NCBI GenBank assembly: GCA_016195025.1
Contig: JACQAL010000042.1
Location: 16,925 to 80,924 of the forward strand
Direction of reading: 5' to 3'
From: Bacteroidota bacterium
Lineage (GTDB): Bacteria; Bacteroidota; Bacteroidia; Palsa-948
Length of the DNA stretch: 64,000 bases
Position 1 is the first letter of the stretch, and each line of letters starts with the position of its first letter. Positions 1 through 64,000 of the stretch are shown here, one piece after another. The translations under genes and the position numbers were made by a program. The notes beneath the pieces are model-generated. The model ran no database searches. It saw nothing but the letters and a program-made list of their open reading frames with translations, and was not told the DNA's origin.

Positions 1-182
1 TCTCCGGGAAGAAAAAAACCAACCATCAAACCTGTTTCTGCAAAGATGACAAAGACAAGCAGTGCAATTCCTCCATAGCGAATTATGGATTCAGGATTGG
101 TAAGCTCTTTAATAAATTCCCAAGTGTCATGCATAAAATAGTTTGCCCCCCGCCCTAAAGGGAGCTAATGTTATTTCACCCT

Positions 183-1403
183 TTAGGGTTGGGGCAACTC
201 ATTCTCCCATTTCGCAACCACAACAGTTGCCAGACAATTTCCTGTTACGTTAATTGCAGTGCGCGCCATGTCCATTAAAACATCCACTCCAAGAATCGCA
301 AATGCTTTTTCCGCAGGAAGTCCAAGTGATGAGACAGTACTCACTAATATAAGGAAAGAAGCGCCTCGAACTCCTGCCACTCCTTTGCTCGTGAGCATCA
401 GCACGAGGCACATATAAATTTGCTGTCCGATGGTGAGTTCTATTCCGCACGCCTGCGCTATGAAAACGGAAGCGAGGGAAAGATAAAGTGTGCTCCCATC
501 TAAATTGAAACTATATCCTGTAGGAAGAACGAACGCAACAATCTTGTTCGGAATTTTCATCACGTCTTCCATATTCTCAAATGCTTTAGGCAGCGCGGCT
601 TCAGAACTTGCAGTGGCGAATGCAATCGTTACAGGTTCAGTAACTGCTTTGATAAAAAGTTTGAACGGAAGTTTTATCATGAATCCTATCGGAACAAAAA
701 CCAAAAGAACAAAGGCAATGTGCGCTCCATACAGCGTAATCACCAGCATAAATAAATCTTTCAGCACGCCAAGTCCCAATGTAGAAACCGTGTATGCCAT
801 CGCTCCGCCTACTGCAAATGGTGCAAAGCGCATCACCACATCCGTGAACTTGAACATGACTTCACTCAGCGATTCACAGAACGAGAGCATTGTTTTACGC
901 TGTTCAGGTTTTGTAACGAGCGAAAGCCCGATGGCAAACAGCACGCTGAAGATCACCACCTGCAAAACATTTCCTTCCACCACCGCTTTGGCAATGTTCT
1001 CCGGAAAAATTTCGAGAATGACATTGTGCTCTTTCTTTTGCTCTATGAGTTTTTCCGCTTTCTGAATTTGCGCTTCGTTCGCAGAGAGCGATGCGCCTGT
1101 GCCGATGTGCGTGAGGTTGATAGTAATTAATCCAACAGCCAGCGCCAGCGTAGTAACAATCTCAAAATAGAGAATTGCTTTCAATCCCATTCTTCCAACC
1201 TGTTTTAAGTTGGAATGCCCTGCGATTCCCACAACCAGTGTTCCGAAAATCAGCGGAGCAATAATGGTTTTAATCAGGCGGAGAAAAATATCGCTGAGGA
1301 TTTTCAAATTATTTCCTGCGTCTTTCCAGAAATAACCGATGGCAACGCCAATCAGCATTCCAAGAAAAATCTGCGCGACTAAATTGAATTTGAATTTCAT
1401 CAA
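183..1403 (-). CDS. dicarboxylate/amino acid:cation symporter (DAACS family, GltP/DctA-like)
   Basis: 406 aa, multi-TM protein with the characteristic DAACS hairpin-loop regions (..SSEAALP.., ..NLDGSTLY..). The last codons (ELPQP) are encoded by a copy of the CCCTTTAGGGTTGGGGCAA repeat. Confidence 0.85.
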   Translation of the reverse strand: MMKFKFNLVAQIFLGMLIGVAIGYFWKDAGNNLKILSDIFLRLIKTIIAPLIFGTLVVGIAGHSNLKQVGRMGLKAILYFEIVTTLALAVGLITINLTHIGTGASLSANEAQIQKAEKLIEQKKEHNVILEIFPENIAKAVVEGNVLQVVIFSVLFAIGLSLVTKPEQRKTMLSFCESLSEVMFKFTDVVMRFAPFAVGGAMAYTVSTLGLGVLKDLFMLVITLYGAHIAFVLLVFVPIGFMIKLPFKLFIKAVTEPVTIAFATASSEAALPKAFENMEDVMKIPNKIVAFVLPTGYSFNLDGSTLYLSLASVFIAQACGIELTIGQQIYMCLVLMLTSKGVAGVRGASFLILVSTVSSLGLPAEKAFAILGVDVLMDMARTAINVTGNCLATVVVAKWENELPQP

Positions 1404-1435
1404 AACAAAAGTAAGATTATTTAGAAGGAGAGAAA

Positions 1436-2848
1436 TTATATCAGCCGAATCACTAAGTCAGGGAAAATTCCAAGTGCGAGTGCGAGAACAATTGTAATGA
1501 CGAGCAGAATTTTTGGGAGAAGAGAAACTTCTATAGAAGAAGTGTCTGAAGATTCTTTCAGGTACATTGAAATAATAACGCGGAAATAATAATAAACGCC
1601 AATCAACGAGCCAAGCACTGCAATCAGAACTAACCAAACATATCCGCTTGTTAAAGCAGAAGTGAAAATGTAATACTTCCCAAAAAATCCTGCCAGCGGA
1701 GGAATTCCTGAAAGAGATAACATGGCAATACACATTGCCAAAGCAGCAAGAGGATTTCGTTTTGCTAATCCTGAAAGAGAATCAAATGCAATGGTTGATG
1801 GTTGATGGTTGATGGTTGATGTATTTTCAAGGATGGTGAGAACTGCAAACGCTCCGATAGTGGAAACAGAATATGCGGCAGCATAAAATAAAATTGAACC
1901 TGCTGAATTAGTATTCATCGCGATAATTGCCAATAGCATATATCCCGCATGCGAAATGCTGGAATAGGCGAGCATTCGTTTTACATTTGATTGATAAACG
2001 GCTGTGATATTTCCGAGAAGAATTGTTGCAGCAGACATTATCCAGATAATATTCGTCCATGTTTGCCCGACTCCAGCAAAACAAATGAACAAACGCAGGA
2101 ATGCGGCAAACGCTGCCGTCTTTACAATGCTTGACATAAAGGCGGTTACTTGCGTTGGCGCTCCTGTATATACATCAGGTGCCCAGAAATGAAACGGCAC
2201 TGCCGAAATTTTGAATGACATTCCAATGAGCATGAAAAGAATTCCTCCCGATAATAAAACCCATTGTGCATCGCTCGGCCGTGCCTGCGATGGCATGGGA
2301 GGATTGAGATAAGTTTGAATGGTGTGAATATTGAAAGTCCCGAAGCAACCATAGAGCAGTGCAATTCCGAAAAGTAAAAATCCTGTAGCGAATGCACCCA
2401 TTAAAAAATATTTCAGTGCGGATTCATTTGACGCCAAATCGTCTTTGCGGCTTCCTGCCAGAACGTAAAGTGGTATGGAAAGAATTTCTATTCCGAGGAA
2501 AAGCATCACCATGTTAGAATAAGAAACTAAAATCACCGCTCCGCATAAAGCAAAAAGAACTAATGCAAAATGATCGGTGCGGCTGGTTTCTTCGCGGAAG
2601 AAATTTCCGGACATCATGAACCATAAAAAAGCAGTTCCAATAATAACACAGGAAAATAACAGCGCATAATTATTAAAAGTGAGCATGTCGCTGTAATAAT
2701 GAATATCGGTGTTCCAGTCTTTAACAACACATGCAATCGCTCCTAATAATCCAACCAATACAATCGGAAGCAGAAACTTTTTAAAGCGGAACATTTCCGC
2801 AAGCATTGCGATTACACCCAAACCGGAGAGTATGTACAAAATCTTCAT
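1436..2848 (-). CDS. nuoN: NADH-quinone oxidoreductase subunit N
   Basis: 470 aa polytopic antiporter-like subunit. Position at the end of nuoH-N, overlapping nuoM by 4 nt. Contains an in-frame (GGTTGAT)4 tandem heptamer encoding INHQPSTINHQPST. Confidence 0.93.
   Translation of the reverse strand: MKILYILSGLGVIAMLAEMFRFKKFLLPIVLVGLLGAIACVVKDWNTDIHYYSDMLTFNNYALLFSCVIIGTAFLWFMMSGNFFREETSRTDHFALVLFALCGAVILVSYSNMVMLFLGIEILSIPLYVLAGSRKDDLASNESALKYFLMGAFATGFLLFGIALLYGCFGTFNIHTIQTYLNPPMPSQARPSDAQWVLLSGGILFMLIGMSFKISAVPFHFWAPDVYTGAPTQVTAFMSSIVKTAAFAAFLRLFICFAGVGQTWTNIIWIMSAATILLGNITAVYQSNVKRMLAYSSISHAGYMLLAIIAMNTNSAGSILFYAAAYSVSTIGAFAVLTILENTSTINHQPSTIAFDSLSGLAKRNPLAALAMCIAMLSLSGIPPLAGFFGKYYIFTSALTSGYVWLVLIAVLGSLIGVYYYFRVIISMYLKESSDTSSIEVSLLPKILLVITIVLALALGIFPDLVIRLI
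1791..1821. repeat. (GGTTGAT)4 tandem heptamer inside nuoN
   Basis: Directly visible. The complementary (ATCAACC)n tract also occurs in frame at 43088-43117 in the prolyl oligopeptidase gene. Both encode (S)TINH(Q/P)PST. Confidence 0.9.
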
Positions 2849-4338
2849 AGTTGTTCCATCGGTTGAATTAATTCTGTAATGCGCGCCACGGCAGGTTCGG
2901 CAATGTCAAGCAATGGTTTCGGATAAACTCCCATCGCTATGATGAGAATCACAATTGTTCCAAAAACTATTTTTTCACTCGCAGATAAATCTGTGAAAGT
3001 TGAAGTGAGAGAATTTGTTTCTCCGAGCATCGTGCGTTGATAACTCCTCAGCATGTACACTGCTCCGAGAATTACAGTGAGTCCTGCGAATGCGGCAAAC
3101 CACGCGTTGTATTGATATATTCCGTTGAGCAAAAGAAATTCTCCCACAAATCCGTTTGTGATTGGAAGTGCAACGCTTCCGAGCATTACAATCATAAATC
3201 CCGTGGCAAATCGCGGAGCGATGTTTCTGATTCCTCCGAGTTGTGAAATCTCATTTGTCTTCGTACGGTTGAATAAAATATCTGCGACAAAAAATAATCC
3301 TACCACATTTATTCCGTGCGCAAGCATTTGCATGATTCCGCCTTGAATTCCCTGTGCGGTGAGAGAAAATATTCCGGCAGAAATTAATCCCACGTGAGCG
3401 ATTGACGAATACGCAATCAATCGCTTGAAATCTTTTTGCTGAATGGCAATGATTGATGCATAAAGAATTCCGATGATGGAAAGAATCATTGCCGTGTTTC
3501 CCCAGTGTTGAACTCCATTCGGAACAAGCGGCAGCAGCCAGCGAATCAATCCGTACGTTCCCATCTTCAGCATGATTCCGGAAAGCAACATTGTCCCTTG
3601 TGTTGGAGCAACAACATACGTATCGGGCTGCCATGTGTGAAAAGGAAACACGGGCATTTTAATTGCTAACGCGATAAACATCGCCCAAAAAATCCAGGTT
3701 TGTTCTGAGGAAGAAAGATTTGCTCCAGCAACATATAGCGCATGAATGTCAAAAGTTCTTGCAACTGCCTGCCCGCTTTCAAGAATTACATTATCTGTTT
3801 GGAGATAAACATAAATCAAACCGACAAGCATAAGTAAACTTCCTGTGAGGGTGTAAACAAAAAATTTGAAAGTGATTCGCGCGCGGTTTTCTCCTCCCCA
3901 CAATAAACAGATGAACCAGATGGGAATCAGCGCGAGTTCCCAGAAAATGTAAAATAAAAATCCGTCCTGTGCCGTGAAAACTCCCACGAGAGCTGATTGC
4001 ATTAAAAGTATCAGAGCATAAAAAACATTTTGATTTTTTATTTCTCTATTGAAAGAAGAAAAAATAATCAGCGGAACCAAAACATTTGTGAGAAGAACAA
4101 GAAGTAATGAAATTCCATCCATCGCCACTTTAAAATGAATACCGAGAGATTTTATCCAGACTAAATCCACCATCAACTGTGCGTCAGCATTGATTTTAAA
4201 TTTTGTAAATGCGTAAACAGCCAATGCTAATTGTATAACAGAAAATCCAAGCGCAACTTTCTTCACTTGTTCGGAATTAAAAATCCAAACCAGCAATGAA
4301 GCGAGCAAGGGAAATCCTATGAGTGCAGCAGTATTCAT
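2845..4338 (-). CDS. nuoM: NADH-quinone oxidoreductase subunit M
   Basis: 497 aa antiporter-like subunit with conserved HTWQPD/WLPDA-type motifs. Operon context. Confidence 0.95.
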   Translation of the reverse strand: MNTAALIGFPLLASLLVWIFNSEQVKKVALGFSVIQLALAVYAFTKFKINADAQLMVDLVWIKSLGIHFKVAMDGISLLLVLLTNVLVPLIIFSSFNREIKNQNVFYALILLMQSALVGVFTAQDGFLFYIFWELALIPIWFICLLWGGENRARITFKFFVYTLTGSLLMLVGLIYVYLQTDNVILESGQAVARTFDIHALYVAGANLSSSEQTWIFWAMFIALAIKMPVFPFHTWQPDTYVVAPTQGTMLLSGIMLKMGTYGLIRWLLPLVPNGVQHWGNTAMILSIIGILYASIIAIQQKDFKRLIAYSSIAHVGLISAGIFSLTAQGIQGGIMQMLAHGINVVGLFFVADILFNRTKTNEISQLGGIRNIAPRFATGFMIVMLGSVALPITNGFVGEFLLLNGIYQYNAWFAAFAGLTVILGAVYMLRSYQRTMLGETNSLTSTFTDLSASEKIVFGTIVILIIAMGVYPKPLLDIAEPAVARITELIQPMEQL

Positions 4339-6314
4339 ACTAATTTATACAGCAGAATTAAAATTATTCCAATCACCATCGCGAAAATATAAAAGCCGAT
4401 ATGCCCTGTTTGAATTAAGCGTGCCTGAGAACTTGTCCACGTTACTCCTTCGCCAACAAAATTTACAATCTGGTCAATAAATTTAATTTCAACGAAGCGG
4501 TGAAGTTTATCTGAGAGCCAGTCGGTGGGTTTTGTAAAAAGTTTTGCGTAGAGTTCATCCATGTAATATTTATTGTAAATCATTTTCTGAACAGGATTGA
4601 TGTGCGCAGTATCCGCAGGAGGAACATTTTTATTTTTCACGAAGAGATAATACGCGGAATAAATTGAGGCGAGCGCGGCAATCACAGCCACCGCCATCAG
4701 AATAATTTCTGTAGAATGAGAAAGTTCTTTCGGAAGCATTTTTAATTCGGAAGCAGAGAAAACAGGTTCCAGAAATTCTTTCAGGAAATGTTTTCCGCCC
4801 ATTACTTCCGGGATTCCGAAAATTCCTCCAACTACTGAAAGCACAGCAAGCACTATCAGCGGAATGGTCATTGTCTTCGGAGATTCGTGCAGGTGATGTT
4901 CCTGCTCGTGTGTTCCGCGGAATTTTCCGAAGAATGTTAAATAGAATAAACGGAACATATAGAATGCTGTCATCACCGAACCAAGCACGCCCATAAGCCA
5001 GAAAAATTTATTGTACGCAAATGCGTGACCGAGAATTTCATCCTTCGAGAAAAATCCTGAGAAGGGAAAAATGCCCGAGATGGCAATCGTTCCCATCATG
5101 AACGTAAGAAAAGTAATCCGTAAAGATTTTTTCAAACCGCCCATTTTGCGGATATCCTGCTCACCGCTCATCGCGTGAATTACACTTCCCGCTCCGAGAA
5201 ATAATAATGCTTTGAAGAATGCGTGCGTCATCACATGAAACACTGCGCCTGTGTATGCGCCAACTCCTAATCCTAAAAACATATATCCGAGTTGGCTCAC
5301 GGTAGAGTAGGCGAGAACTTTTTTAATGTCATTCTGAAATAATCCGATTGTTGCGGCAAAAATTCCAGTGAACAATCCAACGCCAGCAACAATATCCATC
5401 GAAATGGGTGCGAGCGTGTATAAAATATTTGAGCGTGCAATCATGTAAATGCCTGCTGTCACCATTGTTGCTGCGTGGATAAGCGCGGAAACAGGAGTGG
5501 GGCCCGCCATCGCATCGGGAAGCCATGTATATAAAGGTATCTGCGCGCTTTTTCCTGTGGCGCCAACAAAAAGCAAAAGTGTAATTGTAATCATCACCGC
5601 CTGGTTGGAGGGAAAAGAACCTGCCGTGTCAAATACTTCAGAATATTTTATGCTTCCGAACGTGAGGAAAATGAGAATGATTCCGAGAATAAAACCTAAA
5701 TCGCCAACGCGGTTCATGATGAATGCTTTGTTCGCGGCTTTGTTGTATTCCGTGTTCTTGAACCAGAATCCAATTAATAAATACGAACAAAGTCCAACTC
5801 CTTCCCATCCGACAAACATTACGAGATAATTATCTCCCAGCACCAGCAGAAGCATGAAGAAGATGAAAAGATTCAGGTGAGAAAAAAATCTGCTGAACGC
5901 AGGATCATCGTGCATGTAGCCGATAGAGTAAACGTGAATGAGAAATCCTACTCCTGTGATGATGAGAAGAAAAATTACCGAAAGAGGGTCGATGAGAAAA
6001 GAAAAATCAGCATTGAAGTTTCCCGCGTGAATCCAGTTGAAAAGATGAACGGTATAAGATGGATTTCCTTTTCCGACCTGAAAAATTTCTCCGACCGCTT
6101 CATCTCCGAATAACTGCCCGAACATTCCGCAGGACATAATAAAACCAATTCCAACAGTTGCGCATGCAATAAGCCCCGCCAATCCTTTGCTCATTTTTTT
6201 TCTCCGATGGAATACGGAGTCCGTAACTTCGTTCGGACCGAAAAAGCCAATGAGTAAAAACCCGATGAGCGGAAGAAGCGGTACGAGCCAGCTGTAATTT
6301 ATTGCTTCAATCAT
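4335..6314 (-). CDS. nuoL: NADH-quinone oxidoreductase subunit L
   Basis: 659 aa, antiporter-like with long C-terminal amphipathic extension. Overlaps nuoM by 4 nt. The N-terminal loop carries a ~40-nt in-frame copy of the dispersed TCCGATGGAATACGG..GTTCGGA repeat. Confidence 0.95.
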   Translation of the reverse strand: MIEAINYSWLVPLLPLIGFLLIGFFGPNEVTDSVFHRRKKMSKGLAGLIACATVGIGFIMSCGMFGQLFGDEAVGEIFQVGKGNPSYTVHLFNWIHAGNFNADFSFLIDPLSVIFLLIITGVGFLIHVYSIGYMHDDPAFSRFFSHLNLFIFFMLLLVLGDNYLVMFVGWEGVGLCSYLLIGFWFKNTEYNKAANKAFIMNRVGDLGFILGIILIFLTFGSIKYSEVFDTAGSFPSNQAVMITITLLLFVGATGKSAQIPLYTWLPDAMAGPTPVSALIHAATMVTAGIYMIARSNILYTLAPISMDIVAGVGLFTGIFAATIGLFQNDIKKVLAYSTVSQLGYMFLGLGVGAYTGAVFHVMTHAFFKALLFLGAGSVIHAMSGEQDIRKMGGLKKSLRITFLTFMMGTIAISGIFPFSGFFSKDEILGHAFAYNKFFWLMGVLGSVMTAFYMFRLFYLTFFGKFRGTHEQEHHLHESPKTMTIPLIVLAVLSVVGGIFGIPEVMGGKHFLKEFLEPVFSASELKMLPKELSHSTEIILMAVAVIAALASIYSAYYLFVKNKNVPPADTAHINPVQKMIYNKYYMDELYAKLFTKPTDWLSDKLHRFVEIKFIDQIVNFVGEGVTWTSSQARLIQTGHIGFYIFAMVIGIILILLYKLV

Positions 6315-6402
6315 ATTCTAACAACAGATTCAACGGATGAAGACGGATTCAAACGGATGTTATCTGTCTGCATCTTTTTTATCCGTATGAATCTGCATTT
6401 AA

Positions 6403-6720
6403 TCAGTTCTTCAATTTATTCAACACATCAATATCGGTTGAGCCGGTATTTCTGTAAATCATTATCAATATCGCCAAGCCAACTGCGACTTCCGCAGCGG
6501 CAACGACCATTACAAAAAACACAAAGACCTGTCCTGCAGCATCACCCCAGTAAGAAGAAAACGCAACGAGCAAAAGATTTACCGCGTTCAGCATTAATTC
6601 AACCGACATAAAAATAATTATTGCGTTCCTGCGGAACAAAACACCAAGTACACCAATGCAAAACAACACTGTGCTCAGCAGGATGTAATGATTGATGTGT
6701 ATGTTTTGTATCGTGTTCAT
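6403..6720 (-). CDS. nuoK: NADH-quinone oxidoreductase subunit K
   Basis: 105 aa, 3-TM protein. Operon position between nuoJ and nuoL. Confidence 0.93.
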
Positions 6721-7217
6721 TTAATATCGCGTTTACCCAGCATCACCGCTCCAACCATTGCCGCTAAAAATAAAATGGAAGCGATTTCAAACGGAAGAAG
6801 GAATTGTTTGAATAAAACTTTTCCAAGATTTTTTACAAGACCAATATCTGCGATAGCAGAATGAGGAGGAGCCGGAAGTGCGTTTGTAGTTCTCATGGCT
6901 CCGATTAAAACGATGAGAAGTATTCCGGCAGAAATCACAGCAGCAAATTTCCATGCAATACTTTTATGCGGCTCGGTTTCTTTGTTCAGATTCAAAAGCA
7001 TGATGACGAATAAAAACAAAACCATAATTGCCCCGGCATAAACTATGATGTGAACTGCTGCAAGGAATTGAGCGTTCAATAAAATGTAATGCCCTGCAAT
7101 AGCGAAGAAAGTAATGACGAGATAAAGTACACTGTGAATCGGATTCTTTTCGAGAATGACCATCAGGCCGCATAGAATCGCGAGGAAGGAGAGAAAGTAA
7201 AAAAGATAAACAGTCAT
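6717..7217 (-). CDS. nuoJ: NADH-quinone oxidoreductase subunit J
   Basis: 166 aa membrane subunit. Overlaps nuoK by 4 nt. Confidence 0.9.
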
Positions 7218-7235
7218 ATTCTATTCAACTCGAAA

Positions 7236-7817
7236 TTATTTTAATCTGTTGTGCTGAAGTTCTTTATTATTTTTGAATTCCAAAACTTCTTTTGTCTGTC
7301 TTTTCGAAATATCCACGCGTTTGTTTTCTTCAACTCCTTCTACCAGCAAATCTTTTCCGTACACGAATTTTTCACGCAAAGAATCGGAAGGAACAATTCT
7401 GTCCGTAAGAAAAATGGCTTCCTTGGGGCAGGCATCTTCGCAGTCACCGCAAAAAATGCAGCGGAGCATATTTATTTCATAAACACTTGCATATTTTTCT
7501 TCGCGGAATAATTTTTCTTCTCCGGGTTTTCTTTCCGCGGAAGTCATCGTGATTGCTTCGGCAGGACAGGCAACTGCGCATAACCCGCAGGCAGTACATC
7601 TCTCAGCTCCGTTCTCATCGCGTTTCAAAACATGCATTCCTCTATAGACAGGAGCAAATTCTCTTTTTACTTCAGGATATTTTATCGTTGCTTTTTTTCT
7701 GAAGAAGTGTTTTATAGTAATTAGCATGCCGTTGAGAATGGCAGGGAGATATGCTCTTTCAATCAGAGTCATTTCCTTATTTGAAACCTGTTTGCTTCTA
7801 TTTGTCAGTGATTGCAT
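7236..7817 (-). CDS. nuoI: NADH-quinone oxidoreductase subunit I (2x[4Fe-4S] ferredoxin)
   Basis: Two CxxCxxCxxxCP motifs (CTACGLCAVACP, CIFCGDCEDACP). Confidence 0.95.
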   Translation of the reverse strand: MQSLTNRSKQVSNKEMTLIERAYLPAILNGMLITIKHFFRKKATIKYPEVKREFAPVYRGMHVLKRDENGAERCTACGLCAVACPAEAITMTSAERKPGEEKLFREEKYASVYEINMLRCIFCGDCEDACPKEAIFLTDRIVPSDSLREKFVYGKDLLVEGVEENKRVDISKRQTKEVLEFKNNKELQHNRLK

Positions 7818-7821
7818 TTCG

Positions 7822-8853
7822 TTAATTTATTTTTCCAGTCAGCCACATTACAATTCCTGTTATCGCGATATTCAAAATTGCCAGCGGAATCAATCCTTTC
7901 CATCCGAGATTCATCAGTTGGTCATAGCGGAAACGCGGAAGCGTCCAGCGAACCCACATAAATAAAAAGATGAAGAAAAATATTTTCGAGAAAAGAAAAA
8001 ATGTTCCGAGAAGTACGAGCGTATTTGGCTCGTGAATAAATCTTCCGATGAAAGGCATATTGAATCCGCCAAAATAAAGTGTTGCGATTATCGCGGAAGA
8101 AATAAACATGTTGATGTATTCCGCAAAAAGATAAAAACCAAGTTTCATCGAAGAATATTCGGTGTGATAACCTCCAACCAATTCGGTTTCGCATTCTGGT
8201 AAATCGAAGGGTGCGCGGTTGGTTTCCGCAAATGCACAAATGATAAAAATTAAAAATCCGAGCGGCTGGTAAATAATATTCCAATGGCCTCCGTGCTGTT
8301 GCGCTGCGATTTCGCCAATACTCAACGTTCCTGTGGTCATGACCAATGCGATGATGGCAAGACCCATTCCAAGTTCATAAGAAATCATTTGTGAGGAAGC
8401 GCGCAATGCGCCAAGCAGCGCGAACTTATTATTGGAAGCCCATCCTCCAATCATGATTCCGTAAACTCCAACAGAAGTTACTCCAAGCAAATACAAAATT
8501 CCAATGTTTACATCCGCCACCTGTAAAGAATATTCTCCTCCGCCAATATGCAGCGAACTTCCCCATGGAATCACAGTGCCTGTCATGAGGCAAGTGAGCA
8601 TGGAAAGCGAAGGACCGAGAATGAAAAGAAATTTATTTGAAACACCGGGAATGATTTCTTCCTTCATGAACATTTTTAATCCATCGGCAACGGGTTGAAG
8701 AATTCCAAAAGGTCCCGCACGATTAGGTCCCAGCCTATCCTGCAGGAATGCGGCAATTTTTCTTTCCGCGTAAGTAGAATACATCGCTATGAAAAGCGTA
8801 ATTCCAAAGACGATTAGAACCAAAATGGATTTATATATAATTAATGACATCAT
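7822..8853 (-). CDS. nuoH: NADH-quinone oxidoreductase subunit H
   Basis: NuoH/ND1-like membrane subunit. The ORF track extends to 8895, but a start at the internal Met (MMSLIIY, ~8850-8853) removes the overlap with the upstream toxin gene. Confidence 0.9.
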   Translation of the reverse strand: MMSLIIYKSILVLIVFGITLFIAMYSTYAERKIAAFLQDRLGPNRAGPFGILQPVADGLKMFMKEEIIPGVSNKFLFILGPSLSMLTCLMTGTVIPWGSSLHIGGGEYSLQVADVNIGILYLLGVTSVGVYGIMIGGWASNNKFALLGALRASSQMISYELGMGLAIIALVMTTGTLSIGEIAAQQHGGHWNIIYQPLGFLIFIICAFAETNRAPFDLPECETELVGGYHTEYSSMKLGFYLFAEYINMFISSAIIATLYFGGFNMPFIGRFIHEPNTLVLLGTFFLFSKIFFFIFLFMWVRWTLPRFRYDQLMNLGWKGLIPLAILNIAITGIVMWLTGKIN

Positions 8854-9149
8854 TATTTCAATCTGAGTTTTTTGGGATTCTGTCTTCCATCCCAAACAGA
8901 CAATATTTCTAAAACATCCGGCTTCAATTCATAAAACAATAAATAATTTCCGCAAACTGTCACTCTAACATTGTCTTCGTCAGTTGCTCTTCCTAAGTAA
9001 TTATATTTTGCTATGTATCTCACTGTTTCTCTGAATTGTTTTGATAATTTCCTGCTATAGTTTTTATTTCCATTGTGTATAAACCAATATTCAAGAATTG
9101 AACGTCTTTCATGTTTTGCTTTGACTGACCATATTATTCGCTTAGCCAT
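8853..9149 (-). CDS. type II toxin-antitoxin system RelE/ParE-family toxin
   Basis: 98 aa. Pattern typical of RelE/ParE (..ILEYW..NG..Y..KL..F.ETV..I..YP.LG...DEDNVRV...GNYLLFYEL..DVLEILSVWDGRQNP). Overlaps the upstream small gene in classic antitoxin-toxin arrangement. Embedded between nuoG and nuoH. Confidence 0.8.
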   Translation of the reverse strand: MAKRIIWSVKAKHERRSILEYWFIHNGNKNYSRKLSKQFRETVRYIAKYNYLGRATDEDNVRVTVCGNYLLFYELKPDVLEILSVWDGRQNPKKLRLK

Positions 9150-9367
9150 TTGTCTTCGTCTTTTTCCAGTTGCTCATTCGTGATGTATTCCCCGTTTTTG
9201 ATTTGTTGTTTTCCCTTTCGAATTGCTTTGCGCTGTTCGGCAGACAACCTGTAAATATTTTTGCCAGCGCTTGAGTCAAGAATTTTCTTAATTGCTTTAA
9301 GAAATTCTTCGTCATTGATTTCAGAAATCTTATCAATGACCTGATGTTTTAATTGTGCTGTTGTCAT
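9134..9367 (-). CDS. putative addiction-module antitoxin (partner of RelE/ParE)
   Basis: 77 aa acidic/basic small protein immediately upstream of and overlapping the RelE/ParE toxin by 16 nt. ATGA overlap with the preceding gene. Confidence 0.6.
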   Translation of the reverse strand: MTTAQLKHQVIDKISEINDEEFLKAIKKILDSSAGKNIYRLSAEQRKAIRKGKQQIKNGEYITNEQLEKDEDKWLSE

Positions 9368-9657
9368 TTTTTCTTTTTTAATTTTCTAACTTCTAAATTT
9401 ATTTTTGCCCACTTAAAAGTGTGTTTAATTTTTGACTTCGGATGAATCCAATGCTTGTGATCTGGAGGTGTCCAACTTGCTCCAAATCCTCCATATGATT
9501 TTCCTCCGGCATATTTTGATTTTCCATCACTATTATTTCGCCACTGAATAAGAGTTCCATCTGTATCATAATACCAATGATGTCCTTTATGTTTCGCAAT
9601 TCCCTGGCAATTTCCTTTTCTCAAAACAAAAGCATATTTCGAATTGCATTTTCTCAT
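9364..9657 (-). CDS. hypothetical small basic protein with possible HNH/colicin-DNase-like motif
   Basis: ~97 aa, rich in K/G/H/W/Y. Contains HH..YDTDG....WTPPDHKHWIH, reminiscent of the HH..YDMDN..TPKRHIDIH core of colicin E9-type DNases (inference only). Translationally coupled between nuoG and the antitoxin. Confidence 0.4.
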   Translation of the reverse strand: MRKCNSKYAFVLRKGNCQGIAKHKGHHWYYDTDGTLIQWRNNSDGKSKYAGGKSYGGFGASWTPPDHKHWIHPKSKIKHTFKWAKINLEVRKLKKKK

Positions 9658-9658
9658 T

Positions 9659-10678
9659 CTATGCATTATTCGGATTCATTGCTCCTTCTCCCAGTTCCAT
9701 TTTATTTGCTTCTAATCTTTTTTGCTGCTTCGAAACATCTGCTTTCAGATTCTGCAATGCGTTTGCAGTTTCATAATGATTGGCAGAGATTACCGAATGC
9801 CTGTCAATGTGCGAAGGCGCTTCAATTGTCCAGTCGCTGGTTTTCTTGTGGTCGTATCGGCAAGAATTACAAATCCATTCTGTTACTTCTCCGTATTTAT
9901 CTTTTCTTGCAGTCACGCGAAGCACATCTTCACCTTTATACCAAAGGCGAACTTTCCCGCAACACTTATCACAATTGCGGTGGGCGTCCACAGGTTTTGT
10001 AAACCAAACTCTTGATTTGAAACGGAAAGTTTTATCCGTGAGCGCACCCACAGGACAAACATCAATCATGTTTCCGCTCATTTCATTTTCCACCGCGCTT
10101 TGTATATAGGTAGAAATTTCCGAAACATCTCCGCGATTGATTACGCCATGAACTCTGCCCGGACATAATTGTTCCGCCACTTTCACGCAGCGATAACAGA
10201 GAATGCAGCGCGTCATGTGTAATTTTACTTTATCGCCAATGTCAATTTTTTCAAACTCTCTGCGCTTGAACTCATAGCGGGTTTTCATTTTTCCGTGCTC
10301 GTAGCCGAGATTTTGCAAATCACATTCACCCGCCTGGTCGCAAATCGGGCAGTCGAGCGGATGATTTATCAAAAGAAATTCCACCACTCCCGCGCGCGCT
10401 TCAATCACTTCGGGCGAAGTAATATTCTGCACTTCCATTCCGTCCATTACCGTTTGCCTGCAGGAGGGAACAAGTTTCGGCATCGGGCGCGGATCTTTCT
10501 CCGAACCTTTTGAAACTTTCACTAAACACGTTCTGCAATAGCCACCGCTTGTCGCAAGTTTTGTATAGTAGCACATCGCGGGCGGAACAATTTCTCCTCC
10601 TATCATGCGCGCGGCATTCAGGATCGTTGTTCCTTCCGGTACTTCAATTGTTTTTCCGTCTATGGTGACTTTTGCCAT
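9659..10678 (-). CDS. nuoG: NADH-quinone oxidoreductase subunit G, short form (2Fe-2S/4Fe-4S N-terminal module only)
   Basis: 339 aa. N-terminal 2Fe-2S ferredoxin cysteine pattern plus HPLDCPICDQAGEC and CILCYRCV clusters. No molybdopterin-like C-terminal domain. Confidence 0.9.
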   Translation of the reverse strand: MAKVTIDGKTIEVPEGTTILNAARMIGGEIVPPAMCYYTKLATSGGYCRTCLVKVSKGSEKDPRPMPKLVPSCRQTVMDGMEVQNITSPEVIEARAGVVEFLLINHPLDCPICDQAGECDLQNLGYEHGKMKTRYEFKRREFEKIDIGDKVKLHMTRCILCYRCVKVAEQLCPGRVHGVINRGDVSEISTYIQSAVENEMSGNMIDVCPVGALTDKTFRFKSRVWFTKPVDAHRNCDKCCGKVRLWYKGEDVLRVTARKDKYGEVTEWICNSCRYDHKKTSDWTIEAPSHIDRHSVISANHYETANALQNLKADVSKQQKRLEANKMELGEGAMNPNNA

Positions 10679-10800
10679 TTACTTTTTTTCTTTGGGCGTG
10701 TCCCTCGAAGACTCGGGTCGGGCTTTCTGCTTCAATCTTTTTGCGAAACGCAAAAAGGATTTCCACTTCAATCCCTCACGCAAAACTCATTTCATATATA

Positions 10801-11070
10801 TTATTTTTCCCAAAACAATAATACTCCTTCTGTGAATGAACCTCCCAAACCATACGCTGTTCTTTCGTATCTACTTGCACTTTCTGTTCCCATTGAAGCA
10901 AATCCTGTATTAATGCCTTGAACTTGTTTTAATTTCCATCCATCATCATTCATTTTTTGAATGTGGATATTAAGTCTTTCAGTTTCATTTACATGAATTC
11001 TTGGAGATAAAGAGCCATCAATTGACTTTAAATTAAGAAGACTTTCTTCCGATGTTTTAATATCCCTCAT
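10801..11070 (-). CDS. hypothetical protein (AT-rich accessory cassette, gene 2)
   Basis: 89 aa. ATGA-overlaps the upstream 158-aa ORF. Sits inside the nuo operon between nuoF and nuoG. No recognisable domain. Confidence 0.45.
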   Translation of the reverse strand: MRDIKTSEESLLNLKSIDGSLSPRIHVNETERLNIHIQKMNDDGWKLKQVQGINTGFASMGTESASRYERTAYGLGGSFTEGVLLFWEK

Positions 11071-11543
11071 CGTATCAAAAATGCTATGACCAGCCCATTC
11101 ATTTTTTTCCCACCACTGTCAAATTTTTTAAATAGTTTATTTTCTTCACTAGAAAATTCTTTTTGCTTAAATAGAAAATGTTTTTTCTTTTCTTTTAATA
11201 ATTCTAACAACATTATATTCCTTTTCTTTTTATGATAACTATTGTCATTAGGATAATGATATTCCATAGCATTTATCTTGCTCAAAATATCATACAATTT
11301 GATTTGCCACTTTATGAACCTATCAAATAACTTTTTATCTTCAACAAAAAATTCTTTTTGCCTAGATAATATATGCTGTTCCATTTCTTTTATTAATTCC
11401 TCTAATCTCAATATGGAATTTCCTTTCTCTTTCTTTACTTCATTATCTTTTTCTTTTTCTTTGATTATATTATCTAAAGTACTTAAACTGAGTATTTGTC
11501 TTTCTTCAAGTTCAAAGGAGAAAAATGTAACAGTGTTTTTCAT
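11067..11543 (-). CDS. hypothetical protein with internal repeat (AT-rich accessory cassette, gene 1)
   Basis: 158 aa, very AT-rich coding DNA compared with flanking nuo genes. Two internal repeats (..QKEFFVEDKKLFDRFIKW.. / ..QKEFSSEENKLFKKFD..). Confidence 0.45.
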   Translation of the reverse strand: MKNTVTFFSFELEERQILSLSTLDNIIKEKEKDNEVKKEKGNSILRLEELIKEMEQHILSRQKEFFVEDKKLFDRFIKWQIKLYDILSKINAMEYHYPNDNSYHKKKRNIMLLELLKEKKKHFLFKQKEFSSEENKLFKKFDSGGKKMNGLVIAFLIR

Positions 11544-11553
11544 TTCTTGTTAT

Positions 11554-12906
11554 TTAACTATTTGTGACTTCTAATTGATTCACTCTGTAATAATGTTTCA
11601 CATCTTTCACATTCTTTCCGTTTCTAACATACTCTTCAAACTCACTTCTGAAATGTCTGATTGCTGCGGCAACCGGCCATGCAGCGGCTTCGCCCAGCGG
11701 ACAAATTGTTTTGCCTTCAATTTTTCCCTGTATGTCCCAAAGCAAATCAATATCTGCTATGGTTGCGTGTCCATCTAAAAATTTATGCAAAACTTTTTCC
11801 ATCCATCCTGTTCCTTCGCGGCAAGGCGAACATTGTCCGCAGGATTCGTGATGATAGAAGCGCGTGAAGTTCCAGAGATTTTTTACTACGCTGGTGTCTT
11901 CGTCCATCACAATGAATCCGCCAGAGCCAAGCATGGTGCCAGTAATAAATCCCCCATCACTTAAACTTTCGTAAGACATTAAGCGCGGTTCGCCTTTTGC
12001 AGTTTTCAAAATTAATTCTGTGGGAAGGATTGGTACGGATGAACCTCCTGCTACAACTGCTTTCAATTTTTTCCCGTTGCGAATTCCTCCACAATATTTA
12101 TCCGAATAAATAAATTCTTCAACAGGAACTCCGAGTTCAATTTCGTAAACACCGGGTTTATTAATATGTCCGCCTGCGGAAATTAATTTTGTGCCGGTAG
12201 ATTTTCCTATTCCGATTTTCGCGTATTCATCTCCCGTCATATTTATAATCGGAACAACAGCGGCAATTGTTTCCACATTATTTACTACGGTCGGTCTGTC
12301 CCACACACCTTTCACAGCGGGAAACGGAGGTTTGATTCTTGGATTTCCTCTTTTTCCTTCGAGCGATTCAATCAATCCGGTTTCTTCTCCGCAGATATAC
12401 GCTCCCGCCCCAACATGCATGTACACATCCAGATAGTAACCGCTTCCTAAAATATTTTTTCCCAGAAGATTTGCATCGTACGCTTCCTGAATTGCTTTTT
12501 CAAGAATGTGATACACGTACATCATTTCGCCACGTATATATATGTAGGAAACATTTGCGCCAAGCGCGAACGAAGAAATAATCATCCCCTCTACGAGAAT
12601 GTGCGGCTTCATCTCCATTAAAAATCTATCCTTGAAAGTGCCAGGCTCCGATTCATCGGCATTGCAAACCAAATGGCGGGGAACTCCGGGAGGTTTTGCG
12701 ATGAAACTCCATTTCATTCCCGTTGGAAATCCCGCTCCGCCTCTTCCGCGTAAGCCGGATTTTTTTACTTCCTCCACAATTTCTTCGGGCTTCATCTTCA
12801 GCGCTTTTTCCAAAGTCGCATAGCCGCCATTTGCTTTATAGCCGGAGAGAGATTGAATTCCGGGTTTGTCTAAATCGTTTATGAGTAACTGAGCCACAGA
12901 TTTCAC
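11554..12906 (-). CDS. nuoF: NADH-quinone oxidoreductase subunit F (51 kDa, FMN/NADH-binding)
   Basis: 450 aa. GxGxxG-rich NADH/FMN region (GRGGAGFPTG) and C-terminal 4Fe-4S cysteine motif (ESCGQCSPCREG). Apparent GTG start. Confidence 0.95.
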   Translation of the reverse strand: MKSVAQLLINDLDKPGIQSLSGYKANGGYATLEKALKMKPEEIVEEVKKSGLRGRGGAGFPTGMKWSFIAKPPGVPRHLVCNADESEPGTFKDRFLMEMKPHILVEGMIISSFALGANVSYIYIRGEMMYVYHILEKAIQEAYDANLLGKNILGSGYYLDVYMHVGAGAYICGEETGLIESLEGKRGNPRIKPPFPAVKGVWDRPTVVNNVETIAAVVPIINMTGDEYAKIGIGKSTGTKLISAGGHINKPGVYEIELGVPVEEFIYSDKYCGGIRNGKKLKAVVAGGSSVPILPTELILKTAKGEPRLMSYESLSDGGFITGTMLGSGGFIVMDEDTSVVKNLWNFTRFYHHESCGQCSPCREGTGWMEKVLHKFLDGHATIADIDLLWDIQGKIEGKTICPLGEAAAWPVAAAIRHFRSEFEEYVRNGKNVKDVKHYYRVNQLEVTNS

Positions 12907-12919
12907 AGATTTACACTGA

Positions 12920-13336
12920 TTATAAAATAACTCGTTTGAACTTCAAAGAATTTTCTCCGAAGTTTATTAGTAATCCAAGTTTCAATTTAGAAACTGCAAG
13001 ATAGTTTATGACTTGACGATAATGGTCTTCAAGCACTCCTTCCTGCGCTTTAACTTCTAAAATAATTTTTTCGTCAATTACGAAATCGGCAAAATAATAA
13101 TGAGGTAAAATTGTTCCTTTATATTCTACTTCATACTTCCTTTCTCTTTCGAAGGAGATATTTTTATTTCTCAATTCAAATTCAATCGCGTCCTTATAGA
13201 CAATCTCGGATAATCCCCTCCCCAATACTTTATGAACTTCCATGCACAAGCCAATGATCTCAAAAGAATCTTCTTGCATGGGATATTTATCCTTTGCGTA
13301 GTAAATTTCCTGTGCGTCCTGTAATATCAATTCCAT
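12920..13336 (-). CDS. GxxExxY family protein (PD-(D/E)XK-like)
   Basis: 138 aa with the diagnostic G-L-S-E-I-V-Y (GxxExxY) motif. Inserted between nuoE and nuoF. Confidence 0.8.
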   Translation of the reverse strand: MELILQDAQEIYYAKDKYPMQEDSFEIIGLCMEVHKVLGRGLSEIVYKDAIEFELRNKNISFERERKYEVEYKGTILPHYYFADFVIDEKIILEVKAQEGVLEDHYRQVINYLAVSKLKLGLLINFGENSLKFKRVIL

Positions 13337-13371
13337 TGGCTGTTAATCTGTGTTCTCTGTGTAATCAGTGG

Positions 13372-13926
13372 CTATTGTTTTATCTCCGAATGATTTTTAA
13401 TTCTTTCTTTTCTATAGTGAGAAATCTGTTCGCCTTTGTTTTTATAATCGTCCAGAATCTTTTCGCACTTTTCAAAACTTAAATTTTCGTGATACGTTTC
13501 GCCAATCTGCATCATCGGTGCTGTTCCGCAGGAAGCCAGGCATTCAACAGTCTTCAGCGTGAACATTCCGTCAGCAGTTGTTTGCCCTTCTTTTATATTT
13601 AATTTTTTCTCGATGTGCTTTACTAAATCTTCTGCGCCCATCAGCCAGCAGGGACCGGTTCTGCAAACCTCAATCACGCATTTGCCAACAGGTTTTAAAT
13701 TGAACATGGAATAAAATGAAGCTACTTCGTAAACTTCTATCGGTTGAATTTTCAGAATCGAAGCCACATAATCCATCACCGGTGCGCTGAGCCAGCCGTC
13801 AAATTCCGCCTGCGCGAGATGGAGAATCGGAAGTATCGCGGACTTCTGTTTGCCTTCGGGATAGCGCCTCATCAACTTGTTGCAGAGTGCAAGCGCTTCG
13901 TCAGAGAATCTTATTTGTTTTGCCAC
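13372..13926 (-). CDS. nuoE: NADH-quinone oxidoreductase subunit E (24 kDa, 2Fe-2S)
   Basis: 184 aa. Thioredoxin-like 2Fe-2S cysteines (CRTGPC ... CLASCGTAP). First gene of the nuo cluster in this window. Confidence 0.93.
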   Translation of the reverse strand: MAKQIRFSDEALALCNKLMRRYPEGKQKSAILPILHLAQAEFDGWLSAPVMDYVASILKIQPIEVYEVASFYSMFNLKPVGKCVIEVCRTGPCWLMGAEDLVKHIEKKLNIKEGQTTADGMFTLKTVECLASCGTAPMMQIGETYHENLSFEKCEKILDDYKNKGEQISHYRKERIKNHSEIKQ

Positions 13927-14061
13927 AAATTTTTTCGTTCGATTGGAGACAAATTTAGATATTTCTTCACGCCCGAAACAAGATTTTTTTCACCCTAAAA
14001 ACTTTTTCTTCCGCCTATACTTCTATCTTTGCCTCCCTTAATTCTAATATACATATTTTAC

Positions 14062-14253
14062 ATGGAAGAAAACAATAACGAAGCGAAAAAAACTGCGCAG
14101 AAAGTCGGAGGACTTCTCTTTGTCGGATGCATGTTTCTCGGAATGGCAGCTGGCTGGTATTTTCATAACCTGAATATCGGTTTGTTTGGCGGAATGGGAC
14201 TTGGATTTATCATGATGGCAGTGGTGTGGATGTCTGCCGCAAATAAAAAATAA
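14062..14253 (+). CDS. small hydrophobic membrane protein (hypothetical)
   Basis: ~63 aa with one or two predicted TM helices, starting at MEENNNEAKK. Abuts the RidA gene. Confidence 0.4.
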   Translation: MEENNNEAKKTAQKVGGLLFVGCMFLGMAAGWYFHNLNIGLFGGMGLGFIMMAVVWMSAANKK

Positions 14254-14254
14254 A

Positions 14255-14665
14255 ATGTCAGAAATAAATTCATCGAAAGCGCCCGAACCCGTTGGGCTTT
14301 ATCCTCACGCGAGAAAAGTTGGCAACCTGCTTTTTCTTTCAGGAGTTGGTCCCCGCGAACGAGGAAACAAAAAAATCCCCGGAGTTGAACTGAATGAGAA
14401 GGGAGAAATAATTTCTTATGACATTGAAGCGCAATGTCATTCCGTTTTCAGGAATGTGAAATATATTCTGGAAGACGCAGGAAGCAGTTGGGATAAAATT
14501 GTAGATGTGACGGTTTATCTCACGAACATGAAAGATGATTTTCCGAAATACAACAAATTATGGGCGGAATATTTCAAAAACAATCCTCCGTGCCGGACAA
14601 CTCTTGAAATAAATTGCCTGCCGACTCCAATTGCGATTGAGTTGAAGGTTATTGCTACAATGTAA
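14255..14665 (+). CDS. RidA/YjgF family reactive-intermediate deaminase
   Basis: 136 aa. YjgF/chorismate-mutase-like fold signature (..PARSTLE..-like C-terminus: PCRTTLEINCLP). Confidence 0.85.
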   Translation: MSEINSSKAPEPVGLYPHARKVGNLLFLSGVGPRERGNKKIPGVELNEKGEIISYDIEAQCHSVFRNVKYILEDAGSSWDKIVDVTVYLTNMKDDFPKYNKLWAEYFKNNPPCRTTLEINCLPTPIAIELKVIATM

Positions 14666-14726
14666 AATCTATAAGGTTCCAAATTGGAACCTTAGAACTC
14701 ATCACATTTTGTGATGACATAATAAA

Positions 14727-15227
14727 ATGGAACTAACAATAATTCAAAAGAAGATATTTGAAGTACGAGGGCATCGTGTTATGCTTGACCGCCATTTAGG
14801 TGAATTGTATGATGTTCCTACTAAATCCATAAATCTTGCTGTAAAAAGGAATAAGAATAGATTCCCTTCGGATTTCATGTTTCAACTCACCAAAAAAGAA
14901 TATGATTCTTTAAGGTTTCAATTTGAAACCTTAAAGAGAGGAACACATTCTAAATTTTTACCGTATGTTTTTACCGAGCACGGTGTGGCAATGTTGTCAT
15001 CAGTTTTGAGAAGCAAGAAAGCAGTTGAAGTAAATATTTCAATTATGCGTGCCTTTATTCTGCTCAGGCAATTAGCCATCAGCCATAAAGAACTTTTGAG
15101 AAAGATTAAGGAGTTAGAAAAGAAATATGATAAAAACTTTGCAGAGATTTATCAAGCGTTAAACTTATTACTTGACCCGCCACATCCTAAAAGAAAAAAG
15201 GTTGGCTATAAACATTACGATGAATAA
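14727..15227 (+). CDS. ORF6N (KilA-N-like) domain protein
   Basis: 166 aa. N-terminal ..IRGQRVMLD..LA.LY.V.TK.LN.AVKRN..RFP.DFMF.L.. pattern typical of ORF6N. Stop overlaps the ileS start. Confidence 0.8.
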   Translation: MELTIIQKKIFEVRGHRVMLDRHLGELYDVPTKSINLAVKRNKNRFPSDFMFQLTKKEYDSLRFQFETLKRGTHSKFLPYVFTEHGVAMLSSVLRSKKAVEVNISIMRAFILLRQLAISHKELLRKIKELEKKYDKNFAEIYQALNLLLDPPHPKRKKVGYKHYDE

Positions 15228-18200
15228 GTATCCTGAATATAAAAACCTCAATCTTCCTCTCATCGGAAAAGAAATTCTTGAATGGTGGGAGAAAGAAAAG
15301 ATTTTTGAGAAGAGTGTAGCCACACGCGAGAGTGCCGAGCCGTTCGTGTTTTATGAAGGTCCACCCAGCGCGAACGGAATGCCGGGCATCCATCACGTGA
15401 TGGCGCGAAGCATCAAGGATATTTTCTGCCGCTATCAAACACTAAAAGGAAAGCAAGTAAAACGCAAAGCAGGATGGGATACGCACGGACTTCCTATCGA
15501 ACTGGCTGTAGAAAAAACTTTGGGTATAACCAAAGAAGACATCGGAAAAAAAATTTCCATTGAAGATTATAATAAGGCATGCCGCACGGAGGTGATGAAA
15601 TACCAGGACAAATGGGAAGAAGTAACTCGCCTGATGGGTTACTGGGTGGATATGAAAAATCCATATGTCACTTATGAAAATAATTACATCGAAAGCGTTT
15701 GGTGGCTTTTGAAAAAACTTTACGAGAAAAAACTTTTATATAAAGGATTCACCATTCAGCCATACTCTCCTGCTGCAGGAACCGGTTTGAGCACGCATGA
15801 GTTGAATCAGCCGGGATGTTATCGAAATGTGAAAGATTCGACTGCAGTTGCTCAGTTCAAAACGAAAATTAAAAATATTGAAGGCGACACCTGTTTTCTT
15901 GCATGGACGACAACTCCCTGGACGCTTCCTTCCAATACAGCACTTGCCGTAGGAGCGAAGATTGATTACGTAGCTGTAAAAACTATAAATCAATATTCAA
16001 AAAATGAAATAGTTGTAATTCTTGCGAAAGCACTTCGCGATAAATATTTTGGCGATGGAAAATCAAAACTTCCTGTTGGAGAAGATGTGGCGACATTCAA
16101 AGGAAAAGATTTGGAAGGAATTTCCTACGAGCAACTTCTTCCTTTCGCTCAACCGAAAGATGGCGATGCGTTCAGAGTAGTGCTCGGAGATTTTGTTACG
16201 ACTGAAGACGGAACAGGAATCGTTCACATCGCTCCCAGTTTTGGTGCGGACGACTTTCGCGTGGCAAAACAAAATGGAATTGGTTCGCTCACGCTGGTTG
16301 ACAAACGTGGAAAATTTTTACCTGAAGTGCAAGATGGAGTTTTTCTTTACGGAGAAGAATTCGTTAAAGCAGAATATTTAAATGAAGCAGAAAAGAAAAT
16401 AGAATTTGAAAAGCAGAAAAAAATTCTTGAAGCAAAAGGAAAAATAAAAGAACTGAAAGAATATTTGAGCGTTGACGAACGAATTGTTTTGAAACTTCAG
16501 GAAGAAAGAAAACTTTTCAAGAAAGAAAAATACGAGCACAGTTACCCTCATTGTTGGAGAACTGACAAACCAATTTTATATTATCCGCTCGATAGTTGGT
16601 TTGTGAAAACCACTGCGTACAAAGACCGAATGGTTGAACTCAATAAAACAATTAACTGGAAACCTGCTCACACAGGCACAGGTCGTTTTGGCGAGTGGCT
16701 GAATAATTTACAGGATTGGAATTTATCCCGCTCACGATTTTGGGGAATTCCGCTTCCTATCTGGAGAACGGAAGATGGCAAAGAAGAAAAAATCATCGGC
16801 TCGGTAGAAGATTTGAAAAAAGAAATTGATAAAGCAAAAAAAGCTGGAATTGAAAATCCTGACATTAATGATTTACACAAACCATATATCGACAGAGTAT
16901 TTCTTGTTTCCGATTCAGGAAAGAAAATGTCCCGCGAATCTGATTTGATTGATGTTTGGTTTGATTCAGGTGCAATGCCCTATGCACAATTGCATTATCC
17001 ATTCGAGAACAAAGAACAAATTGACCAGAAAAAATATTTCCCTGCGGATTTCATAGCGGAAGGCGTTGACCAGACGCGCGGATGGTTTTACACGCTTCAC
17101 GCGATTGCTTGTTTATGTTTTGATTCTGTCGCGTATAAAAATGTGGTGAGCAACGGACTTGTGCTCGACAAGAATGGAAATAAAATGAGCAAACGTCTCG
17201 GCAATGCGGTTGACCCATTTGCTACGTTGGAAAAATATGGTCCGGATGCCACTCGCTGGTACATGATTGCAAATGCCGACCCGTGGGATAACCTGAAATT
17301 CGATATAGAAGGCGTTGCAGAAAAGCAAAGAAGTTTTTTCGGAACGTTGTATAATACATACGCATTCTTTGCGCTTTATGCCAATATTGACAATTTCACG
17401 TATAAGGAAAAAGAAATTCCGATTTCCGACCGACCTGAAATTGACAGATGGATTTTATCAGAATTGAATTCGCTTATCAAATTAGTTGATGAATCTTTTG
17501 CAAACTATGAACCCACCAAAGCTGGGCGAGCCATTGAAACTTTTGTAGATGAGCATTTGAGCAACTGGTACGTGCGTTTGTGCAGAAGGCGTTTCTGGAA
17601 AGGAGACTATACACACGATAAAATTTCTGCGTATCAAACTTTGTATCGTTGTTTGGAAGTGATTTCTCAACTCGCTTCTCCGATTTCTCCGTTCTTCTGC
17701 GAGAAATTGTTTAAAGATTTGAATGACGTTACAAAAAAACAGAATGCAGAAAGCGTTCACCTGAGTTTGTTTCCTGTTGTTGATGAAAAAAAAATTGACA
17801 AACCGCTGGAAGAAAGAATGGATCTGGCACAGAAAATATCTTCGATGATTCTTTCCATCCGCAAAAAAGAAAACATTCGGGTTCGTCAACCTCTTACAAA
17901 AATTCAGATTCCGATTCTGGATGAATTGTTCAGAAAAAAACTGGAACTCGTTAAAGATTTGATTTTATCTGAAGTGAATGTGAAGGAAATGGATTTTGTA
18001 GATGAATCAAAAACTCAAATTGTAAAAAACCTGAAACTGAATTTTAAAACTCTCGGCAAGAAATTAGGTAAAGACATGAAGGCCGTTCAAACATTTGCTT
18101 TAGAACATTCACAGGAAATAATTTCTTCCATCGAAAAAACAGATAAGTATGAATTGAAAATTAATGAAGCAAATTATACGCTCGAAATCGAAGATGTAGA

Positions 18201-18561
18201 AATAATTCCGGTAGATATTCCCGGCTGGAAAGTGGCAAACCAGGGAGCAATAACTGTGGCGCTTGACATCACAATTACAGATAAATTAAGAGATGAAGGA
18301 ATCGCCCGCGAGATAGTAAATCGCCTGCAAAATCTTCGAAAAGAAAAGAATTTTGAAGTCACAGACAGGATAGAAGTAAGGATGAAAGACCACCCGAAAA
18401 TTAACTCTGCTGTATTAAATAATTTAGATTACATTCGCGCGGAAATTTTAGCAAATACGTTTGAAATCGTGAATGAGATTAACGGAAACGGAATCGAAAT
18501 TGAAGTGGATGACGAGATAAAAACAACAGTCGCGATTGACCGCACCAAACAATTAAATTAA
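15220..18561 (+). CDS. ileS: isoleucine--tRNA ligase
   Basis: HIGH motif region (PPSANGMPGIHHVMA) and KMSKS (KMSKRLGN). ~1110 aa. Start chosen at MNKYPEYK rather than the upstream in-frame Met. Confidence 0.97.
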   Translation: MNKYPEYKNLNLPLIGKEILEWWEKEKIFEKSVATRESAEPFVFYEGPPSANGMPGIHHVMARSIKDIFCRYQTLKGKQVKRKAGWDTHGLPIELAVEKTLGITKEDIGKKISIEDYNKACRTEVMKYQDKWEEVTRLMGYWVDMKNPYVTYENNYIESVWWLLKKLYEKKLLYKGFTIQPYSPAAGTGLSTHELNQPGCYRNVKDSTAVAQFKTKIKNIEGDTCFLAWTTTPWTLPSNTALAVGAKIDYVAVKTINQYSKNEIVVILAKALRDKYFGDGKSKLPVGEDVATFKGKDLEGISYEQLLPFAQPKDGDAFRVVLGDFVTTEDGTGIVHIAPSFGADDFRVAKQNGIGSLTLVDKRGKFLPEVQDGVFLYGEEFVKAEYLNEAEKKIEFEKQKKILEAKGKIKELKEYLSVDERIVLKLQEERKLFKKEKYEHSYPHCWRTDKPILYYPLDSWFVKTTAYKDRMVELNKTINWKPAHTGTGRFGEWLNNLQDWNLSRSRFWGIPLPIWRTEDGKEEKIIGSVEDLKKEIDKAKKAGIENPDINDLHKPYIDRVFLVSDSGKKMSRESDLIDVWFDSGAMPYAQLHYPFENKEQIDQKKYFPADFIAEGVDQTRGWFYTLHAIACLCFDSVAYKNVVSNGLVLDKNGNKMSKRLGNAVDPFATLEKYGPDATRWYMIANADPWDNLKFDIEGVAEKQRSFFGTLYNTYAFFALYANIDNFTYKEKEIPISDRPEIDRWILSELNSLIKLVDESFANYEPTKAGRAIETFVDEHLSNWYVRLCRRRFWKGDYTHDKISAYQTLYRCLEVISQLASPISPFFCEKLFKDLNDVTKKQNAESVHLSLFPVVDEKKIDKPLEERMDLAQKISSMILSIRKKENIRVRQPLTKIQIPILDELFRKKLELVKDLILSEVNVKEMDFVDESKTQIVKNLKLNFKTLGKKLGKDMKAVQTFALEHSQEIISSIEKTDKYELKINEANYTLEIEDVEIIPVDIPGWKVANQGAITVALDITITDKLRDEGIAREIVNRLQNLRKEKNFEVTDRIEVRMKDHPKINSAVLNNLDYIRAEILANTFEIVNEINGNGIEIEVDDEIKTTVAIDRTKQLN

Positions 18562-18566
18562 TTACC

Positions 18567-19460
18567 ATGGCAAAAGCAAAAAAGAAAAAGCCGGCAAAGG
18601 CGAAGGCAAAAAAAGCCAAAGCAAAAAAATCTTCTAAGAAAAAAGCAGCGAAGAAAAAAATATCTAAGAAGGTTGCGAAGAAAAAAGCAGCGAAGAAAAA
18701 AGCAACAAAAAAAGTTAAGAAGGTTAAAGCAAGAAAAGTTGCAAAGAAAAAAGCATCTAAGAAAATTAAGGCGAGAAAAGTTAAAGCGAAGAAATCCGCA
18801 AAGAAAGTTTCCGCAAAAACAAAACCGGTTGCCAAGAAGGAGAGCAAAATTTCTGATACGATTATTGACATCAAGCCAATTTCTTTTCCAAAGCCGATTG
18901 CAAGCGAAAAACCGGAGAAAGAAAAAAAGAAAACCAAAGAAGAATTGGAGGAGGAACGCGAACTTATGGGAGATGAAAACTATTCATGGGAGAATAGCAA
19001 TTTTGGCGATATGAAATCGTATGAGCCCGCGCCTGTCTTCAGAAAACCTGAACCTCCCCAGCCGAAATTCAAAGGAAAAAAAGACAGCCGCACGCGGTAT
19101 TCAGATAAAGAACTTGCAGAGTTCAAGGGAATCATTCACGAAAAAATTACAGAGGCAGAACGCGATTATGAACTTTTGAAAAATACCCTCGCGCACCGCG
19201 ATGAGCAGGGAACGGATGATACTTCTCCTACGTTTAAAGTTCTGGAAGACGGTTCAGACGCAATGTCGCGCGAGGAAATTGCGCAACTTGCTTCCCGCCA
19301 GGAAAAACATATTCAGAATTTAAGAAATGCTCTCATACGAATTGAAAATAAAACGTACGGAATCTGCCGCGTGACAGGAAAATTAATTCCGAAAGAAAGA
19401 TTGCGCAGCGTTCCGCACGCAACGCTCAGCATTGAAGCCAAGTTAATGCAGAATAGTTAG
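18567..19460 (+). CDS. TraR/DksA-family regulator with long K/A-rich histone-H1-like N-terminal extension
   Basis: C-terminal ~120 aa match the DksA/TraR fold (..ELL..L..R....GTYGICRVTGKLIPKERL...P.A..). N-terminal ~100 aa are KKAAKK-type low-complexity repeats. Conserved ileS-dksA-lspA neighbourhood. Confidence 0.7.
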   Translation: MAKAKKKKPAKAKAKKAKAKKSSKKKAAKKKISKKVAKKKAAKKKATKKVKKVKARKVAKKKASKKIKARKVKAKKSAKKVSAKTKPVAKKESKISDTIIDIKPISFPKPIASEKPEKEKKKTKEELEEERELMGDENYSWENSNFGDMKSYEPAPVFRKPEPPQPKFKGKKDSRTRYSDKELAEFKGIIHEKITEAERDYELLKNTLAHRDEQGTDDTSPTFKVLEDGSDAMSREEIAQLASRQEKHIQNLRNALIRIENKTYGICRVTGKLIPKERLRSVPHATLSIEAKLMQNS

Positions 19461-19526
19461 TAGTTCGTTGTCAGTGGTTAGTTGAAGCAACTGACAACTT
19501 TCCACTGACAACTAACAAATCCCCCT

Positions 19527-20177
19527 GTGAAAAGAGCAGCATTCATTGTATTTATAGTTTTAGCAATTGACCAATTCGTCAAAATCTGGATTAAGACGCA
19601 CATGACGCTGGGCGAACAAATTTCTGTCATTGAAAATTTTTTCTACATCCACTTCACCGAAAATTATGGTATGGCTTTCGGGCTGGAACTCGAAGGCACT
19701 TACGGAAAATTATTGCTGAGTTTGTTCCGCATACTCGCTGTGTTCGGAATAGGCTGGTATTTATTCATCCTCGTAAAACAAAAAGCGCATCGTGGACTTA
19801 TCTTCAGCATTTCATTAATCATGGCTGGCGCAATTGGAAATATTTTGGACAGCGCTTTCTACGGTTTGATTTTTTCTGAAAGCACTCCGATGGATGCGGC
19901 TACCATTCTTCCTGCTGAAGGCGGCTACGCAGGATTTCTTCACGGAGCAGTGGTGGATATGTTTTATTTCTACACGCATCTTGAACATGTTTTCTGGAGC
20001 AAGGAACCGTTTACTTTTTCATTTCCTATTTTTAATATTTCTGATTCGGCTATTACGATTGGAGTGATTATCATTTTAATTTTTCAGAGAAGATTTTTCA
20101 GGAAGGAGGTACAGATAACAGATGCACCCGGATTTACAGATGATAAAGACAATGCATCTTCTTCTGTAAATCCGTAA
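19527..20177 (+). CDS. lspA: lipoprotein signal peptidase II
   Basis: 216 aa, 4 TM. Conserved NxGAAFG-like and D..VVD.F motifs (NYGMAFG, VVDMFYF). Confidence 0.9.
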   Translation: MKRAAFIVFIVLAIDQFVKIWIKTHMTLGEQISVIENFFYIHFTENYGMAFGLELEGTYGKLLLSLFRILAVFGIGWYLFILVKQKAHRGLIFSISLIMAGAIGNILDSAFYGLIFSESTPMDAATILPAEGGYAGFLHGAVVDMFYFYTHLEHVFWSKEPFTFSFPIFNISDSAITIGVIIILIFQRRFFRKEVQITDAPGFTDDKDNASSSVNP

Positions 20178-20195
20178 TAAATCTGTTATCTGCAC

Positions 20196-20831
20196 ATGGG
20201 AAAAAAAATCAAACGGAAATATTATGTTGTCTGGAAAGGAAAAGAAAGAGGCGTGTTTGATTCGTGGGAAGAATGTAAAAAGCAAATTCAGAATTTTACA
20301 GGAGCGCAATATAAATCTTTCAGCACAAAAGAAATTGCTGAACGCGCGTTTGAAAAATCTTCTAAGGAATTTATTGGCAAAAAAATTTTTCAATCAGAAC
20401 TTTCTGCTGAACAACTTGCGCGGCTCGGAAAACAGAAAGAAGAAAGCATTTGCGTGGATGCTGCTTACAACGGAAAGGAAATGGAATACAAAGGAGTTTA
20501 CACAAAAACAAAACAGGAATTATTCAAGTCGGGAATTTTTGAAGATGCTACGAACAACATAGGAGAATTTCTCGCCATCATCCATGCTCTCGGCTATTTG
20601 AAAAAACAAAAATCATCCGCGCCTGTTTATTCCGACAGCATGACTGCCATTCACTGGGTGAAACTCGGGCATGCCAATACAAAACTCAAAGCAACTCCTG
20701 CCAACAAATCACTTTTCTATTTAATCGAGCGTGCTGAGAAGTGGCTGAGAGAAAATAAATATCCGAATAGATTATTAAAATGGGAAACGAAAGCATGGGG
20801 AGAAAATCCTGCTGACTTTGGAAGAAAATAA
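20196..20831 (+). CDS. rnhA: ribonuclease H with N-terminal hybrid-binding (caulimovirus viroplasmin-like) domain
   Basis: N-terminal YYVVWKG..GVF.SWEEC..Q...GAQYK.F domain followed by an RNase H catalytic core (D..AYNG, E, ..SDS.., D). Confidence 0.8.
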   Translation: MGKKIKRKYYVVWKGKERGVFDSWEECKKQIQNFTGAQYKSFSTKEIAERAFEKSSKEFIGKKIFQSELSAEQLARLGKQKEESICVDAAYNGKEMEYKGVYTKTKQELFKSGIFEDATNNIGEFLAIIHALGYLKKQKSSAPVYSDSMTAIHWVKLGHANTKLKATPANKSLFYLIERAEKWLRENKYPNRLLKWETKAWGENPADFGRK

Positions 20832-20832
20832 A

Positions 20833-22242
20833 TTATTTTTTTGATTTGAGAGTTTTTGAAAACTCTAACAACTCTTTCTCCCCAAATTTTTTCCCCATCA
20901 GTTGAATTCCAAAAGGAAGTCCGTCAGATTTTTTTCCAAGCGGAAGAGAAATTGCCGGAAGCCCCGTAAGATTTGCAAGCACCGTAAAAATATCTTCCAG
21001 GTACATTTGAATGGGGTCAGAAATATCTCCATGCTTGAAAGCGGAGTTGGGAGTTGTGGGGGAGAGAATGAAATCATACTCTTTCAAAATATCATTTGCT
21101 TTATCGCGCAAAACCCTTCGCACCTTTTGCGCTTTGGAATAATACGCATCGTAATATCCTGAACTCAACACAAAAGTTCCGAGCATAATTCTTCGCTTCA
21201 CTTCTTTTCCGAAACCTTCTGAGCGGGATTTTCTATAGGTAGATTCCAAATCGGTTGCGTTCTTGCTTCTGTATCCGTAGCGGATTCCATCAAACCGTGC
21301 GAGGTTGGAACTTGCTTCGGCAGTAGTCAAGACATAATAAGCAGGAACAAGATAATCGAGAAAAGGAAATTCTACCGGCTCAACTTTATGTCCTTCTTTT
21401 TTCAGTTGAGAAATAATTTCGAGCATTTGTTTTTTCACTTCGAAATTTAATCCCGGATGTTCAATGCAATCTTTTAGAAATGCAATTCGTTTTTTTTCTT
21501 TGCCGACTGCCAACTGCCGACTGCCAACTGCTGCCGTGCATGTGCTGTCAAACTCATCTGCTCCCGCAATCACTTCTAAAATTTTTTCCGTGTCCTCAAC
21601 ATTTTTTGTAAGCGGACCAATCTGGTCGAACGAAGAAGCATAGGCAATCAATCCCCAGCGGGAAACTTTTCCGTAAGTTGGTTTCAATCCCACCACTCCG
21701 CAAAAAGATGCGGGCTGGCGAATGCTTCCGCCTGTGTCGCTTCCAAGCGCAGCGTGACAAAGATTTGCCGCCACGGCAGCAGCGCTTCCTCCGGATGAAC
21801 CACCGGGAACTCTTGATTCATCAAAAGGATTTTTTACATTTCCATAGGCGGAATTTTCATTTGAACTTCCCATCGCGAATTCATCGCAGTTAGTTCTGCC
21901 GATGATGATCGCATCTTCATTCAGCAAACGCTCGACAACCGTTGCGCTGTAAAGCGAAGTAAAACCCTCCAGAATTTTTGATGAAGCGGAAACTTTATGG
22001 TCTTTGTAGCAGATGTTATCTTTAATGGCGATGACGAGCCCTGCTAATTTTCCCTGCGACTTATCTTTTATTTTTCTATCAACTTCATCTGCTTTTTTCA
22101 GAGCAGAATCTTTGAACACTTCCAGAAAAGCATTCAGATTTTTTTTCTCGCCAATGCGTTTGAGATAATCTCCGGTTAATTTTCGGCAGGAAGTTTTGCC
22201 GGAGAATAAATCTTTCTGAACTTCTGAAATGGAGGAATACAT
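20833..22242 (-). CDS. gatA: Asp-tRNA(Asn)/Glu-tRNA(Gln) amidotransferase subunit A
   Basis: Amidase signature GGSSGGSAAAVAA. 469 aa. Contains an in-frame (TGCCGACTGCCAAC)2 repeat encoding AAVGSRQLAVG after the conserved DST motif. Confidence 0.93.
   Translation of the reverse strand: MYSSISEVQKDLFSGKTSCRKLTGDYLKRIGEKKNLNAFLEVFKDSALKKADEVDRKIKDKSQGKLAGLVIAIKDNICYKDHKVSASSKILEGFTSLYSATVVERLLNEDAIIIGRTNCDEFAMGSSNENSAYGNVKNPFDESRVPGGSSGGSAAAVAANLCHAALGSDTGGSIRQPASFCGVVGLKPTYGKVSRWGLIAYASSFDQIGPLTKNVEDTEKILEVIAGADEFDSTCTAAVGSRQLAVGKEKKRIAFLKDCIEHPGLNFEVKKQMLEIISQLKKEGHKVEPVEFPFLDYLVPAYYVLTTAEASSNLARFDGIRYGYRSKNATDLESTYRKSRSEGFGKEVKRRIMLGTFVLSSGYYDAYYSKAQKVRRVLRDKANDILKEYDFILSPTTPNSAFKHGDISDPIQMYLEDIFTVLANLTGLPAISLPLGKKSDGLPFGIQLMGKKFGEKELLEFSKTLKSKK
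21501..21536. repeat. dispersed repeat family 4 ((TGCCGACTGCCAAC)n / CTGCCAACTGCC)
   Basis: In frame inside gatA. Related copies at 22555-22620 (intergenic sod-tatA), 36040-36080 (signal-peptide codons of the PKD protein) and 38577-38596. Confidence 0.75.
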
Positions 22243-22326
22243 TTATCGGATATTTGAAAAGTCATGCTGAACTTGTTTCAGCATCCGTATAGATTCCGAA
22301 ACAAGTTCGGAATGACAGCCGAAAAA

Positions 22327-22515
22327 TTATTTCTGTTCTTCTTTCTTCTCGTTGTCAACTCCGTCTTTCGCGTCTTTGAATTCTTTCATTCCTTTTCCGA
22401 GCCCGCGCATGAGTTCAGGAATTTTTTTTCCTCCGAAGAGAAGCAGAACAACAATAACAATGAGAATGATTTCGGTGGTGCCGAGCATTCCAAGCAATAT
22501 AGTGGCAGTTGTCAT
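22327..22515 (-). CDS. tatA: twin-arginine translocase subunit TatA/E
   Basis: Single TM plus amphipathic helix (..[26 protein letters not shown]..). The N-terminal extension in the ORF track is encoded by a repeat element and is probably not translated. Confidence 0.8.
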
Positions 22516-22611
22516 AGTGAAAAATTTATGAGCGAAGATAAGAATAAAATACAAGTGGCAGTAGGCAGTTGCAGTAGCAGGATTTTTTACTGCCAACTGC
22601 CGCTGCTACCG

Positions 22612-23370
22612 CTACTTGCCTTCAAATTTCTTTTGCGCTTCTTCCCAGTTTACAACGTTCCACCAGTTGGAAATATAATCTGCGCGTTTGTTTTGATATT
22701 TCAAATAGTATGCGTGTTCCCAAACATCCAGACCAAGAATCAGATTTCCCTTCAACTCTGAAATATCCATCAGAGGATTATCCTGATTTGGAGTTGAACC
22801 GATTTCTAATTTTCCATCCTTATTTATAACAAGCCACGCCCAGCCAGAACCAAAAACTTTTGTGGCTGTTTCAGAAAATTTTGTTTTGAAATTATCGAAT
22901 GAAGTAAAAGTAGATTTAATTATATCATTTAATTTTCCCGAAGGTTCATTCGCAGAAGAAGGTGAAAGCACAGAACCTTTGTTCGGCTTCATCCATTTCC
23001 AGAAGAGCGAATGATTGTAATGCCCGCCACCATTATTTCTAACAGCAGCAGAATATTTCGAAACATTTTTACAAATTTCATCGAGAGAAAGTCCGCTGAG
23101 TTTTGCATCTGCTAATGCTTTATTCAGTTTATCAACGTATGCCTGGTGATGTTTCGTGTGATGAAGTTCCATTGTTTGTTTATCAATGAAAGGTTCGAGC
23201 GCATCGTAAGCGTAAGGTAAAAGTGGAAGCGTGAACATATTGTCTTCCGGAATTCCGCTTTCGGAGAAATTATTTTCTTCTCCGAAAGATTTGTTCAGGA
23301 GTGTAAGTCCAACTCCTGCGAGCGTAACTTTTTTCAGAAACTCTCTGCGGTTTGAATTTTCTTTTTTCAT
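22612..23370 (-). CDS. Fe/Mn superoxide dismutase with twin-arginine signal peptide
   Basis: N-terminal [15 protein letters not shown]at motif, then a canonical Fe/Mn-SOD core ([10 protein letters not shown] ... DVWEHAYY). Confidence 0.9.
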
Positions 23371-23382
23371 TTGAAAATATTT

Positions 23383-23844
23383 TTATGCTGCATCCGGAAT
23401 TTCGGGCTCAACTAACTTTTTCAATTTATCCAAAGATTCCTGCCATCCCAGATAACACATTTCTGTTGGTATAGCGGAAGGAATTCCCTCCTGAATAACT
23501 TTTAGTTCCGTGCCGCAGGAAACTTTTTTAAGCCAAATTGAAGTCGTCATTTCACCGGGCAAATTCGGGTCGTCAAATTTATCACTGTGCTTTATGAATT
23601 CATTCGGTTTTATTTCCAGGAATTTTCCTCCGAAGGAATGTCCGTTGCCGGTGGAAAAATTTATGAAAGACATTTTATAACTGCCTCCCGCTTTAAAATC
23701 CAATTGATGAACCACGCCTAAATATCCGTAAGGAGGAAGCCAAAACGCCTGAGCATTGGGATCGGAAAAGGCGCGGAAAACTTTTTCGGGAGCCGCTTTC
23801 AAAACCCTGTGTAATGTTACGCTGCCGCTGCTGTTGTTTGTCAT
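23383..23844 (-). CDS. SRPBCC-superfamily protein (AHSA1/Aha1-like)
   Basis: 153 aa with polyketide-cyclase/Aha1-like architecture (..PE.VF.AFSDP.....W....). Confidence 0.7.
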   Translation of the reverse strand: MTNNSSGSVTLHRVLKAAPEKVFRAFSDPNAQAFWLPPYGYLGVVHQLDFKAGGSYKMSFINFSTGNGHSFGGKFLEIKPNEFIKHSDKFDDPNLPGEMTTSIWLKKVSCGTELKVIQEGIPSAIPTEMCYLGWQESLDKLKKLVEPEIPDAA

Positions 23845-23879
23845 TTTCGTATTGTTCGTAAGATTTCGTTTTTCGAAGA

Positions 23880-24347
23880 TTACGCGAAGCTAATCATTAC
23901 CTGATTTTTCTCAATCGCATCTCCTTTTTTAATATGAACTTTTTTTATGCTTCCTTCTGTTGGAGATTTAATTATGTTTTCCATTTTCATCGCCTGCAGA
24001 ACAATTAATCCATCGTCTTTTTTCACAGCATCACCTTCTTTCACGCGAACATCAACCACTAAACCGGGCATTGGTGCTTTTACTTCTTTTACTTTTTTGG
24101 TTGACGCATTGTCTATTCCCAATTCTTTTAACAATTCATCGTATTTATCTTTTAATTGAACTGTGTATTTGTTTCCGTTTATGCGAATGACAAAACTTTT
24201 TTCTTCTTTGTTTGCTTTCAGAACTTCGGCATTGTAAGATTTATTGTCTTTGATGATATGAAAAATACCCTGTTTGATTTCAACTATATCAAAATCTTTT
24301 TCTCCTTCCAAAACAAAATCATATTTGTTATTTACTTTGGCTTTCAT
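23880..24347 (-). CDS. biotin/lipoyl-attachment domain protein (biotin carboxyl carrier-like)
   Basis: C-terminal biotinyl domain with the AMKMEN motif (LQAMKMENIIKSP). Start taken at MKAKVNN to abut the upstream gene. Confidence 0.75.
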   Translation of the reverse strand: MKAKVNNKYDFVLEGEKDFDIVEIKQGIFHIIKDNKSYNAEVLKANKEEKSFVIRINGNKYTVQLKDKYDELLKELGIDNASTKKVKEVKAPMPGLVVDVRVKEGDAVKKDDGLIVLQAMKMENIIKSPTEGSIKKVHIKKGDAIEKNQVMISFA

Positions 24348-26473
24348 CGGGAGATAATTAATTTTTCTGTTTTGGAAAATTCTCCGTTTGTGATTCTGCA
24401 AAAATAAATTCCTTGCCCCAGCCCTAAAGGGAGTGTGATTTCAGTTTCTGATTTTACGGTTTGAGATTCAAAAATAAATTCACCATAAATATTAAAAACT
24501 TTAATTGCTGTTTGACTGCCGCTGCTTCCAACTGCCACTTTGAATTTGCCGTTTGATGGATTCGGATAAATCGTAAAATCATTTTCCAGAGAAATATTTT
24601 CTGCAGAAGTAACTGAAGAAGTTGTGTCCGCAAACTTTGAAAGTAATTTCACATACGCAGCATTTACATAAATCCCCACTTCAGAAATCTGCCAGGAGTT
24701 TTCGGGAAAGGAAGTGTTCCAGTCTTTATAACTTTTCTGAACGGGTTGATTTTGCGGAGGGGCAAGCGTTGGGCCTGTATAAGAAGCATCGGGAGCGAAA
24801 TCTTTGTCCACGCCAGCGGGAATAAATCCGGGCGGAGGACCAACGTAAGGAGAAACTCCTCCATCGAACGCAGTTCCATCACCAAACCATCCGTGATAAA
24901 TTTCGTGTGTGAAAAAATCTCCGCCAAAAGAATTTGCATTCGTCATAAAAACATTTCCGTGCGGATTCATTCCGTGGATGTAATGAATGTAACCTTCCGC
25001 GGCATTCCTATATTTTGTTTGATTCGCTGCATCCAGATTATATTGCACCATATTATATAGGATGGAACCCGTCTCACACTTGAACTGATTATTTCCCCAC
25101 ACATAATCGTTGTCCTGCATCTGCGCCATGTAAGCGTCCGTTTGGTTATTGTACGCAGGAAGCATTCCGGCATTGTTGGAAGAAGTTGAAGAGATGCAAT
25201 TATTTTTTATCGCGTTCACCACGCTTGCAGTTGCTCCTGTTGTTTTGCAATAATAAAGAAGCGCATCCTGATAAGGAGATTCAAACGGATACCAATACGT
25301 CCATTGCATCGGTTGAATATTATAATTGTTGTCAATAAAAGTTTTGTAAGAAGAATTTCCTGTTGCAGCGAAAAGATAAATCGCTGCAGTTAACGAATGA
25401 GCATCCTGATCGTAATTTGAAACTTCAGGATTTGCGCTGGAGAAACCGGAATTATTATAGTTGGAATATCCCGGAGTATTCTGAAGCCAAGTCCACGCGA
25501 GTTGCGCTTTTGCAAGAAGTGTATTCGCATACGATTGCAAAGAAGGAATCGTGTTGTAAATTAAATATGCGTGCGCGAACAAACTTGCTGCTGTTCTTGT
25601 TGCGGATGATTGAGCAGGACCATAAAACCGTTGCGGAGTGTCGGTGCTCGGAGGCGAACCGCCCGTAAATCCCTGCGTGGAAACTTTCATCAGTTCGCTT
25701 CCATCGCTGTTCTGCATTTTCAAAAGCCAGTCGAGTTCATATTTTGTTTCATCGAGAATATCAGGAACTCCGTTTCCGCTTTCGGGAATGTTGTAATTAT
25801 CTTTGAAAACTTTTGGGTTCTGTTCATATGCATCCAGCAAATAATTTACCGTTGCGAAACAAAAGTTAGTGTACTTGTTGTAATCTCCTGCATCGTGCCA
25901 TCCACCTGATAAATCTTTTTCGAGAGAAGAATTGCTCGGCTGTGTAACATCGCGGCATTTTAAATCCTGCATTGTTCCTTCGTGGCAAATCACATCGGTG
26001 TAATTTGTTCCGGCATACTGCGAAGTTTTTGCCATTCCGCAGCGCTGGTAATAAAAAAACCTCAGCGCGTGCTTCAGTGCATCATTGTAAACATCATTAC
26101 GAATCGAAAAAGTATAAGAGCGTTTATTATTTGTCGCATCATATATATAGTAATCATCTGGCGTAGTCACAGAAGAAAAATCAAACCACCAGCATTTATC
26201 TCCGCTCTGCATGTGAGTTGCGCCACTATTCCAGGCAACAGGCGTTCCGGAAAAAATAGAAGTGTTGTTTGATTGCTTTCTTACTTCCAACGTATTTCCC
26301 GGAGTGTAAGGACTTGGAGCATTGTAACCCGTTTGCGGATTCGAGATGACACAAATTTTTCTGTCGTTCGGCTGGTAGCCGATTTGGTCTAACTTGAAAT
26401 GGTCATCTATACTTTGAGAATAAGCAAGAGAAAAAATTTCAAGGCAAACAAAAAGTAAAAAATATTTTTTCAT
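24344..26473 (-). CDS. glycoside hydrolase family 9 endoglucanase with T9SS C-terminal sorting domain
   Basis: Signal peptide. GH9 signature region (GGWHDAGDYNKY). C-terminal ~80 aa Por-secretion-tail-like domain (..TIYPNPSNGKF..GIYFCRI..). Confidence 0.85.
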   Translation of the reverse strand: MKKYFLLFVCLEIFSLAYSQSIDDHFKLDQIGYQPNDRKICVISNPQTGYNAPSPYTPGNTLEVRKQSNNTSIFSGTPVAWNSGATHMQSGDKCWWFDFSSVTTPDDYYIYDATNNKRSYTFSIRNDVYNDALKHALRFFYYQRCGMAKTSQYAGTNYTDVICHEGTMQDLKCRDVTQPSNSSLEKDLSGGWHDAGDYNKYTNFCFATVNYLLDAYEQNPKVFKDNYNIPESGNGVPDILDETKYELDWLLKMQNSDGSELMKVSTQGFTGGSPPSTDTPQRFYGPAQSSATRTAASLFAHAYLIYNTIPSLQSYANTLLAKAQLAWTWLQNTPGYSNYNNSGFSSANPEVSNYDQDAHSLTAAIYLFAATGNSSYKTFIDNNYNIQPMQWTYWYPFESPYQDALLYYCKTTGATASVVNAIKNNCISSTSSNNAGMLPAYNNQTDAYMAQMQDNDYVWGNNQFKCETGSILYNMVQYNLDAANQTKYRNAAEGYIHYIHGMNPHGNVFMTNANSFGGDFFTHEIYHGWFGDGTAFDGGVSPYVGPPPGFIPAGVDKDFAPDASYTGPTLAPPQNQPVQKSYKDWNTSFPENSWQISEVGIYVNAAYVKLLSKFADTTSSVTSAENISLENDFTIYPNPSNGKFKVAVGSSGSQTAIKVFNIYGEFIFESQTVKSETEITLPLGLGQGIYFCRITNGEFSKTEKLIISR

Positions 26474-26594
26474 AAAATGTTTTCAAACCTACGTAAAATT
26501 TTTTACTTGCCTTTTGAATGCTGTTAATAAATAGTTTACTCAGGAATATGCGAGAATAATACTTTCGCTCACAAACCTTTAAATAAATTAAAAT

Positions 26595-27032
26595 ATGAAA
26601 AAGACAAAAATGGTAATTTTCACATTGATACTCGCAATCGGGTTTTCAAGTTGCACATTAAACAGCAGAATGATGCGTGAGCCAAATGCGCGCATGGAAT
26701 GGAAAAAAGATGACTTTACTTTTTCCGCACAGGTAACGGGCGAGGCCACTTCCACAAAAATTATTGGAATTGATTTTGCCCGCTTGTTTAAAAAAGACGT
26801 GGGCAGCACTCAGGGCGGAGAAGTTTCTGCAGGCATTCCCATTATTGGTCCTATCTTGCAGAAATTTATTGGCGATAAAACCGTTTCCTATGCTATATAT
26901 GACATGATGCAAAAAAATCAGGGATACGATGTAATATTATACCCGTCTGTTGAAATACACAAAACAGGTATTCCAATAATTTATACTACCACTAAAGCGA
27001 AAGTTGCAGCACGTCTCGGTAAACTGAAGTAA
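26595..27032 (+). CDS. hypothetical lipoprotein
   Basis: Lipobox (LAIGFSSC) after the signal peptide. 145 aa. Followed by a bidirectional terminator hairpin. Confidence 0.5.
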   Translation: MKKTKMVIFTLILAIGFSSCTLNSRMMREPNARMEWKKDDFTFSAQVTGEATSTKIIGIDFARLFKKDVGSTQGGEVSAGIPIIGPILQKFIGDKTVSYAIYDMMQKNQGYDVILYPSVEIHKTGIPIIYTTTKAKVAARLGKLK

Positions 27033-27094
27033 AAATATTGGGGAATTATTTTTTGGAAAGGAGGGATTATAGTATCTCTCCTTTTTATTTTTTA

Positions 27095-28336
27095 TCAACT
27101 AATAATTCCTGCAATGGTTGCTGATAAATAGGATGCGAGCGTTCCGCAGAGCAACGCTTTTAATCCAAGTTTTGCTAAATCCGCTCTGCGCTCAGGAGCC
27201 AGCGCACCGATTCCGCCAATCTGCATTCCCACGCTGCTGAAGTTTGCAAAACCGCAAATCGCTATGCTGATAATTAAATTTCCTTTCTCAGTCAGAATCG
27301 GAATAGAGTGGCTTGTAAGATTTTTAAATGCGACAAATTCATTGATGGTAAGTTTTTGTCCGAGCAGTGCGGCCGCGCTGTTCACATCCTGTATCGGAAT
27401 TCCCATTGACCACGCGAAAGGGAAAAATATTTTTCCGAAGAGATAATCAAGTGATAAAACAGTTTCTCCTATGTGAATATGCCCGAGAATCCAGTTGATG
27501 AGTGCAATCAGCGCAATGAAACCGATGAGCATTGCAATTACATTCATCGAAATCTTAAATCCGTCAGATGCCCCGTGTGTGATGGCGTCAATTAAATTAC
27601 TGTAAGAACTTTTCACATCCAGTTTTACTTTTCCCATTGTTTGCGATTCTTCTGTTTCAGGAAAAACAATTTTTGAAATCACCAGCGCGCCCGGTGCAGC
27701 CATCAAACTTGCAGCGATTAAATATTCTGCTTTCGCGCCCATGTTTGCGTACACAATTAAAATTCCTCCTGCGATGCAAGCTAAGCTTCCACTCATGGAT
27801 GCGAGCAGTTCACTTTTTGTCATTGTCGGCAGATACGGGCGAATCATCACCTGTGCTTCAACCTGTCCGACAAACGCACTCGCCACATTGCTCAATGATT
27901 CGGCACCGCTTACGCGCATGATGAAGTTCATTGCTTTTGCAATTACTGAAACCACCCGCTGCATAATTCCAAAATGATAAAGTATTGCAACGAGAATACA
28001 AACTAAAATTATTGTCGCAGTGATGTTGAAAGCGAAAACAAAAATGTGTGGCGCAGAATAATTTTGAACACTTCCTGCCGGGTCAACTGCGGCAATTCCT
28101 CCGTAAGCAAAATCAGCGCCTTGTTTTGCGAACTGTTCAATCTTTTCCATTCCTTTTCCGAGCAACTGGAAAAACTTTGTCACAGGTTCTACTTTGAGAA
28201 CTAAAATCGCTATGAGAATCTGCAACGCCACTCCGCTGATGACAAGGCGGAGATTAATTGCTTTGCGGTTGTTGGAAAATAAAAATGCGATTCCGAAAAT
28301 TAAAATTATTCCTATAAGTCCGGTAAATCTTTCCAT
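27095..28336 (-). CDS. concentrative nucleoside transporter (NupC/CNT family)
   Basis: 413 aa polytopic protein with CNT-family N- and C-terminal conserved regions. Confidence 0.88.
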   Translation of the reverse strand: MERFTGLIGIILIFGIAFLFSNNRKAINLRLVISGVALQILIAILVLKVEPVTKFFQLLGKGMEKIEQFAKQGADFAYGGIAAVDPAGSVQNYSAPHIFVFAFNITATIILVCILVAILYHFGIMQRVVSVIAKAMNFIMRVSGAESLSNVASAFVGQVEAQVMIRPYLPTMTKSELLASMSGSLACIAGGILIVYANMGAKAEYLIAASLMAAPGALVISKIVFPETEESQTMGKVKLDVKSSYSNLIDAITHGASDGFKISMNVIAMLIGFIALIALINWILGHIHIGETVLSLDYLFGKIFFPFAWSMGIPIQDVNSAAALLGQKLTINEFVAFKNLTSHSIPILTEKGNLIISIAICGFANFSSVGMQIGGIGALAPERRADLAKLGLKALLCGTLASYLSATIAGIIS

Positions 28337-28437
28337 TATCTACTAATGTACTAATTTGTACGAATGTACTAATGAAAACCAAAAACGGCTGTATTAGTAC
28401 ATTAGTAATGATTGGTAAATTAGTAGATGTAGATGAA
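28337..28437. promoter_or_regulatory. array of palindromically arranged TACTAAT/ATTAGTA boxes upstream of nupC-like gene
   Basis: ctactaatgtactaat..gtactaatg ... gtattagtacattagtaatg ... aattagtag. At least 5 copies of the heptamer in both orientations within 100 bp. Confidence 0.5.
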
Positions 28438-29046
28438 CTAAGATTTTTTCCGCTTGTTCAGTTCATCGCGGATGCGGGATGCCTTTTCGTAATTTTCTCC
28501 GTCAATGGCGCTCTTCAGCATTTCTTTCAACTCTTCTGTAGATTTTTTTGTAAGGTCTTTATCATCTTTCTCCGAAGATTTTTTTACAACGGGTTCTTCA
28601 ATGGCTGCTGAACCAATGCCGCCTTCTTTCGGCTGATCTTCGAGAATAATTCCGGCAGCGGAGAGAATAAATTCATAGGTGAAAATCGGACAATCAAACC
28701 GCACAGCAAGCGCAATGGCATCGGATGTGCGCGCGTCAATCTCCACTTCTTTTTCTCCATCGAAGCAAATAAGTTTCGCGTAAAAAATTCCTTCCACAAG
28801 ATTGTAAATGATGACTTCATTCAGTTTGATGCTGAAAGTATCTGCAAAATTTTTAAAAAGGTCGTGCGTAAGCGGACGGCTTGGTGTCATTTTCTCAAGT
28901 TGAATGGCGATTGCCTGCGCTTCAAATCCTCCTATGATAATGGGTAATCTGCGCTTTCCTTTTACTTCTCCAAGAACAAGTGCGTAAGCTCCTGCCTGCG
29001 TTTGGCTGTAAGAGAGTCCGATGATGTCGAGTTTAACTTTCTTCAT
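28438..29046 (-). CDS. bifunctional nuclease (BFN/DUF151) with UvrB/UvrC-like C-terminal motif
   Basis: N-terminal BFN-domain pattern (..VLL.E..G.R.LPI.IG..EA.AI......). C-terminal ..EELK..L..AI..E.YE.A...RDEL.. motif. Confidence 0.8.
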   Translation of the reverse strand: MKKVKLDIIGLSYSQTQAGAYALVLGEVKGKRRLPIIIGGFEAQAIAIQLEKMTPSRPLTHDLFKNFADTFSIKLNEVIIYNLVEGIFYAKLICFDGEKEVEIDARTSDAIALAVRFDCPIFTYEFILSAAGIILEDQPKEGGIGSAAIEEPVVKKSSEKDDKDLTKKSTEELKEMLKSAIDGENYEKASRIRDELNKRKKS

Positions 29047-29097
29047 GGTACGGATAACGAATCTCTACGAATTTACGAAAATAAATGCAAACAATTT

Positions 29098-30072
29098 TTA
29101 ATGTTGTGCTTTGAATTTTTTTACTTCTTCAATTAATTTCGGAACAACTTCAAAGGCATCTCCGCAAATTCCATAGTTAGCCGCTTTGAAAAACGGAGCT
29201 TCCTTATCAATATTAATTGCAACCATCACTTTCGATGAACTCACTCCAGCGAGATGTTGTATCGCTCCTGAAATTCCGATGGCGATATAAAGATTCGGAG
29301 CGATGGTGATTCCTGTTTGTCCCACGTGCTCGTGATGCGGTCGCCATCCCACATCCGCAACAGGTTTTGAGCAGGCAGTTGCAGCGCCTAAAAGTTCTGC
29401 GAGTTGCTCCACCATTCCCCAGTTCTCAGGACCTTTCAATCCTCTTCCTCCCGAAACAACAATCTCCGCTTCAGTGAGTACAACTTTGCCGGAAGTTTTT
29501 TTAATTTCTTTAGAAGTGGAATTAAAATCTGAATCGCTGAATGAAGGAGAAAAATTTTCTATCGCTGCGCTTCCTTCTGCGGTGTTTATGTGAAATGAAT
29601 TCGGAAAAAGACCAATCACTTTTACATCGGAAGAAACAGTTACATCCGTTAATCCTTTTCCGGAAAAACATTTTTTACGAATGGTGAATGGAGAAGTGGA
29701 AGAGGGGAGAGCCGTTGCGCCAGCGACCAATCCTCCTTTCAGTTTCACTGCAACTCTTCCTGCAACAGAGCGACCGGAATATGTATAGGAGACAATTACA
29801 ACTTTTGCATTTTCTTTTTGTGACGCCTGAACAATTGCAGAAGCAAACGCGGATGGATTGAGCGAATTCAGTTTATCATTCTTCACCGATAAAACTTTTT
29901 GCGCTCCGTATTTTCCAAGCGATATTATGTCATCATCACCTGCATTTCCGATTACAACTGCCGTCACACTTCCTCCAACTTGTTTTGCAATTTCAGAGCC
30001 GTACGAAATTGCTTCGTAAGTTGATTTTTTAAATTTTCCTTCCCAGTTTTCCGCAAACACTACTACTGACAT
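29098..30072 (-). CDS. etfA: electron transfer flavoprotein subunit alpha
   Basis: 324 aa. FAD-binding C-terminal region (..IAIGISGAIQH..G...). Confidence 0.93.
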   Translation of the reverse strand: MSVVVFAENWEGKFKKSTYEAISYGSEIAKQVGGSVTAVVIGNAGDDDIISLGKYGAQKVLSVKNDKLNSLNPSAFASAIVQASQKENAKVVIVSYTYSGRSVAGRVAVKLKGGLVAGATALPSSTSPFTIRKKCFSGKGLTDVTVSSDVKVIGLFPNSFHINTAEGSAAIENFSPSFSDSDFNSTSKEIKKTSGKVVLTEAEIVVSGGRGLKGPENWGMVEQLAELLGAATACSKPVADVGWRPHHEHVGQTGITIAPNLYIAIGISGAIQHLAGVSSSKVMVAINIDKEAPFFKAANYGICGDAFEVVPKLIEEVKKFKAQH

Positions 30073-30084
30073 AAAAAATATTTT

Positions 30085-30822
30085 TTAAATAACTTTTGCT
30101 TCCGTGTGTAATAAATGAACCAACTCTCCCACATTATTCGGATCAATCATTTTGCATTCTCCTTTTGCAGGGGGTAAATCATATTGACCAGAACCACTCA
30201 GCATTTCACATGCAGCAGGTTCAACAACTGCAAGAGGTTTTGTTCTCGCTGTCATAATTCCCCGCATATTCGGAATTCTTGGTTCTGCCATTCCTTTTTG
30301 AGCAGCGGCAACGAAAGGAAGTTTTGATTCAAGAATTTCTTTTCCTCCGTCAATTTCTCTTTCGAGTGTTGCAATTGTTCCGTTCACATCAAGTTTCGTT
30401 GCAACAGAGATGGAAGGAATTCCCAAAAGTTCTCCGAGCATCATTGGAACTTGTCCGCCATTGTAATCAATGGATTCTTTTCCTGTGAGGATAACATCGT
30501 AAGAATTTTTCTTGGCAACTTCTGCAATCTGAAATGCCACAAAGTATGCATCGGTCGGTTCTGCGTTCACGCGGATGGCATCGTCAGCGCCAATCGCAAG
30601 CGCTTTGCGGAGATTCGGTTCTGTGTTTGCCTGTCCAATATTGATAACAGTTACCGTTCCTCCTTGCGCTTCTTTTATTTCCAGCGCTCGTGTCAGCGCA
30701 ATTTCATCATAGGGATTGATAATAAACTGAACTCCTGCTGAATTAAATGCTTTTTTATCGGGCGTGAAAGTTATTCTGGTGGTGGTATCGGGAACTTGCG
30801 AAATGCAGACGAGAAACTTCAT
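30085..30822 (-). CDS. etfB: electron transfer flavoprotein subunit beta
   Basis: 245 aa. MKFLVCISQVPDTT N-terminus typical of EtfB. Confidence 0.93.
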   Translation of the reverse strand: MKFLVCISQVPDTTTRITFTPDKKAFNSAGVQFIINPYDEIALTRALEIKEAQGGTVTVINIGQANTEPNLRKALAIGADDAIRVNAEPTDAYFVAFQIAEVAKKNSYDVILTGKESIDYNGGQVPMMLGELLGIPSISVATKLDVNGTIATLEREIDGGKEILESKLPFVAAAQKGMAEPRIPNMRGIMTARTKPLAVVEPAACEMLSGSGQYDLPPAKGECKMIDPNNVGELVHLLHTEAKVI

Positions 30823-30969
30823 AAAAATAATTTTTCAAAGGGAAGCAAAGATAAAATAAAACTACAATGGAAGAATGGAAGATTGGAATGTTGGATGGTT
30901 TGGGCTGTTGCCATTCTTCCAGATTCCATCCTTCCAATCTTCCGTAATTTTTTTTTATGGAATTTAAAA

Positions 30970-32211
30970 ATGACTTGCATCATACTCTCAAACCAAACCT
31001 TCAAACCAATGGACACCACTACCAACTTCCGTATCAGCATTCCAAAGCCATGTCACGAGGACTGGAACAAATTCACGCCCGATGAAAAAGGCGCTTTCTG
31101 CAAAGTATGCAGCAAATCGGTGCACGACTTCACAAAAAAATCTGCCGAAGAAATCGAAACCGTGCTTGTTGAAGAAATGAGCGCGGGCAAAAAAGTGTGC
31201 GGGCGGTTTAATGAAGACCAACTGACACCTGTTCCCGCACCAATTCCTGATTTGAATCCATATGCACTTAACTTCAGAAAAGTAAAAAGATTTGCGATGG
31301 CATTGTTTCTTGTGTTTGGAGGATTTTTATTTAACTCTACAAAATCCACTGCGCAAAAGATTATGGGAAAAATGGCAATGCCGCAATATCACGAACCGGT
31401 GAAGGGAGAGATGAGAATCAAAAGAGATGAAGTAAAAGATTCTACAGTAACAATAAAAGACATCACTCCTGTTGTTCCGAAAGTTCCCAAATGCAACTCA
31501 ATGATGAAAGGCGATGTTGCGATTGAGCCGATTGATGAAATCAAATCAGTTCTTGGACAAGCATCAGTTACTCAGCCAACTGTAAAAGGAAATGCAATTG
31601 TTCAACCAACAAAAGGACAAGTTGCCATTATTGAAACTCCTCCTGCGGTAACCGGAAGTGTTGCGATTTCTATAGAGCCGGAAGTGATTAAAAATATCGA
31701 GCCGACTGTTATTCACGATACTGTAATCACAGCAGTAGAAACTATAGAGAAAAGCCAAATGGTTATGGGAATGATGGTTGCGCTTCCTGAACATATTGAA
31801 ACTCCTCCGTTGATTGATCCAATTCCCAACGACAGCATTCAGAATATTATTGACGGAGAATTTGCTGTACCTGAATCTACTTATGTTGAAACCACTGAAC
31901 CAACAGAAATAAAAGTTATTCCTATCGATGAGAATTTGGAAAGCACTTCGCTTTCACTTTCATCTTATCCCAATCCTTCATCGAACGGAGAAATTACTTT
32001 GCGATACAATTTGAAGAAAGACGGAATGGCTTCCATTTCTCTTTTTGACTTGAATGGAAATCTGGTGAAAACATTTTTACCATTGCAATCTTTATTTGCT
32101 TCTTCTTACGAAACAAAATACGATGTGAGCGATTTGAATGCGGGAATTTATTTCTGCGAATTAATATCAGGACAAAATAAAACAACCACGAGAATCGTTA
32201 TAGCAAAATAA
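30970..32211 (+). CDS. T9SS C-terminal-sorting-domain protein (hypothetical cargo)
   Basis: Start moved to MTCIILSNQ to clear etfB. C-terminal ..LSSYPNPSSNGEITL...GIYFCELISGQNK.. type-A sorting domain. Repetitive Pro/Val/Thr-rich middle. Confidence 0.7.
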   Translation: MTCIILSNQTFKPMDTTTNFRISIPKPCHEDWNKFTPDEKGAFCKVCSKSVHDFTKKSAEEIETVLVEEMSAGKKVCGRFNEDQLTPVPAPIPDLNPYALNFRKVKRFAMALFLVFGGFLFNSTKSTAQKIMGKMAMPQYHEPVKGEMRIKRDEVKDSTVTIKDITPVVPKVPKCNSMMKGDVAIEPIDEIKSVLGQASVTQPTVKGNAIVQPTKGQVAIIETPPAVTGSVAISIEPEVIKNIEPTVIHDTVITAVETIEKSQMVMGMMVALPEHIETPPLIDPIPNDSIQNIIDGEFAVPESTYVETTEPTEIKVIPIDENLESTSLSLSSYPNPSSNGEITLRYNLKKDGMASISLFDLNGNLVKTFLPLQSLFASSYETKYDVSDLNAGIYFCELISGQNKTTTRIVIAK

Positions 32212-32222
32212 TTGTTCGCGCC

Positions 32223-35200
32223 TCACCGTATCAAATGCACAAACCCCTTGAACACGGAATCATCCACCGGCATTCCGTTTTTATCTTTCTGGTTGGCAAG
32301 CGCTACTATATAATAGTACACTCCGTCTTTTGCTTCCAGTCCGGCATTAGTTCTTCCATCCCAGCCATGATTGCGCAGCGAAGTGGAGAAAATCAGCACG
32401 CCCCATCGGTCGTAAATCTGCAAGGTGTAATTTTCATCGGGGCACACACCGGGAATGTAAAACACATCGTTCACGCCATCGGCATTGGGAGTGAACACAT
32501 CGGGAATTAATTTCTGCTGGAAGCAGGGCTCGGAGAGAACAACCAGTTTGATGATGCCGATGCATCCGGCAGAATCATATACTTCAAACGTATATTGCAC
32601 CGTATCGCCTGTTCCCACAATGAAAATGTTATCGCAACTGGCGCAACTGATACCCGTGCTTGGCGACCAGTTGAAAGTATAAGGCGGAACTCCTCCGTTG
32701 TAAGAAGTGGTTACCGCCACAATGCTGTCCTGCGGAACATGAATGATGGAGGGTTCGTTCAACGCAACATTAATTACATTGGTTACCGTAACCGCTCCGC
32801 TGAGATTGGTGGCGAGTTGCGAGCAGGGCTGTCCGGTAGGCAGCGTATATTCCAGCAGCAGTTGCGGATTCCACGAGCCGGGAACTGTATAGGTATGGCA
32901 CGTATCCGCTCCGTATGAAATACCCGTAACTCCGTCTCCAAAATCCCAATAGTAATAAGAAGTGTTTATCGAGTTGGAATGAAAGCAAACCGTGAGCGGA
33001 TTACATCCTGAAGTGGGAGTCAAACTGAAATTTCCGGCAGCAAACGGAACGGAAATAATACTGTCTAACACCAATGTATCAGTGCACAACCCCGCATTTG
33101 TGATTGTAAGTGTTACGCTATAAATACCACCGGACTGATAAAAAACAGTTGGATTCTGAAGCGTGGAACTGCCTGCAGAGCCAAAGTTCCAATTCCAGTT
33201 TGTAACATAGCCGGTAGATGAATCTGTAAATGTATATTGCGCAAATCCACAATAGATAGTGTCGAGCGCCCAGCCGAAATTCGCCTTGGGTTTCAGAATA
33301 AGAACCGTGTCAGTAATGGTGCTGTCGCATCCGTTTGCATCGGTAACGGTGAGCGTTATCACATATAAACTATCGCTTGCATAACTATGCGTGATGAGCG
33401 CGCTCGTGGTAGTGGCCGTGTTTCCATCGCCAAAGTTCCACGCGTAACTTAGCCCCACACCGCTTGTAGCCGAAGCATCAAGCGTAAGAATATCTCCCTT
33501 GCAGGCAAACGTATCCAGCGTGAAAGCAGGGTAGGGGAAAGTGGGATTGATGTAATTATTAACCGTAATGCTTTTCACGCAGCCGTTGGTATCGGTAATC
33601 TGCATGGTAACATTGTAATTGCCGGGAGTTGTATACGTGTGAATGATGGAATCGTTGTAGGTAGTATCAATAGTTCCGTCACCGAAATTCCAAATCCACT
33701 GGGTAATCACCGAATCGGAAACCGAAGTGTCAATAAATGTTACCAGCAGCGGGCGGCAGCCGGTGAGCGTGTCGGCATAAAAATACGGATAAGGACCCAG
33801 CGCGCCCAGCGTATCCGTTACCGTATCCTTGCATCCGTTCACATCGGTTATGATGAGCGTTACAGGATATTGCCCGGTTGCCGTGTAAGTATAAGCAGGA
33901 TTATTTATGATGGAAGTGTCAGCAATTGTCGAAGGGTCTCCGAAATTCCACCAGACACTATTCGCATCCTGCGAAGTGCCGGTAAAATTCGCAGTGAACG
34001 GATAACATCCAAACGTATTCGCCACGGTGAAACTCGCAATGGGTTCTGCAATGGTGAAAGAAGCCGTGTACACATTGTTGCATCCCGAAGAATAATTATA
34101 GGCAGTGAGCGTAACCGTGAACGGTCCGCGCACTCCGTAGGTATGAACAGGATTAGTTGTATTGGAAGAATCAATAGTTCCATCGCCAAAGTTCCATACC
34201 AGCGAATCGGCTCCTTCCGAAGTGCTGGTGAAACCTACGGTGTAATAGTTCACGCAACTGAGCGTGTAAGTGAACTGCGCTTTGGGCGGAAGTATGACCA
34301 CATTCTTGATGGCGCTTGTATCCGAACAGCCGTTGTTGTATGCAATGAGATACACCTGATACGTTCCGGTGTCTGCATACGTATGCGTGGGATTCTGCAA
34401 GGTGGAATTTCCTCCATCGCCAAAGTTCCAGTACCAGCCCGTAACGGGAACGGAAGAAGAATCATAAAAGTTGATTGGCAAACCGAAACAAATCGTATCG
34501 GGCACCGCGCCAAAGTTCGCCACAGGCGGAGTTCCCACTTTAATGCAGTTGTTGCAGATGAGCGTGGCGGTGCATCCGTTTTGCGTAGTAATGGTAAGCG
34601 TTACGGAATAAACTCCGGTGGCAGTATAGGTGTGAACCGGGTTTTGCAGCGCGGAATTTCCTCCATCTCCAAAGTTCCATGCATAAATTACAATCGGGTC
34701 AATGGCGCTTGAACTGGTGCTGGTAAAATTCACAGTGAGCGGAACGCATCCGCTGTCGGGAACATGAATGAAGTTGGCAACGGGAGGAGAAATTAGGATG
34801 AACGCATTTTTTGTAATGGTTGCATTGCAGGTTCCGTTTGCGTTGGTAACCGTGAGCGTAACGTTGTAAGTTCCGGTTGCCGTGTACGTATGCGTGGGGT
34901 TCTGAAGCGTGGAAGTATTTCCATCGCCAAAGTTCCACGAATAAGTTGCTCCGCCTGTGGAAGTGTTCGTAAAATTCACCGTGAAGGGAACCGAACATGC
35001 CACCATCGTATCGGCAATAAAATTCGCGGTGGGAGTTTGATTTACCACAATGGTATTTTTTATCGTGCCCGTGCATCCGCTTGCATCGGTGGCGGTCATG
35101 GTAACGGTGTATGTTCCCGCGGCAGTATACGTATGTGAAGGATTTATAGTGGCAGAAGTAGTTGCATCTCCGAAATTCCAGTTGGCGGAAACCGCAGCAG

Positions 35201-36119
35201 GCACGGAAGTATTGGTGAACGTAACGGTTTGCCCCGTGCAAATAACCGTGGGCGTTGCCACAAAACTTGCCGCAATGTTTTGTATAGTGATGTAATTCGT
35301 AAGCGTAATTGAATCGGTGCATCCGCCCTGGTGAACCACTAATGAAACATTGTATGTTCCCGAAGCGGTGTACGTATGCGAAGGATTGGTGGAAGCGGAA
35401 TTGCTTCCGTCTCCAAAATACCAGGTGAACGTGGTGCTTCCGGTATAGGTTGAAGTGTTCGTGAACGAAACAACAAGCGGTGGCGTGCATTTGGAAGTAG
35501 GCGTGGCGCTGAACGAAGCGCTGGGTTTTGGCACCACCACAATATTCTGAACAATGTTTCCCGTGCAGCCGTTGGTATCGGTAACAATCAAACTCACCGG
35601 GTAATTTCCGGCAGTGGTGTACGGATGCGTTACCGAAGGAACCGTTACCGAAGCGTTGTTTCCATCGCCAAAGTTCCATGCCCAGGTTCCGATGGGCGCG
35701 CCTCCCGGAGAAATTACGGTGGCATCGGTGAAGGTTACAGTTTCTCCTATGCAAACTGTGTCATCGGTCATCGTAAATCCGGCAGCGGGCTTGTTGTACA
35801 CGTTGATGTAATTTACTTTGATGAGCGTGTTGCTCGAAGAGCCGTTGGAAACCGTAAGCGTTACCGTGTACACTCCGGTGCTGGAATAAATGGTGGAAGG
35901 ATTTTGAATCACCGGCTTGTTGCCGTTGCCCAAATCCCAGTTCCACGAAGTAACTCCGCCCGAAGACATATCGGTGAACTGCACCACCAGCGGAGCGCAT
36001 CCTGCAATGGGCGATGCGGAAAAGTTGGCGGTTACCTGCGCAGCAGCAGTCGGCAGCAGGCAGTTGGCAGCCGGCAACAAATACAAGCCAATAAAAAATA
36101 TTTTGCGAAGTGGATTCAA
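32223..36119 (-). CDS. multi-PKD-domain surface protein with gliding-motility-associated (T9SS type B) C-terminal domain
   Basis: ~10 repeats with the PKD signature (W.FGDG..S....P.H.Y...G.Y.V.L.V....GC). C-terminal ..DVFTPNADGVNDVF...YDRWG.... domain. Signal peptide encoded partly by the CTGCCAACTGCC repeat. Confidence 0.85.
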   Translation of the reverse strand: MNPLRKIFFIGLYLLPAANCLLPTAAAQVTANFSASPIAGCAPLVVQFTDMSSGGVTSWNWDLGNGNKPVIQNPSTIYSSTGVYTVTLTVSNGSSSNTLIKVNYINVYNKPAAGFTMTDDTVCIGETVTFTDATVISPGGAPIGTWAWNFGDGNNASVTVPSVTHPYTTAGNYPVSLIVTDTNGCTGNIVQNIVVVPKPSASFSATPTSKCTPPLVVSFTNTSTYTGSTTFTWYFGDGSNSASTNPSHTYTASGTYNVSLVVHQGGCTDSITLTNYITIQNIAASFVATPTVICTGQTVTFTNTSVPAAVSANWNFGDATTSATINPSHTYTAAGTYTVTMTATDASGCTGTIKNTIVVNQTPTANFIADTMVACSVPFTVNFTNTSTGGATYSWNFGDGNTSTLQNPTHTYTATGTYNVTLTVTNANGTCNATITKNAFILISPPVANFIHVPDSGCVPLTVNFTSTSSSAIDPIVIYAWNFGDGGNSALQNPVHTYTATGVYSVTLTITTQNGCTATLICNNCIKVGTPPVANFGAVPDTICFGLPINFYDSSSVPVTGWYWNFGDGGNSTLQNPTHTYADTGTYQVYLIAYNNGCSDTSAIKNVVILPPKAQFTYTLSCVNYYTVGFTSTSEGADSLVWNFGDGTIDSSNTTNPVHTYGVRGPFTVTLTAYNYSSGCNNVYTASFTIAEPIASFTVANTFGCYPFTANFTGTSQDANSVWWNFGDPSTIADTSIINNPAYTYTATGQYPVTLIITDVNGCKDTVTDTLGALGPYPYFYADTLTGCRPLLVTFIDTSVSDSVITQWIWNFGDGTIDTTYNDSIIHTYTTPGNYNVTMQITDTNGCVKSITVNNYINPTFPYPAFTLDTFACKGDILTLDASATSGVGLSYAWNFGDGNTATTTSALITHSYASDSLYVITLTVTDANGCDSTITDTVLILKPKANFGWALDTIYCGFAQYTFTDSSTGYVTNWNWNFGSAGSSTLQNPTVFYQSGGIYSVTLTITNAGLCTDTLVLDSIISVPFAAGNFSLTPTSGCNPLTVCFHSNSINTSYYYWDFGDGVTGISYGADTCHTYTVPGSWNPQLLLEYTLPTGQPCSQLATNLSGAVTVTNVINVALNEPSIIHVPQDSIVAVTTSYNGGVPPYTFNWSPSTGISCASCDNIFIVGTGDTVQYTFEVYDSAGCIGIIKLVVLSEPCFQQKLIPDVFTPNADGVNDVFYIPGVCPDENYTLQIYDRWGVLIFSTSLRNHGWDGRTNAGLEAKDGVYYYIVALANQKDKNGMPVDDSVFKGFVHLIR

Positions 36120-36253
36120 GTCAGAAGAATTTAGCGGAACAAAGATACTGTTAATGTTTCAATCAACGAAAAACTACCGCCCGTTTGTTGTGAGCAGTTG
36201 GTTGTTAATTGTGGCGAGATAGATTAAAGATGAAAAAGAAGGCGGAAAGGTTG

Positions 36254-36423
36254 CATCTGCGAATATGTTTCATCCCTATGGGACGAATAAAAACCGAATC
36301 TGTCCGATGGAATACGGACTCCGCAACTTTGTTCGGAGCGAATGAAACGCATAGAACAATACGCAACTCGTACATTTGTTTCATCCCGATACATCGGGGC
36401 GTGAGGATTCATATTCGCAGATG
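36254..36423. mobile_element. MITE-like element with perfect 14-bp terminal inverted repeats
   Basis: CATCTGCGAATATG at 36254-36267 and its exact reverse complement CATATTCGCAGATG at 36410-36423. The interior carries the dispersed TCCGATGGAATACGG...AACTTTGTTCGGAGCGAA core and a duplicated GTTTCATCCC. Confidence 0.5.
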
Positions 36424-36493
36424 ACTTGAGTATATATGGGGAAACAGACCGGATATTATTCCACCAGCACTTTCTCCGTAAAAACTTTCAAAG

Positions 36494-36560
36494 AAACTCT
36501 CCCTCTTTCCCTCTCTTTACAAAGAGAAGGATGTCCGTCAACTGACGGACAGGGTGAGTT
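36494..36560. repeat. dispersed repeat family 2 (ACTCTCCC..CTCTCTTTnnAAAGAGAG..hairpin..GGGTGAGTT)
   Basis: Related copies at 49044-49104 and 53274-53335. Each has a different internal perfect hairpin (TCCGTCAACTGACGGA; CCCCTCTCTTTTTAAAAGAGAGGGG; CATCAATCCCGCCttacGGGGCGGGATTGATG). Confidence 0.7.
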
Positions 36561-36750
36561 ACTCAATCACCACCTTCTCCGTATGGCATCGAACTTCTGT
36601 CCCCCTTTTTGAAGGGGGAATAAGGGGGATGTTCGGTGTTTCACACACCTCCACTAAAAACAATCCCTTCCCGAAAGGCGAAACATCCACTTCTATTTTC
36701 TTTTGAAACTTTTTTTCTAAAACTTTTTGTCCGAGGGGGACAGTACAGAT

Positions 36751-37929
36751 TCATTTCATCAACGTAACATTTCCTTTCTTCGTAATCTCCTTCCCGTTTT
36801 TATCTTTTGCATTTAAGTAATAAAAATAAACGCCAGTATTACATAGTTGCCCGTTCACTCTGCCATCCCATCCTTCTTTTGGTTTATTCAGTTCGGCAAC
36901 TTTTTCTCCCCATCGGTTATAAATTTCGCAATGCAATTCGTCTAAATCACCCCAGACAGAAAAAATATCGTTCTCTCCATCATCATTGGGAGAAAAAGCG
37001 TTTGGAACATAAATAATATTTGTTGCCGTATCTTCAACTTCATAAATAAAAAGATTATCGAAATAATAATAAGAAACAGCAGTAGTGGAATCGTATCCCG
37101 GAGCAAAATGGGTTTTAGAGGCAGGATAAAAATTTCCAAGCGTTACAAATTTCTCTCCGCCTTTTGCTGTGTAATAACCCGACACTAATGTCCAGTTTAA
37201 AGTATCACTGATAATATTACCTGATGGGTTAGCAATATCGGGTGTAGCATAATAAGGGAGCGATGTAATTATAATGCTGTCCGTAGATAAAATAGCATGA
37301 AAAGCATCGTGCGGTGCACACGCCCATTTTGAAGGGCAAACATAAAATCCAATGTTATATTTTTTCCCATTTGCTAAGGTATTTGGCAAAGGATATTCAA
37401 TAAATTCTACTCCGCCACCGGTAGAAAAATATTGATAAGTATGGCATCCTGCAAATGCCTTACCATCTTTAGCATATAAACCTTGAACAGGAACTCCTAC
37501 TGAACTTGGGTAAGCACATTCGTGGAAATAATCAGGAGAGGGGCTTGCTTCAAACCAAGGTGATGCACAATGAATATACGGTGTCGTAACACCATCAGGA
37601 CAACAAACAGTATCCTCCATACTTCCATCAGGAGCAAGATTTGGTCCGATTAATTTACAGCCAAGCATGGTGCTAAGTGAATCCCGAAAAGAATCAACCG
37701 TTCCCACTGCGCCCACGTTTCCGTTCACATCGGTGGTTTGAACTGATGTAACCGATGAGCCGGAAAGAATGCTGAACGATTGCAGGTTGGCGGAGAGGGT
37801 TTGCGCTTTACATCCCCCTGCGCCCCCTTCAAAAAGGGGGAAAATGCCGCAAGAAAAAATCAGAGAGAGAGAGAACTTGCCTGCCGCAGGTAGGAGCACT
37901 CTCAGCGCGAACGCAAATTTGTTTTTCAT
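36751..37929 (-). CDS. secreted protein with gliding-motility-associated (T9SS type B) C-terminal domain
   Basis: C-terminal ..IYVPNAFSPNDDGENDIF....EIYNRWG....GWDG....G.Y.Y... Start taken at MKNKFAFAL. The signal-peptide region contains an in-frame CCCCCTTCAAAAAGGGGG palindrome. Confidence 0.7.
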   Translation of the reverse strand: MKNKFAFALRVLLPAAGKFSLSLIFSCGIFPLFEGGAGGCKAQTLSANLQSFSILSGSSVTSVQTTDVNGNVGAVGTVDSFRDSLSTMLGCKLIGPNLAPDGSMEDTVCCPDGVTTPYIHCASPWFEASPSPDYFHECAYPSSVGVPVQGLYAKDGKAFAGCHTYQYFSTGGGVEFIEYPLPNTLANGKKYNIGFYVCPSKWACAPHDAFHAILSTDSIIITSLPYYATPDIANPSGNIISDTLNWTLVSGYYTAKGGEKFVTLGNFYPASKTHFAPGYDSTTAVSYYYFDNLFIYEVEDTATNIIYVPNAFSPNDDGENDIFSVWGDLDELHCEIYNRWGEKVAELNKPKEGWDGRVNGQLCNTGVYFYYLNAKDKNGKEITKKGNVTLMK

Positions 37930-38066
37930 GAAACATTTTGTTTGGTTGACGTTTTGATTTCGCACTTCAGAGCAAAACGCAACGAGCCATTGGAACAACA
38001 AAAGTAAAAATTTATTTTGCAAAAGCAAATGAATGAGCGGATGAGAAGAATTGCATTCATTTCTTT

Positions 38067-38432
38067 CTACGGCTTCCACCCCAGTTTATTTTTCTTCCTG
38101 CTCCATTCTTCCTCTCTCTCCTTATCTTCCAGTTCTATAATAAAGTCACGCAGGGCTGTACTTGGCTGCGTGTCGGGCGTAAATGCTTTGGTAGTTACCG
38201 CCACCAGAAACCCGTGCTTAATGAGGTCAATTTTTGCCTCGCGTATGCTTTTCGCGCCCAGCATTTTCAGCAGGCGCTTGCGTTTGTTTTTAACCGTACC
38301 CAGCGCCATGCCGGTTTTTTTCACTATTTCTTTTTCCTGTAAGCCCTCTTCGCTCAGCGCGGCAATTTGCAGCAAACGGGGTTCTTTGTCAAATAAAATA
38401 ACAAGCATTTCTTTTTTTGTTAAGTAGGCCAT
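38067..38432 (-). CDS. LuxR/GerE-type helix-turn-helix transcriptional regulator (stand-alone)
   Basis: C-terminal ..LSEREKEI....GM....IA..L..S..TV..H...I..KLG-like HTH (LSEEGLQEKEIVKKTGMALGTVKNKRKRLLKMLG). Confidence 0.7.
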   Translation of the reverse strand: MAYLTKKEMLVILFDKEPRLLQIAALSEEGLQEKEIVKKTGMALGTVKNKRKRLLKMLGAKSIREAKIDLIKHGFLVAVTTKAFTPDTQPSTALRDFIIELEDKEREEEWSRKKNKLGWKP

Positions 38433-38637
38433 GCGGGGAGCAATTATACTGAACGAACATTAGTTTGCAAAAAATCAATGAGTCAGCAATCCACAGTCAT
38501 CAGTCGGCAATTGCTGACTGCTCCGAACAAAGTTAACTCGTCTCCGACTTGTCGGAGCGGTGCCGTATTCCATCGGACCGACTGCCAACTGCCTGCTATT
38601 TACCATTAATCTCTATTTTCTGAAAAGCCCCAAGGGC

Positions 38638-38668
38638 TTTGCATTGTTATTTCTCCGTTTTATATTTG
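38638..38668 (+). promoter_or_regulatory. Bacteroidetes-type sigma-A promoter (-33 TTTG / -7 TAnnTTTG)
   Basis: TTTG at 38638-38641, a 19-nt spacer, then TATATTTG at 38661-38668, ~30 nt upstream of the ATG at 38698. Confidence 0.55.
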
Positions 38669-38697
38669 CCGCTTTATTATAAAATGCAGGAATAAAC

Positions 38698-39120
38698 ATG
38701 CAGGTTATTTATAAGGGCAAACTAAAAGATACAACAAGAGAAATGAATGCTATTTTTCAAGAGCAGAAGTATGCTTTCCACACGCAGAAAGACATTTTCC
38801 ACGAGCAGAAAGATGCTTTCCACACGCAGAAAGATGCTTTCCACGAGCAGAAAGACACTTTCCACACGCAGAAAGACGCTTTTCACGAGCAGAAAGATGC
38901 TTTCCACATGCTGTTGGATGCTTTCCACGAGCAGAAAGTATCTTTCCACACGCAGAAAGACGCTTTCCACGAGCAGAAAGTATCCTTCCACACGCAGAAA
39001 GACATTTTCCACGAGCAGAAAGATGCTTTCCACATGCTGGTGGATGCTTTCCACGAGCAGAAAGATACCATCAGCATTCGGATGAATTCCCTGATAAGAA
39101 TGATTCTTCAAAAACAATAG
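38698..39120 (+). CDS. tandem-heptad (HEQKDAF/HTQKDAF)x15 repeat protein, hypothetical
   Basis: 140-aa ORF with a non-repetitive N-terminal (MQVIYKGKLKDTTREMNAIFQ) and C-terminal tail (ISIRMNSLIRMILQKQ). Preceded by a canonical promoter. All other frames are also open across the repeat. Confidence 0.4.
   Translation: MQVIYKGKLKDTTREMNAIFQEQKYAFHTQKDIFHEQKDAFHTQKDAFHEQKDTFHTQKDAFHEQKDAFHMLLDAFHEQKVSFHTQKDAFHEQKVSFHTQKDIFHEQKDAFHMLVDAFHEQKDTISIRMNSLIRMILQKQ
38758..39072. repeat. 15 x 21-bp tandem repeat (alternating CACGAGCAGAAAGATGCTTTC / CACACGCAGAAAGACGCTTTC)
   Basis: Directly visible. 42-bp higher-order periodicity. Each unit contains the small palindrome GAAAGAnGCTTTC. Confidence 0.95.
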
Positions 39121-39151
39121 ACATTATTCAAAATAAGAAACTATGTGTATG

Positions 39152-39230
39152 TTGTCATTTCGACCGAAGGGAGAAATCTCCTCATTCAGGGGGAGATTTC
39201 TCACCCTCAAAGCAGGGTTCGAAATGACAA
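39152..39230. terminator. large imperfect hairpin (12-bp + 10-bp stems with an internal side hairpin) downstream of the repeat ORF
   Basis: TTGTCATTTCGA...AGAAATCTCC / GGAGATTTCT...TCGAAATGACAA. The right arm has an extra CACCCTcaaagCAGGGT stem-loop. Confidence 0.5.
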
Positions 39231-39322
39231 ACCTCTATAAATATCTAATCTGAATATAAATATCTAATCTGAATAATGTCTAATCAATAATTCTTACCCA
39301 ATAACCCTTACTCCTTAAAATT

Positions 39323-40012
39323 ATGGCAACAAAAAAAGGAACTAACAAAGTGCAGGTGGTGCTTCCGGTGGAATCAAAAACCAATACCGGCATTTTCATT
39401 CCCAAGGCACAGCATATTCACGATTTGCTGCAGGGAAACAACAATTTTCCCACTATTCAGAACGACCTTCCGCAACTGCAGGCGGATATAAACCTGCTTA
39501 CTGCCGATGAAGGCGATGTGCTCAACCGCAAGCCGGGCGCAGCGGCTGCTGCCAACGAAAAGAAATTAGAAGTGTATAATCAATTAGACGCCCTGCGCGC
39601 AGTGGTGCAAAAGGTGGTGAACCAGCCCGCAAACATTGCCAACGCAGAGGCAATGGTGGAAGGGGCGGGAATGGAAATAAAAGGAAGAGGTTCAAGAACC
39701 AAAGATGACCTTACCGTGCGCAACGGAGATATGAGCGGCTCGTGCGATTTAATTGCCAAAGCCGCAGCCAAAAAAGCCGCTTACCTCTGGCAGCAAAGCA
39801 CCGATAACATTAACTTTACGTATTGCGACCCCATCTGCACACTCGAAACCAAAAATACGGTGTTTAATCTCGCAGTGAAAACAGATTATTGGTTCCGCTT
39901 CCGCGTCATTCTTCCGGTAAAAGCGAGAAAAAGCAAAACCAGCCGCAAATTGAAAAAAGAAAAAGCAGCCGATGCCGACTGGAGCCAGAGTGTGAAGATT
40001 ACGGTGGTGTAG
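39323..40012 (+). CDS. hypothetical protein
   Basis: 229-aa ORF with good coding look and no recognisable domain. Ala-rich middle, basic C-terminal tail. Confidence 0.5.
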   Translation: MATKKGTNKVQVVLPVESKTNTGIFIPKAQHIHDLLQGNNNFPTIQNDLPQLQADINLLTADEGDVLNRKPGAAAAANEKKLEVYNQLDALRAVVQKVVNQPANIANAEAMVEGAGMEIKGRGSRTKDDLTVRNGDMSGSCDLIAKAAAKKAAYLWQQSTDNINFTYCDPICTLETKNTVFNLAVKTDYWFRFRVILPVKARKSKTSRKLKKEKAADADWSQSVKITVV

Positions 40013-40040
40013 TTACGGATAACTAATCTTTGCGAATCTG

Positions 40041-40101
40041 TCCGATGGAATACGGCACCGCTCCGACAAGTCGGAGACGAGTCAACTTTGTTCGGAGCGA
40101 A
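40041..40101. repeat. dispersed palindromic repeat, family 1 copy (TCCGATGGAATACGG..CTCCGACAAGTCGGAG..AACTTTGTTCGGAGCGAA)
   Basis: Near-identical reverse-complement copy at 38521-38577. Shorter variants at 36303-36342 and, in frame in nuoL, at 6194-6233. Confidence 0.8.
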
Positions 40102-40212
40102 TAACAGCCATTCGCTTCATTCGTCTGCTCATTCGTACTTTCTTGTTTTCCCGCTTTTCTATTTCGTACTTTCGCCTTTTCAATTCTTCCCATAGGGATA
40201 AAATATTTTTCA

Positions 40213-40914
40213 ATGGTTCACGATGCGTGGATTGGCAAATGGGCGTTTCCTTCCGATGACTCCCTGCTGGAGCAAAGCGGACGCAGGGGAGAGCAGTATA
40301 ATTTTGAAAAAATTGCTGCGGATATTATTGATAAAGTCCAGTTTGAGAAAGACGATAGTGTGCTTGATGTTTGCTGCGGAAATGCCGGGCTCACCCGGTA
40401 TATTGCGCGCGCGTGCAAGGAAATTCACGGGGTTGACCATTCGGAACTGCTCATGGATGCTGCCCGTAAACTGGAATTGAAAGAAAATATTTACAACCTG
40501 CGGCTTCATTTCTCCGATGTCATGCTCATTGATAAATTTTTTCCCGAAAACTTTTTTGATAAATCCTATTGCTATTTTTCGTTTCAGTATTTTACTAAAA
40601 GCAAGCGGGAAAAAATTCTGGAGAAACTTTCGCGCGTTACAAAAAATAAAGGATGGATTTTCATAGGAGATGTTCCTGATAAAACCCGGATGTGGAATTA
40701 CTACGAATCTCCTGCAAAGTTTTATCGCGAAAAATTATTTCGTTTCCTCCGCGGAAAAAAAGGCGAATGTTTTCTCGGATGGTGGATTAACCCGAAAGAA
40801 ATTCTCGGCTGGTGCGAAAAAAATAATCTTAACGCATCCATCATTCCGCAGGATGCAACTCTTCCGCACGCCTATTATCGCTTTGATGTGCTGATTCGGA
40901 ACAGCAAGAAATAA
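40213..40914 (+). CDS. class I SAM-dependent methyltransferase
   Basis: Motif I VLDVCCGNAGLT. 233 aa. Confidence 0.8.
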   Translation: MVHDAWIGKWAFPSDDSLLEQSGRRGEQYNFEKIAADIIDKVQFEKDDSVLDVCCGNAGLTRYIARACKEIHGVDHSELLMDAARKLELKENIYNLRLHFSDVMLIDKFFPENFFDKSYCYFSFQYFTKSKREKILEKLSRVTKNKGWIFIGDVPDKTRMWNYYESPAKFYREKLFRFLRGKKGECFLGWWINPKEILGWCEKNNLNASIIPQDATLPHAYYRFDVLIRNSKK

Positions 40915-40944
40915 AGTACGTACAATAAAACAGATTCTTTCTCG

Positions 40945-42489
40945 TTGTGTTTTTTCATGCGTATCGAATATGTTTGCCACTCCTGCCTTTACATAGACAC
41001 GGGCGACACCCAATTGGTGATTGACCCGTGGTTTAAAGGTTCGGCTTATCTCAACCAGTGGCATCTTTTTCCAAAACCTGTGAATACAAAAATGCTGTCC
41101 GATGTAAAACACATTTTCTATTCGCACGGGCATGAAGATCATTTGCACAGCGAATCGCTGGAAGAATTGCCGAACAGCGCGAAAGTTTTTTTTCCTTATC
41201 AGTGGAGAAAAGGCATCAGGAATTTTTTTCACGAAAGAAATTTTTCAAATGTTACGGAAGCGGAAAGTTTCAAAGCATATCAAATTTCCCCCACAACAAA
41301 AATTACTTACATCGGTTTTGGTTTGGAAAGTTTAATCGTGATTGAAATAAAGGATACTGTAATTGTAAATATAAATGATGCATTGAACTCGCATCACCAG
41401 AATGTGACGGCAATGTTTCTCAGAGAAATAAAAAAACGCTGGCCGAAAATTCATTACTTGTTTTCAGGATGGGCGGGAGCGGGATATTTTCCAAACGCAG
41501 TTCACTATAAAACAAAAAATGATGTTGAGATTGCAAAAATCCGCGAGCAGTATTTTGGAAATAATTTTGCAAAGTTCATTCACTATCTTCAGCCCGATGT
41601 TGCAATTCCTTTTGCGCCCGGTTTTGTTTTGCTCTCGCCTGATAAATTATGGATAAACGATGTGAAGTTTCCAAGAACTTATCTTGAACAATACTATAGA
41701 GAAAATTTTGATGCAAACACTTCTGTAAAATTCTACATTCCTAATCCCGGAGATTATTTTGATGAAGATGGATTTCATAATGATTCACCCTATTATGCAT
41801 TGGAAAAGAACGGTTCGCTGAATCATTTGATTCCGGAAATATATTCTGATGAAATGAAGAAGGCAGAAAAAATAATTTACATCAATGAGGATAAGGCAGA
41901 TTTGCTGGTTGAAAAAATTTCTGAGTGCCTCGAGCATACTAAAAATCTTTACGACAAAATTGTTTTAGAGGATGTGGATTTTTCCATTCGCCTGGATGAT
42001 TTGCTTGAGAATAATTATTTCAATGTAAGGTTCGAGAAAAATAAATTCAAAGTGTATAGGTCAGCAGAACCTCAAGGAACAAAACTTCTTATCCGAACAA
42101 AATATTATTTGCTCAAGCATTCTCTTGAAAATTTATGGGGAGGCGATGTGCTTACCATCGGTTATGGTATTGACGTGGATGTTTTCGAAGAAGATGTGCT
42201 GGAAAAAAATATTGACATTGTTTGCGTGCGTTTGCTTGCACGCTATCCGACTACCCTTGAAAGTTTGAGAAAAGATCCGTTTCGCGCGCTGAATTATTTT
42301 GCCAAGCATCCGATGATGTCTGCGCTCGCAATGAAACAAAAATTAATGCTCAAGAGCGCTGTGAATAAATTTCCTTATAACGAGCGCGACCATTGGATTA
42401 GTTACAGCAAATGCGATTTATGCCAGGTTTGCAATATGCCGCTGTTGAGTTTTGAATTCGGGGAAAAGTTAGGCGCTCTTGCTGTTTAG
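40945..42489 (+). CDS. MBL-fold metallo-hydrolase with ~280-aa C-terminal domain of unknown function
   Basis: HxHxDH motif (YSHGHEDHLH) in the N-terminal half. C-terminal half has no recognisable domain and ends with CDLCQVC. Confidence 0.75.
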   Translation: MCFFMRIEYVCHSCLYIDTGDTQLVIDPWFKGSAYLNQWHLFPKPVNTKMLSDVKHIFYSHGHEDHLHSESLEELPNSAKVFFPYQWRKGIRNFFHERNFSNVTEAESFKAYQISPTTKITYIGFGLESLIVIEIKDTVIVNINDALNSHHQNVTAMFLREIKKRWPKIHYLFSGWAGAGYFPNAVHYKTKNDVEIAKIREQYFGNNFAKFIHYLQPDVAIPFAPGFVLLSPDKLWINDVKFPRTYLEQYYRENFDANTSVKFYIPNPGDYFDEDGFHNDSPYYALEKNGSLNHLIPEIYSDEMKKAEKIIYINEDKADLLVEKISECLEHTKNLYDKIVLEDVDFSIRLDDLLENNYFNVRFEKNKFKVYRSAEPQGTKLLIRTKYYLLKHSLENLWGGDVLTIGYGIDVDVFEEDVLEKNIDIVCVRLLARYPTTLESLRKDPFRALNYFAKHPMMSALAMKQKLMLKSAVNKFPYNERDHWISYSKCDLCQVCNMPLLSFEFGEKLGALAV

Positions 42490-42936
42490 AATTTTCCAAA
42501 TCATTTCTGATTCAAACCCGCGTGATAAAAGAAACATCAGTACTTTTCTGATCTTCTCTTTTGAATTTTGAATTTTGACTTCTCTTGATTTCTTATTTAC
42601 GAGATGCTGAATGGTTTTCAAATACTCTTCTTCATTAATTTCTTCCAATGCGTTTTCAATTAAACCGCCTGCAATATTTTTCTTTCTCAATTCCGCTTTT
42701 ATTTTTATTTTTCCCCATCGCTTGATTCTGAATTTTCCTTGAGTAAAAAGTTTCGCGAAGCGTTCTTCCTTCAGGAAGTCATCTTCTTCAAGCGAAGAAA
42801 TAATTTTTGCCGAAGTTTTTTCATCTGCGCCAAGTTCCCTCAACTTCTTTTTTACTTCCTGCCTGCATCGTTCCTGATAAGCGCAAAAGCGTTCGGCTTT
42901 CAGCAAAAGAATTTTTTCGGAAGTTTCTTTTTTCAT
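42469..42936 (-). CDS. recX: recombination regulator RecX
   Basis: 155 aa, three-repeat helical RecX pattern (..A..LL..R..S..EL..KL...G.....I...). Confidence 0.75.
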   Translation of the reverse strand: MKKETSEKILLLKAERFCAYQERCRQEVKKKLRELGADEKTSAKIISSLEEDDFLKEERFAKLFTQGKFRIKRWGKIKIKAELRKKNIAGGLIENALEEINEEEYLKTIQHLVNKKSREVKIQNSKEKIRKVLMFLLSRGFESEMIWKILNSKSA

Positions 42937-43021
42937 CCGTTGCGAAGATACGAAGGACGCTGAAAAGAATTACCTCGCTGCGTTTATATTTTTTACATTT
43001 GTCCTCCTTAAAAATCAAACC

Positions 43022-45196
43022 ATGAAAAACTTTTTTTTCTTTCCGATAGTTGCCGGCACTTCAATTCTGTTTTTGGCTTCGTGCACATCAACCATCAACC
43101 ATCCACCATCAACCATCGCGCATCTTCCCTATCCGCAAACAAAAAAAACGGATACGGTGAATGATTACTTCGGAACAAAAATTGCCGACCCGTACCGTTG
43201 GCTGGAGGATGATAATTCCGATGAAACAAAAAAATGGGTGGAAGAAGAAAACAAAGTCACGTTTGATTACCTGGGAAAAATTCCTTTCCGCCAGCAGATG
43301 AAAGAACGTTTGACACAAGTTTGGAATTATGAAAAGATGACCGCTCCGTTCAGGCGCGGCAACTATTATTTCTTCTATAAGAATGACGGCTTGCAGAATC
43401 AAAGCGTGCTCTATGTGCAGGAAGGATTGACTGGCGCTCCGAAAATTTTAATTGACCCCAACACGCTTTCTGCCGATGGAACACTTGCGCTGAATGGCGT
43501 GAGCATTCGCGAAGACGGAAAATATATTTCGTACAATCTTTCGCAATCGGGTTCCGACTGGAATGATGTGGTTACGATGGAAATTCAAACGCAAAAAGTT
43601 TTACCCGACACGCTTCACTGGGTGAAATTTTCCGGTGCATCGTGGAAGGGCGATGGATTTTATTACAGCACCTATCCCGCGCCCACTTCACATGCGTACT
43701 CAAACAAAAACGAAAACAACAAAGCATTCTTTCATAAACTCGGAACAAAGCAAAGTGAAGACAAAATTATTTATGCCGATGAATCTCATGCCGGCAGGGG
43801 CTGGTCGGTTTCTGCAACCGATGACGGAAAATACATGGGGCTGTGGGGAAGCGAATCTACCAGCGGAAATTCTTTTGCCGTGAAAGAATCTCAGAGCGAG
43901 AAATGGAATTGGGCGGACACTGCCTATAAAAATGAATACAGAATGATTGATGACATAGGCAAAATGCTGCTGGTTCATACTAACGCAAACGCTCCGAAAT
44001 ATCAACTGGTGCTCGTTGACCCGAACAAACCCGACAGCGCGCACTGGAAAAAAATTATTCCCCAGACAAATGATTTGCTCGAAAGCGTTTCGCTTGCAAA
44101 CGGAAAAATTGTCTGCACCTATCTTCACGATGTAATCACCAAGTTGGAAATATTTTCTCTGGACGGAAAAATGGAAAAAGAAATTTCCACTCCTCCGCTG
44201 GGCGTTGCAGGTTTCAGTTCAGATAAAAAGGACTCTGTTGCGTTTTATTCTTTCACCAATTATATAACTCCTTCGCTGATTTACAAGTTCAACATGAATA
44301 ACAATTCTTCGGAAGTTTTCTTCCAGCCGAAAGTGGATTTTGCTTCTGACGAGTACGAGAGCAAGCAGGTTTTTTATCCGAGCAAGGACGGAACAAAAAT
44401 TCCCATGCTCATCACGCACAAGAAAGGAATTGCGCTCGATGGAAATAATCCCTGCTTCCTCTATGGCTATGGCGGATTCAACATCAGCATCACTCCGTAT
44501 TTTGTTACCAACTCGGTTGCGTTTTTGGAAAATGGCGGTGTGTATGCGGTGGCGAATATGCGCGGTGGCGGTGAGTACGGAGAAGAATGGCATAAGGCGG
44601 GAATTAAATGCAACAAGCAAAATGTGTTTGATGATTTTATTTCCGCTGCGGAATATCTGATTAAAGAAAAATATACTTCTTCGCAGAAATTGGCTGTGCA
44701 CGGACGTTCGAATGGCGGACTTCTCATTGGCGCGGTGATGACGCAGCGCCCGGATTTAATGAAAGTGGCATTGCCCGGAGTGGGCGTGCTCGATATGCTT
44801 CGCTATCATAAATTCACCATCGGATATTACTGGGCGAGCGATTATGGAAGAAGCGATAACAAAGAAGAGTTCAATTGCCTGGTAAAATATTCTCCGCTTC
44901 ACAATGTGAAAGAAACGGAATATCCTGCCACCATGGTTCTGACTGGCGACCACGATGACCGCGTGGTGCCTGCGCATTCATTCAAGTTTGCGGCAACACT
45001 CCAGGAAAAAAATAAAAGCAATAACCCGATTCTCATCCGCGTGGATACGAAAGCAGGGCACGGTGCAGGAAAACCCACTGCAAAACAAATTGAAGAATGG
45101 GCGGATGTGTGGAGTTTTGTTTTTTATAATCTGGGAATGGAAATGAAGAGCACAACGCCTGTGCTGAAAGGAGAAGCAAATGCAAAAAAGGAATAA
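43022..45196 (+). CDS. prolyl oligopeptidase (S9A family) lipoprotein
   Basis: N-terminal beta-propeller plus C-terminal alpha/beta hydrolase with GRSNGGLL nucleophile elbow and a catalytic D/H region. Lipobox LASC. The N-terminus contains an in-frame (ATCAACC)n repeat encoding STINHPPSTIA. Confidence 0.9.
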   Translation: MKNFFFFPIVAGTSILFLASCTSTINHPPSTIAHLPYPQTKKTDTVNDYFGTKIADPYRWLEDDNSDETKKWVEEENKVTFDYLGKIPFRQQMKERLTQVWNYEKMTAPFRRGNYYFFYKNDGLQNQSVLYVQEGLTGAPKILIDPNTLSADGTLALNGVSIREDGKYISYNLSQSGSDWNDVVTMEIQTQKVLPDTLHWVKFSGASWKGDGFYYSTYPAPTSHAYSNKNENNKAFFHKLGTKQSEDKIIYADESHAGRGWSVSATDDGKYMGLWGSESTSGNSFAVKESQSEKWNWADTAYKNEYRMIDDIGKMLLVHTNANAPKYQLVLVDPNKPDSAHWKKIIPQTNDLLESVSLANGKIVCTYLHDVITKLEIFSLDGKMEKEISTPPLGVAGFSSDKKDSVAFYSFTNYITPSLIYKFNMNNNSSEVFFQPKVDFASDEYESKQVFYPSKDGTKIPMLITHKKGIALDGNNPCFLYGYGGFNISITPYFVTNSVAFLENGGVYAVANMRGGGEYGEEWHKAGIKCNKQNVFDDFISAAEYLIKEKYTSSQKLAVHGRSNGGLLIGAVMTQRPDLMKVALPGVGVLDMLRYHKFTIGYYWASDYGRSDNKEEFNCLVKYSPLHNVKETEYPATMVLTGDHDDRVVPAHSFKFAATLQEKNKSNNPILIRVDTKAGHGAGKPTAKQIEEWADVWSFVFYNLGMEMKSTTPVLKGEANAKKE

Positions 45197-45222
45197 TGGA
45201 ATAATGGAATGATGGAAGATTG
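45190..45222. repeat. GGAATG-array inverted repeat (left arm) flanking four-helix-bundle gene
   Basis: GGAATAATGGAATAATGGAATGATGG. The reverse complement matches 45655-45688 (CCATCATTCCA....CCATTCCATTATTCC). Similar arrays occur at 30856-30933 and 51269-51332. Confidence 0.8.
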
Positions 45223-45237
45223 AAATACAAATGCAAA

Positions 45238-45654
45238 ATGGCAATTGAAAGGAAAAACATAAACCGCGGATATAAAAAGTTGGAAGTATGGCAAGATGCG
45301 ATTGAACTTTACCTTCTTGCTTGTAAAACATTCTGTAAACTGCCGAATCATTTGATGAAAGTTACTTCTAATTCTATTGATGCTTCGCACAGCATTTCAA
45401 GAAATATAAGTGAAGGGTATTGCCGAAGAGGGCTGACAGAATATCTGAATTTTTTAAATTATTCTCTCGGCTCATGCGGAGAGTTTCATTCTTGTTATTA
45501 CTCATGCTATAAAGCGAAACAGATTTCCGAAAATGAATTTGAAGAATTGGATGCGCTTCATTATAAGGTAGAAAATAAATTAATCAAATTAATAGAATCC
45601 TTGCAACGAAAAAAGAAAAACGGAGAATGGGAAGATAGTTTTGTTGGCAATTAA
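45238..45654 (+). CDS. four-helix-bundle protein (TIGR02436-like, 23S rRNA intervening-sequence protein family)
   Basis: ..GYKKLEVWQ.A.EL.......LP..E...L..QI.RA..SI..NI.EG family pattern. ~139 aa. Confidence 0.75.
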   Translation: MAIERKNINRGYKKLEVWQDAIELYLLACKTFCKLPNHLMKVTSNSIDASHSISRNISEGYCRRGLTEYLNFLNYSLGSCGEFHSCYYSCYKAKQISENEFEELDALHYKVENKLIKLIESLQRKKKNGEWEDSFVGN

Positions 45655-45688
45655 CCATCATTCCAATTTTCCACCATTCCATTATTCC
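45655..45688. repeat. GGAATG-array inverted repeat (right arm)
   Basis: Imperfect reverse complement of 45190-45222. Confidence 0.8.
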
Positions 45689-45694
45689 GATTTC

Positions 45695-47149
45695 ATGACC
45701 GACCAACTAAAACTCCGGTACGTAATGCTCTTCAGCACGCTGTTCATTGTGCTGAATACTTTTTTCATTGCAAAAGAAATGTATTGGTTCATGGTGCTGC
45801 CGGTGCTGCTGCTGGTGGTACTCACTGCATTTGTCGCGCTCGATGTGTTGGTTCTCGTGATTGTTTTTCTCACTCCGCTTTCCATCATTTTGCGTGAAAG
45901 TGATTTTGGCGTGGCAATTTCACTTCCCACCGAGCCGCTGCTCTTTGGCGTAATGCTCATTTATATTCTCCGGTTATTTTACGAGGGAAAAATTGAACGC
46001 AAAATATTTTTTCATCCGGTTACCATTGCCGTTCTCATCAATCTTCTCTGGATGGCATTCACCTGCATCACCAGTTCGCTGCCGATGGTGTCGTGGAAGT
46101 TTTTGCTCTCGCGCTTATGGCTGGTGATTCCGTTTTATTTTGTGGCGCTGCATCTTTTCAGGGAAAAGAAAAATATGCGCAAATATATCTGGCTCTATAT
46201 GATTTCTTTTTCAATTGTAATTATTTACACGCTCATTAATCACGCCATGGATAATTTTGCAGAAGCGCCCGCGCACATTGCCATGACTCCGTTTTACAAC
46301 GACCACACTTCGTATGGAGCCATGCTCGCCATGTATCTTCCTCCGCTGATTCTTTTTTCGTTTGATAAAAATTCACCGAGAGGAATCCGCTACTATGCAT
46401 TTTTCACGCTCTTGCTTTTCATCGCGGGATTAATTTTTTCTTACACGCGCGCGGCATGGCTGAGTTTAATTTTTGCTGCGGGAAGTTTGCTGATTTATTT
46501 ACTGCGCATTCGTTTGATTCCGATTCTGATTGCGCTCGGAGTTCTGATTGTTTTGTTTTTTGTTTACCAGAATGAAATAATGATTTCGCTTCAATCGGGA
46601 AGGTATAAAAATGTGAAGAACCGCGACATTGAACAGCGCCTTCAATCCATTGCCAACGTAACCACCGATGCTTCCAACACCGAGCGTTTCAACCGGTGGG
46701 CTTCGGCAATACGGATGTTCAAACAAAAACCTTTCTTCGGATGGGGACCGGGCACTTACCAGTTTCAATACGCGCCTTTTCAAATCTCCACCGAGAAAAC
46801 ACAAATCTCCACCAACTTCGGAGAAAAAGGAAACGCGCACAGCGAATACATTGGTCCGCTGGCGGAAAGCGGGGTGATTGGAATGCTCGCCATGATTGCA
46901 ATTGTTGTAACCACGCTGCTCACAGCGGCAAAAATAATTTATCATTCACCGGATAAAAAAGCAAGAGTGTTTGCGCTTGCAATTATTCTTGGGCTGATTA
47001 CTTATTTTGTGCACGGCACGCTGAATAATTTTCTGGATACCGACAAAGCATCGGCTCCGTTCTGGGGGTTTATTGCAATGTTAGTGGCGATGGATTCCTA
47101 TGGAGTGGAGATGGATGTAAATACAAAAGGAAATAAAAAGGTAGATTAA
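45695..47149 (+). CDS. O-antigen ligase/polymerase-like (Wzy_C domain) membrane protein
   Basis: ~10-12 TM protein with the Wzy_C hallmark (..YTRAAWLSLIFA..). Start set at MTDQLKLRY. The 3' end was remodelled by insertion of a TA cassette (see direct repeats). Confidence 0.7.
   Translation: MTDQLKLRYVMLFSTLFIVLNTFFIAKEMYWFMVLPVLLLVVLTAFVALDVLVLVIVFLTPLSIILRESDFGVAISLPTEPLLFGVMLIYILRLFYEGKIERKIFFHPVTIAVLINLLWMAFTCITSSLPMVSWKFLLSRLWLVIPFYFVALHLFREKKNMRKYIWLYMISFSIVIIYTLINHAMDNFAEAPAHIAMTPFYNDHTSYGAMLAMYLPPLILFSFDKNSPRGIRYYAFFTLLLFIAGLIFSYTRAAWLSLIFAAGSLLIYLLRIRLIPILIALGVLIVLFFVYQNEIMISLQSGRYKNVKNRDIEQRLQSIANVTTDASNTERFNRWASAIRMFKQKPFFGWGPGTYQFQYAPFQISTEKTQISTNFGEKGNAHSEYIGPLAESGVIGMLAMIAIVVTTLLTAAKIIYHSPDKKARVFALAIILGLITYFVHGTLNNFLDTDKASAPFWGFIAMLVAMDSYGVEMDVNTKGNKKVD
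47005..47084. repeat. direct repeat 1 (~80 bp) flanking DUF433/DUF5615 cassette
   Basis: ggcacgctgaataattttctggataccgacaaagcatcggctccgttctggggg... repeated at 47762-47841 with ~93% identity. Confidence 0.9.
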
Positions 47150-47499
47150 TACTGGCGCTGGCGTATATCATTTTCCTCAATCACAGTAAAGTTTTTTTCA
47201 AGTTTCAACCCGGCTTTTACTGTCAAATCACAGAGAATTTTTCCTGCGAACAGCGGATTATTTCCCTTATACCTAAAAAATACAACTGCCGGAGGATTTG
47301 TTATTCCGAATTTGAAAATTAATTCTCCGTAATCCTTATCAAAGGTCAATATGATTAGATTTTCTTTTATTGCTTTCTGAATAACCTGCTCATCAGAAAT
47401 TCCATTCGATAGTTCGCTGATTGAGAATATAAAATGCCCCTCATTTCTGATAAAAGAAATCGATGGGAAAGGAAAATTTTCGTTTGCCAAAAAATTCAT
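47146..47499 (-). CDS. DUF5615-family PIN-like putative toxin
   Basis: 117 aa. Family pattern ..F.ADENFP...I..LR..GH.I.S...L..G..DE.V...A..E.RI..T.D.DFG.L.. Immediately downstream of the DUF433 gene with a 1-nt overlap. Confidence 0.7.
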   Translation of the reverse strand: MNFLANENFPFPSISFIRNEGHFIFSISELSNGISDEQVIQKAIKENLIILTFDKDYGELIFKFGITNPPAVVFFRYKGNNPLFAGKILCDLTVKAGLKLEKNFTVIEENDIRQRQY

Positions 47500-47729
47500 T
47501 ACGCTCTTTTCAGAGGGAAATATAATTCATGCTGAATGCAATCCTTAAGGTAAGCAAACACTGCTTTTAAATTATTTTCTGTGAGATTAGGATAACTTTC
47601 TAAAATCATTTTCTCTGTCCAGCCCGATGAAAGGAGTTCAAGGATTAACTCAACCGATATTCTTGTTCCTTTTATAGACGGTTTGCCGAGTAAAATATTT
47701 TTTTCAGAAACTATGTGTTCTTGCCAATT
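47499..47729 (-). CDS. DUF433-family putative antitoxin
   Basis: ~76 aa from MNWQEHIV. Conserved ..GKP.I.GTRI.V..IL..L..G.T...IL..YP.LT..DL.A.. pattern. Confidence 0.7.
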   Translation of the reverse strand, partial: NWQEHIVSEKNILLGKPSIKGTRISVELILELLSSGWTEKMILESYPNLTENNLKAVFAYLKDCIQHELYFPLKRA

Positions 47730-47761
47730 CATGAAACAAAAATACAAATAATACATGGCAT

Positions 47762-47841
47762 GGCACGCTGAATAATTTTTTAGATACCGACAAAGCATCG
47801 GCTCCGTTCTGGGGATTTATTGCAATGTTAGTTGCAATAGA
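47762..47841. repeat. direct repeat 2 (~80 bp): displaced original 3' end of the Wzy_C gene
   Basis: Retains an in-frame ..GTLNNFLDTDKASAPFWGFIAMLVAIDVSEKKNSY* reading. Confidence 0.9.
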
Positions 47842-47886
47842 TGTGAGTGAAAAGAAAAACTCTTACTGAAATTTCCTGCTCTCAAT

Positions 47887-48957
47887 TTATTTTTTCTTCT
47901 GCGGCTTATCGCATTTTTCGGCATAGTCCATTGCTTCGGGATAACTGAGTTGTGTTGCCTTGTGAAAATCTTTGCAGGCGCCTACCTGGTCGCCCATGGC
48001 GCTGCGCAGCAATCCGCTCTTGAACCAGGCAAGTCCGCTAAGAGGATCCCAGCGCTCCACCTGCTGGTAATCGTAAATGGCGGATTGGTTTTTATCCATG
48101 CCTTCGCAGGCATACGCGCGGTATAAATAAGCAGGAGCAAAGTGGTCATTCAGTTCAACTGCTTTTGATAAATCATCAAATGCTTCCTGCCATTTTCCTT
48201 TGGTGTAATTCACCACGCCCCGTCCGTACCACGCATGAAAACTTTTCGGGCTGAGTGAAATGGCTTTTTCAAAATCAGCCATGGCGAGTTCGGTTTTTCC
48301 AAGACCGAGATACGCCCGTCCGCGCATGCCCAGGTAATTCGCGCTGTCAGGACAGAGTTTGATTGCCTTCTGCATGAGGTCGAGCACCGGCTGGTATTCG
48401 TTGAAATTTATTTTTGAAGATGCTTCGTGGTAAGCCGCCACCGCTTCCTTCCAGCAGAATTTTTCTTCGAACAGTTCTTTCGCCACCGAGTCCTTTAAAC
48501 TTGCCGCCATTCCCAAATCAATGCAGCCGTCATCGCGCTTGCCGGTGGTCCATAAAAGTTTTCCGCGCTGAAAATACGCAGCGCCCAGTTTGGGATTTAT
48601 TTTTATGGCGGTGTTGAAATTATTCATGGCATCGGTGTTTTTTCCGGTAACGGAATAGGAATAGCCGCGCAGGTAATACGGCATGGCGAGATTTATATCT
48701 ACCGGTGGCGGTTCCATTCCTTTTTCTGCGCGTTCGAACGCAGGAATTTTTTCATAGTCGCTCAACTGCTGCAAATATTTCTGCACATCGGCATCGTGCT
48801 GTTTAATGATGGAAGTGAAAGCGGCAATGGCTTCGGAATGGCTTCCGGCTTTTTGTTTCGTCTTTGCGTTCTCCAGCGCATCATCGCCTTGCGCGGAAGA
48901 ATAAAAAGGCAGAGAGAAAAATGCGAAGAGCAGGAGAGAGGAGAATAGTTGTTTCAT
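47887..48957 (-). CDS. tetratricopeptide-repeat protein, secreted
   Basis: Signal peptide MKQLFSSLLLFAFFSLPFYSSAQ, then multiple TPR-like W/Y..A....G.A...(F/Y)..A repeats. Confidence 0.75.
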   Translation of the reverse strand: MKQLFSSLLLFAFFSLPFYSSAQGDDALENAKTKQKAGSHSEAIAAFTSIIKQHDADVQKYLQQLSDYEKIPAFERAEKGMEPPPVDINLAMPYYLRGYSYSVTGKNTDAMNNFNTAIKINPKLGAAYFQRGKLLWTTGKRDDGCIDLGMAASLKDSVAKELFEEKFCWKEAVAAYHEASSKINFNEYQPVLDLMQKAIKLCPDSANYLGMRGRAYLGLGKTELAMADFEKAISLSPKSFHAWYGRGVVNYTKGKWQEAFDDLSKAVELNDHFAPAYLYRAYACEGMDKNQSAIYDYQQVERWDPLSGLAWFKSGLLRSAMGDQVGACKDFHKATQLSYPEAMDYAEKCDKPQKKK

Positions 48958-49177
48958 AGAATAATTTTTAGTGGTGGCGTGCCGGGAACGAAGCAAAACT
49001 AAAAAAAGGATAGAAAGAACAAGAAAAGAAAAATGAACAACAATACTCTCCCCTTAATCCCCTCTCTTTTTAAAAGAGAGGGGAAAGCTAAGCAGGGGTG
49101 AGTTCTTCATTCAAATAAATTATATAGTTGAACGTTTAATCGGTAAATTTGCTTTCCCTAAATCCTCGAAAAACGAA

Positions 49178-51262
49178 ATGGTACGAACAATACGAAATGC
49201 AAAAAATAAATTTGACATTCGACACTCGACATTCGTAATTTGCTTTGCCATCTTACATTTTACATCTTACATCTGCCATGCTCAAATGCCTTCGCCAGAT
49301 GTAAAGTGCATTGCCGTTCAGCCGAACGGGGATGTGCTGGTAACATGGGCGGCTGCTTCTCCGTGCACAAACTTTATTTCTTATCATGTGGATACTTCTT
49401 CCAATCCTGCCGTGATTCCTTTTACAAATTATGTTACTGTTGGACCTTGCATTGCAACCACTGCGCTTCATGCGGGAGCGAACGCGGACAAGAAGCGAAT
49501 GTATTACACGGTGGAAACAGAATCCTCAAGCATCTCCGCGCCTAAAGATACCTTCTCCACCATTTTTCTTACGGTGAGCGCGGTAACCGGCAACGCCAAC
49601 CTGAACTGGAATAAAATTTCCAATCATCCCATTCCCACTTCCAGCGGATGGTATAAAATTTACCGCGAGTATCCGGCAGGAAACTGGAAACTGCGCGACA
49701 GCATCTTGAATACTAATTCTTACATTGATTTAACCGATGTATGCAACAAAAATCATTCACTCATCAACTACCGAATTGAGATTTTCGATAACACCGGCTG
49801 TACTTCCGTTTCAAACGTGGCGGGCGATACGGCATTTTATGACAACACTCCGCCTGTAACAAAACCCATTGACACGGTGAGCGTGAATGCCGCGGGGCTT
49901 GCCACCGTCAGTTGGTTTCCTTCGCCTTCGCCCGATGCGGACTCGGTGATTATTTATTATGGCGGTTCAACCTGCACGGGATGGACTCCCATTGCAGTTG
50001 TTCCGGTGCCGCAAACTTTTTATACCTATACTCTTTCCAACGCAGCCAATGTTTCGGAGTGTTATAAAGTGGCGTTTGTGGATTCGTGCGGAAATGTTTC
50101 TGCGCAAAGCATCAATCCTCATTCTACTATTTATCTCTCTGCTTCGTTCGACCCCTGCCTTGCCACCGCTTCGCTTGCGTGGAACAGTTATATCAACATG
50201 ATTCCGGCAGTAACGCAGTACGAAATTTTCCGCAAGACAAACGCGGGAGCATTTATAAAAATTGGCTCCACTTCTTCCACTACCTATGCTGACAACAGTA
50301 TTTCACTCGGAAACAGTTATTGCTATTTTGTGCGCGCTGCAGATGGAACAAAAACTTCTTCTTCCAACACCGTGTGCGATACGCTGAATGTTGCGCAGCC
50401 GCCTCAGTTTAATTACAACCGCTTTGCCACGGTGGTTTCTTCCACCGCCATTGACATCCGCGCGTATGTGGATACTTCGCCCGATGTTTCGTATTACCGG
50501 CTGATGCGCGCAACAGGAAGCGGAAATTTTACTGTAGTGCTGCCCTCCACTTCACCTGTGGCTCAAACTATTTCGTGGCAGGATAATTCGGTGAAGGCAA
50601 ATGATAATTCTTATTCGTATAAATGGGAAGCCATGAACTCCTGCAACCAGGTGGTGCTTTCGTCCGATACGGCAACCACCCTACTTCTTGCGGCAGCTAT
50701 TTCTCCTTCGGTGAATGTTACGCTTGCGTGGAACGATTACAGCGCGTGGTCGGGCAAGGTGGACCATTATGATATTTACCGCGCAGTGGATGGCGTGTGG
50801 AATCCGTCACCCATCGGCTCGGTGAATTTTTCGGGAAGCGGTGGAGCGTATATGGATGATGTGGCGCCTTTCCTCAGCAGCAAGGGCGCGTTTTCGTATT
50901 ACGTGGTGGCGCGCGAAGGAAACGGAAACAAATACGGTTTCAAGGATACGAGCGCATCGAACATTGCAAAGGTATTTGAGTTTCCGAAGTTTTATATTCC
51001 CAACACATTCACTCCGAACGGAGATACTAAGAACGATGTGTTTCTTCCCGTCATAGGATTTATTGAACCGGAAGATTACACCTTCACCGTTTTTGACAAC
51101 ACCGGCACGCCTGTGTTCAGCACAAACAATCCTGCCGAAGGATGGGACGGGAAAAAGAAAGGGCATCCGTGCATGGAAGGAGTGTACATGTATCTCATCC
51201 TCTGCAAAGCATCCAATGGGGATGATTCAAAAATTGCGGGAACCATTACGCTGGTGCGGTAA
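49178..51262 (+). CDS. FN3/Ig-like surface protein with gliding-motility-associated (T9SS type B) C-terminal domain
   Basis: C-terminal ..FYIPNTFTPNGDTKNDVF....FTVFDNTG..VF....GWDG....G.Y.Y... Signal peptide. Confidence 0.7.
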   Translation: MVRTIRNAKNKFDIRHSTFVICFAILHFTSYICHAQMPSPDVKCIAVQPNGDVLVTWAAASPCTNFISYHVDTSSNPAVIPFTNYVTVGPCIATTALHAGANADKKRMYYTVETESSSISAPKDTFSTIFLTVSAVTGNANLNWNKISNHPIPTSSGWYKIYREYPAGNWKLRDSILNTNSYIDLTDVCNKNHSLINYRIEIFDNTGCTSVSNVAGDTAFYDNTPPVTKPIDTVSVNAAGLATVSWFPSPSPDADSVIIYYGGSTCTGWTPIAVVPVPQTFYTYTLSNAANVSECYKVAFVDSCGNVSAQSINPHSTIYLSASFDPCLATASLAWNSYINMIPAVTQYEIFRKTNAGAFIKIGSTSSTTYADNSISLGNSYCYFVRAADGTKTSSSNTVCDTLNVAQPPQFNYNRFATVVSSTAIDIRAYVDTSPDVSYYRLMRATGSGNFTVVLPSTSPVAQTISWQDNSVKANDNSYSYKWEAMNSCNQVVLSSDTATTLLLAAAISPSVNVTLAWNDYSAWSGKVDHYDIYRAVDGVWNPSPIGSVNFSGSGGAYMDDVAPFLSSKGAFSYYVVAREGNGNKYGFKDTSASNIAKVFEFPKFYIPNTFTPNGDTKNDVFLPVIGFIEPEDYTFTVFDNTGTPVFSTNNPAEGWDGKKKGHPCMEGVYMYLILCKASNGDDSKIAGTITLVR

Positions 51263-51337
51263 CCCCTGAAATGGAATGTTGGAATGCTGGGGTGTTTCCA
51301 AATATTCCATTCTTCCAATCTTCCATCATTCCTTCTC

Positions 51338-53182
51338 TTATATAACCACCTTGCACACTTTCTGAAACCGCGCATTTCCAATTCGTACAAAGTAAGTTCC
51401 TTTGGCAAGCGCTTCCACATTTATTTTATGCTCCAGCCGGTTGGAAACAGGCGTGAGCCATTTGCCGAAAAGTTCCTTGCCGTTTATGTCGAAGAGATTT
51501 ATTACCACCGGTTCGGCAGAAGTCAGCCCCGTTGCCAGCACGTTCAACTGGTTATCGGAGCAGAATGCCGTTAACTCCGCTTGATTTTTCGGAACGTCTG
51601 CCGCAGCGTTGTTTAAGGTGGAAGTAAGTTGGTAAGAAAATATTCTCACGTTGGCGGTGTTGCCCGAAGGGTCAATAATATATTGGTTGGTGTGCCAGAA
51701 AGTAATTCCATCGGGGTCGAGCGTGGATTCGCAAATATCTCCCCACTGCTGGCTGAAGGAGTGAGTTCCTGTCATGGCGGTTTGCTCGGCAAAGGTCATG
51801 GTGTTGAGCGGGTCGCTTGCCAGCCGCCCCGTATAGCGGATGCCGGGATAAAGAGAGGAGGAGTTAGTAACGTTATAGGCAATGGAAATATCGCCATTCA
51901 AATCCATGCAGATGCTGCTGTTCCACCGGCTGATTCCGTCACTGGGTCCAAAGGTGCTTTGCTGATAGATGCTCCACACTTTGGTAGTATCATTCTGCCG
52001 CAGTTCATACCAGCGCACGCCTGCAATCATGCCGCCCAGATTTACCGTGTTGCACAGCACCACCGAGTTGTATCCCGTAAAGCGCAGGTAAGGAGCCCTG
52101 AACTGAAACGGACCTTCGAGCGACCATACCTGCTGCCCGCCCGGTTCGGCAATGTTTCCTCCGAAAGAATAGCCGGCAAAATATCCGTTGTAGGCAGCCG
52201 TGGCGAGCGAATCAACAAAAGTGATTGCGCAGGTTTTATTCAGCGTGTCAGTAACGAGTTTATAAATCATAATGCTGTTGGAGGCATCTCCCATGTTCAC
52301 GTTGGTATAATACATAAGGTAGGCGGGTGTGCCATAGGGAGGCAGCGCCCCATCGCAGGTGAGTATTTTTGGCGAGCCCGGCAGCTGGCTGTTCTTGTTG
52401 CAGATTTTATAGGGAAAAGCACCGTTCGGAAATTTTGCAATGATGATTCCCGCGTTCGGGTCGCCCATCAGCATACGGTTCCGCTCGAGAACGGAAATTC
52501 CCACCGTGTCATTATTAATATCCCGGTAGGTTGCATAATATCCGTCTGTCCACACCGAATATTTCGGGAAGTCGGGCATCACAGGGTATGCAAACGTGTA
52601 CACATAGTAGGAGCCGGTCGGGTCGCCCGAAGTGGATACGGCAATGGATAAATTATTATAGTTGTAGGTAACATCCGTTACCACCCAGCGGTCGGCAAAT
52701 TTATCGTACATCACAATGGGGTCATCGGAGCATCCTCCCCCCAGCACCGACATATCAGTTGCAAGAAGCAGGTTTCCTGTTTTATCGTAGATGTTATAGT
52801 TGCAAAGGTTCACGCCCTGCACGTAATGATTGGGACCAGCCGCTCCGTTTGCATCGGGGCGGTATGCCCAGTTGCCTCCTTCAAAATTCACTAAGGGAGT
52901 GTCTAACGTAAGTGTGCCCGGATTTTGCTGTACGCACGGGTCGGGCGGATAGGAATTCTTCGGCACGAAACCGGAAGCGGGATGCGCCTGCCGTATGTCG
53001 CCTATGTCTTCTTTATACGAACTGGTTTTCATTTCCGCATTTGCCAGTTCGCGCAGCGGCTTGGTGATATGAAAACTGGTGCACTTCAGATAAGTTGATG
53101 AAGAAATTTTTTTTGCCGGTTGCGCAAAAGTTGCGCCTGCTGTGGCGAGCAGGAATAAAAAGAGAGCAATGTTTTTTTTCAT
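51338..53182 (-). CDS. secreted protein with T9SS type A C-terminal sorting domain
   Basis: Signal peptide MKKNIALFLFLLATAGATFAQ. C-terminal ..INLFDINGKEL....EALAKGTYFVRI...F.K.V. Confidence 0.7.
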   Translation of the reverse strand: MKKNIALFLFLLATAGATFAQPAKKISSSTYLKCTSFHITKPLRELANAEMKTSSYKEDIGDIRQAHPASGFVPKNSYPPDPCVQQNPGTLTLDTPLVNFEGGNWAYRPDANGAAGPNHYVQGVNLCNYNIYDKTGNLLLATDMSVLGGGCSDDPIVMYDKFADRWVVTDVTYNYNNLSIAVSTSGDPTGSYYVYTFAYPVMPDFPKYSVWTDGYYATYRDINNDTVGISVLERNRMLMGDPNAGIIIAKFPNGAFPYKICNKNSQLPGSPKILTCDGALPPYGTPAYLMYYTNVNMGDASNSIMIYKLVTDTLNKTCAITFVDSLATAAYNGYFAGYSFGGNIAEPGGQQVWSLEGPFQFRAPYLRFTGYNSVVLCNTVNLGGMIAGVRWYELRQNDTTKVWSIYQQSTFGPSDGISRWNSSICMDLNGDISIAYNVTNSSSLYPGIRYTGRLASDPLNTMTFAEQTAMTGTHSFSQQWGDICESTLDPDGITFWHTNQYIIDPSGNTANVRIFSYQLTSTLNNAAADVPKNQAELTAFCSDNQLNVLATGLTSAEPVVINLFDINGKELFGKWLTPVSNRLEHKINVEALAKGTYFVRIGNARFQKVCKVVI

Positions 53183-53773
53183 AGTGAATTTAGTTTTGCA
53201 AAGGTGTTTGAGCGAACAGAAAGATTTACCAAAGGTAACAGAGAATCTGAAATTCGCAAGCGCAGAGCAAAAAAACTTTCTCCCCCCTTAAAACATCAAT
53301 CCCGCCTTACGGGGCGGGATTGATGCTCTTTTTTCATAACTCTATTTCTTCTACATGAAAAAACAGATAAGGTAAAGGTAGAAACGAAAATCCATTTGTC
53401 AAGCAAAAGCGGAAGTTTTTTTATTAACCAATCATCACAATCTTAACCGTGCTGCTCCAGGGTCCTGCCAGTTAACGCGGTAATCTGCCATATCTCTTGT
53501 TCTCTTGATTAAAAAGCAAGAGTACCACAGTTCGCCCGTGCTGGAAATAGTAGATTTACTATATGGATTTGTTTCGGGGATAAATTGCATATTATTTTGA
53601 ACGGGCAAGAATATTTTAAAATAGTTTTGCTTATTTCTGCGCAAATACATACTTTTATCAAAAATAGTTGCAACCTTTAGAGGAGTTTATTCGTCTTAGT
53701 GTTTAAAGTAATGTTCATTTATCGCCATAAACATTAATATTTATTTTAGTAATATGCATTAAATCCTTTTTAC

Positions 53774-56700
53774 TTGAAAAATATTTTTGTAGTTGCCGCA
53801 ATTATTTTTTCTTCTTTTTGCCTGAAAGCGCAATCATTTTGGGCGCAGGGAACAGGAGGCAATGATGTGGATGAAACAATGGATATATGTTCAGATAATT
53901 CAGGCAATATTATTTCGGCAGGATATTTTACAAACACCGCGGCTTTTGGCGCTTCCATTAATCTCACTTCTGCATCGGCAGGCATTCCTGATATTTACGT
54001 TTCAAAAAGCAATTCTTCAGGTGTTATACAATGGGCTGTCAGGGCAGGGGGATATGGCTCCGACAGAGCGTTATCTGTAAAAGCTGATGCTTCGGGAAAT
54101 AGTTACATCACGGGTTTTTATTATGGCGCAGCAACTTTCGGAACCTTTACGCTTAATTCGGCAAATGGTTCACAGGATATATTTATTGCAAAATTAAATT
54201 CATCGGGAACTTTTATCTGGGCGGTGAGCGCAGGCGGCACAATGGCTGATATCGGAAATGGTATTGATGTGGATGTTAACGGCAACGTGGTTGTAACCGG
54301 ACAATTTCAGGGCACAGCCACCTTTGGAACTTCAACGCTTACCAGCATGATGAATCCTCAAACCAGTATTGCGTCCATTGATATTTTCACTGCTAAATAT
54401 AATAACAATGGAAATTTTTTATGGGTGCGGCAAGGCAAAGCAAAATATACCGACCGCGGGCTTGATGTTGCCTGCGATGCAAACGGAGATGTTATTGTAT
54501 GCGGGCAATTCAGCGATACAATTTTATTTAATCAGGTGCACTATAATCAGGTTATGAATGCGGTGTTTCTTATAAAGTACGATGCCAACGGAAATGAATT
54601 GTGGTTCCGCATGGCAAGCGGAACTTATTCCATTGCGTATTCATTGGCGGTTAACAATGTTCACGAAATTTATATGACGGGCGACTACCAGGGGAATCTT
54701 GCATTTTATGGTCCACCAAATAATTTTTTAAGCGATACGTATCCTAAATGCGTTTTCCTTGTGAAATATTCCGGCAGCGGAAGTTTTATCTGGGCTCAAT
54801 CCGAATCAAGCAATAATTATATTTCTTCGCGCGCAGTCGCACTTGATTCAAATCATGACCCTTATATTGCCGGAGAGTTCGGCTGCACGCTGAATGAGTA
54901 TGCAGATGTTTTCGGGCAGGGAACATTTAACAGCATCGGCTATCAGGATATTTTCACTGTAAAATATAATTCATCGGGACAAAGGCAATGGATGCGTAAC
55001 TTCGGTGGTCCCGGAAATGACAAGGCGCATGGTATTCTTGCAATCACTGTTGATAACCCTGTTATAGCCGGCAGTTATGAAAAAAAAATAATATGGGCAA
55101 CAGATTATGTAGGTATTACAACAAATAATGTTCTTTATTATATCGGCAGCGGCAACAGTTCCTATTGTTCGGACCCTTCGTATGGAAATTTCAGTGGAAT
55201 AACTTGCAAGGGCTTCAGCGATGGATTTATTGCGCAGGCAGTAGATATTACGAGACAGCCCTACGATTATTACCACCGCACGGGAACTTCATGCCTGCGG
55301 GATTTTGTTGGAGGATGCATTGACAGCATGATGACTTTTTCCTGCCCCGATACTCTTACGTTTTGTGGAAGCGGTAATTTATATGCTAACACGTATACTG
55401 GCTCAGGTCTTACGTATTCAGTCGGGCCTGACTATCATTTTCAATGGTCGTCTTCTCCTTTTGATACTTTATACAATGATAAAATTACAGCGACAAATTA
55501 TTATTCAGTAAAGATGACAACTGTTGACGGCTGTTATACTTCGGAAGATACCATTTACGCAATTGTTCATCCAATTCCGCAACCACCTACAATTACAGAT
55601 GACCACGGAATAAATAACCAGCACCCGCAATGCGCATTGCCGATTGCCGCCTGCCAGCCCGATACAGTATTACTTACAGGGGGAAATATTAATGGAAATT
55701 CTATCAGTTGGTATCAGGGCGGCAGTTGTTATCCGAACACTGTCTACAGCGCCTGTTATCTCGGAGGAACATTTCTCACAGGCAGTGATTCTCTTTATGT
55801 TAATTCATCTGGCTATTATAATTTTGTTGTTACAGATAAATACGGATGTCAAAACAGCAATTGCGTTCAGGTTCAACTGGACTCATTGCTCCCTCCTTTA
55901 GTTCCTATAAGTAAAATTCCTGATACGCTCGTTGCCTGCTATGGAAGCCAGGTTCTGCTGAATGTGATTGACAGCATAACCGGAGTGTCCGGACCTTTCT
56001 TTTCTTTTATGAACTCATGGTCTGCAAATCCATCCCTGTCAATAGGACCCTCTTATCCGCCTTATTATCTTTCCGGAGTATTCATTGCGCAAACATCAGG
56101 CACCTACATTGTGAATGAAAATATTGTTTACATCAATAAATGCGACACTCAATATTATTCAGTACAGGATACTTTTTATCTTCTTGTCAACCCCGTGCCA
56201 ACCATTGCGGTCAGCATAACAGGTCCCAGTTTTCTTTGCCAGGGCGATACCATTATTCTTCACATCACTTACACTCCCTCCACTAATGTAAATACAGTAG
56301 TAATAACAAATCCGGCTATTGATTCAATTATTGTAACACAGGCAGGAAATTTTTCTGCATCCGCTACTATCACGGATACGATTGGCGGATGCAGCAGTTA
56401 CGGATACGACTGGCATCCGGTACAGATATATCCTAATCCGGTTCTTTATACAATTCCTTATTCCGGATTAATTTGTCCGAATGATTCTGTGCAGATAATT
56501 TGCAATACTGCCGGAACGAATTATCAATGGATTGGTCCTAACGGAATCCTTCCATTCAATACGCAATCCATTTATCAGAGCATACCGGGGTTCTATCATT
56601 GTGTTGTAACAAATACAGTTGGATGCGTGCTTACATCTAACACAATAGAATTAAAACAATATAACACTCCTTATCTGCTTCCTTCCCCTTCGAGTATTGT

Positions 56701-58063
56701 TTGCATGGGGCAGAGCGTTATCTTGCAGGTCATCACAAATGATTCAACGCTGATACAATGGAATCCCCCGTTGAGCGGAAGCGGTACGCAACAGGTAGTA
56801 ACGCAAAGCGGAGTTTATTCCTGCTATGTTACTATGTGCGGCATCACAACGCTGTGTTCAATGACTGTAGTCGTTTCGCAGGCGGTTGCGCAAATTACCG
56901 CACCGGCAATTATTTGCCCTGGCGATTCTGCTCTGCTGGTGGCAAACAGTGGAATGGCAGGATACCAATGGACGCCAATCAATTCGTACAATGACAGTGT
57001 TTATGTTCCTGCCGGAACTTATTTTCTCACAACAACCGATGCAAACGGCTGCACAGCGAGCACGTCTGTAACAATTGCATTAGATACTTCCGTAACAAAA
57101 CCTTCAGCAAATGACACAACTGTGTGCGCAGGAACTTCAGCAACATTATTTGCAACAGGTACCGGGCAGATTGAATGGTATTCTTCTGCAACTTCCACTA
57201 TTCCTATTTATACAGGAAATCCGTTTACAACCCCATCCATCAATACTCAAACTACTTATTATGTTGCAACTTCCAATTCTACCGGCTGCCATAGTTTGCG
57301 TGATTCAGTAACAGTATTTATCAATACGACAGGACCTTCTGTAACTTCAGGAAGCAACAGCCCGATATGCGCAGGCGATACGCTTGCATTAACAGCAAGT
57401 GCGGCAAGCGCATTAAATTACAATTGGTCCGGTCCCAATGGATTTTCATCTTCATTACAAAACTCTTTCATATTTCCTGCCGACACATTAAATTCGGGAA
57501 TGTATGTTGTTTCAGCAGTTTCAAATGGTTGTTTCGGTTCTCCTTCTTATGTAACTATTATTGTCTATCCTTTACCCGTGCTTTCTCTTGGACCCGATAC
57601 AATATTATGCAGCAATCAGGTTCCATTACTGCTGCAACCTTCAGGAAATTATTATTCTTATCTGTGGAGCAATAACACGACAAATAATTCTATTCTGGTC
57701 TCTGCAAGCGGAGTATATTCTCTTTTGGTATCTGATGCAAATGGATGCCGTATTGCGGATTCAATAAAGGTTGGTGTGATTGATTGCGACCCAAAACCTG
57801 TTAATGTATTTTCTCCGAATGGAGATGGCGTGAATGACCGGTTCACTTTTGCAGGCAGAGGTTTTGAGAAAATACATTGTGAAATTTTTGATCGTTACGG
57901 AAGAATGATTTATTCATGGGATACTCCAGACGGAAGTTGGGACGGAACAGATAAGAATACAAAACGACCTGTGTCTGATGGCACATATTACTATGTAGCC
58001 AACGTTATTGCAAATGATGGAAATAAAATTGTGTTAACAGGTTTTGTAGAGTTGATTAGATAA
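53774..58063 (+). CDS. giant SBBP-repeat / Ig-like-domain surface protein with gliding-motility-associated (T9SS type B) C-terminal domain
   Basis: 1429 aa. N-terminal beta-propeller (SBBP-like) repeats (..GG.G.D.G..I..D..GN.Y.TG.F....F), multiple Ig-like modules, C-terminal ..VFSPNGDGVNDRF....EIFDRYG....GWDG.. Apparent TTG start with a good signal peptide. Confidence 0.8.
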   Translation: MKNIFVVAAIIFSSFCLKAQSFWAQGTGGNDVDETMDICSDNSGNIISAGYFTNTAAFGASINLTSASAGIPDIYVSKSNSSGVIQWAVRAGGYGSDRALSVKADASGNSYITGFYYGAATFGTFTLNSANGSQDIFIAKLNSSGTFIWAVSAGGTMADIGNGIDVDVNGNVVVTGQFQGTATFGTSTLTSMMNPQTSIASIDIFTAKYNNNGNFLWVRQGKAKYTDRGLDVACDANGDVIVCGQFSDTILFNQVHYNQVMNAVFLIKYDANGNELWFRMASGTYSIAYSLAVNNVHEIYMTGDYQGNLAFYGPPNNFLSDTYPKCVFLVKYSGSGSFIWAQSESSNNYISSRAVALDSNHDPYIAGEFGCTLNEYADVFGQGTFNSIGYQDIFTVKYNSSGQRQWMRNFGGPGNDKAHGILAITVDNPVIAGSYEKKIIWATDYVGITTNNVLYYIGSGNSSYCSDPSYGNFSGITCKGFSDGFIAQAVDITRQPYDYYHRTGTSCLRDFVGGCIDSMMTFSCPDTLTFCGSGNLYANTYTGSGLTYSVGPDYHFQWSSSPFDTLYNDKITATNYYSVKMTTVDGCYTSEDTIYAIVHPIPQPPTITDDHGINNQHPQCALPIAACQPDTVLLTGGNINGNSISWYQGGSCYPNTVYSACYLGGTFLTGSDSLYVNSSGYYNFVVTDKYGCQNSNCVQVQLDSLLPPLVPISKIPDTLVACYGSQVLLNVIDSITGVSGPFFSFMNSWSANPSLSIGPSYPPYYLSGVFIAQTSGTYIVNENIVYINKCDTQYYSVQDTFYLLVNPVPTIAVSITGPSFLCQGDTIILHITYTPSTNVNTVVITNPAIDSIIVTQAGNFSASATITDTIGGCSSYGYDWHPVQIYPNPVLYTIPYSGLICPNDSVQIICNTAGTNYQWIGPNGILPFNTQSIYQSIPGFYHCVVTNTVGCVLTSNTIELKQYNTPYLLPSPSSIVCMGQSVILQVITNDSTLIQWNPPLSGSGTQQVVTQSGVYSCYVTMCGITTLCSMTVVVSQAVAQITAPAIICPGDSALLVANSGMAGYQWTPINSYNDSVYVPAGTYFLTTTDANGCTASTSVTIALDTSVTKPSANDTTVCAGTSATLFATGTGQIEWYSSATSTIPIYTGNPFTTPSINTQTTYYVATSNSTGCHSLRDSVTVFINTTGPSVTSGSNSPICAGDTLALTASAASALNYNWSGPNGFSSSLQNSFIFPADTLNSGMYVVSAVSNGCFGSPSYVTIIVYPLPVLSLGPDTILCSNQVPLLLQPSGNYYSYLWSNNTTNNSILVSASGVYSLLVSDANGCRIADSIKVGVIDCDPKPVNVFSPNGDGVNDRFTFAGRGFEKIHCEIFDRYGRMIYSWDTPDGSWDGTDKNTKRPVSDGTYYYVANVIANDGNKIVLTGFVELIR

Positions 58064-58126
58064 TGAGTGAAAGTATACGCTCCGCAGTAAAACACTTCCC
58101 CCAACTTTCTTACCTTAGCAAAAAAT

Positions 58127-58521
58127 CACCGCATGAAAAAGAAATTACTGTTTGGTATTATTATCACATCTCATATCTCGCATCTCACTTCCGCATTTTC
58201 CCAATCCATCAAAACCGATTACGGAGTGTATCGCCACCACCGCCTCCGCCTTTGCCCGCTGCGGGCGGCACTTTAACCGACCCCACGTTCGGCACCGCTC
58301 TTTTGCGCGTAACCGATGCCAATGACGGAGCGCAGAATTATCATTCCTATTCCTACTGACCCTGCCTGAATAAAAACTCTTCCTTATTATATGTTTCGAG
58401 CGCGGGGGGCACTCCAACGCTCTATGATTTTGACACTGCCGCGGTTTCCATTGCAAACAAGCGCGCCCTATTTCAAAGCAACCCGCCCAGCAGCTGGGTG
58501 CCTTCTTCGGGTGCCCGATAA
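58127..58521 (+). pseudogene. fragmented (frameshifted) remnant of a secreted-protein gene
   Basis: ATG plus signal peptide (MKKKLLFGIIITSHISHLTSAFSQ) in one frame. Continuation (PPPPPPLPAAGGTLTDPTFGTALLRVTDANDGAQNYHSYSY) in a second frame after a CCACCACCGCCTCCGCC tract. A further fragment (..DFDTAAVSIANKRALFQSNPPSSWVPSSGAR) in a third frame. Confidence 0.3.
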
Positions 58522-58705
58522 TTTAATATGAGTTCGGCTAATCCCCATTTTTGCTCTCCATTCTATTCCCCGACCTGAAGGTTGGGGCAATGGAGTGCAA
58601 ACAATAGCCCCGACTTTTAAGTCGGGGGTAAAAGCACACTATGCGAATCCGGGCTTCAGCCCGAATTTGTTCCGAACCCATGTTAATTTATTCCGCCAAA
58701 GAAAA

Positions 58706-58745
58706 AGCCCGCACAAGTTTTTTTGTACGGGCTTTTTTGTTTGAA
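58706..58745. terminator. bidirectional rho-independent terminator
   Basis: aaaaaGCCCGCACaagtttttttGTACGGGCttttttg. Stem with T/A runs on both sides. Confidence 0.6.
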
Positions 58746-58775
58746 AGCAGTTTGCCTGCCTGCCGCAGGCAGGAT

Positions 58776-59108
58776 TCAACTGGCTGCCGCTGCCAAACTC
58801 GGCTTGAGGTTTGGAACCTGCGCTTTCAGAAAACGGATTTGCTCGCGCAGCGATGCGTTGTCTTTGCGAAGATTGGCGTTGTCTTCTTTCGTATTGGCGA
58901 GTTCTTCGCGCAGGTTCGAAATGGTTGTCTTCAGTTCGGTGCTGCGCTCTTCCATCTGGTTCTTTTTTCCCGCCACGCTGTCGAACCGCTTGCGCAGATA
59001 CTCGTTTTCTTTTTTCAGTTCTTCATTGTCTTTCCGCAGGTCCTTCATGGTGGTGAGTTTTTGCCATCCCGGACGCTGGTACAAATCGAGTAGTTTGGTT
59101 CTTCCCAT
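58776..59108 (-). CDS. coiled-coil protein, hypothetical
   Basis: 110 aa, heptad-rich (..LRKDNEELKKENEYLRKRF....LREELANTKEDNANLRKDNASLREQI..). The complementary strand is also open (low-complexity artefact), so confidence is modest. Confidence 0.4.
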   Translation of the reverse strand: MGRTKLLDLYQRPGWQKLTTMKDLRKDNEELKKENEYLRKRFDSVAGKKNQMEERSTELKTTISNLREELANTKEDNANLRKDNASLREQIRFLKAQVPNLKPSLAAAAS

Positions 59109-59221
59109 AAAAAATTATTAATCGTTGGTAATTAGTTTTTGTGTGAGCAATTTTTTTGACGAACAAATATAATGAAAGAAATAACTTATGCAAAAAAAAT
59201 ATTTTAAGAAAATGTTCGCAA

Positions 59222-61489
59222 CTATTTGCCGAGTATTTTCATTTCCACCCTGCGGTTCAACTGCCTGCCTGCATCGGTATCGTTCGAAGCAACGGGCTGG
59301 CTCATGCCGTAGCCCTTGGCAGCAAGGCGCGTTTTGCTGATTCCTTTTTTCACCAGGTAATCCATCACTGCCGATGCCCTGCTCTGAGAGAGTTTCTGGT
59401 TTTGTTTTTCATTTCCCTTGTTGTCTGTATGCCCGGAAATTTCCACGTGTATCTCCGGTTTGTCTTTCAGCAGTTTCACAATCTTGTCGAGTTCCACATT
59501 TGATTCCTTGCGTATATTGGATTTATTGAAATCAAAAAATAAATTGTTCAATATGATTTTGCTTCCCGCCACCACCGGCTGAAGCACAACGGTTTTTTCA
59601 ACGGATGAATACACCTGCTCTTTCGGCAAGTTCACATTCTCTGTTTGAAATAAAAATCCTTCGGCTTCAAAAGAAAGATTGTAATTGTTTCCGCGCTGAA
59701 GCACAAAAGAAAATTTTCCGGCATTGTCGCTGGCATATTCCCCGATTGATTTTCCGGTGGTGTTATCCGCCACATTTATTTTCGCGCTCTTCACAATTTT
59801 TTTCTGAATGTCAATCACCGTTCCTGAAACGCCCACGGTTCCCAACTGCTGCTTTTCCATTTTCACATCTTTCAGAATAAAAACCATTTCGGTTTCCAGG
59901 TATTCTTTGCCGGGGTCAAGGCGGTAGGTGTTGGTTATGGTATGATATCCTTCCGCTTCGTAAGCAAACGTATACGTTCTTCCGTGCGGAAGTATGAGCA
60001 GGTATTTTCCGGTCTTTGCATTGGGCGCGTAATTTCCCACCGCATCTCCGTTGCTGGTATTCGTTACGGTGATGTTCACTCCTTCGGGAGTTTTTCCGAA
60101 ATCATCCACCACCGAGCCGCGCAGCACCGTGAGTTTTGATTCTTCTTTTTCCGGGAAGGTGAGCATGTAAATATCTTTGTCGCCATAACTATCCTGCGAG
60201 AAGGAAGAATAATAGGCGCGCTTGTTGTCAACGGTGGGAACAAAAAAAACATCGTCACCGGTTGTATTCACAGGATAACCGATGTTCACCGGTTCCGTCC
60301 ATCCGCCTTTGCCTGTATCCACCGGGTGGCTGTAAAAAATATCGAAGCCGCCCATTGTTTTATGTCCTGTGGAAGCAAAGTAAAGTGTTTTTCCATCGGG
60401 ATGAAGAAAGCAGGCATCCTCATCGTAAGGCGTGTTAATGGCGGGACCCAGATTTATTGCCGAACTCCATTCGCCCGAGGGAAGTTTTTTGCATCGGTAA
60501 ATATCTCTTCCGCCATAGCCGCCCGGGCGGTTGCTCACAAAGTAAAGCGTGTTTCCATCGGCAGAAAGCGTTGCGTGCGATTCCCAATACGGGCTGTTCA
60601 CATCGCCTCCCACTTTTTCGGGCGTTGTCCAGAAATCGCCTTCCAGATGCGTGATGTAAATGCTTCCTTCTTCATCATCGTCTTTGTAAATGAAAACAAT
60701 TTGTCCGTCTGCTGAAATTCCAATGGTGGCTTCGTGCCCGGCTGTGTTGATGGGTGTTCCGATATTTTTTGCGGGCATCCATCCGGAATCTTCGGTATTA
60801 TAGGAAATATAAATGTCTTCAAAATATCTTCCGTCCACATCCGCCACTTTATCGGAATCATTGCGCGGTCTGCGTGAAGTGAAAAGCATCATGGATTCAT
60901 CGGCAGAAATTACGGGCGAATACTCCGGATATTTTGTGTTGATGTTCTGCCCGAGATTTTTCAGAATAAGATTTACGGGATTTGCCGTTAACTCTTTTGC
61001 GTTGTTGCAAATTTCGATTCGGTGATTCAGGTCGGCAATCGCTTTCGTGTCTTTCTCCGAAATATACGTTTTGAATTTAGTGTAGGTTTCAATGGCTTCA
61101 TCGAAACGGTAACTGCGGTGATAGGCATCGGCAAGATAACGGTAAGCAATCACAGGCGCTTTTGTTTCGTTGAATGAACCGGGGCTTGCCTGCACCGAAG
61201 TTTTTGCAACCGCGCGTTCCAGATAATTCACCGCCATGCTTGCTTCGGTGGAAGATTGAAGATAGCAAACGCCCACTTTATAATTCCAGTTGGCATTGTT
61301 CTGATTTTGTTCCACCAGTTGCAAATAAAGTTCGAGCGCTTTGGGATAATTTTCATCCTGAAAAAATTTTTCCGCATTGCCGAACAGGGCATGGTAGTCG
61401 GGCTTTTTCACTTTCGGGTCTGCGACTTCCTGTGAAAAAGATGCTGTGGTTATGTTCAGCAAGACAGCAATAAGGAAAATTTTTTTCAT
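59222..61489 (-). CDS. OmpA-family protein with N-terminal TPR and PD40/WD40-like beta-propeller repeats
   Basis: Signal peptide. C-terminal OmpA domain (NFDFNKSNI....L..IV..L......V.I.GHTDN.G....N..LS..RA..V..YLV..GI....L...GYG...P...N.T..GR..NRRVE). Confidence 0.85.
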   Translation of the reverse strand: MKKIFLIAVLLNITTASFSQEVADPKVKKPDYHALFGNAEKFFQDENYPKALELYLQLVEQNQNNANWNYKVGVCYLQSSTEASMAVNYLERAVAKTSVQASPGSFNETKAPVIAYRYLADAYHRSYRFDEAIETYTKFKTYISEKDTKAIADLNHRIEICNNAKELTANPVNLILKNLGQNINTKYPEYSPVISADESMMLFTSRRPRNDSDKVADVDGRYFEDIYISYNTEDSGWMPAKNIGTPINTAGHEATIGISADGQIVFIYKDDDEEGSIYITHLEGDFWTTPEKVGGDVNSPYWESHATLSADGNTLYFVSNRPGGYGGRDIYRCKKLPSGEWSSAINLGPAINTPYDEDACFLHPDGKTLYFASTGHKTMGGFDIFYSHPVDTGKGGWTEPVNIGYPVNTTGDDVFFVPTVDNKRAYYSSFSQDSYGDKDIYMLTFPEKEESKLTVLRGSVVDDFGKTPEGVNITVTNTSNGDAVGNYAPNAKTGKYLLILPHGRTYTFAYEAEGYHTITNTYRLDPGKEYLETEMVFILKDVKMEKQQLGTVGVSGTVIDIQKKIVKSAKINVADNTTGKSIGEYASDNAGKFSFVLQRGNNYNLSFEAEGFLFQTENVNLPKEQVYSSVEKTVVLQPVVAGSKIILNNLFFDFNKSNIRKESNVELDKIVKLLKDKPEIHVEISGHTDNKGNEKQNQKLSQSRASAVMDYLVKKGISKTRLAAKGYGMSQPVASNDTDAGRQLNRRVEMKILGK

Positions 61490-61498
61490 CTTTCTGTT

Positions 61499-62815
61499 TT
61501 ATATTGTTTGGCTTGCGTCAAACTTTTCAAGGTAATCAGCCGCTCTTCTGAGAAAACTTCCGCCCAGCATTCCGTCCACCACGCGGTGGTCGTACGAAAG
61601 CGAGAGGAACATCATGCTGCGGATTACAATTGAATCTCCGAATTCAGTTTCCATCACCACCGGTTTTTTCTTGATGACTCCTGTTGCGAGAATGGCTGCC
61701 TGCGGCTGGTTGATAATGGGAGCGCCCATCACATTTCCGAAAACGCCCACGTTGGTAAGCGTGAATGTTCCGCCTTGCACTTCATCGGGCAAAAGTTTAT
61801 TTGCGCGTGCGCGTGCGGCTAAATCATTTACGGTTTTTGTGAGACCGAATAAATTATAGCGGTCGGCATTTTTTATTACCGGCACAATTAAATTTCCCGA
61901 AGGAAGCGCGGCTGCCATTCCGATATTTATATTCTTCCGCACAATTATTTTTGTTCCGTCCACCGAAACATTCACCATCGGAAAATCCTTGATGGCATTC
62001 ACCACTGCTTCGATGAACACCGGAGTGAATGTGATTTTTTCTCCTTCGCGTTTTTCAAAACTTGCTTTTATCTTATCTCTCCACTTCACAAGGTTAGTTA
62101 CATCGGCTTCCACATAGGATGTTACGTGTGGCGACACGCGCTTGCTCATCACCATGTGCTCGGCAATGAGTTTGCGCATGCGGTCCATCTCAATAATTTC
62201 ATCGTTGGGAGAAACAAAAACTTGTGGCGCGGAAATTTCGTGAAGAGGAGTTGAAACTTTTTTCACGCCATCTTTTTTTCTTCTGGGAACATAATCGAGA
62301 ATATCATGCTTGGTAACTCGTCCGTCTTTTCCCGTTCCTGAAATAGTTTCCAGTTCGGCAATGGAAATTCCTTCCTGCCTGGCAATATTTTTTACCAGCG
62401 GAGAATAAAACCTGCCTGCCGGCAAGGCAGGTTTTCCGGAAGAAGAAACTCGTTCAGCCGAAGCGCTTTCAGGAACTGGTGCAGCAACAGGCTCTCCGTT
62501 CTTTGAAGGAGTTTGAATTTGCGGTTTGGAAACAGAAGGAGTTTCTTTCGGCTTGACAGATATTGTTTCAGCAGCAGCGGTAGAAATAATTGCAATGGGT
62601 TTTCCCACCTGCACTACTTCTCCTTCTTTGAAAAGTTTTTTTGAGAGAGTGCCTTCGGCAGTGGAGGGAATTTCGGAATCAACTTTATCGGTGGCAATTT
62701 CGAGAACGGGCTCATCGAGCGCAATTTTGTCGCCTTCGTTTTTCAGCCATTTGATAATAGTGGCTTCGTGAACGCTCTCGCCCATTTTTGGCATTATCAG
62801 TTCAACTTCTGCCAT
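61499..62815 (-). CDS. 2-oxo acid dehydrogenase E2 component (dihydrolipoamide acyltransferase)
   Basis: N-terminal lipoyl domain (..EGTL.K......G..V.VG..I), peripheral subunit-binding domain (SPLVKNIARQEGI), and C-terminal catalytic domain with DHRVVDG. Confidence 0.9.
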   Translation of the reverse strand: MAEVELIMPKMGESVHEATIIKWLKNEGDKIALDEPVLEIATDKVDSEIPSTAEGTLSKKLFKEGEVVQVGKPIAIISTAAAETISVKPKETPSVSKPQIQTPSKNGEPVAAPVPESASAERVSSSGKPALPAGRFYSPLVKNIARQEGISIAELETISGTGKDGRVTKHDILDYVPRRKKDGVKKVSTPLHEISAPQVFVSPNDEIIEMDRMRKLIAEHMVMSKRVSPHVTSYVEADVTNLVKWRDKIKASFEKREGEKITFTPVFIEAVVNAIKDFPMVNVSVDGTKIIVRKNINIGMAAALPSGNLIVPVIKNADRYNLFGLTKTVNDLAARARANKLLPDEVQGGTFTLTNVGVFGNVMGAPIINQPQAAILATGVIKKKPVVMETEFGDSIVIRSMMFLSLSYDHRVVDGMLGGSFLRRAADYLEKFDASQTI

Positions 62816-62992
62816 CTTTCATTTTTTATGCGGGTGAAGATAGAAAAAAATTAAAACAGCAATCGTGTGGCAATTAAAAGCAAAAAAACCAGATTTACTC
62901 TTCCCACAAATTTTTTTTAATAATTACTCTTCTGAATTAAAATGTTTTATTATTTTTGCATCCATAAACCAATAAACAAAAAAACAACTACT

Positions 62993-63217
62993 ATGAAAAA
63001 GACATTACTGGTTCTCCTCGCTGTGGGAGCATTTGCTCTTACTTCCTGCAAGAAAAATTACACATGTTCTTGCACTACGAAAGACACAAGCAACTCCAGC
63101 GACCCTGGCATCACAGTTACTGCTACAGCAAAACTCAAAAAGAAAGATGCTAAAACATGGTGCGAAAACGGCACATCAACAGTTGGAACAATTCAAACAA
63201 CTTGCACTTTGCAATAA
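62993..63217 (+). CDS. small Thr/Cys-rich lipoprotein, hypothetical
   Basis: MKKTLLVLLAVGAFALTSC lipobox. 74 aa. Followed by a strong terminator. Confidence 0.45.
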   Translation: MKKTLLVLLAVGAFALTSCKKNYTCSCTTKDTSNSSDPGITVTATAKLKKKDAKTWCENGTSTVGTIQTTCTLQ

Positions 63218-63237
63218 GTTGAATTTTCTGAAAAGAA

Positions 63238-63268
63238 AAAGGTTGCCCCTGAAAGGCAACCTTTTTTA
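63238..63268 (+). terminator. rho-independent terminator
   Basis: aaaAGGTTGCCcctgaaaGGCAACCTtttttatttt. Confidence 0.65.
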
Positions 63269-63290
63269 TTTTTAGAAGAGGAAAAAAATT

Positions 63291-64000
63291 ATGGTGAAAA
63301 AAATAATTTCTTTTTTACTGCGGCTAATCATTGGCGGAACTTTTATTGCTTCTGCTTATGCCAAATTATATCCGGTAGAAATTTTTGAAATGAAATTTGT
63401 GGAAACAAATCTCATTGGCTGGAATGTGGCTCCTTTTATTGCCCGGTTTTTTATTGCCATTGAATTTATGCTCGGAGCGTTTTTAATTCTCAATATCAGT
63501 TTTAAGTTTGCAATCAAAAGCAGTATCGCCATTCTTTTATTTTTTTCATTCTACTTATTATATGTAATTATTTTTCAGCCGCAGGAAGAAGATTGCGGCT
63601 GTTTTGGAATTTATTTGAAAATGTCTCCGCAGATTTCTCTTCTTAAAAATGTTGTATTGCTTGCAATGAGTTTTCTATTGCTGCGGTTTAACAAAACAAA
63701 CGCTCACTGGAAATTTCTGCAATGGGTTCGGCTTGCAATTATTGTTTCTTCGCTGGCGCTTCCTTTCATCTTGAATCCTGTGTTTGCCGAAATGCCGCCC
63801 AATGCATTCAATGCGGATTTAGTGGGAAAGAAATTAGATACCTCTGCATTAAAAGATTTCACCGATGCGCAAGGAAATAAAATAGATATTCAATCAGGAA
63901 AAAAAATAATTTGCTTCTTCAGCATGCAATGCAGGTTTTGCAAACTCACTGCAAAAAAAATCGGCATCATTCAGAAAAAACTTTCCAATGAAGAGTTGCC
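63291..64000 (+). CDS. DoxX/MauE-like membrane domain fused to TlpA-like thioredoxin domain (partial, runs off window)
   Basis: N-terminal 4-TM DoxX-like region, a CGC motif in a membrane helix, then the start of a thioredoxin-like domain (..GKKIICFFSMQCRFC..). No stop before the window end. Confidence 0.55.
   Translation, partial: MVKKIISFLLRLIIGGTFIASAYAKLYPVEIFEMKFVETNLIGWNVAPFIARFFIAIEFMLGAFLILNISFKFAIKSSIAILLFFSFYLLYVIIFQPQEEDCGCFGIYLKMSPQISLLKNVVLLAMSFLLLRFNKTNAHWKFLQWVRLAIIVSSLALPFILNPVFAEMPPNAFNADLVGKKLDTSALKDFTDAQGNKIDIQSGKKIICFFSMQCRFCKLTAKKIGIIQKKLSNEEL

What the first reader, a model, noticed from the sequence alone, without database searches (positions are those of the whole stretch)
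6194..6233. Dispersed palindromic repeat (family 1) inserted in frame in nuoL and present at four or more loci, including inside a MITE with 14-bp terminal inverted repeats
The ~40-60-nt core TCCGATGGAATACGG(ac/..)CTCCG..AACTTTGTTCGGAGCGAA occurs at 6194-6233 (inside nuoL, encoding FGPNEVTDSVFHRR in the first periplasmic loop), at 36303-36342, at 38521-38577 (reverse orientation) and at 40041-40101. The 38521-38577 and 40041-40101 copies share an extra perfect palindrome, CTCCGACAAGTCGGAG. The 36303-36342 copy lies within a 170-bp element bounded by perfect inverted repeats CATCTGCGAATATG/CATATTCGCAGATG (36254-36423). This looks like an active or recently active MITE/REP family that tolerates in-frame coding insertion, analogous to Rickettsia palindromic elements. 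That is unusual for Bacteroidota.
Basis: seen in the sequence. Interest (0 to 1): 0.65.

Follow-up and report, generated by a model that had tools for sequence, protein, structure and literature searches.

The report
Tiny mobile hairpin repeat inside nuoL
A 35-base hairpin-forming DNA repeat, scattered through the genome of an uncultured groundwater Bacteroidota bacterium, has recently inserted in frame into the respiratory gene nuoL and added 12 amino acids to a loop; this is a new family of a known kind of small mobile repeat (REP-like) whose mobilising enzyme is unknown.

Summary
The repeat core, here called E, is TCCGATGGAATACGGACTCCGTAACTTTGTTCGGA (35 nt). Short copies lie at 6203-6237 and 36303-36337. 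A 56-nt variant lies at 38522-38577 (-) and 40041-40096 (+).

The nuoL copy is a real, recent insertion. All 121 full-length NuoL homologues lack the 12 residues PNEVTDSVFHRR, including members of the same 90% cluster. Three relatives show the empty DNA site TTCGG^. The filled site carries exactly 36 extra nt (E plus one G) and no longer target duplication. AlphaFold puts the insert in a disordered loop between TM1 and TM2.

Six further metagenome loci, mostly groundwater, carry an identical E, often inside heptamer tandem arrays. A close relative has a diverged copy with two compensatory stem changes, so the hairpin itself is conserved. E was absent from viral contigs, from a GTDB species-representative scan and from 1.4 Mb of relatives' DNA.

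The best reading is a REP-like, non-autonomous mobile palindrome, not a TIR/TSD MITE. The 170-bp "MITE" is a single-copy region with a real 14-bp inverted repeat but no second copy. No transposase was found. Intragenic REPs and Bacteroidetes REP/RAYT systems are already published, so this is a new member of a known kind. Interest is moderate.

The parts
6203..6237 (+). E copy inside nuoL (TCCGATGGAATACGGAGTCCGTAACTTCGTTCGGA; 2 differences from consensus). The inserted block is 36 nt (6202-6237 or 6203-6238, with a one-base ambiguity). It encodes PNEVTDSVFHRR on the minus strand.
   Evidence: empty sites in L001, L002, L123; 0 of 121 homologues have residues in the insert columns; the same filled allele in two independent read-set assemblies.
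4335..6314 (-). nuoL (NADH-quinone oxidoreductase subunit L, 659 aa; NCBI MBI3501854.1). The ORF is intact. The insert is residues 27-38, between TM1 and TM2.
   Evidence: AlphaFold2 model: helices 10-25 and 43-77 are confident, and residues 30-38 have pLDDT below 50.
36303..36337 (+). Short E copy (1 difference from consensus). It is intergenic and flanked by octamer-like units CCGAATCT / GCGAATGA.
38522..38577 (-). Long (56-nt) E variant. It has the same 15-nt and 14-nt ends, but the centre ACTCCGT is replaced by 28 nt containing the palindrome CTCCGACAAGTCGGAG. It lies inside a GGCAGTY heptamer array.
40041..40096 (+). Long (56-nt) E variant, 29 nt downstream of the stop codon of ORF 39323-40012.
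38520..40098 (.). Composite: the two long E copies in inverted orientation (69-nt arms, 93% identical) enclose 1441 nt. The enclosed DNA holds a 21-nt tandem-repeat ORF and a 229-aa helical + FN3 protein. No recombinase or transposase lies inside.
   Evidence: I1; no family hits; FN3 fold; homologue L118 is not flanked by E.
36254..36423 (.). 170-bp intergenic region bounded by a perfect 14-bp inverted repeat and containing one E copy. It is single-copy in all data available and has no flanking target duplication.

Best explanation
E is a very small, non-autonomous mobile palindromic element of the REP type. It is a 35-nt imperfect hairpin with an outer stem TCCGA/TCGGA, an internal loop, an inner stem TACGG/CCGTA and a triloop ACT.

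What is shown:
- E is copied to new sites as a 36-nt block (E plus one G/C base) without a longer target duplication.
- One copy entered nuoL in frame.
- The hairpin stems are conserved through compensatory change.

What is inferred:
- E lands mostly in intergenic DNA, often inside short tandem heptamer or octamer arrays.
- Because it is 36 nt long and open in 5 of 6 frames, it can survive inside a gene when it hits a tolerant loop, as in nuoL.
- It is probably mobilised in trans by an enzyme encoded elsewhere in the genome that recognises a single-stranded DNA hairpin. The most likely candidate is a Y1 HUH nuclease of the RAYT / IS200-IS605 kind.
For: Mobility and boundaries:
- There are exactly 36 extra nt in nuoL relative to three relatives' empty sites.
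- 0 of 121 homologues carry the insert.
- Members of the same 90% cluster are 647, 643 and 647 aa, against 659 aa here.

Dispersal:
- 4 copies in 64 kb.
- 6 distinct metagenome loci carry E, identical even at the 8 positions the search pattern left free.
- Removing E+1 nt restores heptamer phase in L004, L007, L008 and at window 38522. Such arrays are common without E.

Structure:
- E and the diverged copy L123:18090-18122 predict the same fold.
- The two differ by two double compensatory changes: outer A-T to C-G and inner T-A to G-C. Their loops are largely different.

Not strand-specific:
- Copies lie in both orientations relative to the flanking genes.

Tolerated:
- The nuoL ORF is intact and the insert lies in a low-confidence loop between two confident helices.

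Precedent:
- REPs inside ORFs are documented (PMC3733652).
- In-frame REP insertions and Bacteroidetes TnpA_REP subclasses with atypical hairpins are documented (PMC6006769).
Against: - No RAYT, IS200-type or any other transposase gene lies in the window or in any E-bearing contig.
- E lacks the GT[AG]G foot of canonical REPs, and the short form lacks the CGTC tag.
- The predicted hairpin of the consensus is weak (-5.6 kcal/mol, z = -1.3).
- The genome-wide copy number is unknown, because the rest of the MAG could not be fetched.
- Only about 10 independent copies are known, so target rules are tentative.
- Four sites also look like 8-bp direct repeats flanking E (L004, L008, L007, window 38522). 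A TSD-making enzyme could produce this, although the nuoL empty site contradicts it.
Confidence: 0.6

Rival explanations
1. E is a classical MITE: an internally deleted derivative of a DDE-transposase insertion sequence. Its ends are TCCGATGG... and ...TTGTTCGGA. The short and long forms are deletion derivatives of different length. It inserts with an approximately 8-bp target duplication.
For: Short and long variants share both termini and differ only in the middle. L004 and L008 have perfect 8-nt direct repeats flanking E (GAGATGTG, GAGATATG). L007 and window 38522 have 7/8 matches.
Against: The only site with verified empty alleles (nuoL, three relatives) shows 36 extra nt and at most 1 nt duplicated. 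The terminal inverted repeats are only 5 bp. The apparent 8-nt repeats all lie in pre-existing heptamer arrays, which are frequent without E. Five other copies show no flanking repeat. No parent IS was seen. The 170-bp inverted-repeat-bounded unit is single-copy.
Confidence: 0.1
2. E spreads without a dedicated enzyme. Replication template switching, gene conversion or recombination between hairpin-forming, tandem-repeat-rich intergenic regions copies the hairpin into new places.
For: E lies within tandem arrays and next to other hairpins. The nuoL target TTCGGA resembles E's own end (G)TTCGGA. Copies 36303, 40041 and L005 share extra flanking bases AATCTG...GCG. The long variant can be read as two overlapping TCCGA-N25-TCGGA 35-mers.
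Against: Boundaries are sharp and identical in unrelated sequence contexts. Identity is 35/35 across contigs of 37-48% GC from several samples. The nuoL site is not in an array and shares only about 5 nt of homology with E.
Confidence: 0.15
3. E is mainly a functional cis-element kept by selection, such as a protein-binding palindrome or an RNA/DNA hairpin acting in termination or mRNA stability. The nuoL copy is an accident.
For: Copies from different samples are perfectly conserved. Stem changes in the L123 variant are compensatory. Most copies lie close to gene ends.
Against: Copies lie in both orientations relative to transcription. No Rfam family matches. The consensus hairpin is weak and has no T-tract. 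The relative L123/L124 has an empty site at nuoL, so the element is not at a fixed orthologous position. A functional role would not explain how copies arise, so this is compatible with the best explanation rather than exclusive of it.
Confidence: 0.1
4. The nuoL copy is an assembly artefact: a repeat-induced chimera.
For: Logan contigs break at or near E copies.
Against: The MAG contig and two independent read-set assemblies (SRR12113409 and SRR12113410) carry the same left junction and the full E. The flanks resume the nuoL frame at exactly the same codon.
Confidence: 0.02

Closest known systems
REP / REPIN elements with RAYT (TnpA_REP) nucleases (E. coli, Pseudomonas; Bacteroidetes subclasses 2.4 and 2.6 in PMC6006769; GTAG/CGTC families in PMC3733652)
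   Same: A 20-65-nt imperfect palindrome, dispersed and mostly extragenic. Copies occur singly and as inverted pairs. It is occasionally found in frame inside genes. The sequence family is lineage-restricted. Stems are conserved by compensatory change.
   Different: E has no GT[AG]G foot, and the short form has no CGTC tag. No RAYT was seen. The copy number is unknown. Insertion adds one G/C base. E is often embedded in heptamer arrays.
Rickettsia palindromic elements (RPE)
   Same: A palindromic repeat inserted in frame in conserved housekeeping genes. It adds a peptide segment at a surface or loop position while the ORF stays intact.
   Different: RPEs are about 100-150 bp, occur in obligate intracellular Alphaproteobacteria, and have many coding insertions. 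E is 35-36 nt, occurs in free-living groundwater Bacteroidota, and has one confirmed coding insertion among about 10 copies. There is no sequence relationship.
IS200/IS605-derived palindrome-associated elements (PATEs), moved by Y1 HUH single-strand transposition
   Same: Hairpin-based, with no target duplication to speak of. There is a possible preference for a short motif 5' of the insertion point: TG or GG in 9 of 10 copies, if nuoL is read on its coding strand.
   Different: Those elements carry distinct left and right subterminal hairpins and are longer. E is a single, nearly symmetric hairpin. Its orientation relative to the flank is not fixed (the nuoL copy is reversed).
Small dispersed repeats of cyanobacteria (Elhai et al. 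2008, Genome Res 18:1484; known to me only from memory and from citations in PMC3116915 and PMC3733652, as the paper is not held)
   Same: Very small (about 21-27 nt) mobile repeats that insert into other repeats and occasionally into genes.
   Different: Different phylum and sequence. I could not read the paper to compare target rules.

Membership tests
REP (repetitive extragenic palindrome) | Imperfect palindrome of about 20-65 nt able to form a hairpin | tested here: met
   35 nt. The predicted fold has two 5-bp stems and a triloop. The variant in L123 keeps the fold through 2 compensatory pairs.
REP (repetitive extragenic palindrome) | Many dispersed copies within one genome, mostly between genes | tested here: inconclusive
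   4 copies in 64 kb, 3 of them intergenic. 5 of 6 metagenome copies are intergenic. The rest of the MAG is not retrievable.
REP (repetitive extragenic palindrome) | Conserved tetranucleotide foot (GT[AG]G) or CGTC tag at one end (PMC6006769, PMC3733652) | tested here: not met
   The sequences have no GTAG/GTGG or CTAC at either end, except by chance in the L007 flank. CGTC occurs only inside the 28-nt centre of the long variant. E starts with T-CCGA on both strands, which resembles the CnGA foot reported for class 3 TnpA_Y1 structures (PMC6006769). That is a lead, not a test.
REP (repetitive extragenic palindrome) | Cognate RAYT/TnpA_REP gene flanked by inverted REPs (REPtron) | not testable with these tools
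   No Y1_Tnp or other transposase was found among window ORFs. The only E-flanked segment encodes an FN3 protein.
MITE | Terminal inverted repeats of about 15-30 bp and a size of about 70-300 bp | tested here: not met
   The terminal inverted repeat is 5 bp (TCCGA/TCGGA). Length is 35 or 56 nt.
MITE | Target-site duplication of fixed length | tested here: not met
   The nuoL filled and empty sites show 36 extra nt with at most 1 nt duplicated. The 170-bp unit has flanks GTTG / ACTT and no duplication.
MITE | Multiple copies of the whole unit (for the 170-bp inverted-repeat-bounded candidate) | tested here: not met
   No second copy of the unit or of its 14-mer ends (2 mismatches allowed) in the window or in 1.8 Mb of fetched loci. 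The genome-wide answer is still unknown.
Rickettsia palindromic elements | In-frame insertion into conserved protein genes, with the ORF preserved | tested here: met
Rickettsia palindromic elements | Membership by sequence family, size (about 100-150 bp) and host (Rickettsia) | tested here: not met
   E is 35 nt, the host is Bacteroidota, and no Rfam hit was found.
IS200/IS605-type PATE | Insertion without duplication, 3' of a fixed short target motif and in a fixed orientation | tested here: inconclusive
   There is no duplication longer than 1 nt. The 5' flank ends in TG or GG in 8 of 10 copies in the E+ orientation, and in 9 of 10 if nuoL is read reversed. The sample is too small and orientation is not fixed.

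The most novel reading that the evidence does not exclude
E may be one of the smallest self-defined mobile units known (35 nt). Its insertion site would be set by base pairing between the single central nucleotide of the hairpin and the base duplicated at the target.

Seven of nine distinct copies read g|..C..|g. The nuoL copy, whose centre has mutated to G, reads c|..G..|c.

On this reading a one-base 'guide' would programme target choice for an unknown single-strand DNA nuclease. Tandem heptamer arrays would be its preferred landing pads.
Probability: 0.1. Interest if true: 0.65.

Novelty: new member of a known kind. Interest (0 to 1): 0.4.

Why it matters
This is a clean, dated example of a 36-nt palindromic repeat entering an essential respiratory gene in frame. 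Empty and filled alleles are both available from close relatives. Such events show how small mobile repeats can lengthen protein loops. The case extends intragenic REP-type insertions to an uncultured groundwater Bacteroidota lineage.

The sharply defined boundaries, the identical copies in several metagenomes and a compensatory variant in a sister genome make E a usable handle. With it one could look for the cognate nuclease, possibly one of the poorly understood Bacteroidetes TnpA_REP subclasses. One could also ask why these genomes are full of heptamer arrays.

It does not reveal a new category of element.

Tried and rejected
- **E as a known RNA.** Rfam gave nothing on E at gathering threshold, nor at E <= 5 over 36100-40300.
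- **E in phages.** 28 hits to the 15-mer in viral contigs were all chance matches with no second half.
- **Named genomes.** The strict pattern gave 0 hits in GTDB species representatives. nhmmer over 1.4 Mb of 80 relatives' nuo loci found nothing.
- **Retrieving other contigs of the source MAG.** Not on record. Only same-strain Logan fragments were obtained.
- **Empty sites for the 36303, 38522 and 40041 copies.** The closest orthologue contig, L125, ends 67 nt after the gene and has different neighbours. L118 lacks E but is not clearly orthologous.
- **The 229-aa ORF enclosed by the long copies as a hidden HUH enzyme.** Its 'HIH' motif is not conserved (NIH in P0122, TIY in P0125). The fold is helical plus FN3. 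Rejected.
- **Translational bypass of the insert.** Not needed. There is no stop codon, and candidate take-off and landing codons would be out of frame (read directly from the sequence).
- **PDB sequence alignment to place the insert.** The N-terminus aligned poorly, so AlphaFold was used instead.
Full report
**1. What is in the sequence**

The repeat is real. The 15-mer TCCGATGGAATACGG occurs four times exactly. Its partner AACTTTGTTCGGAG occurs at the same four places with at most 2 mismatches. A profile search finds no further copy in the 64 kb.

Aligning the copies and comparing them with copies from elsewhere defines a 35-nt core, which I call E: TCCGATGGAATACGGACTCCGTAACTTTGTTCGGA.
- Short copies lie at 6203-6237 (2 differences) and 36303-36337 (1 difference).
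- At 40041-40096 (+) and 38522-38577 (-) a 56-nt variant keeps both ends but replaces the centre ACTCCGT by 28 nt containing CTCCGACAAGTCGGAG.
- The long form can be read as two overlapping TCCGA-N25-TCGGA 35-mers.
- The two long copies are arms of a 69-nt, 93% inverted repeat enclosing 1441 nt.

**2. The nuoL copy is a recent in-frame insertion**

ORF 4335-6314 (-) is NuoL, 659 aa, annotated in NCBI as MBI3501854.1.
- Other members of its 90%-identity cluster are 647, 643 and 647 aa.
- None of 121 full-length homologues has any residue in the columns of PNEVTDSVFHRR.
- At the DNA level, three relatives show the empty site ...TTCGG|AAAAAAAATG (L001), ...TGGGG|GAAGAAAATG (L002) and ...TTCGG|CAAGAAAC (L123).
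- The window has exactly 36 extra nt there. This is E in reverse orientation plus one G, with one base of positional ambiguity and no longer duplication.

Two independent assemblies of the source read sets (SRR12113409 and SRR12113410) carry the same filled allele. An assembly chimera is therefore very unlikely.

An AlphaFold2 model built on 51 sequences predicts confident helices at residues 10-25 and 43-77. The insert lies in the coil between them, with pLDDT below 50 at residues 30-38. The ORF and the operon are intact.

The flanking loop (GKKMSKG) is lysine-rich. From the known topology of NuoL and the positive-inside rule I expect it to be cytoplasmic, not periplasmic. This is my own inference and was not tested.

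**3. Distribution elsewhere**

- A strict two-part pattern found nothing in one genome per GTDB species.
- The same pattern found seven contigs (six distinct loci) in public metagenomes. Several come from Hainich groundwater well H41, and one comes from Ga0247727.
- In all of them E is identical at all 35 positions, including the 8 positions the pattern left free. The contigs range from 37 to 48% GC.
- The 15-mer alone hits 28 viral contigs, all by chance.
- nhmmer finds no E in 1.4 Mb around nuoL of 80 Bacteroidota relatives. The best of these relatives is only 66% identical in NuoL.

The source is an NCBI MAG 'Bacteroidetes bacterium' with locus tags HY063_. Its other contigs could not be fetched, so the genome-wide copy number is unknown.

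A close relative, with NuoL in the same 90% cluster, is present in metagenome Ga0247727 (L124). This is the same sample as the E-bearing contig L006. The relative's nuoL site is empty.

**4. The hairpin is what is conserved**

The relative's contig L123 carries TCCGCTGAAAGACGGAGTCCGTCATCTTGCGGA at 18090-18122. Read in reverse, it aligns with E stem for stem.
- The outer stem is TCCGC/GCGGA instead of TCCGA/TCGGA.
- The inner stem is GACGG/CCGTC instead of TACGG/CCGTA.
- The triloop ACT is unchanged, while the internal-loop bases are largely different.

That gives two double compensatory changes in ten stem pairs. Both sequences are predicted to adopt the same two-stem hairpin: -5.6 kcal/mol for E and -9.4 kcal/mol (z = -3.5) for the variant.

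A generic double-stem pattern occurs in 1.8 Mb of fetched DNA only at E copies and at this variant.

Copies lie in either orientation relative to neighbouring genes. No Rfam family matches. The conserved object is therefore more likely a DNA hairpin than a strand-specific RNA.

**5. Insertion sites**

In the E+ orientation the flanks are g|E|g in 7 of 9 distinct short-type copies. The nuoL copy, whose central base is G rather than C, has c|E|c. L006 has c|E|g. This centre/flank complementarity is a single observation and only a lead.

Removing E plus one base restores uninterrupted tandem units in four cases:
- L004: GAGATGT x3.5
- L008: GAGATAT
- L007: TTGGCAG x4
- window 38522: GGCAGTY

It also restores two octamer-like units at 36303 and 40041. 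Such heptamer and octamer arrays are frequent in this window without E.

The same four sites can also be read as 8-bp direct repeats flanking E. The nuoL empty site and five other copies contradict a regular 8-bp duplication.

E is open in 5 of 6 frames (read directly from the sequence), and both E+1 (36 nt) and the long form+1 (57 nt) are multiples of three. Any insertion therefore keeps the reading frame. The L006 copy lies in a 101-aa hypothetical ORF in the same frame as in nuoL (SPNKVTESVFHRR). That ORF has no family support.

**6. What it is not**

The '170-bp MITE' is bounded by a genuine 14-bp inverted repeat: 0 of 20 shuffles gave any such pair. It folds better than shuffles (z = -3.9). 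However, it has no target duplication. No second copy of the unit or of its ends exists in the window or in any fetched locus. The nuoL and metagenome copies show that E moves on its own.

E itself fails the MITE criteria: a 5-bp terminal inverted repeat, 35 nt in length, and at most 1 nt duplicated.

No transposase is encoded in the window. The segment enclosed by the two long copies holds:
- a 21-nt tandem-repeat ORF;
- a 229-aa protein with a helical N-terminal half and an FN3-like C-terminal half. It has three paralogues in the MAG. Its 'HIH' motif is not conserved.

A homologue of the 229-aa protein in L118 is not flanked by E.

**7. Most likely mechanism**

The anatomy matches REP/REPIN-type elements and the single-strand hairpin logic of Y1 HUH nucleases (RAYT, IS200/IS605):
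- a short imperfect palindrome with conserved stems;
- sharp ends and essentially no target duplication;
- a mainly extragenic location next to other hairpins;
- inverted pairs;
- lineage-restricted sequence.

The literature supports this as a possibility:
- REPs located entirely within ORFs of known proteins (PMC3733652);
- in-frame REP insertions within genes (PMC6006769);

E lacks the GT[AG]G and CGTC tags that define the two large REP superfamilies. Its CCGA start on both strands resembles the CnGA foot described for class 3 TnpA_Y1. That is a resemblance, not a test.

Mobility, boundaries, hairpin conservation and tolerance in NuoL are shown. The enzyme, the single-strand mechanism and the target rule are inferred. 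I put about 0.6 on this model, about 0.15 on enzyme-independent copying (template switching or conversion among hairpin-rich repeats), about 0.1 on a DDE-type MITE, and about 0.1 on a primarily functional cis-element.

**8. Novelty and score**

Small palindromic repeats that insert in frame are known: RPEs, and intragenic GTAG/CGTC REPs. REP/RAYT systems are known in Bacteroidetes.

What is new here:
- the sequence family;
- its host lineage (uncultured groundwater Bacteroidota with no close GTDB representative in the scan);
- the very small, precisely delimited unit;
- the clean filled/empty pair in a complex I gene;
- the association with heptamer arrays.

I file it as a new member of a known kind, with interest 0.4.

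Noticed in passing
window 1791-1821, 19488-19518, 21501-21531, 36040-76, 43086-43117, 45179-45217, 49210-49274, 51272-51332, 58164-88; also L004, L007, L008: Intergenic DNA is rich in short tandem heptamer or octamer arrays (ATGGTTG, TGCCAAC, CATCAAC, AATGGAAT and others). They are often arranged as array-loop-inverted array hairpins. The same units recur at distant loci in inverted orientation (I2 and I6). Their origin and function are unknown.
   Followed up: partly
window 39155-39232: A different palindromic module: outer inverted repeat GTCATTTCGA..TCGAAATGAC enclosing GGAGAAATCTCC / GGGAGATTTCTC. It looks like another small dispersed hairpin family. There is only one copy in the window.
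   Followed up: no
window 22262-22318: Two adjacent hairpins, GTCATGCTGAACTTGTTTCAGCATC and ATTCCGAAACAAGTTCGGAATGAC. The second starts like E in reverse (TCCGAAACAAGTT against TCCGAACAAAGTT). A similar mini-hairpin, TCCGAAACAGCCCTTCGGA, lies upstream of the 229-aa homologue in L118 (positions 30-48).
   Followed up: no
window 38754-39066 (ORF 38698-39120): A 21-nt (3 x 7) tandem repeat with 14.5 copies, readable as a 140-aa ORF with HEQKDAF / HTQKDAF heptad peptide repeats. It lies between the two inverted long E copies. It is unclear whether it codes for a protein.
   Followed up: partly
window 39323-40012: A 229-aa protein of unknown family, with a helical N-terminal half and an FN3-like C-terminal half. 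There are three paralogues (76-80% identity) in the same MAG and very few homologues in 5.8 billion proteins.
   Followed up: partly
window 8853-9666, 10680-11585, 12892-13372 compared with L123: The nuo operon of this genome is interrupted by small extra genes absent from the close relative L123: a ParE-type toxin pair, a 158-aa ORF and a 138-aa ORF. L123 in turn has an extra 129-aa gene between nuoH and nuoI.
   Followed up: no
window 10712-10786 (-): A Flavo-1 RNA (Rfam RF01705, 57.9 bits) lies inside the nuo cluster. It sits in one of the segments that L123 lacks.
   Followed up: no
L119 / L120 ends (window 6200): Both independent Logan contigs stop 3 nt past the nuoL E copy, at the start of the A8 run. 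The last 31-mers there are unique to this copy, so repeat collapse does not explain the break. Possible causes are homopolymer or allelic variation at the junction.
   Followed up: no
window 36267-36290 and 40183-40199: A further small palindrome, TCCCTATGGGA, occurs in inverted orientation at two sites near E copies (I14). A related hairpin, CCCGATACATCGGG, is preceded by the same GTTTCATCCC at 36377.
   Followed up: no

What the first reader, a model, noticed from the sequence alone, without database searches (positions are those of the whole stretch)
8853..13336. Complex I operon threaded by three independent accessory gene cassettes
Between nuoE and nuoN there are seven extra small genes, all co-oriented with the operon and tightly coupled by ATGA/ATG overlaps. 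(i) A GxxExxY (PD-(D/E)XK-like) gene sits between nuoE and nuoF. (ii) A very AT-rich two-gene cassette (158 aa internally repeated + 89 aa, no recognisable domains) sits between nuoF and nuoG. (iii) Between nuoG and nuoH there is a 100-aa basic protein plus an antitoxin plus a RelE/ParE toxin. A core respiratory operon is normally highly compact, so selfish or accessory cassettes embedded in it would be co-transcribed with, and could be polar on, complex I. The RelE/ParE mRNA interferase toxin would be expressed at respiratory-operon levels. This is the most system-like anomaly in the window.
Basis: partly seen in the sequence, partly recalled or inferred. Interest (0 to 1): 0.7.

Follow-up and report, generated by a model that had tools for sequence, protein, structure and literature searches.

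The report
Hitchhiker cassettes inside a complex-I operon
Seven small foreign genes (a nuclease element, two orphan genes, and a trio that includes a toxin-antitoxin pair) and one repeat RNA motif sit between the genes of a bacterial respiratory complex I operon; relatives of this bacterium carry different insertions at the same gene junctions, so this is recurrent colonisation by selfish or accessory DNA and not a new respiratory function.

Summary
On the minus strand, nuoE-nuoH (13926-7822) carries seven extra co-oriented ORFs in three junctions. In 80 related Bacteroidia nuo loci the ancestral junctions are tight (median gaps -1 to 50 nt). 33 of the 80 loci carry different inserts of at least 300 bp at these junctions, most often at nuoF-nuoG, and nearly all are co-oriented with the operon. 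None of the 80 shares the window's cassettes; two have a divergent homologue at the same junction. (i) The GxxExxY nuclease gene is bracketed by inverted arrays of CACNGATT units. This architecture is shared by 72% of 71 metagenomic GxxExxY genes, against 0.8% of control ORFs. The arms carry the nuoE stop codon and the nuoF start codon. (ii) p158 and p89 are AT-rich ORFans that are real ORFs but have no homologues. (iii) p100, the antitoxin and the ParE-family toxin recur in one relative that is 87% identical in DNA, with dN/dS of 0.12, 0.02 and 0.13. p100 belongs to an undescribed family of small proteins with conserved Cys and His residues. The only Bacteroidetes-type promoter motif lies upstream of nuoE, which fits read-through expression, but expression was not tested. 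Verdict: a mosaic of known kinds of hitchhiker, in an unusual and recurrent context.

The parts
13950..13981 (-). Candidate Bacteroidetes-type promoter of the nuoE-N unit (TTG, 21 nt, TAAATTTG), with its -7 box starting 31 nt upstream of the nuoE start
   Evidence: It is the only TTG-N(17-22)-TAnnTTTG match on the operon strand in 7800-14100. This is a motif match only.
13372..13926 (-). nuoE, first gene of the unit. nuoA-D are not adjacent in this genome.
   Evidence: PF01257 at 4.9e-56. nuoA-D are adjacent to nuoE in L020 but not in the window, L006 or L042.
13340..13372 (-). 5' arm of the GxxExxY element: GCCACTGATTACACAGAGAACACAGATTAAC. It starts inside the nuoE stop codon (TAGCCAC).
   Evidence: Sequence, inverted repeat I6, motif hits, and closure of a long-range stem in both the MFE and centroid folds.
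12920..13336 (-). GxxExxY PD-(D/E)XK nuclease gene (138 aa). The motifs GLSEIVY, D84 and E94-V-K96 are intact.
   Evidence: PF13366 at 5.8e-35 and TIGR04256 at 2.7e-38. The motif residues are invariant columns in alignment A3.
12893..12922 (-). 3' arm: TAATCAGTGTAAATCTGTGAAATCTGTGGC. It overlaps the GxxExxY stop codon and contains the nuoF GTG start (12906 or 12897).
11554..12906 (-). nuoF
   Evidence: PF01512 and PF10589. It is 71-92% identical to the NuoF of 80 related loci.
11067..11543 (-). p158: AT-rich (GC 0.25) ORFan with an internal repeat of about 35 aa
   Evidence: Only self hits among 5.8 billion proteins. No family or PDB hit. ORF length is not due to chance. Repeat D1.
10801..11070 (-). 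p89: ORFan whose start overlaps the p158 stop (ATGA)
   Evidence: Only a self hit. Not related to the YVFEKE lipoproteins of L040, L048 and L066. AF2 single-sequence model had pLDDT 46, too low to use.
10712..10786 (-). Flavo-1 RNA motif (RF01705), full length, in the p89-nuoG spacer
   Evidence: 57.9 bits against a gathering score of 42, E 4.6e-11. It is the only Rfam hit in the 64-kb window.
9659..10678 (-). nuoG (short 339-aa form)
   Evidence: PF22117, PF10588 and PF13510.
9364..9666 (-). p100: basic small protein of an undescribed family with conserved Cys and His residues. Its start overlaps the nuoG stop by 8 nt.
   Evidence: dN/dS 0.12 against L081. 81 representative homologues. C20, G22 (of CQG), H26, W31, Y33, G37 and P76 are invariant; C7, Q21, H30 and P67-P68 (of PPDH) are nearly invariant. 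AF2 pLDDT 85 with no PDB or viral fold match.
9134..9367 (-). Putative antitoxin (77 aa)
   Evidence: Overlaps p100 (ATGA) and ParE (16 nt). dN/dS 0.02. 24% identical to the protein in the same position upstream of ParE in L010.
8853..9149 (-). ParE/RelE-family toxin (98 aa)
   Evidence: PF05016 at 2.2e-9. dN/dS 0.13. 38% identical to the L010 ParE at the same junction.
7822..8853 (-). nuoH. Its ATG shares one base with the ParE stop (TAATG).
   Evidence: PF00146 at 1.7e-120; sequence.

Best explanation
The nuoE-N transcription unit of this uncultured Bacteroidia bacterium (a MAG with locus tags HY063_...) has been colonised at three successive gene junctions by unrelated, co-oriented hitchhiker cassettes that appear to lack promoters and were acquired separately.

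(i) E-F junction. This is a GxxExxY PD-(D/E)XK nuclease gene bracketed by inverted arrays of CACNGATT units. The architecture is typical of the family and resembles REP or MITE elements. The arms replaced the native nuoE-stop/nuoF-start overlap and now carry the nuoE stop (TAG-CCAC) and the nuoF start (GTG-GC).

(ii) F-G junction. This holds an AT-rich pair of ORFan genes of unknown, probably phage or mobile, origin, followed by a copy of the dispersed Flavo-1 repeat.

(iii) G-H junction. This holds a three-gene string: a small Cys/His protein of a family seen in phage-like gene arrays, an antitoxin, and a ParE-family toxin.

Inferred, not shown: all of these are expressed by read-through from the nuoE promoter. 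Translation is passed along the operon by start/stop overlaps in cassettes ii and iii. In cassette i, the long-range stem may bring the nuoE stop next to the nuoF start. The cassettes persist because insertion at a junction is nearly neutral for complex I, and in the case of the toxin-antitoxin pair because its loss is penalised. They have no role in respiration.
For: - Tight junctions are ancestral. Median gaps are E-F -1, F-G 50, G-H 13 and H-I 25 nt, and L020 has gaps of 5 nt or less across E-F to I-J.
- 33 of 80 related loci have at least one junction of 300 bp or more. By junction: F-G 19 of 70, E-F 8 of 74, G-H 6 of 66. The contents are heterogeneous: 23S_rRNA_IVP four-helix-bundle genes, GxxExxY, ParE pairs, MNT/HepT pairs, ORF6N, OMP-like genes and others. 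All principal ORFs are co-oriented except one.
- The distribution on the NuoF tree is patchy. Near-identical sister loci differ (L004 empty, L005 with GxxExxY; L021 and L022 empty, L025 filled).
- The GxxExxY tree is incongruent with the NuoF tree. The window's protein is closest to those of L040 and L048 (62-63%), whose NuoF is only 79-80% identical to the window's.
- The window's ParE is 38% identical to the L010 ParE, although NuoG and NuoH are about 80% identical.
- All seven extra genes have foreign composition.
- Cassette iii is reproduced in an independent assembly and is under purifying selection. Cassette ii is reproduced on two Logan contigs.
- The inverted arms are a family hallmark. 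For the nuo-locus set, the Smith-Waterman (SW) score of the upstream flank against the reverse complement of the downstream flank averages 33.6 against 14.5 for controls (sd 2.6), p = 2e-11. For 71 metagenomic GxxExxY genes the mean is 30.0 against 15.0, with 72% above 22 against 0.8% of controls, p = 5e-19.
- The variable dinucleotide of the repeat unit matches between the two arms in 21 of 34 elements, against 11.3 expected, p = 2e-4.
- ORF-less copies of the same arms occur in the F-G junction of L003 and L005 and are absent from L002 and L004.
- 33 of 38 metagenomic GxxExxY genes have both neighbours co-oriented.
- The arms close the predicted transcript fold, z = -4.3.
- The only promoter motif on the operon strand is upstream of nuoE, and sigma-70-like and terminator-like hits are at chance level.
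Against: - There are no expression data, so co-transcription and translational coupling are inferences from geometry.
- Cassette iii is under purifying selection, so it does something. A benefit to the host is not excluded.
- No target-site duplication, integrase or transposase explains how cassettes ii and iii arrived, and their junctions are seamless.
- The arm mismatches show no excess of sense-strand G-U wobble (47 against 48). This gives no specific support for an RNA-level role of the stem over a DNA-level, TIR-like role.
- In this 64-kb window the CACNGATT arms occur only at this one element, so dispersal within this genome is unproven.
- The source is a MAG.
Confidence: 0.72

Rival explanations
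1. Defence-island reading. The E-F, F-G and G-H junctions of nuo act as a hotspot where anti-phage or abortive-infection genes accumulate (a PD-(D/E)XK nuclease, ParE and MNT/HepT toxin-antitoxin pairs, small phage-derived proteins). The highly expressed operon guarantees their constitutive expression.
For: The inserts in the window and in relatives are enriched for toxin-antitoxin pairs and nucleases (ParE in the window and L010; MNT/HepT in L040, L042 and L066; GxxExxY in 5 loci). Content turns over rapidly at fixed sites, as in defence hotspots. p100 has a homologue in a 595-kb phage.
Against: PADLOC gave no significant hit for any of the six window proteins scanned; the best was E 0.015, 11 bits. 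Many inserts in relatives are not defence-like (OMP-like, TonB_C-like, cytochrome c, methyltransferase, ClpP, lipoproteins). The cassettes hold one to three genes, not islands.
Confidence: 0.13
2. Domesticated regulatory coupling. The ParE module (with p100 as a third, regulatory component, as in PaaR2-PaaA2-ParE2) has been retained because placing it in the nuo transcript ties growth arrest or persistence to the expression of respiratory complex I.
For: All three genes are conserved in order and under purifying selection between two lineages with dS of 0.36-0.89. Unbroken start/stop overlaps run from nuoG to nuoH. No promoter motif of its own was found. A homologous toxin-antitoxin pair sits at the same junction in L010.
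Against: Absent from most relatives. L010 lacks p100. p100 homologues occur without a neighbouring ParE, and in L086 within an array of small ORFs that have no Pfam match. p100 has no HTH domain or known DNA-binding fold. Purifying selection is also expected for a selfish toxin-antitoxin pair.
Confidence: 0.08
3. Lineage-specific accessory subunits or assembly factors of complex I.
For: The genes sit inside the operon, are co-oriented, and have tight overlaps. Cassette iii is under purifying selection.
Against: The distribution is patchy to unique. p158 and p89 are ORFans. The families (nuclease, ParE toxin) have no link to respiration. Relatives have tight junctions or unrelated inserts. Composition is foreign.
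Confidence: 0.04
4. For cassette i only: the arms act at the RNA level, like a 23S rRNA intervening sequence. RNase III cuts the long-range stem, which releases the GxxExxY mRNA and splits nuoE from nuoF. They would then not be DNA-level terminal repeats used for mobility.
For: The same bracket architecture surrounds the PF05635 (23S_rRNA_IVP) genes in the junctions of relatives and at window 45238-45654. IVS elements that carry such ORFs are excised by RNase III (PMC4990558). The stem closes both the MFE and centroid folds. The arm sequences of the IVP elements differ between loci but remain complementary within each element.
Against: There is no sense-strand wobble bias. The GxxExxY arms share a conserved unit, CACNNATT, across unrelated metagenomes, which looks more like a recognition site than a plain stem. 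Arm orientation relative to the ORF is sometimes flipped, and ORF-less copies exist. Cleavage inside the stem would endanger the nuoF start codon.
Confidence: 0.3
5. Assembly or binning artefact: the inserts are chimeric joins in a metagenome-assembled genome.
For: The source is a MAG (names). The inserts differ in GC from the flanking genes.
Against: Independent Logan assemblies reproduce nuoF-3'/p158/p89 (L082, L083) and nuoG-3'/p100/antitoxin/ParE/nuoH (L081, from another sample, 87% identical). The reading frames are seamless. Analogous inserts occur in 33 of 80 other assemblies.
Confidence: 0.02

Closest known systems
Type II toxin-antitoxin modules of the ParE/RelE superfamily (ParDE, RelBE)
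   Same: A 98-aa toxin that matches PF05016 above the cut-off, preceded by a small overlapping gene in the antitoxin position. Both are under purifying selection.
   Different: No promoter or operator of its own was detected. The antitoxin matches no known antitoxin or DNA-binding family. The module is embedded seamlessly between nuoG and nuoH. The toxin's target (gyrase or mRNA) is unresolved.
Three-component PaaR2-PaaA2-ParE2 systems (from my own knowledge)
   Same: The gene order: an extra small gene, then a short antitoxin with no recognisable DNA-binding domain, then ParE.
   Different: p100 is not an HTH regulator and has an orphan predicted fold. The homologous L010 pair lacks it. p100 relatives occur without ParE.
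23S rRNA intervening sequences carrying an S23p / PF05635 ORF (PMC4990558)
   Same: A small ORF enclosed by complementary flanks that form a long stem in the transcript. PF05635 genes with exactly this architecture occupy the same nuo junctions in relatives and lie at window 45238-45654.
   Different: The host is an mRNA operon junction, not 23S rRNA. The window's cassette encodes a PD-(D/E)XK nuclease instead of a four-helix bundle. RNase III processing is untested.
REP/REPIN elements and their RAYT transposases (from my own knowledge)
   Same: A nuclease gene flanked by inverted short repeats. ORF-less inverted doublets of the same repeat occur in intergenic sites of related genomes (L003, L005). 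No target-site duplication is seen.
   Different: The enzyme is a PD-(D/E)XK nuclease, not an HUH/Y1 transposase. The arms are arrays of 8-9-nt units and not one palindrome. Genome-wide dispersal in this organism has not been shown.
Flavo-1 RNA motif (RF01705; PMC2864571, PMC9723704)
   Same: A full-length match above the gathering score, in a Bacteroidota intergenic spacer.
   Different: Nothing differs. It is an ordinary member. Its function is unknown, and the literature reports hits in sense and antisense orientation, which is how a dispersed repeat behaves.

Membership tests
ParE/RelE toxin (PF05016) | Profile match above the curated cut-off | tested here: met
   38.2 bits against a cut-off of 23, E 2.2e-9, covering 89 of 89 profile positions.
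ParE/RelE toxin (PF05016) | A small cognate antitoxin gene immediately upstream, translationally coupled | tested here: met
   A 77-aa ORF overlaps the toxin start by 16 nt. It has dN/dS 0.02 and a homologue in the same position in L010.
ParE/RelE toxin (PF05016) | Toxicity that the antitoxin neutralises, and the toxin's target (gyrase or ribosome-bound mRNA) | not testable with these tools
   No close solved homologue was found by sequence.
Type II toxin-antitoxin operon | An autoregulated promoter of its own upstream of the antitoxin | tested here: inconclusive
   No Bacteroidetes-type or above-chance sigma-70-like promoter motif lies in or before the cassette. Motif scans cannot prove absence.
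GxxExxY / PDDEXK_3 (TIGR04256, PF13366) | Profile match above the cut-off | tested here: met
   130.9 bits against 35, and 120.6 bits against 22.
GxxExxY / PDDEXK_3 (TIGR04256, PF13366) | Intact PD-(D/E)XK catalytic residues (the E of GxxExxY, D, and ExK) | tested here: met
   G41-x-x-E44-x-x-Y47, D84 and E94-V-K96 are invariant in alignment A3.
REPIN-RAYT-like mobile unit | Gene flanked by inverted copies of a short repeat | tested here: met
   The window element scores 26, above the controls' 99th percentile of 22. 72% of 71 metagenomic family members exceed 22.
REPIN-RAYT-like mobile unit | An HUH/Y1 (IS200-like) transposase | tested here: not met
   The encoded protein is a PD-(D/E)XK nuclease.
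REPIN-RAYT-like mobile unit | Many dispersed ORF-less repeat doublets in the same genome | tested here: inconclusive
   ORF-less copies exist in L003 and L005. In the 64-kb window the motif occurs only at the GxxExxY element. The whole genome was not available.
rRNA-type intervening sequence (IVS) | Inserted in a 23S rRNA helix | tested here: not met
   It lies between nuoE and nuoF.
rRNA-type intervening sequence (IVS) | Complementary flanks that form a stem enclosing the ORF | tested here: met
   The MFE and centroid folds are closed by the arms, z = -4.3.
rRNA-type intervening sequence (IVS) | Excision by RNase III | not testable with these tools
   No transcript-end data are available.
Flavo-1 RNA (RF01705) | Covariance-model score above the gathering threshold | tested here: met
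   57.9 bits against 42, model positions 1-76 of 76.
Complex I accessory subunit | Conserved presence at this position across related complex I operons | tested here: not met
   None of the 80 related loci carries the window's cassettes. p158, p89, p100 and the antitoxin have no tblastn hit in any of them, and the GxxExxY and ParE hits are divergent (55-63% and 38%) and patchy. Cassette iii recurs only in L081.
PaaR2-type tripartite ParE system | An HTH transcriptional regulator as the third component | tested here: not met

The most novel reading that the evidence does not exclude
GxxExxY nuclease genes, and in parallel the PF05635 '23S rRNA IVS protein' genes, together with their inverted arrays of short repeat units, may form an undescribed class of mobile cassette that targets operon junctions. 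It would resemble REPIN-RAYT but use a PD-(D/E)XK nuclease. These cassettes would land precisely between translationally coupled genes, bring their own stop and start codons in the terminal repeats (TAG-CCAC ... GTG-GC), and form a bridging stem that places the upstream stop next to the downstream start. The host operon would keep working, and the insertion would be almost invisible to selection.
Probability: 0.3. Interest if true: 0.7.

Novelty: new member of a known kind. Interest (0 to 1): 0.48.

Why it matters
A core respiratory operon is not off limits to selfish DNA. In this Bacteroidia lineage, 41% of the sampled nuo operons carry junction inserts, and the N-module junctions E-F, F-G and G-H are the preferred sites. 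This has three consequences. First, annotation pipelines and operon-based function prediction should not read such genes as complex I components. Second, the locus is a natural test bed for how promoter-less genes survive inside an essential transcript, through start/stop overlaps or a bridging stem. Third, the bracket architecture gives a concrete, testable handle on two very large protein families with no known function, GxxExxY/PDDEXK_3 and 23S_rRNA_IVP. The full-text searches found almost nothing on them.

Tried and rejected
- p89 as a relative of the 'MKKQLL...YVFEKE' lipoproteins found in the F-G junction of L040, L048 and L066: hhalign probability 0.1%, rejected.
- p89 structure from a single sequence: pLDDT 46, unusable.
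- PHROGs and PADLOC for all the orphan genes: nothing significant.
- PDB sequence searches for ParE, GxxExxY and p158: nothing.
- The RNAduplex energy of the flanks was a poor discriminator (controls averaged -31 kcal/mol). I replaced it with a local-alignment score.
- A G-U wobble strand-asymmetry test, meant to separate an RNA-level from a DNA-level role of the arms, showed no bias (47 against 48).
- Sigma-70 promoter and intrinsic-terminator scans were at chance level, and no full Bacteroidetes promoter pattern lies in the region.
- No target-site duplications were seen on comparing filled and empty junctions (L004 with L005; L002 and L004 with L003 and L005).
- p100 genomic contexts were mostly contigs too short to be informative.
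- Literature searches for GxxExxY, PDDEXK_3, IVS protein and STRR heptamers found no description of the bracket architecture.

Full report
OBSERVATION

The operon lies on the minus strand. ORF listing and profile searches give this order: nuoE (13372-13926), a GxxExxY/PDDEXK_3 gene (12920-13336; PF13366 5.8e-35, TIGR04256 2.7e-38), nuoF (11554-12906), p158 (11067-11543), p89 (10801-11070), a short nuoG (9659-10678), p100 (9364-9666), a 77-aa ORF (9134-9367), a ParE_toxin protein (8853-9149; PF05016 2.2e-9, 38 bits against a cut-off of 23), then nuoH through nuoN.

All seven extra genes are co-oriented with the operon. GC falls to 0.23-0.26 across p158 and to about 0.32-0.35 across the other inserts, against 0.41-0.47 in the nuo genes. 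GC3 is 0.19-0.37 in the extra genes against 0.36-0.46 in the nuo genes. p158 has an internal 75-nt repeat. Its 158-codon open frame was never reached in 2000 dinucleotide shuffles.

Overlaps link nuoG/p100 (8 nt), p100/antitoxin (ATGA), antitoxin/ParE (16 nt), ParE/nuoH (TAATG) and p158/p89 (ATGA). The GxxExxY gene, however, has a 35-nt spacer on one side and a 13-22-nt spacer on the other. A 122-nt spacer precedes nuoG. That spacer contains a full-length Flavo-1 RNA motif (RF01705, 10712-10786, 57.9 bits against 42), which is the only Rfam hit in the window.

ARE THEY INSERTIONS?

I fetched 80 nuoF loci from species-representative genomes. Their NuoF is 71-92% identical to the window's, and nearly all are uncultured Bacteroidia. 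Mapping the window's proteins onto them and measuring junction lengths shows that tight junctions are the rule. Median gaps are E-F -1, F-G 50, G-H 13, H-I 25, I-J 25, J-K 12 and K-L 13 nt. L020, a close relative, has gaps of 5 nt or less from E-F to I-J.

Nevertheless, 33 of the 80 loci have at least one junction of 300 bp or more. These concentrate at F-G (19 of 70), E-F (8 of 74) and G-H (6 of 66). Their contents are heterogeneous:
- PF05635 '23S rRNA IVS' four-helix-bundle genes (9 loci)
- GxxExxY genes (4 loci, all at E-F)
- an antitoxin plus ParE pair (L010, at G-H)
- MNT/HepT pairs (L040, L042, L066)
- ORF6N, small lipoproteins, OMP-like and TonB_C-like genes
- a methyltransferase, a cytochrome c and ClpP

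All principal ORFs but one (L058) are co-oriented with nuo.

On a NuoF tree the pattern is patchy, and even near-identical sisters differ (L004 empty against L005 with GxxExxY; L021 and L022 against L025). p158, p89, p100 and the antitoxin have no tblastn hit in any of the 80 loci. The split of nuoA-D from nuoE-N is shared with L006 and L042 but not with L020.

CASSETTE (i)

The GxxExxY gene keeps the catalytic signature (GLSEIVY, D84, E94-V-K96). It is bracketed by 5'-GCCACTGATTACACAGAGAACACAGATTAAC and TAATCAGTGTAAATCTGTGAAATCTGTGGC-3'. This is not peculiar to the window.

Every GxxExxY and PF05635 gene in the nuo loci has short tandem units upstream and their reverse complement downstream. 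A Smith-Waterman (SW) local-alignment score of the 100 nt upstream against the reverse complement of the 100 nt downstream gives a mean of 33.6 for these 15 elements. The 1049 control ORFs give 14.5 (sd 2.6), Mann-Whitney p = 2e-11. The single control outlier turned out to be another PF05635 gene, at window 45238-45654.

In 71 independent metagenomic GxxExxY genes the mean is 30.0 against 15.0. 72% exceed the controls' 99th percentile, against 0.8% of controls (p = 5e-19). Their arms share the unit CAC-NN-ATT. The variable dinucleotide agrees between the two arms in 21 of 34 elements, against 11.3 expected (p = 2e-4).

ORF-less versions with the same arms sit in the F-G junction of L003 and L005 and are missing from L002 and L004.

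Comparison with empty sites shows that the native junction (nuoE ...TAA-ATG GGA AAR... nuoF) has been replaced. The nuoE stop is now TAG-CCAC at the start of the 5' arm. The nuoF start is the GTG of the terminal GTGGC. This holds in the window, L005 and L010; in L040 and L048 the arm ends 9-12 nt before the native ATG.

The GxxExxY proteins fall into two groups that cut across the NuoF tree: the window with L040 and L048, and L005 with L010 and a copy at another site in L006. This implies several independent arrivals at the same junction. 33 of 38 metagenomic GxxExxY genes have both neighbours co-oriented.

The 496-nt nuoE-stop to nuoF-start RNA is predicted to fold so that the two arms close the whole structure, in both the MFE and the centroid (z = -4.3). 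A G-U wobble asymmetry test gave no strand bias (47 against 48). I therefore cannot say whether the arms matter as RNA (IVS-like processing, or a bridge between the stop and the start) or as DNA (terminal repeats for mobility).

CASSETTE (ii)

p158 and p89 are true ORFans. In 5.8 billion clustered proteins each finds only itself (NCBI MAG proteins HY063_08725 and HY063_08720). Two short Logan contigs reproduce nuoF-3'/p158/p89 exactly. No Pfam, NCBIfam, PHROG, PADLOC or PDB match exists. A suspected link of p89 to the YVFEKE lipoproteins was rejected, and the single-sequence model was unusable.

The ORFs are statistically real and are the most AT-rich stretch of the region. The adjacent Flavo-1 copy belongs to a computationally defined Bacteroidota motif that is reported in both sense and antisense orientation relative to transcripts and has no known function (PMC2864571, PMC9723704). 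It behaves like a dispersed repeat.

My commitment is that this is a recently acquired gene pair of mobile or phage origin, carried along by read-through transcription. This is an inference.

CASSETTE (iii)

A 2-kb contig from another sample (L081) carries nuoG-3'/p100/antitoxin/ParE/nuoH in the same order at 87% DNA identity. Nei-Gojobori estimates of dN/dS are 0.12 for p100 (dS 0.36), 0.02 for the antitoxin (dS 0.75), 0.13 for ParE (dS 0.51) and 0.045 for nuoH (dS 0.89). All three genes therefore encode functional proteins.

The L010 pair at the same junction is homologous but distant: 24% identity for the antitoxin and 38% for ParE, while NuoG and NuoH are about 80% identical. This points to separate acquisitions of members of the same toxin-antitoxin family.

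An exhaustive HMMER search places p100 in an undescribed family. It has 81 representatives at E of 0.001 or better, most of them 80-160 aa, plus weak repeat-like matches to very large proteins. C20, G22 (of CQG), H26, W31, Y33, G37 and P76 are invariant; C7, Q21, H30 and P67-P68 (of PPDH) are nearly invariant. A family-based AlphaFold model is confident (pLDDT 85) but has no neighbour in PDB or BFVD. One homologue lies in a 595-kb uncultured phage, and one lies in an array of small ORFs without Pfam matches (L086). None of the contexts I could see contains ParE.

I therefore treat p100 as a separate hitchhiker that travels with the toxin-antitoxin pair, and not as a proven third component of it.

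EXPRESSION CONTEXT

On the operon strand between 7800 and 14100, the only Bacteroidetes-type promoter pattern (TTG, 21 nt, TAAATTTG) lies 31 nt upstream of nuoE. No full pattern occurs elsewhere in the region, and sigma-70-like and terminator-like hits are at the shuffle expectation. This fits read-through expression but does not prove it.

MECHANISM AND RIVALS

Best explanation (confidence 0.72): independent, nearly neutral colonisation of operon junctions by promoter-less hitchhikers. The cassettes are kept because they do not break the chain of transcription and translation, and because loss of the toxin-antitoxin pair is penalised.

Rivals:
- A defence-gene hotspot (0.13). Toxin-antitoxin pairs and nucleases are enriched, but PADLOC was negative and many inserts are unrelated to defence.
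- Domesticated coupling of ParE to respiration (0.08).
- Accessory subunits of complex I (0.04).
- An assembly artefact (0.02). Independent assemblies argue against it.

For the arms alone, an RNA-level IVS-like role (about 0.3) and a DNA-level repeat role both remain open.

COMPARISON WITH KNOWN SYSTEMS AND NOVELTY

Each piece belongs to, or resembles, a known kind:
- the ParE/RelE toxin-antitoxin family (membership met on profile match and gene order; activity untested)
- GxxExxY/PDDEXK_3 (membership met)
- Flavo-1 (membership met)
- IVS elements and REPIN-RAYT (resemblance only; defining features were not met)

What is unusual is the context and its recurrence. Also unusual is the bracket architecture of the GxxExxY and IVP genes, for which the full-text searches found no description.

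I rate the finding as a new member of known kinds, with moderate interest. The more novel reading, an undescribed class of mobile cassette that targets operon junctions, is given separately.

LIMITS

There are no expression or biochemical data. The source is a MAG. Neighbour orientation in the metagenomic loci was called crudely from the longest open frames. The mode of insertion of cassettes ii and iii is unknown.

Noticed in passing
window 10712-10786 (-): A full-length Flavo-1 RNA motif (RF01705, 57.9 bits) in the p89-nuoG spacer.
   Followed up: partly
window 45179-45695 (+): A second bracketed element. A PF05635 23S_rRNA_IVP gene (45238-45654, E 2.7e-18) sits between a prolyl oligopeptidase gene and a Wzy_C gene. 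It is flanked by GGAATAATGGAATAATGGAATGATGG upstream and CCATCATTCCAATTTTCCACCATTCCATTATTCC downstream (inverted-flank score 43).
   Followed up: partly
L003 8330-8445; L005 6336-6450: ORF-less 132-nt hairpin elements in the nuoF-nuoG junction (GCCACAGATTACACAGATTAACACAGAC ... AATCAGTGAAAATCTGTGTAATCTGTGGC). Their arm motif is the same as that around the window's GxxExxY gene. They are absent from the sister loci L002 and L004.
   Followed up: partly
window 14727-15227 (+): An ORF6N-domain gene (PF10543, 1e-33) lies immediately upstream of ileS and overlaps its listed start. A gene of the same family occupies the nuoF-nuoG junction of Pedobacter fastidiosus (L079).
   Followed up: no
window 13926-14030; compare L020 3776-6991: The complex I operon is split. 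nuoA-D are not upstream of nuoE in the window, L006 or L042, but they are contiguous with nuoE in L020.
   Followed up: partly
window 38754-39066: A tandem array of a 21-nt unit (14.5 copies; also read as a 42-nt unit, 7.5 copies, 84% matches), with open frames on both strands.
   Followed up: no
window 9364-9666 (-) and proteins P0004-P0084: p100 defines a family of small proteins found in many metagenomes, with conserved Cys, His and PPDH positions. It has no Pfam model. A confident predicted fold has no PDB neighbour. There are weak repeat-like matches to proteins of 1000-2900 aa.
   Followed up: partly
L011, L025, L030, L046, L055 (nuoF-nuoG junction): A homologous gene of about 170-300 aa with a weak OMP beta-barrel-like match occupies the F-G junction in several separate sub-lineages. 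It may be an older, partly fixed insert.
   Followed up: no
L033, L037, L015, L018, L042 (E-F or F-G spacers): Spacers of 60-100 nt made of short repeat units without an ORF. In L033 and L037 these are inverted heptamer arrays (for example CTTTGCG ... CGCAAAG); L015, L018 and L042 show tandem units (for example CAGTAGACA). They may be relics or miniature forms of the bracketed elements.
   Followed up: no
window 18567-19460 (+): A 297-aa protein with a very lysine/alanine-rich, histone-H1-like N-terminal half (tandem repeats at 18609-18794). Its C-terminal part looks DksA/TraR-like by eye.
   Followed up: no

What the first reader, a model, noticed from the sequence alone, without database searches (positions are those of the whole stretch)
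10801..11543. AT-rich two-gene cassette of unknown function inside nuo (158 aa with internal duplication + 89 aa)
The coding DNA of 11067-11543 is visibly far more AT-rich (long runs such as ttttttcttttcttttaataattctaacaacattatattcc) than nuoF/nuoG on either side, which argues for foreign origin. The two ORFs overlap by ATGA. The first has two copies of a ~25-aa motif (QKEF..E.KKLF.+F). Neither matches a family I recognise, so this is a candidate novel selfish or defence-type pair.
Basis: seen in the sequence. Interest (0 to 1): 0.55.

Follow-up and report, generated by a model that had tools for sequence, protein, structure and literature searches.

The report
One foreign gene split by frameshift
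The supposed two-gene cassette between nuoF and nuoG is one AT-rich, horizontally acquired gene of a very rare unknown family, cut into two reading frames by a one-base frameshift, so it is an oddity and not a new selfish or defence pair.

Summary
ORFs of 158 aa (11067-11543) and 89 aa (10801-11070) lie on the minus strand between nuoF and nuoG and overlap by ATGA. They sit in the lowest-GC stretch of the whole 64-kb window, and the 158-aa ORF contains a significant internal duplication.

The interpretation as a gene pair does not hold. An exhaustive search of 1.84 billion representative proteins found one relative, P0003, a single 250-aa protein. Its residues 1-151 match the 158-aa ORF. Its residues 160-249 match the 89-aa ORF at 49% identity (E 2e-27). 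Adding one base in the frame-overlap zone (11070-11118) gives a 247-aa ORF colinear with P0003 from start to stop. The most likely site is the A7 run at 11102-11108.

So this is one gene split by a frameshift. It is foreign:
- It is absent from all 80 related nuoF loci examined.
- Its GC3 is 0.19-0.25 against 0.36-0.46 in host genes.
- Its only homologue lies in a mobile/defence island.

It sits in a spacer that is an insertion hotspot in relatives (19 of 70 carry cargo). Its function is unknown. No toxin-antitoxin or defence signature was found, and nothing supports programmed frameshifting. Interest is low to moderate.

The parts
10801..11543 (-). The whole split gene. With one added base it reads as a single 247-aa ORF.
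   Evidence: The fused translation is colinear with P0003 (250 aa) at 41% identity. The first 10 residues are identical and the C-termini coincide at ...WEK.
11067..11543 (-). N-terminal fragment ('ORF158'): a Lys/Glu-rich helical region with a tandem internal repeat. It starts 10 nt after the nuoF stop.
   Evidence: It matches P0003 residues 1-151 (phmmer E 3.1e-7 against 1.84e9 proteins; BLASTP 2e-13). The AF2 model is all-helical but of low confidence (pLDDT 49.8).
10801..11070 (-). C-terminal fragment ('ORF89'): a small domain ending ...SFTEGVLLFWEK. Its reading frame is open upstream to 11118.
   Evidence: It matches P0003 residues 160-249 at 49% identity, E 2e-27. The stop-to-stop frame spans 10804-11118. 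The corresponding part of P0003 hits phrog_15841 at E 6e-8.
11070..11118 (-). Zone where both frames are open. The -1 frame change must lie here.
   Evidence: Adding one base anywhere in this zone gives an open fused ORF. Global scores against P0003 range from 377 to 394, so the exact site cannot be placed.
11102..11108 (-). A7 homopolymer (T7 on the + strand), the most likely site of the one-base loss.
   Evidence: A7 to A8 gives ...FDSGGKKNEWAGHSIFDTMRDIK..., with the same 26-residue spacing as P0003 between the KLF and RDIK anchors.
11316..11447 (-). Internal repeat, copy 1 (residues 33-76).
   Evidence: DNA repeat D1 covers 11325-11399.
11121..11246 (-). Internal repeat, copy 2 (residues 100-141). 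In P0003 this copy runs on across the point where the window gene is broken.
   Evidence: The P0003 self-alignment scores 85, with 0 of 2000 shuffles reaching that, and extends to ...DRTKRDI.
10712..10786 (-). Flavo-1 RNA motif (Rfam RF01705), 14 nt after the gene's stop and 33 nt before the nuoG start. It is probably a separate repeat-type element.
   Evidence: 57.9 bits against a gathering score of 42, E 5.5e-10. It is absent from the 11 closest relatives' nuo loci and from L083.
11554..12906 (-). nuoF, the upstream flank.
   Evidence: Pfam Complex1_51K and NADH_4Fe-4S.
9659..10678 (-). nuoG, the downstream flank.
   Evidence: Pfam Fer2_4, NADH-G_4Fe-4S_3 and Fer4_Nqo3.

Best explanation
The feature is one protein-coding gene of about 247 codons from a very rare, undescribed family. 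The predicted architecture is a conserved N-terminal decapeptide MKNTVTFFSF, then a long Lys/Glu-rich helical region built from a tandem repeat of about 44-65 residues, then a small C-terminal domain ending SFTEGV.L.WEK.

The gene was acquired horizontally. It lodged, co-oriented and promoterless, in the nuoF-nuoG spacer, which in this Bacteroidia lineage repeatedly takes up small accessory genes. It is transcribed passively with the nuoE-N operon (inferred).

A one-base deletion has since split it into a 158-aa and an 89-aa reading frame. The deletion most probably lies in an A8 run that is now A7 (11102-11108).

The most likely present state is a recently crippled passenger gene, either a young pseudogene or one that yields two fragments. 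It has no role in complex I and does not work as a toxin-antitoxin or defence pair.

Shown: the single-gene ancestry, the frame break, the foreign composition, the absence from relatives, and the hotspot. Inferred: co-transcription, the exact site of the indel, and loss of function. The biochemical function remains unknown.
For: Single-gene ancestry:
- P0003 is the only relative among 1.84e9 representative proteins and 5.8e9 clusters, and it covers both ORFs in one frame.
- The fused ORF is colinear with P0003 from start to stop, at 41% identity.
- The break falls inside repeat copy 2, which is continuous in P0003. This argues for fission of one gene and against fusion of two.
- The N-terminal 10 residues are identical despite synonymous DNA differences. 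The sequence is therefore a real coding sequence.

The frame break is probably real in the DNA:
- 57 other homopolymer runs (A/T of 7 nt or more, G/C of 6 nt or more) lie inside intact ORFs of at least 200 codons in the window.
- Two independent Logan assemblies show the same A7.

Foreign origin:
- GC3 is 0.19-0.25 against 0.36-0.46 in host genes, and this is the lowest-GC stretch of the window.
- The gene is absent from 80 related nuoF loci.
- P0003 lies in a mobile/defence island.

Hotspot:
- 19 of 70 relatives carry a nuoF-nuoG insert of at least 300 bp. The cargo is diverse and all co-oriented with nuo: seven 23S_rRNA_IVP genes, MNT/HepT, TonB_C, UDG-like, ORF6N and others.

Co-transcription:
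- No terminator-like site was found on the minus strand between nuoF and nuoG.
Against: - The family has only two members, so the polarity (fission or fusion) rests on the repeat argument and on colinearity, not on a phylogeny.
- Apart from the single frame change, both parts are free of stops in AT-rich DNA. The break is therefore either very recent, tolerated, or compensated.
- The ATGA stop-start overlap would allow coupled translation of the second part.
- The sequencing platform is unknown to me, so a systematic homopolymer error shared by all three assemblies is not strictly excluded.
- There is no expression data.
Confidence: 0.66

Rival explanations
1. Functional gene fission. The two parts are both made, the second by translational coupling at ATGA, and they work as a two-subunit version of the ancestral protein.
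For: Both frames are intact. The ATGA overlap exists. A Lys-to-Met change relative to P0003 creates the ATG exactly at the stop.
Against: A TGA preceded by A automatically gives an ATG in the -1 frame, so the overlap is expected by chance in roughly one case in ten (my estimate from composition, not computed). The break lies inside a repeat unit and not between domains. The tail of the 158-aa ORF in its own frame (MNGLVIAFLIR) has no counterpart in P0003. The arrangement is not conserved elsewhere.
Confidence: 0.15
2. Programmed recoding. The full-length protein is restored either by transcriptional slippage that adds an A at the A7 run or by -1 ribosomal frameshifting.
For: Inserting one A in the mRNA at the A7 run gives exactly the fused frame. 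Disrupted genes restored by slippage at A/T runs are documented (PMC1088944).
Against: The run is 7 nt, whereas the study analysed runs of 9 nt, the length at which selection against such runs appears in many genomes (PMC1088944). The window keeps A9 and T9 runs inside intact genes such as ileS. No X XXY YYZ heptamer is in phase, since the 0-frame reads GGG AAA AAA ATG. There is no stable structure downstream (z 0.08). The homologue has a plain single ORF.
Confidence: 0.08
3. Assembly or sequencing error at the homopolymer. The real gene is intact.
For: The correction needed is a single base, and a homopolymer lies in the overlap zone.
Against: 57 comparable homopolymers sit in intact long ORFs in the same window. 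Two Logan assemblies of separate runs give identical DNA, including the A7.
Confidence: 0.08
4. One reading: a novel two-gene selfish or defence (toxin-antitoxin-like) cassette.
For: Two small overlapping ORFs of foreign composition. True TA pairs occupy neighbouring spacers of the same operon, such as the ParE pair at 8853-9367. The homologue lies in a defence-rich island.
Against: The homologue is one ORF. There are no toxin, antitoxin or PADLOC hits. The pair does not recur anywhere searched.
Confidence: 0.03

Closest known systems
P0003 (250-aa hypothetical protein, ENA ERZ27254241 contig k141_2130993; locus L083 10001-10753)
   Same: Full-length colinear homologue at 41% identity. It has the same N-terminal decapeptide, the same tandem repeat and the same C-terminal motif. 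Its GC is also lower than its surroundings.
   Different: It is a single uninterrupted ORF. It stands alone with its own 450-nt upstream region inside a mobile/defence island, not inside nuo, and has no Flavo-1 motif nearby.
phrog_15841 (phage protein family of unknown function)
   Same: The C-terminal domain of P0003 (residues 189-247) matches profile positions 63-124 of 132 at E 3.8e-7, or 6.1e-8 for the domain alone. ORF89 is 49% identical to that domain.
   Different: ORF89 and the fused window protein do not reach the profile themselves. The long coiled-coil N-terminal part has no counterpart. The PHROG family carries no functional annotation.
Small accessory genes lodged in nuo-operon spacers: GxxExxY/PDDEXK_3, 23S_rRNA_IVP four-helix-bundle proteins, and ParE or HepT/MNT toxin-antitoxin pairs
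   Same: Same lifestyle: short, AT-rich, co-oriented and tightly packed between conserved nuo genes, present in some relatives and absent in others.
   Different: There is no sequence relationship to any of them. This family is far rarer (two members known), and this copy is frame-broken.
Genes disrupted at A/T homopolymers ('authentic frameshifts', Baranov et al. 2005, PMC1088944)
   Same: Two overlapping ORFs whose fusion by one extra A matches a single-ORF homologue in another organism.
   Different: The run is only 7 nt, against the 9-nt runs analysed in that study, so restoration by slippage is doubtful.

Membership tests
Type II toxin-antitoxin pair | Two separate genes that co-occur as a pair in other genomes | tested here: not met
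   The only homologue encodes both parts in one ORF. No other occurrence was found in 5.8e9 protein clusters, JGI metagenome contigs, IMG/VR, plasmids or phages.
Type II toxin-antitoxin pair | A recognisable toxin fold and an antitoxin DNA-binding domain | tested here: not met
   No significant Pfam, NCBIfam or PADLOC hit for either ORF.
Known anti-phage defence systems (PADLOC-DB 2.0) | A match to a component model | tested here: not met
   No hit for either ORF or for the fused protein. P0003 gives only weak matches to coiled-coil segments of JetC (E 0.0012 and weaker).
Programmed -1 ribosomal frameshift | A slippery heptamer X XXY YYZ in phase in the overlap zone | tested here: not met
   The 0-frame reads GGT GGG AAA AAA ATG, so the A7 run is out of phase for tandem slippage (read directly from the sequence).
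Programmed -1 ribosomal frameshift | A stimulatory RNA structure downstream | tested here: not met
   The 82 nt downstream fold at -11.1 kcal/mol, z-score 0.08.
Programmed -1 ribosomal frameshift | The two-frame organisation is conserved in homologues | tested here: not met
   P0003 is a single ORF.
Transcriptional-slippage gene | An A or T run long enough for efficient slippage. The study cited analysed 9-nt runs (PMC1088944). | tested here: not met
   The run is 7 nt. The window tolerates 9-nt runs inside intact genes.
phrog_15841 | A significant match to the family profile | tested here: inconclusive
   The homologue's C-terminal domain matches at E 6.1e-8. The window's own sequence does not. 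The link is transitive, through 49% identity.
DUF4177 (PF13783). A lead from my memory of the motif pattern: helix ...GW, strand, Gly-rich loop, strand ...F+K/R. | A match to the Pfam model | tested here: not met
   No DUF4177 hit at E up to 10 for ORF89, the fused protein or the P0003 C-terminal domain.
Flavo-1 RNA (RF01705), the adjacent element | A score above the Rfam gathering threshold with a full-length model match | tested here: met
   57.9 bits against 42, model positions 1-76 of 76.
Integron gene cassette (ORF plus attC) | An attC site with R''/R' core boxes and an intI integrase nearby | not tested
   By eye only: the Flavo-1 arms show no RYYYAAC or GTTRRRY boxes. No search for intI was made. 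The other inserts in the same operon have no such hairpin.

The most novel reading that the evidence does not exclude
The gene is a live member of a new family of promoterless hitch-hiker cassettes that colonise spacers of the essential nuo operon by an unknown targeted mechanism. On this reading the adjacent Flavo-1 hairpin could serve as its recombination or RNA-processing site. The two-frame layout would then be functional, either through coupled translation or through low-level slippage at A7 giving a regulated ratio of short and full-length products.
Probability: 0.07. Interest if true: 0.6.

Novelty: new member of a known kind. Interest (0 to 1): 0.25.

Why it matters
For annotation, this locus should be called one frameshifted gene and not two hypothetical proteins. 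The case shows how a single remote homologue can overturn a 'gene pair' reading.

For biology, the gene adds one more type of cargo to a pattern seen in this lineage. Spacers of the nuoE-N operon in these uncultured Bacteroidia repeatedly hold small, AT-rich, co-oriented accessory genes. The window alone has three separate inserts, and 19 of 70 relatives have one between nuoF and nuoG.

If that pattern reflects a targeting mechanism or a safe-harbour effect of essential operons, it deserves study of its own. The split gene by itself gives no handle on an open question.

Tried and rejected
- **Small lipoproteins in relatives.** By eye, the C-terminus of ORF89 resembled small lipoproteins found in the same spacer of L050, L042 and L068 (...KGYK..FEKE). 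This is rejected: phmmer finds nothing and hhalign gives a probability of 0.3%.
- **DUF4177-like domain.** No Pfam support at E up to 10. It remains an untested fold-level lead.
- **Structure.** AF2 single-sequence models of both ORFs were poor (pLDDT 46.5 and 49.8). A Foldseek search of the ORF89 model against BFVD gave nothing at E of 0.001 or better.
- **More family members.** None were found by:
  - a profile search of 5.8e9 protein clusters;
  - JGI metagenome contigs, searched by peptide patterns and by a degenerate DNA pattern for FTEGV.L.WEK;
  - IMG/VR;
  - tblastn against plasmids and phages;
  - PDB sequences.
- **Paralogues.** None in the window or in the 80 related loci.
- **Insertion borders.** No convincing flanking direct or inverted repeats. 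The window's flanks and those of L083 show no similarity.
- **Placing the frameshift by alignment score.** Not resolvable.
- **Literature.** Searches on GxxExxY and IVP genes as operon hitch-hikers found nothing directly relevant.

Full report
**What is there.** On the minus strand the window carries a complex I operon in this order:

| Feature | Coordinates |
|---|---|
| nuoE | 13372-13926 |
| GxxExxY / PD-(D/E)XK gene | 12920-13336 |
| nuoF | 11554-12906 |
| the two ORFs of the finding | 11067-11543 and 10801-11070 |
| Flavo-1 RNA motif | 10712-10786 |
| nuoG | 9659-10678 |
| unknown 100-aa ORF plus an antitoxin/ParE pair | 8853-9666 |
| nuoH, nuoI and downstream genes | from 8895 downwards |

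**Check of the observation.**
- The AT-richness is real and is the most extreme in the window. GC is 0.23-0.26 in 10950-11550, against 0.41-0.50 in the flanking nuo genes. The window-wide minimum of 0.227 lies here, against a mean of 0.418 and sd of 0.052.
- The bias reaches third codon positions. GC3 is 0.25 and 0.19, against 0.36-0.46 in host genes.
- The internal duplication is significant and longer than described. Residues 33-76 align with residues 100-141 at score 95, above the maximum of 62 in 2000 shuffles. It is also visible in the DNA as 75 nt at 77% identity, spaced 195 nt apart.
- A 158-codon stop-free run is unusual for this composition. It arose in 3 of 2000 shuffles.

**What it is.**
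- Neither ORF matches Pfam, NCBIfam or PADLOC.
- Word-indexed searches of 5.8 billion protein clusters return only the ORFs themselves.
- An exhaustive phmmer search of 1.84 billion cluster representatives with the 158-aa ORF returned one other protein, P0003. It is 250 aa, with E 3.1e-7 and 36% identity over residues 1-149.
- P0003 residues 160-249 align with residues 2-89 of the 89-aa ORF at 49% identity, E 2e-27. Its residues 1-151 align with the 158-aa ORF.
- The frame of the 89-aa ORF is open for 16 codons upstream of its ATG, to 11118. Adding one base in this overlap zone gives a single 247-aa ORF.
- That ORF aligns with P0003 from the first residue (MKNTVTFFSF, 10 of 10 identical) to the last (…SFTEGVLLFWEK), at 41% identity. 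The spacing between the conserved KLF and RDIK anchors is the same 26 residues in both.
- P0003 has the same tandem repeat (score 85, reached by 0 of 2000 shuffles). Its second copy runs across the point where the window gene is broken. The single-ORF state is therefore ancestral, and the window carries a fission.
- The first ten codons differ synonymously between the two genes, so protein-level selection has acted on the family.

**Where the frame breaks, and whether it is real.**
- Alignment scores cannot place the site within 11070-11118; they range from 377 to 394.
- The A7 run at 11102-11108 is the obvious candidate, since A8 restores the frame.
- An assembly error is unlikely. 57 comparable homopolymer runs lie inside intact ORFs of at least 200 codons in the same window. 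Two Logan assemblies of separate runs (SRR12113409 and SRR12113410) give identical DNA through the site.
- Programmed recoding is not supported:
  - no in-phase slippery heptamer;
  - no downstream RNA structure (z 0.08);
  - a run of only 7 nt, whereas the study analysed 9-nt runs, the length at which selection against such runs appears in many genomes (PMC1088944);
  - a homologue with a plain single ORF.
- The ATGA overlap is weak evidence for coupling. A TGA preceded by A necessarily creates an ATG in the -1 frame.

**Origin and setting.**
- The gene is absent from all 80 related nuoF loci retrieved from GTDB species representatives. These are uncultured Bacteroidia with nuoF 71-92% identical to the window's.
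- P0003 lies on a 40.5-kb metagenomic contig among an IS66 transposase, a resolvase, a PtuA/PtuB-like (PDC-M01) pair, RadC, a methylase, DnaB_C and ParA. That is a mobile/defence island. There too the gene's GC is below its surroundings.
- No further relatives were found in any other collection.
- The nuoF-nuoG spacer is an insertion hotspot. Among 70 relatives in which both genes were located, most have spacers of about 2-150 nt, and 19 carry inserts of 339-1407 bp.
- The cargo in those inserts is diverse and always co-oriented with nuo. It comprises seven 23S_rRNA_IVP genes, MNT/HepT, TonB_C proteins, a UDG-like gene, an ORF6N gene, unknown secreted proteins and small lipoproteins.
- The window's insert starts 10 nt after the nuoF stop. 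No terminator-like site lies on the coding strand. Co-transcription with nuo is the natural inference.

**Function.**
- Nothing informative was found. The N-terminal two-thirds give only generic coiled-coil hits, to SMC, JetC, Rad50 and IpaB, all weak.
- The C-terminal domain of P0003 matches phrog_15841, a phage family of unknown function, at E 6e-8. The window's copy does not reach that profile on its own.
- AF2 models of the separate ORFs were of low confidence, and the fold search was empty.
- The pattern 'N-terminal strand, long helical insertion, helix ending in GW, strand, Gly-rich loop, strand' recalls DUF4177 from memory. Pfam does not support this.

**Verdict.** The feature is one horizontally acquired gene of a very rare unknown family, sitting as a passenger in a recurrent insertion site of the nuo operon and split by a single-base frameshift. 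The most likely state is a young pseudogene or crippled gene. A functional split, rescue by slippage and an assembly error remain minor alternatives. The surprise for a specialist is small. The broader pattern of accessory genes in nuo spacers is the more interesting lead.

Noticed in passing
window 10712-10786 (-); L001 1054-1120: This Flavo-1 RNA motif (RF01705) is the only Rfam hit above threshold in the window. Logan contig L001 has the identical 5' arm but a different, longer central hairpin and two changes in the 3' arm. L002 ends at the branch point. The element is therefore either multi-copy in this genome or polymorphic in the population. A published transcriptome study found Flavo-1 hits in both orientations and often outside transcribed regions (PMC9723704), which fits a REP-like or MITE-like repeat.
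   Followed up: partly
window 12920-13336 (-): A GxxExxY / PDDEXK_3 gene (TIGR04256, E 2.7e-38) is inserted between nuoE and nuoF. Homologues at 56-63% identity sit in the same spacer in L007, L012, L042 and L050.
   Followed up: partly
window 8853-9666 (-): The nuoG-nuoH spacer holds an AT-rich 100-aa ORF with no hit in any library (GC3 0.22), followed by a 77-aa putative antitoxin and a ParE-family toxin. All three overlap tightly. L012 has a ParE-like pair (38% identity) in the same spacer.
   Followed up: partly
L003-L082, nuoF-nuoG spacers (about locus positions 7300-8700): The spacer is an insertion hotspot in related Bacteroidia. 19 of 70 relatives carry inserts of 339-1407 bp, all co-oriented with nuo. 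The cargo includes seven 23S_rRNA_IVP genes, five unknown secreted proteins of about 280-300 aa, TonB_C, UDG-like, MNT/HepT and ORF6N. The nuoE-F, nuoG-H and nuoH-I spacers also carry inserts in some relatives.
   Followed up: partly
L005 7324-7455, L007 6329-6461, L008 7048-7148, L035 7327-7421, L039 7324-7417: Nine relatives have nuoF-nuoG spacers in the 94-133 nt range. The five examined here hold palindromic repeat-like sequences of at least three different kinds, none of them Flavo-1.
   Followed up: no
window 14727-15227 (+); L081 7466-8005: An ORF6N-domain gene lies just upstream of ileS in the window, and its end overlaps the longest ileS ORF call. A related ORF6N gene occupies the nuoF-nuoG spacer in Pedobacter fastidiosus (L081).
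   Followed up: no
L083 1250-3104: A PtuA/PtuB-like (PADLOC PDC-M01A/B, Septu-related) defence pair lies about 7 kb upstream of the intact homologue P0003, next to an IS66 transposase and a resolvase.
   Followed up: no
window 11554-11580 (-): The nuoF C-terminus in the window (…YYRVNQLEVTNS) differs from that of relatives (…YYRVNNLQPA or …NNLQEA) and is two codons longer. The insertion may have remodelled the last codons of nuoF.
   Followed up: no
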